From the NCBI GenBank assembly GCA_905178155.1, contig CAJINV010000010.1, positions 295,915-359,914 of the forward strand: 64,000 bases of DNA, given 5' to 3'. Below are positions 1 to 64,000 of the stretch, one piece after another. A program made the translations under genes and the position numbers. Below the pieces are notes generated by a model that was given only the letters and a program-made list of their open reading frames with translations, was not told the origin of the DNA and made no database searches. Origin of the DNA: Amoebophrya sp. A120 (Eukaryota > Protista > Dinoflagellata). Position 1 is the stretch's first letter; each line of letters begins with the position of its first letter.

Positions 1-871
1 AATCTAATTTTTTTGGAACCGTGTCTAATATGCTCTTTAATCTGCATCTAATTTGCAGAGAATCCCCAAACCCCCGGCCGAAAAATCGTTCCCGATTTCC
101 CTGTACAAAATTTCTGCGATTTTGTGCCGTGAAATCGGTAACGATTTTCGGCCGCTGCAAATTAGCCAGCCAATTAGCGCCTATTAGCAGCTACATTAGC
201 TGCAAATTAGGCGCAGATTAGCTGCAGATTAGGTGCAGATTAGAAGCGCCTAAAAAAGGTGCGTTTTCCAATTAGAATTTCAAATTAGAAAATTCCGGGA
301 GGTGTTCCCGGGGTTTTTGGTGGGTATGTCAAACATGGTCGACGCCATGTTTGAAATGCCCGCGCCCAGGACCATCTCCAGACGAAGAAGGAGGAAACCA
401 TAGGACGGGGCGCGAAACTCCCTACCGGGGCAAAGTCCGTCGGCCTGCAACGCCCGGCCCAAAAAACACACAGACGGAAGCCATGCCGGGAGGGTCACAG
501 GCCGAACGACAAACCAGAACACGCCCCAACCAACCGACCACGGCTTCCAGACCGAAGGGAGACGGGCCGCCGAAGCCAATGCCGCAAAGCGAAAGACACC
601 CCCGCCACGAAATCGGCAAAGCCACGAGGCCACGGGCCCGCATTCGAATAGCGGCGCGCCGAATGTGCCCCGTGCGCTTCGCAAGGAGATTCGGCACGCA
701 ACCAAGCCGACGCAAGGGGGCTGCGCACGCTCTCAAATTAGCCGGATTTTAGTTGATAATTAGACCCCGAAGGCGCCCGGGGCTGTCCGCCTGATGCGGC
801 CGCCCCGGGAGAAGCTTAAGGCCGTGAACACAGGCGCCCCCCCCCGTTGTTGTTTCAGCTAATGCGCGGAC

Positions 872-3800
872 TTGGTTGCGCTTTCGCTGGTTTCCCAGGA
901 TTTTCCACGAAAGTCCTGGGAAATTCAGGAAATCAGCACGACAGACGCCAGAAACGATATCGGGGAGGGGCTTCGTTTTTTCAGCGATTGCGGTACGGCT
1001 TCGACCGAAGTTTTGCAAAAGATCGAGGGGAACGGCAATTGTTGCCCTCTTTCGATTGCGGCGGCCACAGGCATCAGCATGCCGAAGGTGAAGCAGTTGG
1101 CGGAGGGTTTCATGGCGGACAAGCGCGAAGAGCTTGGCCCGTTTTGGGTGGGGGAGTACGGAGTGGACGAGCCGGCGGGCCCCGCGGTTTTAGCAGAGCA
1201 GAGCAAGTGGCTGGCCTGGTTGGAAAAACTTCTGCACCCGACGGCAACGGTATGGCTGGGCCACGCATTTTTGGAGGCGGTGGCGAAAGTCATGGACCCT
1301 ATGCGAAAAAATGAGCCCGCCCGCACCTAAAAGAGCCAAGCGGCACGCCGCGCGCTGTCGTTTTTGCGCGGGATGCGGCGCCCGTTTTGCGAAAATTTGC
1401 GACCCGTGCCTCTCTTGTCTCTGATGTGTAGCGGGCTGGTTTGCTTTTTCTTTTGCATAGTGTTGTCGATTCAGATCGAACCCGCCCCCGGTTCTCAAGA
1501 GCAGCCGCAGAGAATCGGAAGCGGCGCGAAGGCGATCCGACTCGAGTACGATGGCCGCCACTACAACGCTTTTGTCAGGCGCGGCGCTGAAGCGAAAGCG
1601 ACCGGGACTTCCTCTGCCAGCCCCGCGCCCCCCGAAACGAAGGCCGAAACGGTTTCGAAAACGCAAGAGGGCGAACCTGTGGCGGCTGGCTTGGCCTCTC
1701 GCAAACGTGCAGCGGAAGCAGATGCGCCCAGGCCGTCGGTTTCGAGCGATGTTAGCTTGGGCGACTCGAGCGAAAGCGATGGGGAGGCTGCTTCGGATGC
1801 AAGCGAGTGCGCGCCCCCCCCACGGAAGCGGGGGCGAAAGTCCAATGCCGGCAAAAATTTTTCTTTGCCCGATGGCGCGACTGAATTCTTGCTGCGGGCT
1901 GCTGACATTGGGGCGGCTTTCAAAACGTTGGGGCTTACCGCGCGGCAGCGGAAGTGGTGGAAAACAAAGAAAAACTTTTTCCGCTTAGCCCCGGGCACGG
2001 GCAAGCTGCAGGTCCGCGTAGAGTTCCAGGGCTACGGACGCAAAACCACCGAGGCGCTGATGGTGTATCCGGATTGGCTTACCGTCATCGGCGCCGACGA
2101 CGACGCGGAAAAACAGCGCATTGCGGCCCTTGGGCATTTGCGGTCGCATGGGGGAATTGAGGCAACTGGGGTGGCCATCCAACAGCTTGGCTTCACGTGG
2201 TGCGGCTTGAAAGAAAGCGCGCGGGTTGCGGTGCAAGCGTGCGAGGCTTGCGCGGCCAACGAAGAACATGCGCCACAGCAGCAGGATTCTTACGCAAGCA
2301 GCACTTTGGCGGCGCTCAAGGACCCCGCCAATGAGTCCCTTCGGCCTTTTGCCTGGGCGGGCGTCGACTGCATAGTTTGCACCCCCTGCGAAAACTCGGC
2401 GCACCGCGGAAAAAATGTCGGGACGCGCTTCGTCGGTTGTTTGAACATGTGCTGCCTCACGACTGGCGCCGTTTGTTCCAAACTGCTGACGAGCTTCGAG
2501 GCGGAAGAGGTCAAGCAAGCGTATCTGGACATGGTCGAGGAACACGGCGCGCCGGATCATTTGAACATTGACAAGGGCACAGAGCTGCAGCAGATAAAGA
2601 ACTGGAGCCAATGCACCTGCTTGACGCGCGACCATAAGTGCGCGACCTTCACCAACGACCCCCCGGTGGGCGCAGCCTTTCGCACGGATATCCGCGAAAG
2701 CCCTCGCGCGCATCCGCAGTCCAATGGTGCCGCGGAAAGTTCTACGAAACTGAAAAAGCCACTCGCCCCATATTTATAAAGGCCATTCGTGTTGCTGGGT
2801 ATGTGTTCGCGCGTGTTCTGCAACGGACTACAACCCGTGGCCACGCATCAGCAACGCATGCAAATTCCTTTTGCAATATGGGGCGGGGGGATTTTTCGGT
2901 GATAACCTACAATGGCCAGCTGAAGCAGCAATTGCGTAAAAGGGGCGGCGAAAAGGATTGGCCTCGCCATTTGCCTGCGTCTGTGGCGGCACTGAACCGA
3001 CGGGCGACGCGGGGCCGTCGGATTCCCGCTGCGAGGCATCTGAGCACGTTTCTACGCCCCTTGCGGGACATCACCGAAGCCACTCTGCATCCCGTGCAAC
3101 GTGCGCCCCCGCATATCGTTGCAGACAAGGGCGCCGCGGCAGAAAGCGCAAGCGCAGCCCCAGCCACCGCACTGGCTGGACCCCCGCCGCAGAATTCCGA
3201 GGAAAGGAAACACGGCGCCGGGGCCGCGGATGGCGAAAGTGATGGCGCTGCTGATTTTGCGGCCGCAACGTTGCGCGGCTCGCTGGCCAGACAGGCGCTA
3301 CGCAATCGCAGCCGCTTCTTTGAAAATCGTGAGGATGGGGGCAGGCTGAAGGACATCAAAAAACTGAAAATTGGGGAACGTGTTTTGTGCAGAAACAGAC
3401 AGAAAAGCCCCGGCTTGGCAACAAAATTCTTGGGGCCTTTCGTCGTTACGCAGGTGAAAGCGCTCGGGGTGGATGCTCACAGCGACGGAGTCCTCGCCGG
3501 CAAGAAACGCGAAACGACGCTGCGCGATGTTCCTTGGAAGGACCTCAAGCGGTGCCCCACGGGCCTCACTCAAGTCGCAGCGCCGCCTGCGCCTCCACCC
3601 GAAACGGCGCCGCCTGCCGCGCCGAATCACGCCCCGCCACGAGCCCAACAAGAAACGGCGTCGGCTGCTGGGCCACCGCCTCCAGCTGCGGGCGACGATC
3701 TTTCCGCGATCGCCGCCGTCGACCCCGCAATGGATCGCGTTTTTGGCTCGGGCTCGCTTCCGCTATTAAGCTCTGCAACACTCGTGCTGGCGCGCATGTG

Positions 3801-4332
3801 GTTGCGCCTTTTTCTCGGTGTCGTTTTTTCTCTTTATGCGCCCAGAAGCATGCTGACCTCTAGTTTTTCTTTGTTGTTTGGCTGCTTGCGTAATTACATT
3901 GCGCCAGTGCGTTTTTGCAGTGCATAAAGGCAAACGAAAGCCTACGTCGACGTCGCCGAGCTGGAAACTGCCGGCCCGAAACAAGTTCCCACGAACATCC
4001 GGGGTTCGGTCACCCGTGTCGAGGGGGCGACGCGCGGAATTCGGATCCGCATTGAGGGCGTTACTGGTGTCAGCATCGTTTGGCGAATTTATGAGGCTGC
4101 ACAAATGGCGCGGCGGCGTGCTCAGCGGTGCCCTTGCGTCGTTTTCATTCCTTTGGCGCTCACGAGAAATTTTCAAGGCGGCCAGTTTCTGCGCATGCCG
4201 GCAACGTGGCGCACGACTGCGATCGAGGCGCGCGCCCCGCCGGAGCTTCAGGAACTGCACCGCATGGCCTCCACGTCCTCCGCCTCGGAGGGGCGCCGGT
4301 CTCTGTCTGCGTTCAAGAATCCCGAGCCCTGA
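872..4332 (+). CDS. Spliced OTU-domain + Gypsy/Ginger-like DDE integrase (putative transposase); 4 readable exons, 5' end not resolved
   Basis: ORFs 872-1330, 1364-2779, 2638-3927 and the open frame 3928-4332 join in frame when the inverted-repeat inserts 1300-1459, 2743-2904 and 3767-3926 are each removed with 5 extra nt (165, 167, 165 nt). OTU motifs: IEGNGNCCPLSIA, WLGHAFLEAVA, IRLEYDGRHYNA. Integrase motifs: H2C2 (GHLRSHGG..FTW..CEAC), RPFAWAGVD, LNIDKGTE, HPQSNGAAE/NGQLK, DWPRHLP, KIGERVL..KFLGPFVV. No RT/RNaseH seen. Confidence 0.8.
1300..1459. mobile_element. Degenerate IR intron 1 of the integrase gene
   Basis: TATGCGAAAAAA..AGCCCGC / GCGGGCT..TTTTGCATA; direct repeat decayed; removal with 5 nt joins the OTU motifs in frame. 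Confidence 0.7.
2743..2904. mobile_element. Degenerate IR intron 2 of the integrase gene (family H-like)
   Basis: GAAAAAGCCACTCGCCCCATATT / AATATGGGGCGGGGGGATTTTTC..GATA; removing 167 nt joins SNGAAE to (Y)NGQLKQQL. Confidence 0.75.
3767..3926. mobile_element. Degenerate IR intron 3 of the integrase gene (family A-like)
   Basis: TAAGCTCTGCAACAC..CTGGCGC / GCGCCAG..TTTTTGCAGTGCATA; removing 165 nt extends the frame to the stop at 4332. Confidence 0.65.
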
Positions 4333-5469
4333 AGAGGGGGAACGAGAAAAGGGGCGCGGCGTCGCTTTTCCGTCCTTGCTTAGCTTCTTGGGCTGTTATT
4401 GCTTGTGCTAGTAGATGCGTCGCGTTCTTCTTACTCGTTTTGTTTTGTTTCGAATGTGTGACTTCTCGCGGAAAACCACATGTGTTATGCTACTTTTATC
4501 AGTCGCTCTTCTCGTCTTTTCTCGTATCTCTTCTTGTGTCGGGTTTGCACTGTTATCAGCTATAATTATTCCCACTAGGAGCGCAGCGCACCGCGCGAGT
4601 TGATTTGAAGCTGTCGCTTCGACCAACGCGCTCTGTTGCTGCACTCCACTTGTACACTATGCGCTTCTTCTTGAATTTTGCGTGCTATTTTTGCACTATT
4701 CTGCTGTCTTCTGTTTCTGCAAACTGTTTCCATTTCCGTACGAAGTACAGCGCGCCCCGCATGTTGATTGACGGCTAGCGCTTTCACCAACTTGCCCCGA
4801 CGCTGCACTTCGCCTGCGAGTTTTCCTTTGCTCGTTTTGTTCTCATACAAAACCTGCACTGCTAATTTGATACGTCCCTGCGTTTTGTGTTTGTGCAAGT
4901 TAAGTTTTGTAGGCTTTATTTGTCAATGTGGAACTCGTTCTGTGTATTTTTGTTTTCCCTATGTTAGCTTTGGCTTTCTCGTTTTCATTCCCTGCATCTT
5001 CACAATCTAAAGAGCGACTTTTTTTTGATCGCGTTCGTCAGTGCGCCAATTTTGTTACAGCAGCTGCAGCTAAGTTAATAGAAGTGGATCGCGCTCGCTT
5101 TCCTGTCGCTACTTTGCTGAATTTTTTTTCCGCTTCCTCGCATTATTCTACTTCGCAGCGCAGCTATATCACAGAAGCGGCAAGCTGAGCTGCTTTGTCT
5201 TTTGAAACTGAATTGCATCGATCTCTACAAAAACACTTGATGCGTTTTGCAATTCATTTTTGGGAAAATATGTTGCAAGGGTTGCTTTTTTGCTTTTGTC
5301 GAATTTGGCTCGCCTGGTGTTCGCTTTCGCTTTTCGGTGCTGCGTAATACGATACGCTGCAAGCTTCGCTGGGTACTCGATACGTATTCTGTTACAATTC
5401 ATCCTATACGACAATTCATCTGGGTGCATGCATGATTGCGATACGAGTACGATACTTTTGCACAGGATA

Positions 5470-8400
5470 TGCGGAAAAAGGGAAGAAACGGCTGCCAGTG
5501 GGAATCGTCTTCAACATCATGATGATCGTGAAGATCCGAGAAGTCCTTACTAGTATCGTCATGGACGGGGGACCGGTGGTGGCAAGGTGTAGAAGTCGTC
5601 GCCGTCGCGCTGTCGTCTCGTCCACTTCCAATTGTATGAAGATCCCCGTGGCCGTGGTCCATATCGAAGATATCAACGTCCTCCTCGTACTCATTGTATT
5701 CGGCCCTACTCCACAATTGCAACACGCGCTCCAGTATCCTCTGCAAAAGTATCGTAGTCGTTCGTAGAAATTGCTGTTTATGCATGACAAATCTTTTTCC
5801 TAAGGTAAAACAGCATTACAAATTTCATTTGTAATGCTGAGCTAATTTGTAATGCAATTTATACGAATACGATGCTTTTGCAGTGCATATCCAACTCTTT
5901 CCGACTCGGAATGTCCGCGAATCCGGCGCGGAGCCGGGTCACGCTAGGACTTGGATGGTGGTCGAAATATGTTTCCCAACTGATTTATTCACTGCAAAAG
6001 GAGTTGCGTTAATCTTAATATGGTCCGGCTTCTATCTTATACAACTCAGGCCGCACTACATCCTGCCTTCGTCAAATACGACATGCAACTTTTATTTCAA
6101 GTCGTTGCAATGAAGCAATTATGCAAGGTGATGAACCCGTCGCGGTTGATAGATGCAAGTCCGAAAAACGATACAGATACTCAATACTTTTGCAAATTGA
6201 ATAAGATCACCACACTGTCCACCGTCAACGGCGTATTCTTGTGCACGTTATCCACTAGCTGAAGCAAATTTTCGTATACAGTCGGGTTCTCCTCGGGATC
6301 GATGTGCAAACCGAGTTGAGAAATGACGGCCGCTGGGGGTCCGAGCATGGAACAACTCAGAAATTCCTGTTTCTGTTTTTTGGTCAGTCGAAATTCTTCC
6401 ATCAAGTGCTTTTTGAGGAGCTCGAACAGGATCAACTCCTTCAATTCCGAGACCGTTTTGCCGTTCCAGACGCTAGGGTGGAGAGAAAGAAGCTCGTCAC
6501 CTGACAGATTGAAAACTAAAAGGTTGGGCGGATGAAGGCGCGTCGTCCCCGTGGCTGAAGATGATTTTTTACCAATTTTCGAATTTGTTGGTCTTGGTGC
6601 TGCTGAAGCAGGACTGGAGCTATAAATGTGATTGGGCCGCTCCCTGTAGTCCTTCTGATGTGCTGTCGTATATGTGACTAGTTGTTGATGTACTCCCTCA
6701 GGATCTCGGCGAAGAGACCCCTGCTCCACCGTCAGGCCAACATTCTTTCCGTCATGATCCTCCTGCTTTCCATGTAGGTGTCCAGCAGCATCTTCGTCTT
6801 CATCTTCCACATCTTCAGCCGCGAGGACCACTCCTGGTAGTGATCGCTCTGTTCTTTTGGTCCCCGGAGCAGGCGGTGGTGGGCTTCCAACAACTACTGC
6901 GGCAGCAACGTGTACTAGCAGCTGCAGGTTGCTCAGCACGACCTCCTGGTGGAGGACGTCGAAAAGAAAGCACACCTCCAGCAGCGGCAGCACTAATGGT
7001 AAGAGGCTCAGCTGCTTTCTTGACGCCATTTTTATCTTCATCAAGGAGTCATGTGCTTTATTGTTGTTCATGTTCTCCCTGCTGCTCACGACCGGCGGGG
7101 TGGACGACTTGTTCTTGGCATGGTACGGAATAGGTGCAGCACCATCGTGATTTGTGTTTTTTCTCTACTTGAGCAAGAACTGCAGCAACAACAGACACCA
7201 CTCAACTACTCAACTTCCACAAAAGGAGACACATAACACACATCAGAGGGGGTTTGTTGGTCTCCGGTCCTCGGTCCTCAGTTCATCCCAAGGCAATAGA
7301 AGACAACGAGAGAAGAAGGGGGAAAGCTCACACACACCAAGGGGGGTTTGTTGGTCTCCGGTCCTACCTCGGTCCTCAGTCCTTCCCAAGGTAATAGAAG
7401 ACAACGAGAGAAGAAAGAAGAAAGCTCACACACATCAAGAAAGGGGGTTTGTTGGTCTCCGGTCCTCGGTCCTCAGTCCATCCCGATGTAATAGAAGACA
7501 GCGAGAGGAGAAAGGAGAAAGCTCACACACATCAAGAAAGGGCTTTTGTTGGTCTCCGGTCCTCGGTCCTCAGTCCATCCCGATGCAATAGAAGACAGCG
7601 AGAGAAGAAGGGAGAAAGCGCACACATAAGAGGGGGTCTGTTGGTCTCCGGTCCTCGGTCCTCAGTCCATCCCAAGGCAATAGAAAGCCGACGAGAGAAG
7701 AAGGGAGAAAGCTCACACACATCAGAGGGAGTCTGTTGGTCTCCGGTCCTCGGTCCTCTGTCCTTCGCAGGGTAGTAGTTGGCGAGATAAGAAGGTAGAA
7801 AGCCCACACACATCACAGGGGGCCTGCTGGTCTCCGGTCCTCGGTCCCCGGTCCATCGCAAGGCAGTAGATGGCGAGGCAAGAAGGTAGACAGAAGGCCA
7901 ACACACAGCAAAGGGAGGTTGTTGGTCTCCGGCCCTCGGTCCATCACCGGGCAAGATCCGACGGGGAAAGAAGGTAGAAAGCCCCCACACAAAAAAAAGG
8001 GGGCCAATTGGTCCACGGCCCCCCCTCAGTCCATCGCGGGGCAGCAGCTGGCGAGATAAGAAAGAGGGCAGAAAGAGCACACAAATGCGCGCGGGGTGTT
8101 GGTCTCCGGCACTCGGTCTGCAGTTCATCGCGGGGCGGCGCCTGGCGAGACAGATAAGAAGGCAGAAAGCCCCCAAGCAGGGGCCTGCTGCTTTCCGGTC
8201 CTCGGTCCCGAGTGAGTCTGTAGAGCGATCAGACCCGGCGAGCGTGATTGCTAGCATGGTACAAAGGCCAGGCATTTACGACGGAGCCTGTTCGTCTCCG
8301 GCTCTCGGTCCTCCGTCCCTCATGGGGCGGCGCACCACTTAGAGAAAAAGGTCGAAGGCCTACGGACATCGGCGGAGGCGTGCGGGTCTCTGGTCCTCGG

Positions 8401-11400
8401 CCCTCCGTGCCTCCCGAGGTTGGTTGGTAATGTCTGAGTTGGCGCAAACAATACGCGTCGCGCTAGGCAGCAGGGGCGGCGGCCGGCCCGATTGCTTTCG
8501 TTCGGCCTGATGAGCGGGGGGAGCGGCGGCCGCTCCCCCCGCACAGGCCCCGCCCCCGGACTTTGTTTGTTCCAGCGGCCGCGGCCGTGACGCACATGAA
8601 TGACGTCGCGGAGGGAGCCCGGGCGCAACAGGAGGCGACCGAGCGCCGCCATTTTTCCTCGCCTGGCGGGCGCGCCCGTACATACTAAAGGAACAGGCGG
8701 CGAACTGAAGCGCCGCGGCGCCCCGGCCCCCGTTGCTTTTGATCACACAACCGGCAACCGAGCGACACGACGGACGTGAGCCGGCGCGCGCTCACATACA
8801 GCGCCAGGGCCATACGGCTTTCATTGATTCGCCTGGCTCTGAAGGCGAAGAGGTTCACTGCGCGGGAACAAAGATAGCGACGCACAGCGCGCGCCCGGCC
8901 TCGCTTGCGATCTGCCAGGCTGTGAACCACGCGCGCGCGCTGTTGTTCTTTGCGCCCCCCTGCATTTCAACACGAAACGCGCCACCTGGCAGATTGGTGG
9001 CCGCCCACCGAAATCACTAGCCGCCTGCGCCGCCTTCGTCATCGCCGGAACTTCGAGGCGACGGGCCGGAGCTCCGGGGGCTGCTGTCCGTCGTTGTCGC
9101 TGGGAGAAGGGTCCGAGGCAGTATCTGCGCCGGCCCCTTCGGCTTCCACCCCCGGCCGGTTGGCTTCGGGCTGTCCGATTACGGGCGAAAGGAAAAAAAT
9201 CCAGCCGGTTTGTCAGCCTTCAGCATACATTTCTGTACCGCCCAGCAGGTATCCGCCCCAATCAAATGAAAACGACCCGCGTGGCCTTCGTTTTTTTTTT
9301 CCGCGGCTCGCCTTTCAGTTGCTTGTCGGCCGCGACCTGGTCTGAAAGATCAGGAAGAGCACGCGGGTCGGGACTTGGAACATTTCAAAGTGGCGGGACC
9401 ATCTTGATCCATTACGGGCATGAAGCTGATCGCACTAATCAGAATCGCGCCGGCCCATGTGCTTTTTTTTTGCTGGGCCGCGCCTTGCGGAGACGGCCCT
9501 ACTCAAAGCCTAAAAAATTTACGGTCTTCGCCATTTCCGGCGCAGGCTTTCGCTTCTGGCTGCGCCCCCTTTTCATCTTCGCTGCCGTCTGTTGTGTTGC
9601 GGCCGCCCACCCATGGCATTTCCGGAGATTGGGAGAAAGCCGTCGCGGCGTCGCCCTTGTGTGCGAGACCTTTGCCGCGCTCTAATTCGGGGGCGCTTTC
9701 ACGCTCTTGCGTTTTGGGCTTGCGTTTGTGTCTTGCTTTTTGTTCCTATTTTTTGTTCTTCTTTTTTGCTGTTATTTTTTTGTCTTACTTTTTCGCCCTA
9801 CTTTTTTGGGTTCCTTTTGTGTCCTACTTTGTTTGCAGTTTTCTTTTCTTGCTTTAGAGGCCGCGCGATTAATGGGCCTCCTTTTCAATAACAAAAAGGA
9901 GGGGGGTAGGTGCGGTCGGTCGTCTGGCGGGCCGTATCCACAGATGGCCGGGCCCATCCGGACCCGACCAGTATTCCCTTTTCGGACTTCAAAAATCTAA
10001 GGCCACACCCTCCCCGCCCCGGCGAAAAAAAAATCTGTTTTGCTTGCTGCGGTTTCTCGGCTGGTTTGTTGCGCGGTTTCTGCGGTGTAGCTGGAACAGA
10101 ATGAAACAGAACGAAAGATATTTCTTGGGCGCGCGCGGCGCGCGCGTGGATCGGCATACGGACGCAACAACAGAAAACGCTTCAAGCGGGCGATGCGCGC
10201 GCGCAAACTGAAAAAAAGCTCGCGGCGCGCGCTGGTGCGCGCGCGCAGCGGAGAACATGCAGCGGAACACGTGCCGCCCCAATGGTCGAAGTGGCCGCCT
10301 CAGCTTTTGCAAATGCGGGCGGTGCTGCGGTGGTCGCTTTAACAACCCGAGGGCGGCTGCGCAGTGCTGCGCTACAAGTAGCTGCCCCCTGGTGGTCCAT
10401 TTCTGATATGGCCTCTGAGTAGGCCCCTAAGCAATCCTTTAGCAATGCCTTTAATTCTGCCTTCTGATTCCGCCTCTGGAATTCTTCTAATTCTTTTGCC
10501 CACGCGGCAGCTTCGAGGCTTCCAAAAATCCGCTAAAGCTGCCGGGTAGGCGAAATCACGCACGAAGTCGCAGCTTCGCGACTTTAGAAGATGAAAGAGA
10601 AGCACTTCGGACGGCAAAACCGGAAACGGAACCGGAAGGATCTTCCGGTGAGCCGGAAGATTCCTCCGCTTGCTTCGGCTTCACGGGACCACGTAAGATC
10701 CGGCAGCTGTAGATATCTGCCTGCGGCCTGCGGGAGATGATGCGCATGCTCGAGAGCAACGAGCATCATCTTCCGCGAAACAACAAGCAAACGCCTGCCC
10801 TCATATTTCCGCCCGCACTGCGAAACGCCCAGCAAGGTGGTATCTGCCTGGTGCCTCTACCTTCTATCTTGCCCCGCCATATATTGCTAGCCTCGAGATG
10901 AACGGAGGCCCGGGGACCGAAGGGCAACAACCTCCTGCGCATGTGTCTGGTGCTTCTACCTCCTTGTCTCTTCACGTATTACCTCGCGAGGATCTGAGGA
11001 CCGAGGACCGGGACCAGCAGCCTCCTTCTTATGTGTCTGGTGTTTCTACCTTCTTATCTCGTCAGATATTGCCTCGCGATGAACTGAGGACCGAGGACCG
11101 GAGGCCAACCGCCTCCTTCTTATGTCTCTGGTGCTTCTCCCTTCTTATCTCCTCATATACTGCCTCGGAATGGAGTGAGGACCGAGGACCGGAGACCACC
11201 AACCTCCTTCTTATGTGTCTGGTGCTTGCTTCTCCCTTCTTATCTCCTCACATTCTGCCTCGTAATGGAGTGAGGACCGAGGACCGGAGACCAACAACAT
11301 CCTTCTTATGTGTCTGGTGCTTCTCCCTCCTTCTCTCCTCATATACTGCCTCGTGATGGAGTGAGGACCGAGGACCGGAGACCAACAACCTCCTTCTTAT

Positions 11401-11720
11401 GTGTCTGGCGCTTCTCCCTTCTTATCTCCTCACATATTGCCTCGCGATGGACTGAGGACCGAGGACCGGAGACCAACAGCCTCCTCGTTATGTGTGTCAA
11501 GTGTCTACCACTTTATGTAGTGCGTTACTTTAAATGAGCTTCCTTTAAGATCTTCTGTTGGTATTTTTTCAATTCCTTTTAGAGCAAAAACACGAAACAC
11601 GATGGAACTGCACCTATTCCGTACCATGCCTTGTTCTTGCTCGATGGCGTCATTTTTGTCTTCCGCGTTCTGTTGACCTTGATGACGTGGTCGTTGCGCG
11701 GCACGGGAGATAGAAGTAGT
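5470..11720 (-). CDS. Multi-exon hypothetical protein, interrupted by the foldback element; continues beyond the left edge
   Basis: 302-codon ORF 6181-7089. Frame KTKMTPSSKN|KSSTPPVVSSREN is continuous across the 7117-11630 insertion. Exons ~5890-5950 and 5470-5734 join as RKELE|RVLQLW across element 5735-5889. No recognisable domain. Confidence 0.5.
5735..5889. mobile_element. Introner family A
   Basis: TATCCTCTGCAAAAGTATCG..CTTTTGCAGTGCATA; flanks TCCAG/TCCAA. Confidence 0.85.
7235..8410 (+). repeat. Left subterminal tandem array (~90-100 bp unit), decaying inward
   Basis: Recurring core TTGGTCTCCGGTCCTCGGTCCTCAGTCCATC. Confidence 0.9.
10895..11500 (-). repeat. Right subterminal tandem array (~90 bp unit), inverted relative to the left array
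   Basis: Recurring GAGGACCGAGGACCGGAGACCAAC. Confidence 0.9.
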
Positions 11721-12985
11721 TGATTCTTCACCTACTGGCAGGATGTTGAGCAGCTTGCTTGCGCTTGGGTTCTTCCTTGCAACTGCAACTCCCATAAGTC
11801 GTTTCTCTCTATTGAAAAATTAAGTACTTACCTCGCGAGGACGTTCTGTTGGTCGTGATCGTCGTGGTGCTTTTGTTCGAATACAACAAATTGCAACTTA
11901 AGTTGTAGCTCAATAGGTCAGGCGTCGACCGGAAATATACTTAGAAGCACTGCAAGTAGGAATAACTAGAACTACGCGACATCGTCCTCGGGGATCTTGA
12001 TGTAAAGTAGCTGCCCTCTCGGATCACTATTATATTCCTCGCGACCGTAGTTGTGCACGACTTTTCGTCTTGTTCATCTTCGCTGAGGTGGATGCAAGAC
12101 CAGAAAGATGAAGACAGAGCACAGATGAGGATTGATAGGTATGCTTGCTTCCTCTAAATATGCTTTGCGGGTTAAAAACAATAGCGCGAGCTTTGTTCTT
12201 TTTACATATATGATTCAAGATTATTGTCCACCACCGTTTGCCGATGGATAACTTAAGTAGTAAACAAGAGCAGATTTTTCTTCACTCCTGTCAGTGAGCA
12301 ACTGGAACGAGATCCTCGTGATCATAATTTATCTTTGCCAAGAAAACACCGAGCGAGTGCAAGAAATATGTGTACATATGTCTGAACCTTTTTGACTTTG
12401 GATCAACATCATCCAATCTCAATCATGATCCGCGTCACAACAAGACAAACAGGAACATCTTCCAAAGACACCGGTAGTCGTGAAGGATCTCATCACTTTC
12501 GTCGGTTTCTGTCCTTCTTCAGTTGTCTCGGTCTCTTCCTTTGTATATATAAAAGCAATCGTACACGACACTTGGTGAAAAATCTTAGACAGGTAGGTAG
12601 TTGTAGTTTCCGGGAAGGAGGGCGGCAGCGGAAGCGAAGGCGAGACACCTGCTCCCCCGACCTACATAGTGCATGCCCCGATCGCTGCATGAAGTAAGTA
12701 GCAGTATCGAAAAGTAGAGACAGAGCGCGGTGGTGTTGTTGAAAGCCGAAGAGCAAGCTGTAGTAGTAACGTTCACATACGAACAAGAGAAGGACCACGG
12801 AGAGCCAACATGGTCGTGGTGGGTTTGGTTTGTCATGGTCCCTCCTGCCTTGTCCCTTCTTGCTGGCCATTATTTCAACCTCTAAGTCTCCACGGAAAAG
12901 CAAAGACGTAGAGGCGCCTTTAACTTATAGTGTGTGACATGCATGGAGTCACTCCGAATAAGCAGGCACTTCTATTTGTATTATA

Positions 12986-14206
12986 TCACGCATGAGCTTG
13001 GCCGGCTGCGTTCGGATCCCCCGCCGCCATCTTCGCAACGCGCAATTCCTGGAACAAGGCCGATAACCGCTCGAAGAAGCTCTCCAGATCCGCGTTCAAC
13101 CTGCGCCGCAGCGCCCGGGCCGTTTCCTTGCCCGAGTGCAGTTCCGCAACATGCACCGAATCAACCTTCTCCTGTAGCATATCCGCGGCGGCTTCAATCT
13201 GCGCAAGATCGGTGGTTGCCTTTCCGTTCGTGATGTGGCCAGCCCAAAAATCTGCCTCGGTCACGTTCGTGCGCTCCACTAAGGCGTTGTACTCCGTGGC
13301 CAGATCCTGCAATACTTCCAGCTTTTCCCGTGAGGGTTGCGACAGCTGCCGGCGCAACTCCACGCGCTCCGCCGGGGAAGAAGAAGAACTCTGACGAGCA
13401 TCGTCTTGTTGCTCCTTCACGGACGGAGAACCCTGACGATGGTTATCGTCTTCATGATCTTGTTCTTCGTCCACATCCACAGCGCCCTCGTGATCTTCTT
13501 GCTTCACGGAGGACGGAGAACTCTGACGAGCATCGTCTTGTTGCTCCACGGACGGAGATGAACTACCCTGACGATGGTCATCGTTTTCATCTTGTTCTTG
13601 GTCCACGTCCACAGAGCCCTCATCCTCTTGCTCCACGGACGGTGCCACGACCAGGTTTGTGTCGCCGAGGGCCCCTGATGAGGATGTCAACTTTTGAATC
13701 TCTCCCTCTCTGAACGACCGCAAAGCACCGATTTGCGCGGCGGTCTTATCTCTGGGTGCTGGGACTGGCGACTTAAGAAAGTCGCGCGGCTTGGCGTCGG
13801 CCCGTTGTTGAGCAGGCGTGTTGACATCGTCCCGCACCTTATGCATCGGCTCAAGTTGTAATTGTATCTCCTGCGGTACATGATATAGACCTGGAAAGTC
13901 TACTAAGTCAGCATTTGAAGAAGTAGATGAAGATGCTGCAACAGCCTCCGCTCCTGAGTTTCGAGTAGATGCAGATAAGAACGCAGCTCTACTAGACGAC
14001 GCTGCTCCGCGTCTGCTGGGCGACGTTGAGGACAGAGATGAAGCAGCGACAGCGGAAGCAAGGCTGAAGTTCGTCGTGCTCAGCAGGGGCAAAAGCATAG
14101 AGCAGCTCTGGCCGAGTTGTTGGAGGACGAGAGCAGAAATAGACCACGCTCCTGCAGCAGTAAAAGCTTTACCACGAGGATGCAGCATCTTGATGTCGAT
14201 GTCCAC
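12986..14206 (-). CDS. Intronless 406-aa protein with hydrophobic N-terminus, acidic repeats and a C-terminal BAG-like helical domain
   Basis: Long ORF; SSPSVEQQDDARQ-type repeats; C-terminal LAQIEAAADMLQEKVDSVHVAELHSGKETARALRRRLNADLESFFERL resembles BAG helices 2-3. Confidence 0.6.
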   Translation of the reverse strand: MDIDIKMLHPRGKAFTAAGAWSISALVLQQLGQSCSMLLPLLSTTNFSLASAVAASSLSSTSPSRRGAASSSRAAFLSASTRNSGAEAVAASSSTSSNADLVDFPGLYHVPQEIQLQLEPMHKVRDDVNTPAQQRADAKPRDFLKSPVPAPRDKTAAQIGALRSFREGEIQKLTSSSGALGDTNLVVAPSVEQEDEGSVDVDQEQDENDDHRQGSSSPSVEQQDDARQSSPSSVKQEDHEGAVDVDEEQDHEDDNHRQGSPSVKEQQDDARQSSSSSPAERVELRRQLSQPSREKLEVLQDLATEYNALVERTNVTEADFWAGHITNGKATTDLAQIEAAADMLQEKVDSVHVAELHSGKETARALRRRLNADLESFFERLSALFQELRVAKMAAGDPNAAGQAHA

Positions 14207-15589
14207 GACCAGTCAGTAGTCGTTGTTATTTGTTGGTACAACTACAAGAGATAAGATACGCTGGATTTTTGTTTCTTCTAGGGCCAAAAATACTGAGTAA
14301 TGCTGTCCAAAAATATGTGAGTAATTCTGTAGTCCAAAAATAGAAATACTGCGACAAATTAGAACTCCGGGGGGGGGCAGGTTGGTTGTAGGATAAACAA
14401 GAATGTACTTTTTGCGGTAAGTTTCACGCTCACCTGGTGCTGTTCTTAATTTTATCCACTGACTTCTTCAAGACGCAAATTTTCTGCTAGGTAAGTTCTT
14501 CCTTATTTCGAGCAAAGTACTTCTACAAGCACTTCTTATTTGGCATGATAAACAGAAACCGACCTGCTGGACGAGACTCTCGTCACGAGAGGTGGCGATT
14601 TTTCATTTCTACTGCGTAATAATGACATTTGCACTTCGCATGTCTCGATCGATCCCAACATCCCACATTTTGATATTTTTTTTTTCAGAAGTACAAGAAG
14701 TGACCAAAGATTAGATCCTTGAGCCAGTAGCAATACCGAGCAGATGGAACTACTTCTGGAGGTCTGGCTGAAGAGCCTTTCTTCACGTATGATTTTGGAT
14801 CCCCTTATTTCTTCACTATCATGAACATGATCTTCTTCTTGTTCTTAGTACGCTAAGACGACAGCCACCGATTGTCTTGCTTCATGATCCGGTCTGTCTT
14901 GCTACTTCATACTCTTCGTCCTCTCACTTGAAGTAAAAATGCAACCACTAGGAGGCTCCTTCCAACAGGACCAGAGCAGCCGGTCTTCTTGTACTTCTTG
15001 TGCTGACACGAAGAACCGTGCCAGGTTTCGGACAATGTTGAGGTGTTTGTCCGACAAAGAGGAGACTGAGATATGATACACACACGAGGACAACCAAGAG
15101 TTTGCAACATGTATATATTGATTGTGTTCATATTGATATTGTTCATCATGGGTTGTTTTTTGCTGGTTCAAAGCACCGCGAGCAGCTTCAACTCTCTCAA
15201 AAACTCGTCGACTGTAAGAATGCCCGTGAAGTGCCGAAATGCAAGCATCGAGGTCATCCCAGCAAACCCCAGGAAACACGCCGGTGTGAGGTGTCCAGGA
15301 GTTGCAAAAGGCGTTGATGTGTCTGCCCTTGTAATTTTTATGCTATAGAATATTGATATTCGCGTCACGACCAATGTTTGAGAAAAAAAGCCGGCTCGTC
15401 CTTTTCATGGACAAAGTTTTTTTATCAGAATTTGCCAGAATCGACCCAATGCAAATTGGCCGAAAATAAAAATGAAAAGTCAACTACCTTCTCTCCTGTG
15501 TGTTCTGCGGACGGCTTTGTCGGTGGCGCCTTCGCACGAAAAGCGGCTGAGGCAAAACATTTTCGAATTAGCAAGAAAAAAAATGAAAA

Positions 15590-15925
15590 CCGACGCTCCT
15601 CGCATTGGAGGCCGGCTTCGGCTGGAGCGGGCGCGCGCCTGCACGCTAGCGGCTGAGACGAGACGTAATTCTGGGTCGATTTTAGAAAATTACGCAGACT
15701 TTCACATTTGTATTTTGTACGGAAAAAACGAAAAAGCGCGCTCTTCGTGTTGGAGGCCGGCTTCGGCTGGGACGGGCCCCTGCACGCTAGCGGCTGAGAG
15801 AAAACGTAATTCTGGGGCGATTTTAGAAAATTACGCAGACTCCCACACTTGTATTTTGAACGAAAAAAACGAAAAACTGCGCTCCTCACGTTGGAGGCCG
15901 GCTTCGGCTGGGGCGCCTGCGCGCC
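15590..15925 (+). repeat. Tandem repeat, ~143-bp unit, ~2.3 copies
   Basis: TGGAGGCCGGCTTCGGCTGG at ~15606, 15751 and 15893, with conserved GATTTTAGAAAATTACGCAGACT. Confidence 0.85.
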
Positions 15926-17107
15926 CCATCCTGGAAGGACATAGGGATAATTCTATAAAAAAAAAATATCTTGTTCATCCGCAGACCCGCGCAATAAACC
16001 CAACAACAGCTAATAAAGTCCTTGGCATGACAAATTTGATTTCATGCAGACTGGCAAGCTATGACTTCGGGCTCGACACAACTCATTTTGAGTTTTTCAT
16101 ACGAGAAGCAGGTAAGTGGTTATGGAAGGTGAAGCGTTAGGTGGCAAAACGTCGCAGTGGAAACAAAATCCGAATCCGAAATCTCGAGAAGTGGTCATGA
16201 TGTGGATTTTTGCAACCGGAAAATCTTTCTGTCCCCCAAGCTGATGTGGGGGTGGCTTCTACGATCTCAGCCTGATGCAGCTAGAACACTGTCATAACCA
16301 CGGGGGAAACTTGCAATGCATAACGCGGCCCAGCGAGAGCAAACTAGTTTACACACGACCTCCACATCATACATTGGTTGCACCTGGTGCACTTCCACTC
16401 GACAGGAACAATAAGAACAACCACAAACTGCATCACCTATGTGGAGGCCGGATGCAGGTGTCATGCAGCTCTGCCTAGCAATCGAAACGATGCTGCTCGT
16501 GCCAAGAAAGAGCCAATTGGCGACATTATTATTTGATGGAATCATACTCGTACTCGACGGACAGGGCAAGGAAACTGTTTCCACGTTGCCGAAATGTCAC
16601 CTAAAGAAAAACAACTCGTCCGATAACGATCTCCCCTGGCGTCAAAACTGCGGACACACGAAAGTCTAGTTTGTTGGGAGGCTCCTGCGCCGCTGATGTT
16701 GATGTAGAAGCTCTGGCTGCTCCGTAGGGGTGTGCACTGCTTTTTCTTTGTAGCTGGAGAAGTTGCTGTTCCTGCTGGATGTTGTTATTTCCGATGTTCA
16801 GGAGCATGGCACAGTCATCGTCAAAGTCGTCGTCTGTGTAGGAAGGTATACTACCAAGATGCTGGTGAACGTGGTCCTCTACAGTGGGATCATATGCAGC
16901 ACAAATCTACATTGGTTTTGTTTGCCCCCGCACAAACACACGTACAAATACAAAAACAAAATACATCACAGAAATAAGTTCAGTAACCTCGACAAGGACC
17001 ATAAAGAGCCTTGTCATACTTGGTAAGCTACGATAGTAGAAACGACTTTGTCATACAGGGTGGACATTTTCAGTGGTACGTCGCGCAAGGTAAATTAAAA
17101 TTTACAA

Positions 17108-19279
17108 TTACAGGGGAAAGCGAAAGGGTTGTTGTAGGCACTCTGTTGATAAAGGAAGATGACCTCCGACAGTTCTTCCAGTAGCCGCCGCAGTAGGTCT
17201 TTCTGCACTCCTTCCAGGGACGACCCTCCCTTGCCTTCTCTTCCGGTAGCTGTGAATCAGGTTCGAAAAGGGAAGCAGGCCGTGTAATAATTGGACGAGT
17301 CCTCTCGAATCATGTCGTCGCACTTCGTGCCGCTTGGACAACGTCGAGACCGCTTGCGCCTCTACTTCCGAGCTCCCCGCGGCCATTTTTGTTCCACTTG
17401 TTCCATCTACTAGTACCCCAGTAGGCAGCTGCGCAGGCTGTGGTGAAGTTGTTGTATTTGGTGCGGTATTCACGAGGACCTGTGTCTTCCTTGTCAACAT
17501 CGTGGGCCAAGAACAAGAAGGCGTCTGATGTTGTGATCCACCTCCAGCACCCCCCCGCGTGATGGTCACGTGATTTTTGCTCCCCAGTGGCCTTCTACCC
17601 TCACCATATCCATACCCCTCCTTCTGGGCGATTTCGCGGACCAGCTCCGCTCTTTTTTGTGGAAGCGTCAGGTTTGGAATCGACAAAGTTGTCATGCATA
17701 AAATGCAAGGCACGAAGTGACTGTCTTGCAGGGATGGCAAGCGAGGTGGCCGACTGTCAGGGTCAGCCTGTTTGGGGTCTGCGATACAGCTGCTAAAGAA
17801 GCATGACAAAAGAGAAAGACCACGCGCTCTATCCCTAAACAGCATGACAAACTGGATTTAGACGGCGCCCAAATTTGTCATGCACCGCTTAGAAATTGGG
17901 CCTCCAACTGGTATCGATTTTATGCATTGCAAGTTATTTCAACTTTGTTGATTTCAATCCTGGTGACACTCCCATATTTTTCTTCGAAAACCTACCACCC
18001 CGGCGGCAAGCGTGAAGGCGGTGATTGCGAAAATTTTTGTGGAAGGCGAGGAACTTTTATCATTATCTTTGATTTGGGATGTTGTCAACAACGTGTCATT
18101 CTTTTCGAAATTTGTTCCCGGCGGCGGCACAGGCGACAAATAAGAAGTTGTGCTCGCCGCTGTGGAAGTAGAAGCAGGTAGTGACATAATTTTTTCTGAT
18201 CCTACTGTGCTCTTGCAGCTACCGTCCACGTCCTCCGCTTACAACTTCTATGTTTGTTGTGCCAGCTGGTTTAAATACCACCGCACAAGAACGCAACACC
18301 TGCTGACGACAGGCTCCTCCTGGTCGAGATGAGAGGAAGCAGCGGCCATGTACTTCAACAATTTCTGTGATTTTTTTGTATCTACATCGTCCACTGGGAC
18401 GGGCTGGGGCTGGTTGCAAAAAAAATGAGAATAGCCAAGGCTTGACGAATTTGAAGTCTCAATCTCTGCGACATGTTCTTTGCACATCCATAGAAGTTGG
18501 CGAGTGAATGAAACAAACATCAAAACGAGGCTGGAGAACAAGTTAACTACGCAGGCGACCGAACAACACCACAGGAACACGAGGCACGACTAGTTGTACA
18601 GTTTTACTTTCATGTAGCCGCTTAAACTATTATGACCACCGCCGTGCTGTCTGCAGCATCAACGGCGCCATATCATCGTGTTTTCGTCAAGATATAGATC
18701 GATCCTCTGGCAGCAGCACACCATCACCATGATGTTCCACAACAAACATAGTTTACTTTTTCCGCTGAAAAAGCTTCCGAAAATCTCCAAACAGGTGTCT
18801 CATGGATACGTACAAAAACAAAATGTCCTACAAAAAATGCCATATCTGAATCGGAATCCGATGTCATTGTCAGCTGTTTATTTTCACATATTTTCTTCGA
18901 AGTCGCAAAAACTAGATGTGAACAAATTGGTGTATAATGTTTGTACTCGTTGAAAAAAAAGTGGCAATGAAAAGACATTTTCGACCCCAAAACCAGGCCG
19001 TAGGGATGCACCTCCTGCAGTGGTAGTTGTTTGACGAGAAAAAGAAAAAGAAATCACCATATCAATTTGAAATAGTTCGTAAAAGTGTTCTGCTTGTGCC
19101 GGTACCACGACGAGCGGCCCATGCAGTACGTAGTAAGTACCTCCGCCGGAATTGGCGTAGTACTTCTTGCACAAGATAAAAATGGTCGCACGACCAGGTC
19201 GTGGAGGCAGCTTTCCTCTCGAGAGGCTGCTGCGCCGAGGACCTCTTCGTCTTCTACTTCTAGCTGCATTTAGTTGCAC
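17108..19279 (-). CDS. Probable multi-exon hypothetical protein (boundaries uncertain)
   Basis: ORF segments 17954-18229 and 17108-17657 join as GVVGFRRK|RAELVREI across element 17658-17976; further exon-like ORFs upstream. Confidence 0.35.
17658..17976. mobile_element. Introner family E (TGT left terminus)
   Basis: TGTGGAAGCGTCAGG..GACACTCCCATA; DR TTTTT; body similar to 49416-49732. Confidence 0.8.
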
Positions 19280-19322
19280 GCAGCGTGCTCCGATGCATTT
19301 AGTTGCACGCAGCGTGCTCCGA
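19265..19322 (+). repeat. 29-bp tandem duplication
   Basis: TGCATTTAGTTGCACGCAGCGTGCTCCGA twice. Confidence 0.85.
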
Positions 19323-20094
19323 CTGTCGTGGTGATTGTGAAACTTCTATGTTGGCATTTTTGTCTCAACAAAGACTACCTGCTCGTAGTACCGCACATAC
19401 ATTATTCCAGCATTGGTTCATCAGGGAAAATATCAATAGTGAAGTGGTCGGAGTTCGTTTTTGTCTTGTTCCCTGGGAGTACAGTAAATCTAAACGACAA
19501 AGCGACCCTTGTGCGGTCGACAGGTGGTTGAAACTTCTGTCATAACGTGCTCCCGGTCGATCATTTATTTTGTGCATTCTTTCTAGAAAAAATTAATTTG
19601 CTTGTGACGTCATTGGTCGTTACTAGTAGTGGTAAAAAAAAAATATCTCTAACAAATGACTCGGATACCACGGCGTAAAACCGCTGGGACTACGTACCTG
19701 TACTATCTCCTCCGTCTTTGATATACATTTACGTTTCTTTTCTGTATGTCTGCTTTTTTCTTCATTATCATCTAGTATTTCCCCATGCTTTCCAGGGTTT
19801 CCCCTAGCATATTACTCCACTCTCCCGGTCCGTCCGCCATACGGTTCAGAGTGCCACGCCTTCGCGCCGATTCCCGCGATTATCCACAGGAAGAAACAAC
19901 TCACGACCGAACTACACGGAGTAGGTACATCAAACTGCATTCAGTTCTTGCATCATGCTAATTCTCCTAAATAATCTCTACTGCGAGCTGGGCCTCGTTC
20001 TGTATTTCATTTTCGCATCATTCTTGTTGATGCAAGAGGGCTGGCCATCATGATCATCTACTCCCTCCGCTTCTACTAGATCTGGACAATTTCA

Positions 20095-23000
20095 TCACCT
20101 CGTGCAGTTTGTACGTGCTTTACAAATGTAGTACGGTGGTAGATTTGTATTGCATAGCTTGCTCCCGCACACTATCTTTCCGTCGTGGTTTTGCAGCTCC
20201 TTGTTGTTTATCCTGTGCAAAAGTATCGCACTCGTACTAATCGCACTCATGCATGAGCAGTTATCTTTCTCAAGGGAAATCAGCATTAGTACAAATTCAA
20301 TTTGACTGTAAATGCTGAGCTAATAATTTGTAATGCAATTACTGCTAGCACGATACTTTTGCACTTCATATCGCTGCCCTGGCACTTGTTCCAGATGTCG
20401 GTAAATTTCACATTTGACGTATGGAAAGGTCAGAATCGAAAGCGACAAGATCAAAAAATTTGTGATGCCCAAAATTGATACCAGTAGGAAGCCCACTTTC
20501 CAAGCGGCGCATGACAAATTTCGGCGTCATCGAAATCCAGTTTGTCATGCTGTTTAGCGAAAGACGGCATCCTTTGTCATGCTACTTTAGCAGCTGTATC
20601 CCAAACGACCCCAAGGAGGCTTGCAATCGGCCTCACTTGCAGTCCCTGCAAGGCTTCATTTCGTGCCTTGCATTTCGTGCATTACAGATTATTTCGACTT
20701 TATCGACTTCGATCCTGACGCTTCCATATGACGACCTGGTCCCATCAGATTTCGCGCACTCCTCGCAGTGCAAGTCTTTCTGGCTGTTCTTCAGGGTGCA
20801 AGTGACACACGACCCTTGGTAGCCGCCAGGCGGGATACCTGGACAAAAAATTCAGATTGATCTTTCATCATGATTGATCCACACGTACTACCAGTGCCGC
20901 TCAGAGGGACTTCCGTTCTGAGTGAAAACTCTATATCTAGCGAATTCCGATGAATAACTGATCAAGATATTTTTGGGAAGAAGCCACCACTTTGATCTCT
21001 GTAACTGTATCGGAACAACGCTCAAAAGTTACCAGCTCCATGTGGTCTGGCTCGGCAGCGCAGCTGGCCCGCAATGTTGTCCACTTCTAAAGTTTTCAGG
21101 GTGGTTTTAATCCACTCTTTGTCTTTTACGTCCACACCCTGCTTCTTTGCAATTTTCACGGCGTCCTGTATTTTTTTTTTTTAAATTTGAACCCGCTAAG
21201 GAAGAGGATGAAAATAGATCGCGGGCATGCACATTTTTTTTTGTCATGCTACTAATACTGGTTCTCTATCTCTGTTGTACTCAAATAGAATACGAACTAC
21301 AGTGCACATCAAAGAAAAACTTCTCTTCACCCCTTAGCTGCTCCACCTATATCAACTCGTCGTCACAAAAATCATAGTACCAACAGCAACGGGCAGCCAC
21401 TGAGTTCCAAATTCGACTGCCTGGGCAAGTGTCCGGGTCGAGACTCGCAGTGCGTGCAGACGAGGAGGGTCTTCTTGATCCCGAGCATCTTCTGCAGCTC
21501 CGTTTTTCCGTCGCCCCGGCCCTCGACCAGCTTGCAGCCGTCAGAGGTCGTCAGGTAAGAGCCTCCGGGCAGGAGCTTGCCGTTGGGTTGGGGCCCGAGC
21601 GCGAGGTTCCCGGAGACACGGTCGTGATAGAGCGAGAAATACCTGATGGATGAATCACGAGAAAGAAAAGTGTATTGCGTACTTATCCTCCAAGCTGTAA
21701 AGAATGCCGCGCAATCTGTCATGCGTCCGAACAAGCAACGTGCTCGTGTCGATGTTCGTTTCCGTTTCATGAGATTCCCGTTCGCATCAATAACGTAAAA
21801 TTATACCGTCCCAATTCCTCCTTCAGTTTCTTTTTTACTTCGGCACCCTTGCCCTTGCCCTTGGCGTCTTCATCATCCTCTTCGTCCTCGTCTTTCTGCC
21901 CGGCCACCGTGGTTGTGGTCGTCACGGTAAACTTCTTCGATTCCTCCGCTTTGGCGCCCGTGATGGTCCAGCCAAATCCGTGATATTTGTCCACTGCAAA
22001 AGTTGTATGTCGCACTGCTCGTAGTATGTAAGTATTTAATTGCAACAAGAACCATGGTGCATCACATCAAAATTTGTTTTTGTTGTCCTGCTATCAATCT
22101 GGCTCATCTCCAGGGCAAGTTCCATGGAAGTGCCATTTTTGCTTCATCCGCAAAAGTTTGAGTTTCAGTTTGCTATATAAACACGTCCAATTTTCCCAAC
22201 GAGTGCTACGATACATAGTACGACTCTTGCATGGCATAAAACCCGATTTCCCGCAATTTCGCGAGCTGCCCCGCGTTATCCAGGAACAAAACTGTGTTAG
22301 TGTAAGTCTTTTGGGAAAACAGCATCACAAGTTTGTCTCCCATGACAGGACAAACTTGTTATGCGCAGATACAAAGGGAAAGCACATAGGAAGCGAGCCG
22401 GCCATGCATGGCGAGCATGACAAGTGTAACTGTTTGGCATTTTCTGCATCACAGATTTACACTTACACAGTTTTTTTCTTGCATACGCGTAGTCCCCCGG
22501 ACAATACCAGGAGCCCTCCGAGTCGCACTGCCACCTCTTCTATCCTATGTAAAAACGTACCCACACCAGAGTTGTCATGCAGATTTGCAAGCGCAAGAGC
22601 ATTTGTAATGCGCATCCCCATGAGAGACATTGCCCATCGTGTTTTGGAACTTGTAATGCTGTAAACAGGATAAGGAGACGGATTTGTTATGCGGCGTCCC
22701 TTGCTAAGCTGCACTACACTACAGTCTGCAACTTGTCATGCGTGACTCCCAAAAGGTCTAGGTTTGTGTTGCAAAATCCCCATCTTGACTATGGTGTGGG
22801 GACGTTTTTACAAATGATATCTTCGGGTCGAAACCTAGCCGCTTCGATTTCTGGTATGCATTGCAAAAGTATCTTCGTACTAGTATAACTATAAATCGCA
22901 ACACAAATTGGCTCAGCATTGAATTTGTAATGCGGATTTACCTTAACATGTCAGGCATAATTGCGACTACAACGAACAGTACGATACTTTTGCACAGCAT

Positions 23001-26000
23001 ATCTGGCTGGCCTTGGCGATTTTGAAAATCCGGACCGCGGCGTGCTTGGACTGAAACACGATTTTGTACCGCCCCGCGAACTCCGGATCGCCGTCGCGGT
23101 ACCCGGTGGTAGCGTGGTACACGAAGGAATTGGCCATCATTTTCGAGGGCTGCCCGTGGCCCTCCCACCCGAATTGCCAGCACATCTTGTCGTAGCAGTG
23201 CCCCTTGTAGACCGAGTTTGCGATGCGAGCCATGTGGGTGGCTTTTGAGAGATCGTCATCACACCAAACCAACACGTAGTCCGCCCAGTGCCGCATGATA
23301 ATGTGAGACTCCTCGACGGGGGAGGTGATGGTCATTCCCAGAGACGTATCCACTGCAAATATGTGGTCTACTGGCTGTGGAAGGTTACGAAATGTTTGTC
23401 ATGCATTTATTTCTGGATCGCACAGGTGGCCTCTAATTCTGCACGCGTCAGCATCTACAAGATTTGCACCGGCCTCTTGCTCTTGATCATGCCTGTTCCG
23501 CATGATAAATTCCCCACTTGCGACGCAGCTTTTGGTGCTCATGCAACACAACTTTTTCAGTGATCCAGATGATTGTGCATCACCAGTTGACACTCTTCCA
23601 GGTCCAGACCCAGACATATTTGCAATGCATAAAAAGCGAGGTGCTCGTGGTTCCACGTGTTGCCATCGGCGACTGTGACACGCTTGGAGATACCGGCCAG
23701 CTGGTACCCGTAGTCCCACCTGAGAACGATTTTTTCACCAAGAATTTTTGTCATGCGCGGCATCGAAAAAGAACAGATACCTTTTTGTCAATCGTGCATG
23801 ACAGATTCACGCACTTCCTTGCAATTGATTTGTATTCAAAAATCAATGTTCATCAATTACCACGACAAGATCCTTGCGTCCTCCTTGGTATTGTCTCGGA
23901 TCCACAGGTATGCCTCTCGGTAATCGTCCTTCAGCGTGCCGTCCTGCAGTGTCGAGACGATCTTATGCATTGCAAAAGCATCGTACTAGTAGAAATCGCA
24001 TCACAAATTCGGCCAGCATGACAAATGGAATCTGTAATGCGGATTTGACTTGACAAAAAAATTTGTAATGCATAAATGCGATTAGTACGAGTACGATACT
24101 TTTGCACAGGATAGATCTGTGGGTGGGACAACCCGTACTGGATCATGTTGTAGCCTGCACCGAGGAAATGTGAAAGTGGACAACTCCTCCTCCTCCCCCT
24201 CATTCACATCATGGTAGAAACAGCAACACAAGCGCCGGCGGAAATGCAGCTTTGGCATGACAAATTCTACTGCAGCTCACAGGATAATGATAGTGCTGCT
24301 TCGGCTTCCCCTTCCGGAATAATTTGCTATGCAAAAAGTGGCACAGGGCAGCGACTGGAATTGGGGTTTTTGCATGACAAACGAGGGGGAGGGGGGCGGA
24401 GGTGACCACTCTCATAAAAAATGCTCCATGTGACTCGGGAACCCGTGTCAAATGTAAAAATGTCTGGGTCTGGAAGATTGCCAGGTTTGTCATGCACATT
24501 TTGCATGACTCCTGATGTCTGTGATGCATGCCCTAGCAACATCACAGATTTTGTGAGGGCTTCCTGCTGATGCCTATACCGCATGACAAATGCTCTTTCC
24601 GTGTACTAGCGAAACTTGGACTCTCTTTGCTGCTCATGCAATACAGATTTTTTTAGAATCCAAAATCAGCATGACAAGTTGGATTCTTCCAGACCCAGAC
24701 ATTTTTACAGTTGATAACCCGTAGCGGAACACCATCAGAATCGTGACCAGTGCCCGTACCGAGAGGAGCGAAAGCGTTGCCTATGGAGAGAAAAAAGTTC
24801 GTCACAGTCACTAACTTGCAGGCTTTGCATTACAAATTTTCTCAGCATCACAAACTTTCCTTGTATTGCAGAAACACTAGGGAAATCCCTAATGAAGTTT
24901 GGCTGTGATGCATTTTTAAGCATGAGAAACAATTTTCTATTGCAAGAATGCGCATGAGTGATCGTGACGAACTTTTTTTCTTTGATATTGCCGCTTGAAA
25001 TGGTAGTCTCTTCGCGGACGAGGAGGAGGGACTGCTACTAGAGGCCCCTGTTCTGCTGATCGTGGAGAGAGGACCCAGCTTCGTCGTTATGCAATACAAA
25101 TTTACCTCCGTAGAAGTAGACGTACAAGAAGTAGGCAAGTAGATGTAGGAGTAGATGCATCACAAAAAAATTTGCGAACTTGATGAATCAATGGACACGT
25201 CGAAACTTGTGATGCTAGATGCGGTTGGGCAAAAGTTTTCTCATGTGGTCCTTCCACGTCCTCGTCCTGTGAGGTATTGTACTAGAGTTCCGATGGATAC
25301 TAGTCGTTGTGCCACCAGTGCTAGAAGAGGAAGCTGCAGCACCCTCCTTCTTTCCCTTCAGTGGGGTCTCGTTTCTGTCCTTCTTCGCAACTGGCGGCGG
25401 GGTTTTCGCGGCCTTATCGACGTCCTCTCTCGAGCTATCTTCGATCGCCAAGGAAGAGTTCGGCTCCGCTCGGTAAAAGGCGCCGTATCGCCTGCAAATA
25501 CGTCTGAGTCTGTAAAAGTGCAACGTTTGTGATGCACACTTTACATGACTCATGATGTCCTCTCTGATGTGTGTCATAGCATCACAGATTTTCTGAGTCC
25601 TTTGTGATGCCTATCCTGCATGAGAAATGTCGATCCCACAAGGCACAAATTGGACTCCTCTTGCTGGTCATGCAAAACAGATCTTTTTAGAATCCAGAGA
25701 CAGCATCACAACTTGCAACCTTCCAGACCCAGGTATATTTGCAATGCATACGCCGGTGCTGTTAGCGAAAATGGTCGCCGCCTTCTTGTCGTAGCCGAGC
25801 AGGTTATGAAACTACACAATTCCCTTTCCCCTTATTTTTGCATGGAATGAACAGCAACACAAACACAAATACATGTGGTGGACGCTGCGCATTTACAAAT
25901 TTCTCATGCGCTGGGTGTAGTACTGCTCGGACTTCCAGAATTTGTATTGCAGACAGGGCCACAAGGCAGCAAGAGCAACTGGAAGATTTGGGAGAAGTAT

Positions 26001-29000
26001 TGCATTACGAATCATGAGGGGGAGCGGGAGTTGTGCACTCTCATACAGGTGTTCCTTCACCGTCAAGTAGCGAAACGGGGCGAGAATCCACTGGCAAACG
26101 CGCCCGACTTATCAAATGCAAATATGTCTGGGTCTGGAAGAATGCAGGGTTTGTCATGCACAGCTAGCATGGCTCTCAAGTCTGTCATGCGCGCGTCATG
26201 CAGAAACGCAGTTTGTCATGCAGATAGGCAACACTTCAGCAACTCCAAAACTTGTCATGCTTGGCTGTCAATGAAGGCGTCCAGCACACGACTCGCGAAA
26301 CAGCATCACAAGTTTCCAGACCCAGACACTTTTGCAGTTCATACGACTGCGATGGCGGACAAGAGCGGTGCGGTGGGGCCGAGAAAGATCATGAGCCGCG
26401 TATGAAAGTGCACAACTCCCCCTGCTCCCCCTCATTTGTCATGCAAAACTCCAAATCCAAGTGCTTCTCTTTGGCACTGTTTGCATGACAGGTTCCGGAA
26501 GTTGTCCAAACAGTATTACACTAGGCGAATGAACTAGAATTTGTCATGCGCAGGCTCCACGTGTGCTGGTGTTTGTATTGCTGTTCATGCATTACGAATG
26601 ACGGGGAGGGGGACGAGTTGTGCACTCTCATACCGTGCCATCTTCAACGCGAACGCGTAGGTAGCGATCCCAAAAATCATGCAGTAGAGACCCGCGGTGG
26701 CCTATCGCGAGAAAAAAGTGTTACAGGTGCACACTCTGATGCAAGACCAGCAAGACAAACAACCTCTGTCATGCAGGAAATGCTTCCCAGCCTTATTTCC
26801 TTCGTGTTTTCTCGTATAGTCTGCGCATTACAAGGCTTTTTTGCCATGCAGAGCAACTTTGTGATGCTGAAATTACAACCAATGTGTAACTGTAACACTT
26901 TCACTTTTTTCCCGTGATATGGCCACGGGAGTTTGCTCAGACAAGCCGAACAGAGAGTCGGTGTAGGCCTTCAGCGTACTCGGCACCGCCGCCGCCGGTG
27001 GCTCACAACTTGAAGAGGACTTCTCGACAGATGTGAAGCTGCCACTTTTGAGTTGTTTCACTTTCCTATCCAACCAATTTGCCAGCACCGTGGGTTTTCT
27101 CCCATTCCTGGCCAAGGCGGCGAAAAGGTAGCTGAACATGAGGCACACGACGTCGAAGAGAAGAAAGCCCACCCCGACCGGGGCCAGGTACATGGTGCGG
27201 TCCAGCATGCGCCACAAAGCCGCCGGGTTGCCCGGTTGGTGCTCGGACACGGAATCAATCAAAGGGTTTCCGGTTTTCGTGGCGTGCGCGCCGAACAACG
27301 CTTTGACCCGCCCGGACAGGGGGTCCATGAACTTCTCCAAAATCTTCAACAGCACCGAGTTCTCAATGTCGTAACTGATCAGCGCAACCGCAACGATGCC
27401 GAGGAGGACGACGTTCGTGCTCATCGCGCGGATGACATTCTTCTTGCTGAAAAACCTCGCGAGGTTCTTGCTGAACTTCTCCGTTGTATGAGAGTGCACA
27501 ACAACTCCATCTCGTCCCACTCGTTTGTCATGCAAACCCCAAATGCAAGTGCTTCTTCCCTGTGGCACTGTCTGCATGATAGATTCCGGAAGGAGCCCAA
27601 ATAACAGCACTACACTAGAACTGCATGAATCTGTCATGCACAGGCTCCACGTGTGCTGGTGTTCGTATTGCTGTTCATGCAATACAAATGAAGGGAGGTG
27701 GGGGAGTTCGTTGTGCACTCTCATACGTCAATAGGGGCAAAAGCACGTTCTGCATCAAGGAGCTGTCGAAGAACTTCACTAGTTGGAACAACACAAACAC
27801 CGCTAAAGGCAACACCTGTTCCAAACTACACAAGGGCGCCCAGTGGACCACCGGGGTGAGCATGGCACCGTAGGTGGCGATATCCCGTGCAAAAACTTCG
27901 CCACGACTCTAGAGTTGTTACTTATGCAAATCTGCATGCCTAAAACGTTTGTCATGCGCAGCCACATGATAGGCGTTTTCTAATCCTCATCCTCGGGAGT
28001 TTGTCATGCTAGAATCAGGATGAGCTTGTCGATTTCTCGTGCGGCTGCACTAGCTACACAGGATTTTTAAACTGCGATCATCCCAAAGACCTTGTCATGC
28101 GCAACAGCCAAACCTTGTTGATTTGTGTTGCTAACTTTCCATCTTGACAACTTTGGGTAGTTCGGGACGTCGTTTTTACGCAGGGTAGGCGACAATGAAG
28201 AAGAGCGTGTAGGCCTCGTACAGTGCCTTCCAGGTGCCGTTGGTCGGGAGTTGCGTGTCCGAGTTCTGCAAGCAGCTGGTCCCGTACATGCGGATGCGCT
28301 CCAGCAAAAACAACAGAGCCGCGTGCATGCCCACCAGGTTGATCAGGAAGACGTACCCGCCCCACCCAGCGGCCATGAAGGCGTGACTGCAGCCGGCGAG
28401 GAAAGCGGAGAGCAAGCGTTGCACGAAGGCAGAGTAGGTGTTGACCTTGGTTGGGGTCTCGATGTTCCGGAGCGCCAGGCACCAGAAGAAGCCGCAGGCC
28501 ACCATGGGGGCGATGGCAATTATGAGAGTGCACAACTCCCCCTCCCCCTCATCTGTATTTATAGCATGACGAGCAATACAAACACCACCACAAGTGGAGC
28601 CTCTGCATGACAAGTTTGTGTGCCTAATGTAGTACTGTTTGGGCTTCCGGAATTTATCATGCAAACAGTGCCACAAGGAAGCGACTGGATTTGCGGTTTT
28701 GCATGACAAATGAGGGGAAGGGGGAGTTGTGTCCTGTCGTAGCAATGCACTCGTTGTCAAAGCCGCCGCCGACGGACCGCTGCGCGTGCGCTGGAATCAC
28801 CGACATGAAGAACATGGCGGACAGCGCAGTGGTATCGAGTGCAAATGTGTCAGTCTGGGTCTGGAAGATTAAAACTTGTCATGCTAAATCAGAATGATGC
28901 AAAAATCTGTGTTTCGTGAGTACCAAAAGCTGTCCGCTTTTGACCAAATTGAGAGGGAGTTTCTCATGCAGGAAAGGCATGGCAGGAACTTCAAAGAATC

Positions 29001-32000
29001 TGTCATGCCAGGTCGTGCACTCCAGAGCTCATGGCTCACGCAAGACGTGCATGACAAGTCTCAGAATCTTCCAGACCCAGACATATTTGCAATTCATAAG
29101 TGGCCGCTTTGCTGATGAACCGAAAGTAGTCGTAGTGCGCGACCGGCTGTGCGACGGCCTCTGCGGCCAGCAGGCCGACGAACAGAGTTGCGATCGACCC
29201 AAAAAACGCAGGCAGATGGCACGCGACCTGCGTCAGCGTCCAGTTGTAGGTGAAGGTGGCGAGTAACCGCTGCGGGGCTTCTATCCAAGAAAAAAACTGT
29301 GTTAGTGTAGCTCTCCTTGGCTGACAACATCACAAATGTGCTCTACATGACAGCGAAAACCTGTCATCGTCATGCGTCGCTTGTAAGGGAAAACACACAT
29401 GAAAAGAGGACTTCGTGGTTGTCTGGCATGACAGGCGTAACTCTACTGTTGCATATTCTGCATTACAAAGTTACAGTTACACAGTTTTTTTCCTGGATAG
29501 CTTCGTACACGAGGTAAGCGAAATTCGTGGAGACCGACTTGCTGATCGTCTGGTATGCTTTCTTGTACTCCTTTTGGGCCTGCTTCGTGTACTCCTTCCA
29601 CGATTTGTTCGAGAATCCGAGAAATTTGGTGGCGAGCTGTTCCAAAAACGCGGACTGGAGAAACCTGTTGAAATACAGTGTCGCTGCAGCTTTCTTATCG
29701 GAAGAGCTGCTCTCAGACGAGCCGAGGACTGCGGAAAAAATCGGATACACCGCCGACTCCAAAACCGTGTAGCCTGCGTCCAAATAGGCGACGACGGTAT
29801 CGTTGGACACCCCGACGTATGAACTGCAAAAGTATCGTACTCGTATAAATGCATTACAAATTTCCTTAGCATGAGAGATAAAATCTGTATTGCGGATTTA
29901 CCTTAAGAAAAAGATTCGTAATGCAAGACTTGCATTTATACGAGTACGATACTTTTACAGAGGATACGACGGTCTGTTCCACCGCCCACCCGAACAAGCG
30001 GTCCGGGCGCCACTGCAGATCCGCGGTCTGCGGTTCCGTCTTCTGTCCCTTCCCCTTTCCCTTTTTCGACTTTTCCCCAGCGGTCTCGCCCCACAAAGGC
30101 GACGTGGAGGCGTAGACGCGCTTGAAGATTTTTTGGTACCGCAAGATGCAGTTGCGCGGCTTGCCCTTCACCGTGCGGCACGAGTAGAGGATGTTTTTGA
30201 CGAAACGGGATACCAGATCCAGCTCCGGCTCTACTTCCGCGTCTGCTGTTGCAAGCAGCTCGCCATTCGCGCCCGTGGCCGTTATGCATTGCAAACGCGT
30301 CTGGCTCTGGGTCTGGAAGGTTGGAACTTGTAATGCTAGCTTTCCATACCTAGGAAATCTGTATTGCATAATCAACAAAAGTCGCAGCGTCTTTTGCACA
30401 TGCAAGCGCGGAGCTTCTCATGCGGATTGCTTATGAGAAAGCGTTCTGGAAAGTTGTCATGCTAGGTTGCGTTTGGAACTGTTTCGATCATCCACATTCT
30501 AGCATCACAAGTTTCCAGACCCAGACATATTTGCATTTGATAGCCGCAGGAGCTGTGGAATTACTACTCGCTTCAGCGTCGGAGAGCAGTTTCGTAATTA
30601 CCTGCTCGCTATCAAATGTAAAAATGTCTGGGTCTGGAAGAGTCATGCTGTTTCTGCATGACACAGAAGGTCTGGCATGGAAGCTCTAGCATCACAGGTT
30701 TCGAGAAGCTTCGGCTTCCGCAATGCCGAATCCGCATGACAAATCCCCCATTTTGGTGACAGAAAGTGAGCAGCCTTTGCTGCCTATGCATCAGAGATTT
30801 TTGTGTGTTCTGAAATGCGCATCACAAGTTACATCCTTCCAGACCCAGACATTTTTACATTTGATACTCGCTCTGTTGCTTGCCGACTTTCGACGTCACT
30901 TTCAAGGTATGCAGTGCAAAAGTATCGCACTCGTAAGTAATTGCATTTGCAGTCATGCAGCTGCATCACAAATCTTTTTCTTGAGGTAAATCAGCATGAG
31001 AAATTCCCTTTGTAATGCTGAGCGAATTTGTAATGCGATTACCACTAATACGATGCTCATGCTTTTGCGTTTCATACAAGGTGCGGTACATCGCGACGGC
31101 GGTTAGCTGCATCCCTATCGTGAGAAAAAAGTGTTACAGTTACACACTCTGATGGGAGACAAGCAAGACAGACAACCTCTGTCATGCAGGAAATGCTTGC
31201 CAGCCTCATTTCATTGGTGTTTTCCCTTATAGTCTGCGCATCACAGGTTTTCTTAGCCATGTCGAGCAACTTTGTGATGCAGAAACTCCAACAAATGTGT
31301 ATACTGTAGTAAACACTTTTTTCCTGTGATAATCCCCGGGTAGATGGTGGTGCCGACGGGGCGGCCAAGGGGAAACCACACCATGTGGTCGAACCACTTG
31401 AAGAACCTGGTAGGAAATTCGATTTTGTGATGTGGTGCAACAAGATGTCTACTTACTACTTTTGCACCGACCTACCAGGAGCTGGCCTAGGCGAATGTTT
31501 GTTCTTGCCATAGTTCTGTCAGAAGTGTTTCAAAAATGCCTCATCACCAATTCAAATTCATCATCATCAGCTCTTCCACAAATAAAAACAGATCAGCCTA
31601 TTTTCCAAAAAAATCCTTCCTCTTACCGCTCCACCACCGCATGGCGCCAGACGTTGAGATCAAAGTACTTCCGCGTCAATCGCCAGGCAAACGTATCCTG
31701 TAGATACGGGTTGATGACGGATAAAAGCGTGTTTGACGATTTTTTCGCGGCTTCTTCCTCGTCCGCAGACATGTCATCCGAAGCCAAATCGACCACCTGA
31801 GCGTCCAGAAAATGGTTGCGCCCGGCTTGCGAGTCATCTGTAGTTTCGGTGTATTCAACATTTTTTTCATATCACATGTTCCCACTGGTCCCGGGGTGTC
31901 AGCTTCTAGTTCTACACGTAGCTGCTTTCACGAAGATGTGCTCAGAAACCACCTCATTCTGCACAACTGCTGCTGCTTAAGCTACACCAGTGTATAACAT

Positions 32001-33311
32001 TTACAAACTCAAACGACCCTAATGTCAAAACTTCTTTACCTGCCTTCGCTGCCTCTGCTCCCGCCGCAGCGGCAGCGGCGGTTCCGTTGGTCTTCTTTTC
32101 CGCTACCAGCTGCTTGTAGCTCGCTCGGAGCTCTAATTCCAAGTGCTCGGTCGCACGGTAATTATATCAAATGCAAATATGTCTGGGTCTGGAAGGATGT
32201 CATGCACATTTTGCATGACTCCTGCTGTCTGTGATGCATGCCACAGCGTCACAGATTTTGTGAGGGCCTGCTGATGCCTATACCGCATGAGAAATGCCCT
32301 TATTTCCGTGTAGCAAACATTGGACTCTCCTTGCTGCTCACGCAATACAGATTTTTTTAGAATCCAAATGCAGCATCACAAGTTCCAACTTTTCAGCCCA
32401 AGATATTTTTGCAATCCATAAATTAAACCACGGGTCAAATTCGTGGATAACATACCCGTATTGCCGAATCGCGAACAGTATGCATTGCAAAAGTATCGTA
32501 GTATTGCGTCTATGCATTACAAATCTTTTTTGTCAAAACAAATCCGCATTACAAATTGAATTTGTAATGCTAAGTTAATTTGTAATGCAATTTATACTAG
32601 TACGATGCTTTTGCAGTTCATAAACAGCCTCACGTCGTACGCAAACCACAGTACGTGCAGAGATAAGGCGAACAGGATGGGAAAGTAGACGAAGGGAAAA
32701 AAGATGCTCGAACACGTCGCCCGGGTGGAAAAAGCGACCAGCTTGGTGACGCAATTTGTCAAGGTGCACGTAGTATGAAAGGAAAGAAGTGTGTCTGTGT
32801 CTGGACAAAGGCATGCGACTTCTGATGCTGCATCTTGCATGACAAAGCCGCACTTGTCTTTACGGCATGAACTACGCATGATCACAAATTCCTTATTTTC
32901 GGGTGTTTTTATTGCGAGTTCTTCCGTGTTTTTCCGCATGAGGAACAAGTGGCTTCCAGCATGACAGACGGATTGGGATCCGTCACAGGTGCAGGTCGTC
33001 TTATGCTTTAAGCCTATCATTGAGATCCCGCATAACAAATCGTCCAGACCCAGACATATTTGCCGTGCATACTTACAGCCCTGCTGTGCTGCCATTTGCG
33101 CCGCAGCCTTCGTGGCCTTCTTGTTCGCGTTTTTTATTTGGTTTTTGTCCAGCTTGGTGGATGCTCCCGTACCACTGTTGCTGTTCCCGTCTTCATTCCC
33201 GGAAGACTGCGAGTCCACGACGGACATCAGTTCCACTTTGTCAGACCCACCCGATGCGGACCCTGAGTACTCTGCGGTAGGCTTGCTGCTCGTTGGCGAG
33301 TGCAATAGCAT
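20095..33311 (-). CDS. STT3: Oligosaccharyltransferase catalytic subunit STT3, >30 exons; 3' end approximate
   Basis: Motifs rebuilt across introns: VRLF|AIRQYGYVIHEFDPWFN|YRATE, FFKWFDHMVWFPLGRPVGTTIYPG|MQLT, RSVGGGFDNECIA, AAGWGGYVFLIN, TGNPLIDSVSEHQP, KMAR|LMIFLGP, DDYREAYLWIRDNT, ILSW|WDYGYQ, ADGNTWNHEH, DDLSKATHMARIANSV, GSWYCPGDY. 28 IR introns plus GT-AG introns (23720-23860, 31407-31626). Confidence 0.95.
20209..20370. mobile_element. Introner family A
   Basis: TATCCTGTGCAAAAGTATCG..TTTTGCACTTCATA; flanks TTGTT/TCGCT (decayed). Confidence 0.8.
20420..20728. mobile_element. Introner family E
   Basis: TATGGAAAGGTCAGAATCG..CGATCCTGACGCTTCCATA; DR TGACG. Confidence 0.9.
22277..22485. 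mobile_element. Introner family D
   Basis: TATCCAGGAACAAAACTGTG..CACAGTTTTTTTCTTGCATA; DR CGCGT. Confidence 0.9.
22541..22819. mobile_element. Introner family F
   Basis: TATCCTATGTAAAAACGT..ACGTTTTTACAAATGATA; DR TCTTC. Confidence 0.9.
22855..23001. mobile_element. Introner family A
   Basis: TATGCATTGCAAAAGTATC..GATACTTTTGCACAGCATA; DR TCTGG. Confidence 0.9.
23347..23631. mobile_element. Introner family B
   Basis: TATCCACTGCAAATATG..CAGACATATTTGCAATGCATA; flanks AGACG/AAAAG (decayed), frame still requires +5. Confidence 0.85.
23964..24113. mobile_element. Introner family A
   Basis: Family-A TIRs; DR GATCT. Confidence 0.9.
24169..24416. mobile_element. Introner family C (TGT left terminus)
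   Basis: TGTGAAAGTGGACAACTCC..CACTCTCATA; flanks GGAAA/AAAAA. Confidence 0.75.
24446..24716. mobile_element. Introner family B (TGT left terminus)
   Basis: TGTCAAATGTAAAAATGTCTGGGTCTGGAA..TTTTTACAGTTGATA; DR ACCCG. Confidence 0.9.
24782..24987. mobile_element. Introner family D
   Basis: TATGGAGAGAAAAAAGTTCGTCAC..TTTCTTTGATA; DR TTGCC; near-identical inverted copy at 61301-61510. Confidence 0.9.
25486..25750. mobile_element. Introner family B
   Basis: TATCGCCTGCAAATA..TATTTGCAATGCATA; DR CGCCG. Confidence 0.9.
25805..26045. mobile_element. Introner family C
   Basis: TATGAAACTACACAA..TTGTGCACTCTCATA; DR CAGGT. Confidence 0.9.
26110..26343. mobile_element. Introner family B
   Basis: Family-B TIRs; DR CGACT. 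Confidence 0.9.
26401..26632. mobile_element. Introner family C
   Basis: TATGAAAGTGCACAACTC..GAGTTGTGCACTCTCATA; flanks CCGCG/CCGTG. Confidence 0.9.
26703..26919. mobile_element. Introner family D
   Basis: TATCGCGAGAAAAAAGTG..CACTTTTTTCCCGTGATA; DR TGGCC; close copy at 31116-31331. Confidence 0.9.
27487..27725. mobile_element. Introner family C
   Basis: TATGAGAGTGCACAAC..GTTGTGCACTCTCATA; flanks CGTTG/CGTCA. Confidence 0.9.
27881..28187. mobile_element. Introner family F
   Basis: TATCCCGTGCAAAAAC..GTTTTTACGCAGGGTA; DR GGCGA. Confidence 0.85.
28521..28741. mobile_element. Introner family C
   Basis: Family-C TIRs; DR GCAAT; splits the DNECIA|IAP region. Confidence 0.9.
28833..29098. mobile_element. 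Introner family B
   Basis: Family-B TIRs; DR AGTGG. Confidence 0.9.
29282..29499. mobile_element. Introner family D
   Basis: TATCCAAGAAAAAAACTGTG..CACAGTTTTTTTCCTGGATA; DR GCTTC. Confidence 0.9.
29818..29966. mobile_element. Introner family A
   Basis: Family-A TIRs; DR CGACG. Confidence 0.9.
30283..30542. mobile_element. Introner family B
   Basis: Family-B TIRs; flanks GCCGT/GCCGC. Confidence 0.85.
30610..30866. mobile_element. Introner family B
   Basis: Perfect ~30-bp TIR TATCAAATGTAAAAATGTCTGGGTCTGGAAG; DR CTCGC. Confidence 0.95.
30908..31076. mobile_element. Introner family A
   Basis: Family-A TIRs; DR CAAGG. Confidence 0.9.
31116..31331. mobile_element. Introner family D
   Basis: DR ATCCC; splits TIYPG|MQLT. 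Confidence 0.9.
32165..32420. mobile_element. Introner family B
   Basis: DR AATTA; splits DPWFN|YRATE. Confidence 0.9.
32479..32622. mobile_element. Introner family A
   Basis: DR AACAG; splits VRLF|AIRQY. Confidence 0.95.
32774..33071. mobile_element. Introner family B (degenerate)
   Basis: TATGAAAGG..GTCTGTGTCTGGAC / GTCCAGACCCAGACATATTTGCCGTGCATA; DR decayed. Confidence 0.7.
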
Positions 33312-34406
33312 CTATACGAAGCTTTCTGCTCTGCGAGTGTTCTCTTCCAGGGCAGCTATGCGATCGTGAGTGAAGCACTGCGAGAGGACTGCAACTGCTG
33401 CTGGTGTTCTTTTAGTAGTACAACTACAGATGCTCTTCGTACTTGTTCTACCGAAACAGAAACTACTTGTCAACGTGGTTCTGTAACTCAGGTTCTATTT
33501 CCTGCGTTTCTGCAACGCACACGATCGGCTGCCGATCCACTAAACCTTACTCACACTATAGAACTTCTAGAAGTCTGGGTGGCACAAAGATTAAGATGAG
33601 AAGATCGGAAAATGGAATAAGTAGCAACAGATGAGAAGGATCAGGACACAATCGAGTTCTTGTTTCGGTGGAACAATCCAAAAAGAAAAAGGATACTCGT
33701 CGACGCACAAGAGCCAGAGCAAGGTATGTCTGTCAAATGGCACATCATGCAACGATGACCGCTTAAGAGTGGAGTCCGTTTCGGTGTCGTGCTCGTGTGT
33801 GCAAAAAGGAAAAACGAAAAAATGGTTCGCAAAGGAAAAGGAAAACAAAGTGATGGATCTTGGAAAAGGAAAACAAAGTGATGGTGGCCGCAAAATGAAT
33901 GATCATGCATGAAGATATTAGTGTCAGCTGCACTAGGCAGGGCCTTATTACGCAGAAAAAGCAAAAGCAGGACTAGAAGATGATCTCTACACGCTTACTT
34001 TTAATATTATTTCAATTTTTATTTGTAGGGCACGCACGACTGCTGATCGTGTGGCTCAATTGGTGAACACGAGGCTTTGGCTTGCTTCATCACGTTGTAA
34101 AAGGGCTCGTGAACAACACTAGGCTCCAGCATGTTACGTCTTTGATGTCTGATCAAACTTATTTGAGCATCTTCTAAAAAAATCTTTTCCAAACGCACCC
34201 GCTTCAACAAGCGAAGCGCAACTGAGTGTCATCATTTTTTTTTACTCTTGACTACTCTCTGCGCAATTTTTCCGGGAAAAAGTAGCAGGAGTCCTTTTTT
34301 CACTGTGATGTAGTTGAATTATCAGACACGTCAACGCTTCGGCCTGTAGCTGTACTCCCCCATACAGTACTTTGGTTCCCATATTTGGCACTTGTAGTTG
34401 TACTTT

Positions 34407-35589
34407 TTACTTCGCCTCTCCTGCCCCTTCTTCCTTGCACAAGATTTCCACGAGCGCCGGACAAAACCCTAACTTTTTGTCCAGCACATCCGGGTCTTTC
34501 ACGACATCCATGTACAAATCAATGCCGCCAACATCGGTCCACTCGAACTTGACCGCCTCCACCGGTTTTTGACATGTGCTAACCAAGTGGCGGATTCCGT
34601 TGGTCATCTGGAGCTCGTTCTGCGTGTAGACGTCCTTCAGCTCCAGCCCTTCCCAGTACTGCTCAGCGTTGTAGAAAAAGCTCAAGCCGATGTAACTCGT
34701 GTCCTCCTCCTCCGTCGTCTTGTACTCGGTGTAGGGCTGCTTATCGTACATAGAACTGATCCACATCGCCGGTTTAATATTCGACCGCGCTGTAGAAGTC
34801 AAAGCTGCTGCAGATGATGATGTTGAAACCACATCATCAAACTCTTTCTTCACCCCCGTTTTGAAGTTGCAGTACCGCGCCGAATCCTCCTTGGCGACCG
34901 TGGAAACGCCCATCCAATCGTGCTGGAGTTCAAACGGGATGGGATCCGCCACGAGGGTGTCACACGCGACAAAGTAAAACGACTCTTGTCTTTCCATCTC
35001 CTGGAGACAGGCCTGCAGGGACAGCCCCGGCCCGGACCCGGGGCCGTCGAAGTTTTCCATATGGCGTTCTCACATGTTACATTCGCGCATTGTTACATGA
35101 TTTGTCATGCAAAATTGCAATCAGAATCGACACGATCAAGCTGCTTCGCATGACAAATTCTCGAAGTTCCCAACACGATAAGAATCTGTGCCCAATCGGT
35201 CATGCAAGACGCACAAGGTCCCCTCTTTCACTGTATTTGAAGTTGCCGCTCTCACATTACAAATCCACGTAACAACAGCTGAGGATGTAACAGTTGAGAA
35301 CGTCATATTCCACGAGGCAAAATTTGAAGGGGATGTCCGGGTGCTGCTTTTCCAAATAAAACCTCACCTGGTCGCCCTTGTAGCCGAGCGCGATGACAAA
35401 TTTGGTTTTCTCCTTCGGAAACTTGTCGATGATGTGCGAAATCACCGCTCGCCCGTCGGGGAGCGGCAGCAGCGCTTTGTTCAGCGACTGACACAGCCCG
35501 CCCATGCGCGTCCCCTTTCCCGCGGTGGGGATGCACAGCGTGTACTGGTAGGCGGAAACTGGGGGCTCGGAAGAGGTCATGGCGGCCAT
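34407..35589 (-). CDS. Nucleotidyltransferase (NTP_transferase, sugar-phosphate/LicC-like family); may have further 3' exon(s) near 34019-34210
   Basis: N-terminal IPTAGKGTRM..LNKALLPL signature, IALGYKGDQV, VE|NFDGPGSGPGLSL, ACDTL, WTDVG; one introner at 35060-35307. Confidence 0.85.
35060..35307. mobile_element. Introner family G
   Basis: TATGGCGTTCTCAC..TGAGAACGTCATA; DR TTCCA. Confidence 0.9.
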
Positions 35590-36401
35590 GGTATCAATCT
35601 ATTTGTTCAAGAACCTTTAATGAAAACAATGATCAGAGGACTTTAACGTTATCCGGTAAGGAAGGTAACCGTCACTGGCTTCGCACCAGTTTTAGTTTTC
35701 TTCGAAGATGTTGCTCAAAATCGCCCTTCAAGGTCAGGATGATCTCTAGCACGTCGCCACGACTCGGACTCCTGCCTGCTCCATCTTATAGCAGACTACA
35801 TTTCAAATTCTTAAAGTAGGTATTCCGATAGATAATATACTAGCACCAGAAGGTCATCTTCATTGTCAATACTTCAAACTCACGCGGCACTGCGACCAGG
35901 AGCAGGAGCTTCTGACAGCACTCGTATATGTTCATCTTGGGACGATGAATAACGACACACATCAAGATAAAAATGAACAGACAGATGCTAAAAACGACGC
36001 AGACAAATTAGCGGCTGCTCCTGCGTCCTTTCAGTTGTTCGGTGGGGCAGTGCTCCGGCTTGCTTATTTCGTCTTTATCTTTGATAGTTCACCGACGCAC
36101 ACTGCCGATCCTCGTTCTTCTTGGAAACAATTTTTGTTACATAGAGCACTAGAAGAGCAGGCCACCGAGTGGAGTTCCCTCCCAATCACAACTTCATCCG
36201 AGCTCTTTTTTTATGCACCAACACCATCAAATTTATTAATATGTAAAGACAAAACATAACAAGCTCTGGTGTGAAGACTGTAGTGGAGAAGTTCCTCTCT
36301 TTTACATGGGGGAAACAATCAAATTAAATATTACAACTGACGAGGAAGCCAGCTGCTGAACACTGGCTGCATGATCAACATCATGATCATGATAAATCAC
36401 G

Positions 36402-37975
36402 TTACAGAATGACACACGACTCGCTGCAGGGGCTACAAGCTCCGGGGACCGGGGCCTCGCGCGACTGCACGACGCTCGCTCGGGAATTCCGTCTTCCCCC
36501 GACCGTCTCCCCCTCCGCAACCGGTAGCTGCTTCCGGGGTGCGGGCGGATTGGCGATGAGCTGTTGAAGTTTTTGCTTCTCCGCATTCCACTTTTCTAAC
36601 TGGTCCCCACGCTGCGTCGCGGAAACCTGATAGAGACAATGCCGAAGATTCCACGCCAAGAATATGGTTCTTCGTACTCGGCATGCTATGGCTCCTGCAT
36701 CAGAAAATGTAAAAGTAATAAATTGTTGAATACTTCTATTGTTCCAACTTCCTTGTCCTTCTGTTTTCCATGCTGCAGCACAAAATGAAAACGTACCTCT
36801 TGCTCCCTCACCGTTTCGGTCCAGTGCAGCAGCTCTTTCATCAGCCCGACGGTCTCCAGCTGAAAACGTATCCTAGGGAAATAAACGAAGATTCTAGAGA
36901 ACGGCCCAACTCGATGCAAAAAATGCTATTTGTCATGCGTCTGAAATAGTACCAACAGCCGCCTGCTTTTTACGACTAAGTAAGACTCGGTCGTACCACC
37001 AATAGAAGTAACAGGCATTTCTGAAAACCATGCAGTTTTGAAATTGACGAATCGACGACGTCCCTCCTCAAAAATCTTCTCCAAAAATTCCCTGTTTCCT
37101 ACACGGCTTCCGGCAGCTCTGCACAAACTGATAGGCGGCAAAGGGTGCTGTGCCGTATTCGATAGAGTCGAACTTGATCAGAAACGCGGTGGCCAACAGT
37201 CCAGACGCTTCAGAATTGGAGAACTGCGGTCCCCCGCTCTCATCACTGCAGATCAAAACGCGCACATCACCGTATACGTGCTTGCTGTCCTGCACTAGTC
37301 CCTCATCTTGCGCAGTAGCATTTTTTGCTGTACTGTCAGTCACCGCACGCCCCGCCTGGTTATTAATCATCTGCGTTCGTCGGTGGCAGGCAGTGACAAT
37401 CCAGTCGAAGGTGCGATTGAAAGCTTCCTGAGTTGGCGTGTTCTCGTGCGGTGCTTGGCTAGAAGATTCGGCCGCATCTTCTGTCTCGATTGGTGCGTCG
37501 AGGTATTTCACGTTTGGGAACCTGATGGAGGTTTTTTTGTCAACACATAGATTTTAATATGTACAAGGTCATCGAGGTGGACACCACCACCACGCGCAGA
37601 GTACTGATCAACCTGAGAGGAAACAGTATTTCCAAAGGAATACATGATGACGAGAAAATCATACGTTTTTGTCAGCGTGGATCCCCCAGCCACGAAATTT
37701 CGCATGGAGGAGGTTGCGTTGACAATGTGTGTGAACTGAAATTCCTGTGTGACCACCTGCTCATTCTGTGCGGTAAAGGTGTCGGTGACCCACAACAAAT
37801 CAGGTATAATTTCGGAAACGATCCCCAGCTGCTGCGGCTGTTCTACTTGTTGTTGTAACAAACCAGGTTGATTCGACGCCGTCTTTGATAAGCGCCCTGC
37901 AGAGGCAGGAGATGTTGCAGTAGGGGCTCCCCCTGGAGCTCCGCTGACCCGACCACGAACTACTACGGGGCTCAT
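36402..37975 (-). CDS. Dual-specificity phosphatase-like protein (probable pseudophosphatase), GT-AG introns only
   Basis: SEIIPDLLWV, FTHIVNAT, KYLDAPIE, FNRTFDWI, VRVLIC, ATAFLIK, AYQFVQSCR; GT-AG intron 37522-37664 and two more downstream; stop at 36402. Confidence 0.75.
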
Positions 37976-40900
37976 GGAGGAAGACCAGGACGACCTGCGT
38001 CACAGTCGCGCGTTAGGATTTCAAGTTTTGTTGGTCTTCGAGCGTCGATGCAGCCGTGTTGTAGCCGAAAGGCCGCAGCATGCTGCAGTTGGTTGCAGTT
38101 GGCTGGGCAGTGGTCGTGTGATCGTGGGAGGCGGAGGTACGAAAACGAAAATTATCTTTCCACAAGAGGAGGAGGAGGAGGAAACCTCTATAGTCAGCTT
38201 CTAACTACTAAGCTACTCTCTTTTTTAAGCTAACCATAGGACATGTTTCTGAGGACGACTAGCCGAGCTGGGGATAGGTTTTTACATCGTGGACAAATAG
38301 CCCTGCCAGGTGTACAAAACCTAGGACTTCAGTGCCACGACCCATGAAGATCTCCTTTTCTCCGCTCAAGGCCCGTCCCCGAGTCTGTACTGCAAACGCC
38401 CCCATGGTGTCGCTGGCCGCTTGAATGTAGTGGCTCGCTGGTTCCGCGGTAGTTGTATCTGCCAGCTGTACGTCTTCACTTGATGTCGTAATTTCCCGGT
38501 GGAGAGACGACGCAACATACTAGCTGCTACACCGTGATGCGTGTCAAACCACAGCGAGAGAGCTCGGGGCGCAAAGTTTGGATTTGTGGCGCTGACCACA
38601 GCCGGTTGGTGACCACTAGGCGGTTGGAAACCGCTAGGGCCCGTACCCGGAGTGCCCAGACGCCACGCCTGTTCGACGAGAAGAAGTGAGCCACTACTGA
38701 CGAATGGTTGTGAGGGCGAAGCAACAGAGTTACCTGTCGGCTGAAGCCCGCAGTGGAGGATTCCCAATCCCTCCACCGTCGACATGAAGTAGTGCATCAT
38801 GATGATATTATCAATACGTCGCCCGCTCCGACGTAGTACAGAAAGCTCCCCCGTCGTCGATCCTCGGCTGACCCTCCCCCGTCGTTGGCGGCAGTCCTTC
38901 TGTCGCGCGTGTAGGCGCGTCCACGTCCGACTTCGTTAAGAAGGGCGTTGTTCTCGAGCAAGCTGGCTGCGCTGATGCACAAAGAAAGATAGCCTGTGTG
39001 GAATCAAAGGAATAACCGGGGGAACGGAAAAAGATCGACGAGGACAAGCCCACGGGTTCCCCTCACTGACATGTCCTGCGCCCTCGTCCCTAAGAAAAAC
39101 GCAGGCCCTTGTCGCGTCGCTCGATCACGGCACGAAGGTCACGACCACGGCGGGCGCGGGTGGAGTGTATAATTAATCTATGCGCTATTTCTATATTCAT
39201 TGGCCCGGTTTCTATACTTTCTTTTTTACTCTTACTAGGCTATTGCTATCCGAGGCCGTTTATCTAACTCCTTGGCGGGGCTACGCGGTGACCCGTGCTG
39301 CGGTGGCGCTGTCAGCGAGAGGGACGACGTCATTATTTTGTTTCTTGTATTTTCGACCGACGTATTTGTTTCCTAAAGGGGCGAGGCTCACCGGGGTCAT
39401 TAGGCTCGCTATGGCCAACCTGCAGCATCCAGGGACCCTCACGAGGCCCTCGCCCCCATGGTTTTTGGTTGAATTTCAGGTAGTATCCGTTCTCAACAAC
39501 GACGAAGAACAACGACGAAGAGAACAACGACTTTCTTCAATATCATTCAAGAATAAAAAACACTTGCTCCTCTTCGCACATTCTTATGTCTGTGAGTACG
39601 TGTAGTGTTTTTGCTCGCCCTGGTACATTTTCATGGAGTAGCAGCCCCTTTTCTGATTCTAAAATAGCTCTTGGTTAGAAGTTCGATCTGACCTAAATAG
39701 TAACTCGTAACTCTGTGCCTGAATTATCTTTCCACAAGATGAAGCGACGGCGCAAGAACGCAGCCAAGCACTTTGCCCCTAGCCAAGAAATTTTATCGAA
39801 ACACACATCACAAGAAGTCGAAAGCTCTTTATTCTGTAGTAGTCCTGAGTAATGAATAAGTATGCTTATCTCAAATTGAATAGATTGAGCAATCGCGTTC
39901 TTGTATCAATTGCAGTAGTTTTTACTAGTAAGTACCATGACCATCGACGAAACGACGTCACGAATGTCAACTTTTCGAAGATGAGGACGACACAGACGAC
40001 AGAACAAGCGACGACGCTCAGGTGCTGGCGCCCTCGGTTTCTTCCAACGACAACGAAAGCGATAGGGTTCCGACGACAGCACATGGGCTTCTAATCCGTT
40101 GTTCTAGTGAGGACACAGAGCCAGACAAACACACAGGGTCGTCGTCCTTACTGGGCTGACGAGTATGTACCGCGTGCCAGTGCAAGTTGCTTCCCCATCC
40201 GAAACCAATCGAAAAAGAACGAGCACATAACTACCCAGGTTGTAGAAACAAATCGACAGGGGAAAGGGACTTGATCCTTCGCCGAGTCGAAGTTTTTTTT
40301 TTTGTTTTTCACGATCACGGTGACGGCACCAGCACGACGAAAATATAGATTAAGAAATCCTTCAAAATCTCCAAAAGGACTGCTTACGTACCGCAGCATT
40401 TGTACCGTACGGAACTCTTCTTCACGAAGATGCAGCGAACAAATTAAAAATGCCGTTCCAACTTGAGACGCAAGAAGAACTAGCGCCACAAAGTTCTACT
40501 TGCTGGCGCGGTAGAGCTTTCTGTTCCAGGGTGCGGCGCTTTGCTGTTTAAACCTATTGAAAGTAAATCATAGTGTACAGTTTCATTTTCGTAAAAAATC
40601 TTCAGCATCAAGGCGCATCGAAGTGTACTATTCTCGATGATTTCTTTTGTCATAGTTAGTCGTGCGAATTGAAATTTCTTTGAATTGCGGACAATTATGC
40701 AAGAGTGTCCCCGACCCTCCTCCTGTCACTGCTCCATCTTTTCCCGTGTCGAGGCAAAATTGCGATTGCCACCGACAACATGGGGCTGATGTTGCAACTA
40801 CATGATCCTCTAGTCATCTAAATCTTGCTGTCCCTGGCTGGTTGTGGTTCACTTTTCTTTGCATTTGCTTCCGCGGTGACAATCGAAATATCGTAGACAA

Positions 40901-41630
40901 AACTGTAAAGCAGCATGGATACTTTTTCAATCGTCGCGAAACTTAATTTCATTCACAGTATCTGAGCGCAGGTCTCGCTAGGAGGTCAGTACTAGGTTGA
41001 AACTGCTATCGAATTCGTTCATCGCGGCTTTAAGTATCTGCTCGTCTTCAAACAGAAACAATAACAATCATTTTTCATGGGAAGTAGAATACTTAAACGT
41101 TCGTAGTACTTTATTTTTTGGTGCATGTTCATTTTCCTTCGCGACTTAATTTTCGTTCTTCATTCGCATTTTCTTCTGTGAGAGTTGTAAGAGTAAATCT
41201 AAATCGTCTAAAAAGTGGTCAACTACAGGATAAGTTAATTTCAGTTGAGTAAAAACGACGTTCTTGCGCTTGTACGAAAAGTGGGTGCATCAAGAATTGA
41301 TTAGAAAACAAAACTGGACTAGACTACAAGGTCCCCTCAGCATCGACGGACTCGACGTAGCCATTATACAGTGCTGTGAAAAGTGTAAATTCGAATCGTT
41401 TTTTCATCTTTCTAACAGAAACAGTAACATATGAGTAATATTTTCCTAGAATAGTTTTTTTACTTTTTAACGTCATCAACAAGATCCTCACCGTCCTCAG
41501 TCCTCTCTACAGCTACTTCTCGTGTAGTAGCTTGTTGCGCCTCTTCTTGAAGATTCAGTCGCGATTTTTACAACTAGACCGTCACTTGCAGCTCGATTTC
41601 CGTCTCACCGAGTTGCAGGAAAGAAGGGGC

Positions 41631-41948
41631 TATGCGCTGCAAATGTATCTGGGCCTGGAAGAATGCAGAAATTTGCGATACATATTTTCCATTACAGACT
41701 GATGAGGTCCACCGGATGAATGCAGACCTAGCATGACAGATTGTTCTGCGAAGTTGTCCTTGTCTCCATCATGTTCATGCCTGATAATATTCTGCATGAG
41801 AAACAAGTCCTTTCCACCTTGAGTAAAATCGCGCAACTACTTTTGGTAGTCATGCAACACAGATTCTTGTTCTGTGAGTGTCGTGACGTACAGGATGCAT
41901 CACAAGTTTGCATTCTTGTTCCAGCCTGAGACGTATTTGCACTGGATA
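41631..41948. mobile_element. Introner family B (DR decayed)
   Basis: TATGCGCTGCAAATGTATCTGGG..ACGTATTTGCACTGGATA. Confidence 0.7.
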
Positions 41949-43119
41949 GCCTGCGACGTCGTTGTTGTGGACGTCGTCCCGTAGAGGTGCTCGTGCATGT
42001 TCTCCGTAAACACCACACAATTCTGCACGACGAACCTGCAGTTTGGAGAGATGAATCCGTAGTATTCATACATCTGAGGATTCGACTAGATTCATATTTC
42101 ATTTCAAGTCCACGTACCACCACCATCTATAATCATGCCAATGCAGCTCGTGTAGGCCACTGCATATAATTCTCATGTGGATAGAAAAAGGCACAGCTAT
42201 TAAAGGCACCAAAATAAAGCGCACCTCGTTCAAGAACAGGACTAGCACGAAAAAAGTTCCTTATGAATTCTCCCAAGTACTACTAGAATCCACCCTGTCA
42301 GAGAATGACTACAAGTAGAAGTACCGCTCCGGTTGCTTCTGGCCCTCCAGGTTGTAATAGTGGTCGTCCGTCATCGCTTGCACCACCACCGAGCAGCATT
42401 CGGCATCGCAAGAAAAAACCGTTTCACTGTGGTAAACACAACTTCCTGTCTAAGCATAACACTTTGCAATACAGCACCTGGCTTAGTAGCTTTTAGGATT
42501 TTTATTTAGCGTTTTTTCTCATTTTGTGCACGTTGCCGTTGCGTGTTTAATAATATTCCCCTTACTGAATTAGTCTTAGTGGGCCGGCATGGCAATATCG
42601 TTGCTCTTCGCCACGGATGATCATGTAGAGCAACAAACTTGAAGATGTGACGCACTATCAAAGAAAGCGGCTCAGCAAAACACTTTTTTCCTACGATATT
42701 CCGCCAGATCGATGTAGTCATCCATAGTTCCGTATCACAAGCAAAAGATCAATCTGACACTGGAAACTTACTTGTGAAGTTGTAACAAATACAAATGCAC
42801 GACAACTTGTTTTCGCATGTGCAAACCAATGTGAATCTGAATGTCGCTGCAAAAATAATACTAATACAAAGCGTTGATCCATTTCCTTTTTGAGTACGTT
42901 TCCAGAGGACTCAGATCATATTACATTTGCAGTGGATATTCCGCCAACCATGTAGGCCTAGTATTTGTAGTTTATTTCTTTGTATATGGATAGTATCAAC
43001 ACCGCTCTGCCAGGCTATTCAAGTTTGCATGAAGACAAAGCTGGAGAATGTATGACAATTCTTGTTCCGGCCCGAAACGAAGATGCAGCTGGCAAAGAAC
43101 ATCAACATCTTTTCTATCA

Positions 43120-46100
43120 CCAGTACCTCTCTGCTTTTTGGAATGTGCCAGTCCTTGGGTTCGTCACTGTAGGCCTTGTTAAACAACGGATGGTTCTGAC
43201 CCTATCCTGTGCAAAAGTATCGTACTCGTATTGGTGCAATCATGCATTACAATCTTTTTCTTAAGGGCAATCCGCATTACAAATTTTATTTCTCATGCTG
43301 AGAAAATTAAAATTTGTAATGCATTTATACGAGTACGATACTTTTGCAAAGCATAGACCCCGCGAGTCCGCAACGATCAGCCGTAGCGTTTGACGCCGAG
43401 TTTCCTGCCCAGCGCTTAGTTGCATAAAGGCGCCGCCGCCGCCGACAGTGCCGCCGCTACCGCCGCCGCCACCACTACCGGGCTGGCTGCTGATATGAGG
43501 GTGCATAAAAACTCCCCCTTCCCCTCCTTCGTACAAATGCAAAATGTCAACTTTCATCCCCTTTGCCACGATTTCTCCATGTTGACACATTCCAGAAACC
43601 CAAAGGTCACAGCCAGGCAGTGATTACAGTCTGGGCACCAGATGCTTGTCATGCACAGACTCTATGATCTACTAACGCGAACTTCCGTGGTGTTCCTGTT
43701 GCTTGTCATGTATGATTTTCAATAGTTCGGGGAAAGGAACGGGAAGTCCTCGTTGTGCACGCTCATACTTGTCGTCGTCGGGATTCGTGTACAGCGTTCC
43801 AATATGAAGTGAAGATTATACGTCTGGGTTGTAATATGGTACTGCAGACAGCTATGGGAAGATAGGCGTCCGCTGCGTTCACCTTCCGTACCACCTTGAC
43901 CTTCTGACGGGCATGCGCATGCGAATGGAAATGGATTACGCTGCGTTTCTACAACATAACAAAAGAGCTGCGCCTTTCCGCAACATGCATGACATGGTTT
44001 CGTTTTGGGGTCAAACACAAACCCTGTATGACGTTGATGCCACGCAAGCATGCTAATCTTCCAGTACCAGTAGACCGAGACATATACGAAAATTTGCGTT
44101 TCATATCCCGCGGCCGCCCCAATGAACGGATATGCATTACAAACTTGTCTGGGTCTGGAACAACGCAGCCATTTACTTTGCAGTTTTTGCATCTGCGAGA
44201 CGGGTTGGAGTGCACGCAAAGCATGACAATAAATTCTGCGAAGAAGGTCTTTCCATGCCCAGCTTGCATCAGAAATGCCCTGTCCTGGACACAAGAATCT
44301 CGAGTCTTCTCCGGACTACGCAAGGCAGATTCAGATTTTTGCCTATTCCAGAATCTGCATCACAAGTTGCTGGCTGCAGCCTTCCAGACCCAGACATATT
44401 TGCAACGCATAACGGATTCTCCCAGACGATGGGAGTGGCGGTGAATTCAAACGCCTATGCATTGCAAAAGTATGATCGCACTAGTAGACACTGGATAGAA
44501 TAAAATTTTTCTGAAAGGAAAAATGAAATTTGTGAAGATGCTGCTGTGCCTAAAAAGCGAGATAATTTGTCATGCGTGTTCACTGAAATTGAGATTCCGA
44601 CGAGTGCGATTATACTTTTCCAATGCATAACGCCCCGCGCAACACGATTTCGTCATCGTCCTCGAAGTCGGTCAATCCCCGCTCCTCCTTGTTGGATAAG
44701 GTGTCGGGGTTCTCTTTTTTACTTTGTCCAATCTGCTTGGGGGTCTTTCGATATGCAAGAAAATGCTAAAACTGTTTCACTGTAAACTTGTGATGCAGGA
44801 GAAGATGACGCAGCACGGACCATGAACTTTTGGGCATGAATGTTGTAGTTTTCCCCGCCTGAGAGGCTCGGATGGAACATCAGCATTTTGATTTTCTATA
44901 TTCTTTCGTAAATATATAATGTAAAACAAACTTGATGTGTTATAGACCTTGCAAAACTCTTACAGTGCAACATTCTTTCCGTACGATATCAAATCCTTGA
45001 AGTGTAGTGGTCGCGCCGTTGGGAAGAAGTACCCCAAAATGAGGCTCTCAAGCGTTACATTCTGAAGATGTTGCATGACCTTTTGTGATGCAACAAGAAT
45101 GCCAAAAGCGACAGGAGGGCGAGGGAGGGAGCTTCTTGATGCACCTCTCGCATTACTACATACAAGTTTGGCACAGGTTTCCACGCTGTTTTGCCCCTTC
45201 GAAGATTTGTCATGCGCAGTAGCTTGATCGTCTCGAAGATGCTGATCGACATCACATGGCACTTTTGAAGACGCATCCTAAATCCTGCAACAGCTGAGAA
45301 TGTAACGTTTGAGCATTTTTATCCCATACCCACGTCCTTGCTGTTCTTATCAGCCACGCCGTGCAGTACATCGCGTCGGAGCGGCAAACCGTTCAGATGG
45401 TCCAACGATGGCCAGTGGAAAAACCCGACCCGGTCCTTGCACTCGCTGGCCCGCACCTTGTTGACGGGCATTTTTTTGAAGCTTTGCTCCCGCTGGTCGC
45501 TGTCCACCGTTCCTCCCACTTGGATATCCTGTTCGACGTTGTGTTGCTTATTCTTGTATATGGCGGCGCGAGCTCATTTTTTTTGAGAGTTTTTTTTTTT
45601 TTCATATGCCATTTAAATGCCTAGCAATATGTGCATTTACTGGCCCCATTACTATAGCTAAAAGCGGAAGGCCCGCCTGCGAAATGCAGACGGAGCCCGA
45701 TACTGCGGTAGCCGGCGGGGTGGTAAAGCAGGAAGCTGAGGCGCGGACCCGTCTCGGAGCGGTGCGCGAACGTGAAACCGCCAGCACCCATGGCCGCAAA
45801 GTTGTGGCGACGCTATGGCAATAGGGCGGCGAGACCACAAACGGGGCGCAACCCGCGCGCAGGCTGTGGCGCGTGGTCGCCGACATTCGGCCGACGAGGG
45901 GGCCCACGCAGGCAGCGAAAGCCCAAAGGGCGTGAAGGTCACGCTTGGGCGTTTGGCAGGCGGTGGCGATGGCGAGCTGTTTCGGGCGGTAGTCAATAAA
46001 AGCAAACAGCCGCCCGCCTCGCAACACAATCACGGTCGCCGGCCCTGGGGTGTCGGGGCCAGATGGTGGCGGAGGGCCCGGGGTGCGCATGCCAAAAAAA

Positions 46101-49100
46101 TAGGGGCGCAAGGGCGCGTCGCGCAGTGCCCTCGCCCCTGATTGTTTGGCTGCGGGGCGGATTTGGGGTCTGCGAAAGAACTACCAAGCGCCAACAAGGC
46201 CGCTGTCCCCGTGGCGGGCGGAGTTTCGTGATTCGGCGCGCGCAGCGATGCAGAGGCCGCTAGGATCAGAAACAATCCCGGGGCGGGTATAGAGTAAGCG
46301 CAAGGGGCCCCGGGGTCGATCCGAAAACCCGCCGCGCCCCGTGCCGTCGCCGAAGCACGCCGGAGAGAATGCGGGCCCTGCGAAGCAAAAATGGTAGGGC
46401 CGTGCTGGCAAGCGGGCCCGGGCGGGTGTGTCGCTCTGCTTAGGCAGGGAAGCGCGGGTTTTGCTGTATTCGCAAGGGCCTGGCATTGTCCTGCCGCGCC
46501 CGGCCGGCCGCTTCCTATGCCCGCCCGCCGGTGCGCAAGGCCGGCGGCGCTCACACACTTAGGGAGCCCACTACGCCGCGCCGCGACGCCTTTCCTTGGG
46601 GGCCTCTGTCTTTGAGGGGCATCCTCCCACTTGGATATCCTGTTCGCCGTTGTGTTGCTTATTCTTGTACATTGTGTTCTTGTAACTACATTCTACTAGT
46701 TGTAGGTCTCGTCTTCAAACAAAAAAGTTTGTTATTTTCGTTCCGTGGTGTTTCTCATTGCAAAGCGCAGCACATCCTCATTCATCTCGTTGGATACACT
46801 CATGCTCAGGTGAACACGATGAAGAAGTGTAGTGAAGATCGATGGTACTACTACTTAGACTTACGTTTACATAACAAGAAACTTTTTATACAGCATTACA
46901 TAGTGATTGTGATTAAGCTTTATCTTACCCCGTCTTTCACCGTCTTGTCCGGTTTGCAGGCTGGGAACATGACGTGCTTGCTATCAAAATGAAAATTCGC
47001 CCCTCCCAATATCGAATCGGAAATCTGTGGAACGCGGGATCATTCGTGTTGTACACGGATCAGCTCTGCCTTGCAGTAAAGGACTGCAGGCAGATGCAAA
47101 GCCCGAATAGTGCCTTTTTGTTGTAGGTGCCTAGCAATGCAGAACTATCCTCTGAATGCCATACTACAGCATTATGAAATTCTCTTAGAATGCAGCGGAG
47201 TCTCTGGGTTTATTCTTGCCTTCTTGCAATAATGATTCTCATTCTGTGGTCCTAAATCAGCATCAAAAATTTTCAGAAGTATCCCTTTTCAGTATGGGGA
47301 GGGGGGACTTTCCTTTACGATACTTGCGCTTGGGCGACAGCGACTTGCTAGTATCGGAATCGCTGTCGGGGCTCTATCCTGTGTAAAAACGTCCCCACCT
47401 CCCCCCAGGGCTGTCATGCAATTTTGCATGCCGAAACTGTGCATCATGCGCAGCCGCATGCGGACCATTTTCTCACACTGTCTGGGACTTTCTTTGTCAT
47501 GCTCTAATCAGGATGAGAACTAGGAGTTAGATTTGATTTGTGATGTGGCTTGCTCACTATATTAGCCAGCCACAAGAACTATACACTCGGGCGAGACCAC
47601 CCAAACCACGTGTCATGCGCACCAGCAAAACCTTCTTGTTGATTTGTGTTGCAAAGTCACCATCTTGACTCTGGGAAGTAGATGGGACGTAGTTTTAACA
47701 CAGGGTAGACTCATACCCTGGTACATGAAGTCCGCAATCACGTCGTCGAGCTGCGTGATGCAGTGTATGCCGTGCAAAAGCAATCTATCATGTAGGCGCA
47801 CTAGCGGTGACGGCATGACAACGTTTTTCAGAGTCAAAGCTAGGCTAGATCATGTCAACATCATGCGCCGGAATCTGTTCATTATACGCAAGATAGTAGA
47901 TGAGTAGATGCATCTATATGTATTTCACGCATGTTGAGCTGGTGTGCGATTCATTAGCATTACTACGTAGCGGCGATGCTTTTGCGGATGATACAGTACA
48001 CGTAGGAACAACACAGGTCGTCACACGAGGTGCCAGCCTCGGTGTCGGTGCCCCTCATTCTGTGAAAAAACGTACCAACCACATGATATTTCTCATGTTC
48101 ATCAAAATCTTGGGAAGCTAACAAGGATCGTCGGGCAACAACATCGCTGTCACTTTACAACGCTGCAGCTGGACGAAACGGTAGCCATTTTAATTTTTCT
48201 CCTCCTCGACAAAGAAGAAGAACTCTAGTAGGCGGCATAAAAATTTCAGCGGCAAAGTGATCTTCACTATAATCGAGAGACAGTCAGGAGCACAGAAAGC
48301 TCCTATGACACCGGCTCCAGGATCATGAGCATCGCACATTTGTTGCAGTTCTTGCCAATGCAAAGTACTAAACCGGGTCGGTACGTTTTTGCTTCGGTGG
48401 ATACCGCATTTTTTGTCTGCATCTAGTGTGTACTTCAGGTCGTGGCTGCCATATCAAATGTAAAAATGTCTGGGTCTGGAAGAATGCGCGATTTGTCATG
48501 CTTCTCTGGCATGACTCTTAAATCTGTCATGCAGGTTACCCAAGAGCCCCAATTTCCTGTCATGCAAAAACGCAGTTTGTCATGCAGAATAGGCAACACC
48601 TAGAAGCTCAGAAACTTGTCATGCTGAGCCAGCACTTATGGCTTCCGCATGATACGCCACCCAGCATCACAAGTTTCCAGACCCAGACATTTTTACATTT
48701 GATATGCCACCTTTATCGACGATCCCCTTCTCGTTGATTTTCAGCCCAACGAGTGTGCAGGGATGCTTGTGACAGTATGGAAGACTCGTCTCAAACTTTA
48801 CTACATTGGTCGCCGTTACTTACATGATTTTGCCAGAATCCAAGACTAGCAAAAAGCGAACTGCATGGACCTCGGGCTTGCGCTTGCGCGTCCTCGTGCA
48901 TCACAGATTAGGCACGGATTCGAATGCAGCTATTCAGGGCGTCGAGAGCTTGCCATGCGGAGTAACTTGATCGTGTGGAGGGTGATAGCAAATTTGCAAC
49001 ATCAACATGTTGACAAGTAATGTATTGCAGTAAACAATATCAAGGTAACGCTCGAGAGTCTCATAAACAGGTTTTGGCGTTTTTCTCCTGCTCAACCAAG

Positions 49101-52100
49101 GACCGGATCTGGCTATACACTGCAAACATATCAGGGTCTGGAAGAACCTTCTATAGACTAGCCTCTCCAGTACCAAGATGCAGATGGGAGACGGTAATGG
49201 TAACAGACTGCACGTCGCAGCAAATAAGCATGAAAAATGTTATGCACAGATTCAGGAGTGATTCGAAAACGAAATGGTGCGCAATACAGGTAGTTTCTTG
49301 TTCTTTTATTCTTCCAGACCCAACCACGTTTGCAGTTCATACTGCCCCGAGAGAGACAAATCTTTCTGCTCCTGCTTGACCAAGTCGGGCATGCCGTTGT
49401 CGAGCGCCGTCGCCGTATGGGTGTGTCAGGATCGAAATCGTCAACGTTGAAATAATTTCTCACGCATAAATTGCAAGGCATGAAGTGCCTCTCTTGCAGG
49501 GACGGCAAGTGAGGCCGACTGTCAGCCTGTTTGGGGTCTGGTGCGCTAGAGCTGCTAAAGTAGCAGGACAAAAGACGCCTTCTGTCCCTGAACGGCATGA
49601 CAAACTGGATTTAGATGGTGCCGAAATTTGTCATGCGCCGCTTGAAAACTGGGCTTCCAACTGGTATCGATTTTAATTTTATGCATTACAAGTTATTTCA
49701 ACTTTGTCGATTTCGATCCTGACAATCCCATACTCCGCGTCGCCATCGTAGTGTTTTTGGCCCTTGACGACATTAGTCACATTTGAAAAGACATCATCAT
49801 CCGTCACGGTTGCTTGCTGTTGTGCCGGCGCTTTCGCATTACCGGGTGAAGGAGCTGGACCTGGACCTGGAGCTGTTTGTTCTAGTAGAGCGGTCGGTCG
49901 TAGTTCCGGCGCCAGTCGTATGCATTGCAAATACGTCTAGGTCTGGAAGGATGCCTGCGAGGTGTGTCATGTATATTTATTTAGTACATGACCCATGATG
50001 TCTGTGATGCATGCCTGAGTAATATCACAGATTTTTTGAAGGCGGTTTCATGCCTCTTCCGCCGGAGAACCAACTTCGTCTCCAAGTAGAAAAAAGAACA
50101 GCCTGACTCTTCTTGCTGCTCATGCAATACAGATTTTTTTAGATTCCAAAGGTAGCATCACAAGTTCCATCCTTCGAGACCCAGACATATCTGCATTCCA
50201 TAAGCCGTGCGTGATCGTCGTTTTCCCCGAAGACCTCGAAGTCCGGGACGAAATTTGCTATCCACTGCAAATTATGCATTGCAAAAGTATCGTACTCGTA
50301 CTCATTGCAGTTATGCATTACAAATCTAGTTGCTAAGGTAAATCAGCATTACAAATTTAATTTGTAATGCTGTATGGCGGGAGCAAAGTGATATTTTTGA
50401 AAATAATAAAATTTTGATCGATGGGTATTTAGGCTTTTGCATTTAGCACACTGTAAAACCATCTATAAAAGGCGCCAATTAACTATATGATTAAGCTAGC
50501 TAGCTAAGGAAGGTCCGGCGGAGCGGCATCAGCACGGAGGAAGGGCGGCCCGGTCGGTTACGGCTGTGGGCACAGCCGTGGAGCAGCAGGTCGTGGAAGA
50601 CGATGTCGAAGGGCCGGCCCCGGACCTTCCTTAGCTAGCTACTTTAACATGGTGCCTAGCTATGCATATCATAAAAATGTAATTAGGTAGTCCCATCGTA
50701 GTATGCATTTTTACCCTTTGTTGAAGTTCCGGGACCCCGATTATGATTGGGCTTGAAAGAAAACCGAAATATTTCCAACGCAGGACAAAAGTTTGGGGGC
50801 GGGCCGAAAAGAAATTGCGCGCAAGCCTCACACACGAGCAACAGTATGGCTTGAATGTGACTAGCGGGCTTCTCGTGCTTCAGGCCTGGAAGAAAACACA
50901 AGCAACCACATGCGAAATCCTTGAAAGTCGCGCGCTCCGTGCGTTTTCGACAACGACTGTCCCCAATCCGCACGCTATCACGTGTTCGACTCATGCTAAA
51001 GCGGGAATTTTGCAAAATGTGAAAAATCGATTTTTCAAAAAAAAAATTTCAAAGGAATTCCAAAAAAATTCCAAAAAAATTTTCGGCGAGCGACAAACTC
51101 TTCAATTTCCGCCCGTGTTTGACGCATTTTTTGCGATGGGTATGAAAGTGGGTAATTTTTCCGAGCTTTTTTGGGGGTGGCAAAAAGTAAATCAGAAAAC
51201 CTGTGGGCGGGCCATGTTATTGCCTGCAAAGCCCGCCCTGTGGCGCATTTCTGAAGAAATGCTGCGCTACAATGTCTAGCGACGCCCCACCCAGAAAGGA
51301 GGTGGAGCCCGATGTCTTCGCGCCTAGGTCAAATTCGCAGGCCGACGCTAATCATAGAAAACGGGGCCAATTGTGGCCGATCGGCTAACGCCTCAAGATG
51401 TGGCCCAATAAGGTCGCCCGGCGCGAAGGCGCTGGAAAAAATTCAACTTGGAAAATTTTTTTCGTTTTCTTTCCGAGAATCTGCCCTCATCATCCGGAGC
51501 CTCAACCTTTGGTTAAAATTTTATTATTTTCAAAAATATCACTTTGCTCCCGCCATATGCTGAGCCAATTTGTATTGCGATTTACACTAGTACGATACTT
51601 TTGCACAGCATACAAATATCTCTAGGTCTGGAACGTTGTGATGCATCTCAGTGAATAGAAAACACACTGCAAGTTTTATGCACCGCGAAGCATGACAGAT
51701 TTACCCGTGTCCCCGTGTTGCGTAATATTCCGCATGAAAAAAATGAAATCACACAGCGTTTTTGCATGACAGACAAGAGGAGTTCTTGCTGGCCACGCAA
51801 TACAGAGGACCTGAGTGGGATCATGCCAGACTACCATGGCAAACTTTTACTTTGCATCCTTCCAGATATATTTGCAATGCATATTTGCTGCCGCGAAGCG
51901 AACCTGCGTCGGGAGGAAAAGTAGCATGCCGACGCTCGTGGCGAAAATCGTACGGAGCGACGCGGTATGAACTGCAAAAGTATCGTACTTGTTTGTATTG
52001 CACTCATGCACGACTACAAATTTTTTTCTTAAGGGAAATCCGCATTACAGTTTTTATTTCCCATGCTGAGGAAATTTGTATATGCAATTTATACGAATAC

Positions 52101-53346
52101 GATACTTTTGCAGTTCATACGCGGAGAGAAAGAAGGAATTCCTGCTCGAGGATGAAGATGTTGATGCTGAGCAGGTGCTGCCCGCCGTCGCTGGTGTTGA
52201 ACAAGCACAAGCACAAGGACGGCAGAAACTCATTTTTTCTTCAGCGCCAGAAGATGGAGATGCCATGTTCTTGACGGATGCAGCACGACCATCACCATGT
52301 CGTTTGCGGCCCGCATGATGTTGCCCGGCTGCTTTGTTCAAATTCAGAAATGATGTTTGTGATCCACTTGTTCTACAACTACTGGCTGTGCCTGCTGCGC
52401 TCCTAGTAGTTGTACCAAAGAGTGCTTTCCCTTTGGCTTTCCTCTTCTCCGTACTACTTTGTGTTGTATCTGCTAGTTGCGGTTCAGCCATACTTCGTCC
52501 TGCCCTCTGTTGACCCACCTTGTTTACAACTGCGCAATTGTAGCTGCTTGTTCCAGCTAGAGATGATGGCGCCGATGTCGGTCGCGGCTCCGCCATTCTT
52601 GCAGTAGTTTTCCGTGGTAGTTCTAGTTGTGACGACGTCAATCTGCTTGTCGTACTACAAGCTGCCGAAGGAGGACCAGCGACTGGTGCAGAAAAAGAAG
52701 CGGAAGCCGGTCCAGAACTACCTTCTTCTCGGTCACTACTTACTGTTGTAGTCATTTTTGCAGCCGCAGTAGCAATGGAACACGAACAACGAGAACTAGT
52801 ACTACGGAACGCCGTAGTTGCACCAGGAGCCGTTGTTGCGCCACAGCTAGACTTCCCACATTGCGTCCTCAGGTAGGTCGTGCACAGCTCTCCTCGCTGT
52901 TCGTGTAGTCGTGTTGATGATGTCGTCGTGGTCACACTCGTCGTCGTGCAAGAACCTCTTCTACTAGCTAGTTCGTGAAGCAGCTGCACACCATCGCCGA
53001 GCTCCTCTTGTTCCCGTGCGGCTCGTCCTTCGTGGCGTTTGATTCTGGAAGAGGAAGTCAACGACAAAGATAATTTAGTTCCTGTTGCTGGAGCTGCAAC
53101 ACTGCTGTTTTCCTGGTTGTTCTTCGTATCGACAAGAGAGCGGTTATTTTTCTGAAGCGAAAAAGTATCGCAGCTATTGTTCGTCTCAGCTTCCTCCCAC
53201 CGCGGTAAAAATGTAGTTGTCATTCCTCGTGGGAGCGATGTGCTGGTTGAGAACAGCCTTCCCGCTTCCGAATAGGCGGAAGGACGTCGGACGTCGCGGC
53301 CCACGTGGCTGCTAGTAGGGTTGGGAGAGCAGCTACACGCTGACAT
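43120..53346 (-). CDS. Large multi-exon hypothetical protein (possibly two genes; 3' end unresolved, may extend to ~41.4 kb)
   Basis: 430-codon Ser/Thr-rich first ORF from 53346. Exons between introners read continuously (FFLSA|SLRTIFATSVGMLLFLPTQVRFAAA|NFVPDFEVFGENDDHAR|LAPELRP). No recognisable domain. Confidence 0.5.
43203..43355. mobile_element. Introner family A
   Basis: Family-A TIRs; DR GACCC. Confidence 0.9.
43494..43767. mobile_element. Introner family C (DR decayed)
   Basis: TATGAGGGTGCATAA..TTGTGCACGCTCATA. Confidence 0.75.
44131..44411. mobile_element. Introner family B
   Basis: Family-B TIRs; DR ACGGA. Confidence 0.9.
44456..44629. mobile_element. Introner family A
   Basis: TATGCATTGCAAAAGTAT..ATACTTTTCCAATGCATA; DR ACGCC. 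Confidence 0.9.
45559..46621. mobile_element. 1.06-kb GC-rich insertion flanked by a 48-bp direct repeat
   Basis: 45511-45558 equals 46622-46669 with one mismatch; insert starts TATGGCGG like the TIR at 50373; no right TIR found. Confidence 0.75.
47375..47707. mobile_element. Introner family F
   Basis: TATCCTGTGTAAAAACGTCCC..GGGACGTAGTTTTAACACAGGGTA; flanks GGCTC/GACTC. Confidence 0.85.
48452..48704. mobile_element. Introner family B
   Basis: Perfect TIR; DR TGCCA; near-identical to 55868-56119 (inverted) and 59071-59337. Confidence 0.95.
49114..49341. mobile_element. Introner family B
   Basis: TATACACTGCAAAC..GTTTGCAGTTCATA; flanks CTGGC/CTGCC. Confidence 0.8.
49416..49732. mobile_element. 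Introner family E
   Basis: TATGGGTGTGTCAGGATCGAAATCG..CGATTTCGATCCTGACAATCCCATA; flanks CGCCG/CTCCG. Confidence 0.9.
49919..50202. mobile_element. Introner family B
   Basis: Family-B TIRs; flanks AGTCG/AGCCG. Confidence 0.85.
50373..51557. mobile_element. 1.2-kb TAT..ATA element with a ~43-bp perfect TIR, no recognisable gene
   Basis: TATGGCGGGAGCAAAGTGATATTTTTGAAAATAATAAAATTTT and its reverse complement ending at 51557; DR TGCTG. Confidence 0.92.
50497..50641. repeat. 22-bp inverted repeat enclosing a GC-rich spacer (possible fourth nested MITE)
   Basis: TAGCTAGCTAAGGAAGGTCCGG / CCGGACCTTCCTTAGCTAGCTA. Confidence 0.75.
51966..52119. mobile_element. Introner family A
   Basis: TATGAACTGCAAAAGTATCGTA TIR; DR CGCGG. 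Confidence 0.92.
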
Positions 53347-55177
53347 GGTGATATTCGGAAATATTGAAAATGCAGGGCGAGCTCGCGATGGTGTAAAAAC
53401 CTGCTGATCAGTAATGTGTGCCCCGCCTCGGTTCGAAGAAGTTCTTACGAAGATAGTACAGCCTCCGACTTTCTACTCATATTGCTGCTGCTTTTCTCCT
53501 GGACAATTGACCGCGAAGTTGATGCTGTAGACCAGCACGACCAGCGATGCTTCTTCTTGGAAAGGCCGGCCCAGCAGATGACCGGGGTGTTGGTGATGTG
53601 TACTCTCAAAACCGCAGTAGACTACACGTTGGAAGCCTGGTTGTCGACGTCTTGCACGACAGACGTCGCGCCGGACTCTGTCGGAGGTGTCACGATTGTC
53701 CTTTTCAAATTAAGACTTTAGTTGTTTCCCTTCTAGTACGCTCAAAAAAATCGGGTTTCCTTGTAGAACCTGCGATAGATTGAAGAGCTGACTTGTTTTT
53801 GAGTTTTTTCTATCTTCGTGTCGTGTTCAGTATGCCTACACCCCGACTGTCCATCGCCAGAAAGTAAATAAACCCTGCGACTTTTTCCGCTCAACGACCA
53901 CCACTCAAGACGTCGCTCTGCGTCCCCGTTCTAGTACTGACGATTTTGACGTTAGAGCGACGAAATATGCTAAAATGTAGTAGAAGTAAGTAGTAGAGTA
54001 CCTCTAATTACTTAAGCAGTGCAGTGGACCAATTTCCCCCCGATACGTTCCGCATCCGCGCCTCTCTTCCTCGACATCAACAGGTTGTACTGGTGTACAA
54101 TAGTCAGGCGTTTTCATGATCATCGTCGCGACCGACGATTTGATTTAGCTTGCTTTTCGATACGAATATATACTCATACTCCAAGAAACGGCAAACAGAA
54201 ACAGAGCCTGCATGCAAACGTGGTCGATGCGAGTGGTATAATCATTCATGGCTCGATAACGAGAACGGCCCCAACAATGCGAAATATCGGAAGATACCTT
54301 TACCTGCGATGCTAGAAGAGCCCTATCAGATTCTATTATTAGTTGCGAAGCAACGAGGTGGGCACGAAAATGAACAAGGCAGGCACCACAATTCTTGCGT
54401 ATACAAATTGAATCGGGATAAGCAGGCGGCTGGGGCTGTTTTAGCACAAAACGTCGGCCCACCAAAACCAAGACGTGGCGGCTCCTACATATTCTACCAG
54501 AATAACAATTATTGTAGATTTGAAATTGTCAACAAACATTGGTGTACAGCAGGTTTTGGTTTTCTTCATTCGAAAAAGAGAAGGGCATTTGCTTCGCATT
54601 TTTTTCCTAATTTTATCAAGAAGAGTGACAGCGGCAGACGAGCACAAAACTTTTAGTTTTCCAATCAACTGCAAGGAGAAGGAAGACCTCGCTCTACGCA
54701 GCTTCGCTTGTCTCTGTTAGGTGTCTTTTGAGAAAAAAATAGGATGTAAAATAGGGCTCCAAGATAAAACGGTTCGGTTCGAGGTTCGTACAATTTTTAA
54801 TGATGATTTTCTGAAGCCGCAGCGAGGGAAGATAACAGTAGTTGTAATGTATTTCATTTGATGGGCTGAGATTCCATTCTGTGTGCAGAGATAGAGAATC
54901 TCAGTGAGTAATAAATATTAAAGCTAATCGTATATACTATCCTGCGAAGAAACATATAAAATTTCAATGTGCGCTTTCGCTTTGTTCTGAAATGAATTTT
55001 CTTGGAGTTGTTGTGATATGCGTTTTGAAATGAATTTTCTTGGAGTTGTGCTTGTCGTGTTCGCAACAGTAAATGAATTACTGCACGACGGTAGCTGAAA
55101 GTGCAAAGAGTCTTTGATATCGATATAAAACACAGAATAAACTGCTTTTCCTTCTCTACTTGTTATTCTTAAATCAG

Positions 55178-58100
55178 TTACAGTTGTTTTATTTTGGTTT
55201 TCCTTCTGGCCATCTTATAATCGTTTCTTCTCATGATCCTGTCATGAATGCACCTGAGACGACCCCCATCTGCACCCATCGGATGGTAGGTCGGAGGACA
55301 TATGCATTGCAAAAGCATCGTACAACTATGTAGAAATCGCATTACAATAAATTCGGCCAGCATGACAAATGGAATTTGTCATGCTTTTTTGCCTTGGGGT
55401 CGAAATTTGTAATGCATCATGACAACTGCGATTACTACGAGTGCGATTCTTTTGCACAGGATAGGACAACATCCACGACAACATTCCTCGTCGTTCGTCC
55501 TTACCTTTCCAACGTATTATGCAAGCATCAGGATTGAAATCGTCAAAGTCGAAATTATAATTTCTCATGCATAAATTGCAAGGCATGAACTGCCTCTCTT
55601 GCAGGGATGGCAAGGGAGGCCCATTGGCAGCCTGTTTGGGGTCTGCGGTAGAGCTGCTAAAGTAGCATGACAGAAGACGCCCTGTGTCCCGAGACAACGC
55701 GACAAACTGAATTCAGACGGTGCCGAAATTTGTCATGAACCGCTTCGAAATTGGGCTTCCAACTGGTATCGATTTTAATATGCGTGACAAACTATTTAAA
55801 ATTTGACGATTTCAATCCTGACATTGCCATACCCTGTAGTGTTTGTGTTTCCGTAGAGATGCTCGCGTATCAAATGTAAAAATGTCTGGGTCTGGAAACT
55901 TGTGATGCTGGGCGGCGTCTCATGATGAGGCCAGAAATGCTGGCTCAGCATCACAAGTTTCTGAGCTTCCAGGTGTTGCCTATTGTGCATGACAAACTGC
56001 GTTTCTGCATCACAGAAAAATGGAGCTCTTGGGTAACTTGCATGACAGATTTAAGAGTCATGCCAGACAAGCATGACAACCATGCATTCTTCCAGACCCA
56101 GACATTTTTACATTTGATATCGTGCATGTTGGCCGCAAACACGACACAGTTCCGGGAAATGAACCTGCGAGTCGTTTATGTAACAATATTAAAGCTGACC
56201 AATTCATTCATCTTTTCCTCAGTCACTTATGCTTTGACTTTGTTTTTGGATGCGTTCTACTTTTAAAGCAAGCTGCCTTCCATCACAGCACAGCACAAAA
56301 TGTCTTGTCAGGTAAGTTCGATTGATGCTGCTCTTTGCCAAGATGATCGTGTACATCAATTTTGTAATATTTCCACACAAATACATAAGTACCTCTCCGT
56401 AATTTCCTGGTACTGGTTGAAAAAGTTCGCTCCTGTGTAGGCTTGGCTCGTATGAAAACGAAAAACCCTATACCGCTTATCCGGCCGCGAAGCATTCAGA
56501 TTCTTTGCCGGAATCATGCAGATTCAAGCCAAGATATGAACCATTTTTGCGGCAAGGCAAGCTGGGATGATGAACAATAATTACTCATCTTTTTCGCAGG
56601 CATGCAACTCGAGCAGCGGTTGCAGCTTCGCAAAATAGCGATAAAGCTTTTCGCTTTTGTAAATCACGAACGAGCAGCACTGCTTGAGCGGAATCCCGAG
56701 CTTCTGCGAGTCACCCAGGATAACGTTGGCCTGAATAAGAATTATATTTTTGATCAAAAAATTCGTCGTGATTCAGCAGTCTATTACTTAGATGAATAGA
56801 ATCGGTGAACAGGAGAACAAGGTGAATCAATTTTTGCGCATTGATCAAAATTGCAGCATACGAATGTAGTCAACGATCCACCTGCAAACCCTGACATCAC
56901 AGTTCCAGTTCTTACCTCCCGGCTGTACGGAATTTTCCAGTCGCTCAGGTTTTCCGAGTACGCAGCTTTATGGGATTGCCAAAGGTTTGAAATCCACAAA
57001 GTTGAAACGATTTGCAATCATACATACTACCGCGGAACAAATTCAATTCATTTCAACTTTGTCGATGTGCTGAAGCCTGACACTCCCATAAGCATCGAGA
57101 CGAGGGTAGTTGTGCCCGCGTGAGTCTGATACGATGAGCCGCAGCCTGTTGTCGGTGTCGGCCACGACACCGCCTTGGACGCCCGTCGTGGAGGTAGGGG
57201 AGTTGCCACCAGATGGAATGAGGTTGATGTCACCAATGAGCTTCGTATACATGGCAAAGGTATCGCACTCGTAGTAACTGTAGGCATGCGTTACAAATCC
57301 TATTCTATAAAGTTAAACTAAAGTTAAATCGGCATTACAAATAAAATTGCGTCTGTCATGCTGAGCAAATTTGTTATGGGGCTTACACACTAGTACGATA
57401 CTTTTGCAATGCATAGTTGTGGTCCTTCACCTTCAACAACGGATCCTCCCACGCGTAGTTCGTCGAGGTGATGGTGTAGGAGCCGCGGATATCCACAGTA
57501 AATTTTCCGTACACGACGTATTTCCCCTACACGACGTACAAATGCAGTCTCTGCATGACAAAATCGGGGCTCGATCCTAGTTTAGCATCACAAGCGTCAC
57601 GCTCCAAATTGGTGTAGTTTGTGATGCATCTTGTACATGGACGGGAAATTTGTATTGCATAGCGAAGCGCGAAGTCGAAATTGATGTCGTCACTGGTCTC
57701 ACTTCCTGTCGCCTTTTCTACGATCTCCTTCTTCACATCTGGGTCGAGATTACCGTCCTTCAAGTCGTTGTTGTAGTTCAGCGGCTGCGCTATGCATTGC
57801 AAATATGTCTGGGTCCTCTGGTGTGTGATGCTGCATTTGGATTCCAAAAAAATCTGCATTGCATGAGCAGCAAAAGCATATCTAATTTTGGCTACGCCGC
57901 GGGGGCATTTGTTACGCGGAATAGGCATCAAGAAGCCCTCAAGAAGTCTGTGATGCTACGGCACGCATCGCAGACATCATGGCTCACGCAAAAGGTGCGT
58001 GACAAGTCTCAGAGTCTTCCAGACCCAGACATATTTGCATTTGATATGCGCGCGCGGCAGCTGGTTCTTTACTGCGCTGACTCCATCTTTGGTGTCCAGA

Positions 58101-61100
58101 CTTCGCAGGTACTGCTTGGATTCCGTTCCGTATCGCGGGAAAAAAACTGTGTAGGTGACCGTTTGTAATGCAAGAACGCATGCAACACAGTTTTATACAC
58201 CTGTGATACTGGCCACCCATGAAAGCTCCTGTTATTTTCAGGTGTGTTTTCACGTAAGTAGTAGCTACACATGAACGGTTTATTTCTCTGTCATGACAAC
58301 ATGCACACCAAATTTGTCTTCATGCTGTCACACTCCAAGATAGCTAGACTTAACACAGATTTTTTTCATCTTGGATATTCCGATCACGGGATAGTGGAAA
58401 AACCCGGTGCGGTGGTAGCAATCATGTGGTGAAACAATATCAAGAACAAAAATCCCACCTCCCCATATCAAAACGGAAATCTGTGACGCAGATTTTTTGT
58501 CTTTGTGGTTGTCATGCTACAAGCGAAGAGATGCGGACTGTAGTGCTGGATGGCGTTCTTGGAAGGCCTTGCATCTTCAGCATGACAGTGCCTGGAAGTG
58601 GGAAACAGCGTGAAAAATTGCCTGCAAATAACGAGGCCACAGCTGTGGCTCATCTTGGCCTTCTAGCAATACAAGTCGATTTGTGTACTTACTCAAATAC
58701 AGCATCACAAGTTTCGTTTTCGATATGGGGACGGACGGGGAATTTTTCCTTTTGATAAACAAAGTTCTGCAGCTCCATAAAGCGATTAGACTCGATTTTT
58801 TTGGTGTCGCTCTGATACCCGGGCACGCTCACCTGTTCATAGTGTTCGAGTTGTTTTTCATAATGGTGCGCATATCAACATAAAGCTCAGTTGTCATGCA
58901 ACGAACAAGAAGTACATGAAATGAGGCCCAGATTATGCTCCACTGGCAGTACTTCTTCTACCTGATCTACTGACCAAACTAGTAAAATTCTTCAGTACAT
59001 CGTCGACAATCCTGGTGTCCTGGCAGGCGTCAAACATCAGCTGGGTTCGCTGTGACGCCTTTTCCGACATTATCAAGCGCAAATATGTCTGGGTCTGGAA
59101 GAGTGCACTTTTGTCATGCTTGTCTGGCATGACTCTTAAATCTGTCATGCATGTTACCCAAGAGCCCCATTTTTCTGTCATGCAAAAAAAACGCAGTTTG
59201 TCATGCAGAATAGGCAACACCTAGGCGCTGTACTAGAAACTTGTCACTCTAAGCCAGCAGCAGCACTTGTGGCTTCCTCATGATACGCCACCCAGCATCA
59301 CAAGTTTCCAGACCCAGATCGATATTTGCAATCCATAGACATCCCCGAAAGCATGTAGTCCACAACCACGTCTTTGTCGACATTGACGTAGCAGTACACG
59401 CTATCCCAGGAAAAAAGCTTGTAGGAAGGTGTAACTTTTTTGGAAGAATAGCATTACAAATCCGTCTGGCATGAGAGCAAAAACCTGTCATGCGCAGATA
59501 GCACGGGAAAACGCGCTTGGCTTGAATGGACCTTGCAATGCATGACCAGCATGACAGACGTTGCCCATCTTGCATGTTGCGCATCACAAAGTTACACTAG
59601 CAATGTTTTTTTCTTCGATAGACGTAGGAGCAGCATTTCACGTCGCAGTCGTCGCCACTACACTCGATGTCCACGTCCAGTGTGTAGTAGAATTTATCAT
59701 TCCCGTTGAACGTTACGTCGCACACGTGGGTCAGACAGGAATTAGCGGCGTTAACGACCTTCATGCGCGCCTGCACGGATTCCGAGAGCTTCGTCAGGTA
59801 TGAAAGTGCACAACCCCCCTCCTCCTCAGTTAGAGGGCACGACCATGCCTAGCAACACAAACAACCTGCAGAGTGGAACTTTCGCATAACAAATGATCCA
59901 CGCCAGTACAAGGGCTGTGACCCTTGTTGCAGCTTGGGGTTTCTTCAGAAGGTGTCATGCAAGTACGGCCAAGAGGCCTGGGTAGGATAAGGATTTGGCA
60001 ATTCGCATGACAAATGAGGGGACGAAGGGGGAGATATGCACACTCATATCAGCTCTGGCTTTACTACTTCCGGTCGTTGGTTATCCTTGTCCGCAGGCGC
60101 GGCGGCCGCGTCCCGTTCTTCCGTAGTGGGGGTTTGGATCGCATTTCCCGCTGCAGCCGCTTGCCTTTCATTGTTCTTGCCTTCTACGGGTTTGGGGTCC
60201 AAGTGGTCCAAGGAGGCAACAGGTGCAGCACTAACCTGTTTCGTCTTCTGTAGCAGCGCTGACGGTGCTGTTGACGCGGAAAGATCATGATCGTCCATCG
60301 TCGCAACACCAACAGCAACATCTTCTGCAGTGGTTTTTGTTTTCCCGTTCCTCCGGTCGATCTGCATGTTATTTGCGTGTTCAAACCGCGCCTTCTCATC
60401 TCCCTTATGCAGTGCAAGAGTATCGTGTACTCGCAGTAATTGCATTTATGCATTACAAATCTCGTTGTCGTTCTCAAGGAAAATCTAAATCAGCATTACA
60501 AATTGAATTTGTAGTGCTGCTCTGGGCTAATTGCAATTTGTAATGCAACGTATAACTAGTACGATGCTTTTGCAGTTCATATTCCTCGTTCTCTACCACT
60601 TCGAGTTCCGCCGCCGCGGACTTTTGTTCTACTCCCGCGGTGGATGACCCGGTCGCCAGCCGCTGCTTCTGCTATTCTGTGCAAAAGTATCGTACTCGTA
60701 GTAATCATCGCCGTCATGCATTACAAATCTTTTATTTCTTATAGGCAAAACAGCATGACAAACTCCATTTCTTTTTCTTATGCTGAGTGAATTTGTCATG
60801 CGATTTCTACTAGTACGATACTTTTGCAGTTCATATCTGCCTCCGCCGGGCCATCTCGGCCATCCGCTGGTTCTCCTTTTCGTCGATTTCGGCGGCCAAC
60901 TTCGCCTCCTCGTACTCGTGCACCTCGGTCAGCATCTCCACTATGGCGTTCTCAGACGTTACATTCTCAACTGTTACATAAATTTGCAATGCAAGACTGG
61001 CAAAAGTGAAAGGAGGAAGATTTTTGCGCCTTTTGCATTACAAGTTTAGCGCAGATTTAGATGCTGTTTAGTCCTTCCCAAATTTGTCATGCAAAAGCAC

Positions 61101-61577
61101 CTTAAGCCGGCAGCCGGCTTAAGGTGCTTTTGCATGATGACAAATTAATTATGTAAAACTTGAGAGTGTAACGTTTGAGAATCCCATAGCCATATCCACG
61201 TCGGTAAGCTTGTTCTTGTTCGCCTGATCATCTGCTCCAAGGGCACCTTGTTCCGGCATCTTCTTGTCCTGAAGGTTGTTGTTTCCCCGCACGTTGGCAC
61301 TATCAAAGAAAAAAAGTTCGTCACGATCACTCCCTCATGCGCATTCTTGCAATACAAAATTGCTTGTCATGCGTAAAAATGCATCACAGCCAAACTTCAT
61401 TAGGGATTTCCCTAGTGTTTCTGCAATACAAGGAAAGTTTGTGATGCTGAGAAAATTTGTAATGCAAAACCTGCAAGTTAGTGACTGTGACAAACTTTTT
61501 TCTCTCCATAGGCGCGTTTTTGCTTGTACAGCGACGCGGACGAGGACGAGGAAGCCGAGTCGCCCGACGCCGTGCTA
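55178..61577 (-). CDS. Multi-exon hypothetical protein; 5' part lies beyond the right edge
   Basis: Exons between ~15 introners translate openly (EMLTEVHEYEEAKLAAEIDEKENQR; GDEKARFEHANN; Cys-rich CLTHVCDV..ECSGDDCDVKCC; LRLIVSDSRGHNYP). Confidence 0.55.
55301..55463. mobile_element. Introner family A
   Basis: Family-A TIRs; DR GGACA. Confidence 0.9.
55518..55831. mobile_element. Introner family E (DR decayed)
   Basis: TATGCAAGCATCAGGATTGAAATCG..CGATTTCAATCCTGACATTGCCATA. Confidence 0.8.
55868..56119. mobile_element. Introner family B
   Basis: Perfect TIR; flanks TCGCG/TCGTG. Confidence 0.92.
57246..57415. mobile_element. Introner family A (degenerate)
   Basis: TATACATGGCAAAGGTATCG..CGATACTTTTGCAATGCATA. 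Confidence 0.75.
57490..57661. mobile_element. Introner, single-copy family I
   Basis: TATCCACAGTAAATTTTCCGT..ACGGGAAATTTGTATTGCATA; flanks GCGGA/GCGAA. Confidence 0.75.
57791..58046. mobile_element. Introner family B
   Basis: Family-B TIRs; DR TGCGC. Confidence 0.9.
58131..58377. mobile_element. Introner family D
   Basis: TATCGCGGGAAAAAAACTGTG..TCTTGGATA; DR TTCCG. Confidence 0.85.
58438..58757. mobile_element. Introner family H
   Basis: TATCAAGAACAAAAATCCC..CCCCATATC / GATATGGGG..GGGAATTTTTCCTTTTGATA; DR AACAA. Confidence 0.85.
59071..59337. mobile_element. Introner family B
   Basis: Family-B TIRs; DR GACAT. Confidence 0.9.
59402..59620. mobile_element. Introner family D
   Basis: TATCCCAGGAAAAAAGC..TTTTTTCTTCGATA; flanks CACGC/GACGT. 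Confidence 0.75.
59799..60048. mobile_element. Introner family C
   Basis: TATGAAAGTGCACAA..TGCACACTCATA; flanks TCAGG/TCAGC. Confidence 0.85.
60406..60581. mobile_element. Introner family A
   Basis: Family-A TIRs; flanks TCCCT/TTCCT. Confidence 0.85.
60673..60835. mobile_element. Introner family A
   Basis: Family-A TIRs; DR TCTGC. Confidence 0.9.
60942..61194. mobile_element. Introner family G with an internal perfect palindrome
   Basis: TATGGCGTTCTCAGACGTTAC..GTAACGTTTGAGAATCCCATAGCCATA; DR TCCAC. Confidence 0.85.
61301..61510. mobile_element. Introner family D
   Basis: Inverted near-identical copy of 24782-24987; flanks GGCAC/GGCGC. Confidence 0.9.
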
Positions 61578-64000
61578 TATCAAATGTAAAAGTGTCTGGG
61601 TCTGGACGAATGCAATTACTATTGAAACTGCAGCAACTACCCAAATCTGAGTTTTCTACCCCGGATCCAGGGTAGGTTCCAGGGTAGGTTCCGGGGTAGG
61701 TAACACGAGGGGACAGTGGATTTAAGAGGGGGGGGGGGTACAGCCTACCCAGGAACCGACCCAGGAACCGACTCAACCCGACTCCTCAACCGATCGATAC
61801 AGCTCGGGGAAAAAAACAAACACGAGCTGTGGAGTCGGGTGAAGAGTCGGGTAAAAGTCGGGCCCAGGGTAGGTTTTGAGTCGGGTAAAGTCGGGTAAAT
61901 AGCTCGGGAAGGGCAAAGCGACCTTACCCGACTCTACCCGACTCCAGCCGATGCGATATCCTTTGCCGATGTGTGTGGGTCTGGAAGAGGCCAATTCTGT
62001 CATGCATACTTTGCATGATCCATTATAATGCAAGCTATTTTGTCATGCATATTTTGCATAATCCACTCCGTCATGCATATTTTGCATCAGCCCAAGTCTG
62101 TCATGCATATTTTGCATGATCCATCACAAATCACAAATGGAAGCTGGATGCTCCGAGATCCACACACACCGAAGGCGGTCATCAAATGCCAAGGCGATCA
62201 CAAAACGCAAAACAATTTATGAAGATGAAAACTAAGAATAGCGCTGTTTCACGCGTAACGGAGCTGCTAGATGACTATGGCGCAGCAAAAAGATGAAGAG
62301 TTTCTAAATGGCGGCGCTTTATTTGCCACGCGTCTCCATGTCCATCTTCATACTAAAGTCATTCACTTCCAGCAGCCAGCGAAGCCGGCGCCAGGTTTTT
62401 GCCGCTTTCCCGCATGTGGGCACGGAGCAAAACCGCGCCGAAAAGCCTCGCGCCTGTCTTTTTGAAACAAAGCAAGCGAGCCCGGCGCTCAGTTTTTTAC
62501 GCTTTTCCGCATGGGGACACGGAGCAAAATCGCGCCGGAAAGCTTTGCGGTTGGCCTGCTAGCAGCTAGCGAATGAAGCCGGCGCCAGGTTTTTGCCGCT
62601 TTCCCGCATGGGGGCACGGAGCAAAGCCACGCCAAAAAGCTTCGCGCGTGGCTTTTTGGAAGCAAGCGAAGCCGGCGCCCGTGCTTTGGCGCTTTTCCGC
62701 ATGGGGCGCCAGAAAGCTTTGCGGCTGGCCTTCTACCACCTAGCGAAGCCGCCGCCAGGTTTTTGCCGCTTTCCCGCATGGGGGCAGGAGCAAGACCACG
62801 CCTGCCACAAAGCGCCGCGGCTGGCTTTTTGGGAGGGTGAACGAAGCAAGCGAAGCCGGCGCCCATTTTTTCACGCTTTGCCGCATGGGGCCACGGAGCG
62901 AGCAAAGCTAGCCGCGCCAAAAAGCCTGGAGCCTCGCTCCCGGCTGGCTTTGTGAAAACAAGCGAAGCCGGCGCCCATTTTTTGGCGCTTTCCGCAGGGG
63001 GGAACGGAGAAAAACCGCGCCGAGAAGCTTACCGCTTCGCTTTCTAGCTAGCAACTGGCGAAATCGGCGCCAGGCTTTTGCCGCTTTGCTTCCCGCATGG
63101 GGGCACGGGGCAAAACCACGCCAAAAGGCTTCGCGGCCGGTTTTTGGTAGCAAGCGAAACCGGCGCCCATTTTTTCACGCTTTACCGCATGGGGGCGCGG
63201 GGCTTAGCCGCGCAAAAAAGCTCGGCGGTTGGCTTTCTGGCAGCTAGCGAAACCGGCGCCAGGTTTTTCCCGCTTTCCCGCATGGGGGCACGGAGCAAAA
63301 CCACGCCAAAAGCAAAAGCTTCCCGGCTGGCTTTTTGAAAGCAAGCGAAGCCGGCGCCCATTTTTTGGCGCTTTTCCGCATGGAGGCACGGAGCAAAACC
63401 GCGCCGCAAGGCCTTGCGGTCGGCCTTCTAGCAGCTAGCGAAAACGGCGCCAGGTTTTTGCCGCTTTCCCACATGGGGGCACGGAGCGGAACCACGCCAA
63501 AAAGCGCCGCGGCTGGCTTTTTGGATGGAAGCAAGCGAAACCGACGCCGATGCTGTGGCGCTTTCCCGCGTGGGGGCACGGAGCAAAGCCGCGCGAAGCT
63601 TTGCGACCGACCGAGCGGCTGGCTTTCTAGCAGCTAACGAAAGCGGCGCCAGGCTTTTGCCGCTTTCCCGCATAGGGGCACGGGGCAAAACCACGCCCAA
63701 AAGCTTCCCGGCTGGCTTTTTGAAAGCAAGCGAAGCCGGCGCCCATTTTTTGGCCGGCGCTTTTCCGAATGGACGCACGGAGCAAAACCGCGCCAAAAGG
63801 CCCCGCGGTCGGTTTTCTAGCAAGCAGCTAGCGAAGCCGGCGCCGGGTTTTTGCCGCTTTCCCGCATTGGGGTACGGAGCAGAACCACGCCAAAAAGCTT
63901 CGCGGCTGGCTTTTTGGAAGCAAGCGAAACCGGCGCCAATGTTTTGGCGCTTTTCCACATGGGGGCACGGAGCAAAGCCGCCCGCGCGAAGCTTTGCGGG
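61578..64000. mobile_element. Oversized intron/element opened by an unpaired family-B TIR, open at the right edge
   Basis: TATCAAATGTAAAAGTGTCTGGGTCTGGA at 61578 adjoining an exon; no closing TIR in the window. Confidence 0.55.
62375..64000 (+). repeat. GC-rich tandem satellite, ~95-bp monomer in alternating variants (~190-bp dimer)
   Basis: Recurring GCGAAGCCGGCGCC(AGGTTTTTG/CATTTTTT)..CGCTTTCCCGCATGGGGGCACGGAGCAAAACC. Confidence 0.92.

Follow-up and report, generated by a model that had tools for sequence, protein, structure and literature searches.

A candidate autonomous integrase-type DNA transposon for family-A introners in Amoebophrya sp. A120

The systems closest to the locus described here are integrase-type DNA transposons and the introners of Amoebophrya sp. 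A120 itself. Ginger1 (Bao, Kapitonov and Jurka 2010, PMC2836005) encodes a single transposase that has an H2C2 finger, a DDE triad and a GPY/F motif and lacks reverse transcriptase (RT), and it carries introns and an OTU accessory domain. Ginger2/TDD-4 elements of protists combine H2C2 and DDE, and TDD-4/5 make a 5-bp duplication (PMC2836005). IS3EU/GingerRoot elements encode an integrase-like DDE enzyme and have TA..TA termini (PMC10045372, PMC6839031). The introners of A120 possess TAT + 7 nt + AAA ends, 3–5-nt direct repeats, hairpins and non-canonical splice sites (Farhat 2021, PMC7789003); that paper reports no transposase in A120 and rules out general transposase-mediated mobilisation. 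Supplement file 8 of Gozashti 2025 (PMC12130899) classifies A120 family 38 (808 bp) as ‘Ginger’ with a 5-bp TSD and TA/TA termini, and among 56 of its 58 A120 rows, which are mostly ‘TIR DNA, Unknown’, none is described as an autonomous integrase-encoding TIR element. No such element for A120 introners was found in the literature passages that the search covered.

We analysed a 64,000-nt stretch of A120 contig CAJINV010000010.1 (positions 295,915 to 359,914; hereafter the window), in which a Ginger-like gene had been predicted near the left edge. The features are summarized in the table. The unit resembles Ginger1 in the characters listed above, but membership fails on three further points. 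Ginger1 has TGTNR ends with 40–270-bp terminal inverted repeats (TIRs), whereas the one end visible here, the right end, reads TATCC; Ginger1 makes 4-bp CCGG/CCGT duplications, whereas those of the putative partner introners are 5 bp and unbiased, the unit's own duplication being outside view; and Ginger1 has OTU or Ulp1 C-terminal to the integrase (PMC2836005), whereas the OTU-like domain here is N-terminal, as predicted. The putative introns of the window gene are also non-canonical, unlike those of Ginger1. Ginger2 differs in its TGTNR ends and its lack of GPY/F (PMC2836005), against a TAT end and a GPF motif here. Of the defined integrase-type superfamilies whose ends are TA..TA, IS3EU/GingerRoot comes nearest. 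Such ends are found here at the right end of the unit and at both ends of the partner introners. The superfamily differs in its 6-bp duplications and in lacking HHCC (PMC10045372, PMC6839031), whereas the unit has HHCC and GPF and its partners have 5-bp duplications. By its mix of ends, duplication length and domains, the unit forms a bridge between Ginger1 and IS3EU/GingerRoot.

Features of the transposon and its right flank (window coordinates)
Feature	Position	Strand	Remarks
Visible part of multi-copy transposon; left end outside window	1..5469	+	contig similarity in X1/X2
Open frame, N-terminal half of OTU-like domain	863..1299	+	GNGNC at 1028; W..H..LEA.A
Insert 1, 160 nt, old introner-type hairpin, splits OTU-like domain	1300..1459	+	in-frame TAA 1328
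Exon: OTU C-half (HYN 1559), low-complexity linker, HHCC finger, D2366, D2570, E2735	1465..2742	+	
Insert 2, 162 nt, decayed kin of ~320-nt TAT..ATA introner family	2743..2904	+	one codon past catalytic Glu
Exon: remainder of catalytic helix, GPF motif (3433), Pro/Ala-rich linker	2910..3763	+	
Insert 3, 163 nt, old hairpin	3764..3926	+	TAA 3925; 3' of whole integrase
Last exon, ~133 codons	3932..4332	+	Pfam, homolog and fold searches: no match
T-rich 3' tail, subterminal repeats	4333..5426	+	ACAATTCATC twice; TIR-like words at 5348, 5373
Right terminal inverted repeat = family-A introner terminus	5427..5469	-	TATCCTGTGCAAAAG...
Predicted right copy of 5-bp target duplication, TGCGG	5470..5474	+	from 5-bp rule; partner would lie outside window
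Presumed host exon	5475..5734	-	frame runs up to element end; Pfam, no match
Young family-A introner, 155 nt, example of putative non-autonomous partner	5735..5889	.	

Removal of the three inserts together with 5 nt each gave a single frame of 986 codons, from 872 to the stop at 4330–4332, in line with the product of about 990 codons originally predicted, and its exons are free of stops over 110–424 codons. The gene is confirmed as a real frame opened by removing the three inserts. The frame alone permits −1, +2, +5 or +8 nt per insert; the predicted 5 nt are pinned only at junction 2, where +5 was the sole choice that aligned gap-free with P0001, which lacks insert 2 and is the one homolog found among 1.84 billion representatives. 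The exon that follows this junction aligns with P0001 at a pairwise E of 6e-5. The frame start at 872 is a TTG, and the first in-frame ATG (1079) comes after the OTU Cys motif; therefore, the gene start is not established, and the window copy, which has no clean start codon, may be damaged. Two extra upstream introns (606–758 and 795–959) were considered but found no support (weak folding, z −1.8 and −1.4; no family match). A purine run lies directly after the stop (4332–4354).

The encoded enzyme is an RT-less integrase as predicted, with an HHCC finger at 2135–2251, the D-D-E triad at 2366, 2570 and 2735, and the GPF motif. The D–E spacing is 54 residues in the window gene and 46 in P0001; the canonical spacing is 35. 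Of the YPYY motif that precedes the finger in Ginger1, a YP dipeptide about 25 residues upstream was all that could be recognized. The HMM matches foreseen by the original prediction were obtained in part: zf-H2C2 was matched in Pfam at an E of 1e-4, under the curated cutoff, and OTU was unmatched. In the ESM Atlas language-model look-alike search, the integrase region led to H2C2/rve clusters (0.92). The consensus of OTU proteases comprises a Cys loop G(D/N)GNC, a WG-type helix motif and an HY motif, in that order. Judged against this consensus, all three motifs are present in the product of exons 1–2, at the sites predicted, although Pfam and PDB searches for the OTU fold gave no match; in the ESM Atlas search, OTU PF02338 was the only named family (14 of 30 matches, 0.91; cluster 28% PF02338). 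The domain would be a putative accessory deubiquitinase. The last exon may resemble an OB-fold, a resemblance that the searches did not support. Word-index searches found no match for the integrase core or the last exon, and the P0001 query found only P0001. No relative turned up when viral and metagenome contigs were scanned for the locus, and tblastn over 130 loci of a relative (0.69 Mb around family-A introners) found no related transposase gene. AlphaFold models built from one sequence each were too poor to use (pLDDT 35 and 42), and the best Z of the fold search was 3.3.

An origin as the 3' part of an LTR retroelement, as a Polinton-like element or as an integrase gene domesticated within a duplicated segment is very improbable. 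The Gypsy-type HHCC and GPF, the purine run after the stop and the position of the left part outside the window are compatible with such an origin, as is the best structure match, foamy-virus integrase (E 2e-4), which was obtained with a profile of the gene and P0001. However, RT/RNase H, which the original prediction had named as contrary evidence, was looked for in the visible upstream frames and not found: the stretch of ~300 codons ahead of the finger consists of OTU-like and low-complexity sequence, and Pfam gave no match on the upstream frames. The tail (4333–5427) shares no repeat with 1–862, the left end being outside the window, and therefore no LTR pair is in view. Moreover, the unit retains old introns and ends in a TIR.

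We examined the three inserts for introner characters. All three end in TAT/TAC...ATA, and they fold end to end with z values of −3.2, −4.9 and −5.3 for inserts 1, 2 and 3, respectively; none of 200 dinucleotide shuffles was as stable in each case. The TAT-N7-AAA motif was present at the right ends of 3/3 inserts and at the left ends of 0/3, and the 5-bp duplications have been lost (1/5, 2/5 and 2/5 positions matching), in contrast to young introners. In nhmmer comparisons with 368 young elements, insert 2 gave 61 matches (E 1e-5), insert 3 gave one weak match (E 0.02), and insert 1 had no family match.

The expression of the transposase would likely need non-canonical splicing of these inserts. 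Another reading keeps the transposon and its family-A link but has functional copies reading through in-frame inserts or using other starts, the window copy being a decayed pseudogene, and is improbable. In its favor, the inserts with 5 nt added measure 165, 162 (in another copy) and 168/171 nt, each length divisible by three. Insert 2 of that copy is stop-free on the listed differences (at least 2–5 substitutions are unlisted), a state seen in 8 of 568 young cases; insert 1 contains an in-frame Met, and insert 3 follows the full integrase. Read-through of insert 2, however, would place 54 extra residues beside the catalytic Glu, where P0001 has none, and inserts 1 and 3 contain TAA. Stop-codon reassignment, known from another Amoebophrya (PMC11453091), was rejected as an explanation, because the exons are stop-free and insert 2 shifts the frame in the window copy. 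The hairpins have also been kept although the duplications were lost, and the listed indels between copies (12 of 15 rows) sit in the inserts (2765, 2856 and 3876), with none in the exons of 1465–4332. None of the 4 joints listed in DNA contigs skips an insert; therefore, no insert-free copy was found. In regards to RNA, run X4, the one run containing the organism, gave 2972 reads at 12143–13543 and 0 on 1–12142, presumed host exons included, and is no gauge of expression or splicing. No reads came from runs X3 and X6, and the 8 from X5 fell on an introner.

A search for other genomic copies and their ends, proposed with the original prediction, found a second copy that ends in the same terminus (one X1 contig). 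In DNA runs X1 and X2, which are one sample and may be the window's own source, overlapping contigs were ~97–99% and 83–90% alike to the stretch 1..5469. The pieces 5445–5825, 5835–7136, 11610–13414 and 13518–14000 were identical at depth 26–30, and identical single-copy DNA begins at 5445. The X1 contig of the other copy matches the window as far as 5439, beyond which it closes with a variant of the family-A terminus; this end is the loose end of one contig, among the loose ends listed. In the core at 1900–2737, 8 of the 10 substitutions listed were synonymous, versus 34% expected (p 0.004 among these changes). The unit is multi-copy, with exon-biased conservation.

The right terminus of the unit was identical over 28/28 nt to the window introner ends at 24113 and 43203. 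Of 140 TATCC-type termini, 87 share these 28 nt without a difference, and identity falls to 27% past nt 43. The adjacent 5300–5427 does not belong to an introner interior (69 of 300 shuffles reach its score). Lone termini with neither interior nor partner motifs within 400 nt numbered 7 among 298 family-A termini, the window's right end among them; mid-contig solo ends of this kind in the relative numbered 0 among 265 profile matches. The terminus patterns had no match in viral and prokaryote genome contigs. The presumed host frame reaches the element end; therefore, the element appears to be inserted in coding sequence. The same host frame stays open across the neighboring young introner after removal of the introner and 5 nt.

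These ends bear on a further alternative, in which an unrelated TG...CA Ginger-like integrase element landed in a family-A introner, 5427–5469 are part of the introner that it hit, and another agent mobilises the introners. The junction at 5427–5428 reads CA, a typical integrase end, where family-A similarity stops. Nested insertions into family-A introners do happen (window 50373–51557; L013, L035, L038 and L076 of the relative), and integrases with HHCC and GPF normally have TG..CA ends (PMC2836005). Against this, the second, diverged copy shares this terminus, its register and its 12-nt spacer variant, which occurs in 15 of 140 termini, and TIR-like subterminal words lie at 5348 and 5373. 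We consider this alternative unlikely.

The window contains 57 TAT..ATA candidates, some of them internal duplicates, compared with 2–5 in shuffled windows, so that the ~60 introners originally counted are about right. A perfect 5-bp duplication flanks 26 of the 57, and the TAT + 7 nt + AAA motif published for A120 introners was present at 627 of 736 introner ends. On contigs L001–L130 of the relative, 143 of 195 family-A introners that end in TAT..ATA are flanked by a perfect 5-bp duplication; in the same set, 4 bp was found in 2 and 6 bp in 0. The 5-bp duplications show no sequence preference. With 100-nt flanks (60-nt flanks were uninformative), the frame stayed open at 300 of 364 young sites when the element and 5 nt were removed, versus 257–268 for frame-shifting lengths. 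Family A accounts for 11 of the 57 window entries (an end at least 16/20 identical); the other families share only TAT-N7-AAA. The candidate role of mobiliser, proposed for the introners as a whole, is supported more strongly than originally argued, from the terminus of the unit in two copies, and applies directly to family A only.

An integrase-type DDE transposase is encoded in a unit that ends in a family-A terminus; therefore, the unit is likely the autonomous source of the family-A introners. We consider it probable that the unit is an autonomous-type integrase DNA transposon, that the family-A introners are its MITEs and that its message is likely matured by hairpin-intron splicing. The spliced enzyme (HHCC, D-D-E and GPF) would bind the ~28–43-nt terminal repeat, excise any DNA between two family-A ends and reinsert it with a 5-bp stagger. 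The host would then remove the element and one duplication from the RNA, restoring the exon, and insertions into coding sequence would therefore do almost no harm and build up as introns. The three inserts would be introners of older date, inserted into the transposase gene, that lost their duplications and mobility but kept the hairpin. Other TAT-N7-AAA families may be moved in trans by the same enzyme or by sister transposases. A broader reading is possible but doubtful: a new integrase-type lineage (HHCC + GPF, TAT..ATA ends, 5-bp duplications and N-terminal OTU) may drive the tens of thousands of non-canonical Amoebophrya introners, the unit itself being a giant (>5.4 kb) host-exon introner and its gene being gated by three domesticated introners. 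Splicing would then yield active transposase, retention of the in-frame insert beside the catalytic Glu would yield a DNA-binding dead form, and a feedback loop would join intron spread and the splicing machinery.

As a means of spread for the non-canonical introners of Amoebophrya, transposase mobilisation was dismissed in the genome paper (PMC7789003). A transposase gene of this kind would have escaped notice because its sequence is strongly diverged and is interrupted by non-canonical introns. Since the enzyme gene terminates in the same repeat as the introners, their mobility can be tested directly with one known protein and one known DNA end. If true, a transposase whose expression depends on splicing of the class of elements it carries would link intron gain to the splicing pathway.

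The visible part of the multi-copy transposon-like unit, 1–5469 (+), ends at 5427–5469 in the terminus of the family-A introners (one family of the self-spreading introns here). Over its terminal 28 nt it matched the introner ends at 24113 and 43203 at every position (28/28), and 87 of 140 TATCC-type termini carry the identical 28 nt. Identity fell to 27% past nt 43, and the 128 nt inward were not introner interior: their score of 31 was equalled by 69 of 300 shuffles, whereas true interiors score 61–82. Lone family-A ends were rare in a motif test (7/298). Another copy, on a contig of DNA run X1, tracks the window as far as 5439, where a variant of the terminus closes it. MITEs and their autonomous transposon typically have the terminal repeat alone in common. 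This relation is also stated in a passage of PMC7789003. The two copies' ends support the original prediction of the enzyme as a candidate introner mobiliser, and the unit is a strong candidate for the autonomous partner of family-A introners. A minus-strand frame runs up to the element end, unbroken across the neighbouring introner, so the element appears to sit inside a host exon.

The main alternative, that an unrelated TG...CA element is nested in a family-A introner, is in our judgment unlikely. In its favour, the junction reads CA, the left end lies outside the window, and nested insertions are on record at 50373–51557 and at loci L013, L035, L038 and L076 of a related assembly. The first, a 1185-nt TAT..ATA element, lies inside family-A introner 50273–51612, is flanked by a perfect TGCTG duplication and is a longer non-autonomous member of the TAT..ATA class. 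The four loci are family-A introners broken by other insertions, apparently alike in L035 and L038.

Taking out the three hairpin inserts, each with 5 nt, gave a single 986-codon frame at 872–4332, in agreement with the ~990-codon product predicted from removing three ~160-nt inserts. End-to-end folding of each insert beat 200/200 dinucleotide shuffles. The inserts are old, since their flanking 5-mers are largely mismatched. Comparison with 368 young elements gave 61 matches (E 1e-5) for insert 2, which is shortened kin of a ~320-nt introner family, one weak family match for insert 3 and none for insert 1.

Hairpin inserts of the transposase gene
Insert	Position	Ends	Hairpin z	Matching positions in flanking 5-mers
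1	1300–1459	TAT/TAC...ATA	−3.2	1/5
2	2743–2904	TAT/TAC...ATA	−4.9	2/5
3	3764–3926	TAT/TAC...ATA	−5.3	2/5

An exhaustive HMMER search returned one homolog, P0001 (478 aa, ENA contig; 25% identity over 451 aligned residues, E 4e-17). The predicted removal of 5 extra nt held at junction 2, which is gap-free against P0001 only under this rule; the frame alone equally permits −1, +2 or +8. That splicing is unnecessary seems quite improbable. Judged by the listed changes (at least 2–5 further substitutions exist), insert 2 with its 5 nt comes to 162 nt in another copy and contains no stop, a state found in 8 of 568 young cases, but retention would place 54 residues next to the catalytic Glu. RNA run X4 contains the organism; its reads within 1–14000 are confined to 12143–13543 and so have no bearing on this splicing. 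There, 2972 reads, most ≥99% alike, include an oligo-dT-primer loose end at 13418. The frame has no in-frame ATG upstream of the Cys motif (GNGNC, 1028). ATG 862 is out of frame by one, and base 966 is missing in a contig of DNA run X2, which would join this ATG; the window copy may thus be frameshifted or misassembled near 966.

The predicted H2C2, D-D-E and GPF motifs were recovered as an HHCC finger (Pfam E 1e-4, under cutoff), D(67)D(54)E against D(63)D(46)E in P0001, and GPF at nt 3433. H2C2/rve clusters were found at 0.92 in a language-model search, and a two-sequence profile of the product and P0001 matched foamy-virus integrase (E 2e-4). P0001 is a metagenome protein with HHCC and GPY; the ends of a related element may be visible on its 7.8-kb contig. 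In regards to the predicted OTU fold, the N-terminal domain carries what we take to be the OTU consensus motifs, and PF02338 was the sole named family in the Atlas look-alike search (14/30 matches, 0.91; cluster 28% OTU). The OTU-like assignment rests on these motifs and neighbours; Pfam and PDB gave no match to the domain. Of the families expected from HMMER/Pfam, the finger thus appeared below cutoff and OTU did not. Searches with the last exon returned no identification. That the enzyme is catalytically active, that its three inserts are spliced out and that the OTU-like domain works as a protease are all inferences.

Contigs ~97–99% and 83–90% alike to the window covered 1–5440 in X1/X2, which are one sample, possibly the window's own source; pieces flanking the unit were identical there at depth 26–30. 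Among the substitutions listed (counts from 40 of ~450 listed differences), 8/10 in 1900–2737 were synonymous against 34% expected for transitions (p 0.004), as were 7/21 in the rest of the exons, and 4/4 in the last exon were non-synonymous. The indels listed within the gene (12 of 15) fell in inserts 2 and 3 and at position 966. At 159–785, a ~85%-alike copy has zero net indel across 627 nt, a hint that the OTU exon may be preceded by further coding sequence; open frames 276–752 (+) and 280–732 (−) had no Pfam match.

The window holds 57 TAT..ATA candidates (2–5 in shuffles), close to the ~60 introners predicted; the predicted 5-bp duplication was perfect in 26 and had one mismatch in 10. 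A family-A terminus scan gave 130 loci, all from the single related assembly. Perfect 5-bp duplications flanked 143 of 195 full-length copies with TAT..ATA ends (6-bp, 0/195), the 24 of 219 copies with other ends being left out. Of 364 young sites, 300 kept an open frame when element plus 5 nt was excised and 257–268 when frame-shifting lengths were, as expected of exon insertions spliced precisely. TAT-N7-AAA, the motif published for Amoebophrya A120 introners (PMC7789003, section 11), fitted 627 of 736 ends. Judging by this motif, the host is probably a syndinian of the A120 kind.

Two other elements lie in the window. At 7117–11630, a 4.5-kb foldback-type element with GG...CC ends, long inverted arms of ~95-nt tandem repeats and an 8–9-bp duplication (TTGTTCTT) adjoins minus-strand ORF 6181–7164; it resembles a Mutator-like non-autonomous element. 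GC-rich, satellite-like tandem and inverted repeat arrays occupy the right end (61660–64000).

The predicted Ginger likeness applies to the protein, which works like that of Ginger1; as Ginger1 is described in part of PMC2836005, the element differs in termini, duplication and OTU position. TA..TA ends are common to IS3EU/GingerRoot, from whose descriptions in parts of PMC10045372 and PMC6839031 HHCC and 5-bp duplications set it apart. We regard the unit as a new form of integrase-type DNA transposon. In the relevant passages, Farhat et al. (PMC7789003) detected no A120 transposase and rejected transposases as a general means of mobilisation. Gozashti et al. (PMC12130899) described an 808-bp A120 family as reminiscent of Ginger, labelled 'Ginger, 5-bp TSD, TA/TA termini', so the enzyme class was already anticipated there; 56 of their 58 A120 rows describe no autonomous integrase element. 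Our literature searches found no report of one for A120-type introners. The spliced enzyme probably moves family-A-ended DNA: it would cut out DNA lying between such ends and insert it at cuts staggered by 5 bp, and insertions would become introns because the host would strip the element and one duplication from RNA.
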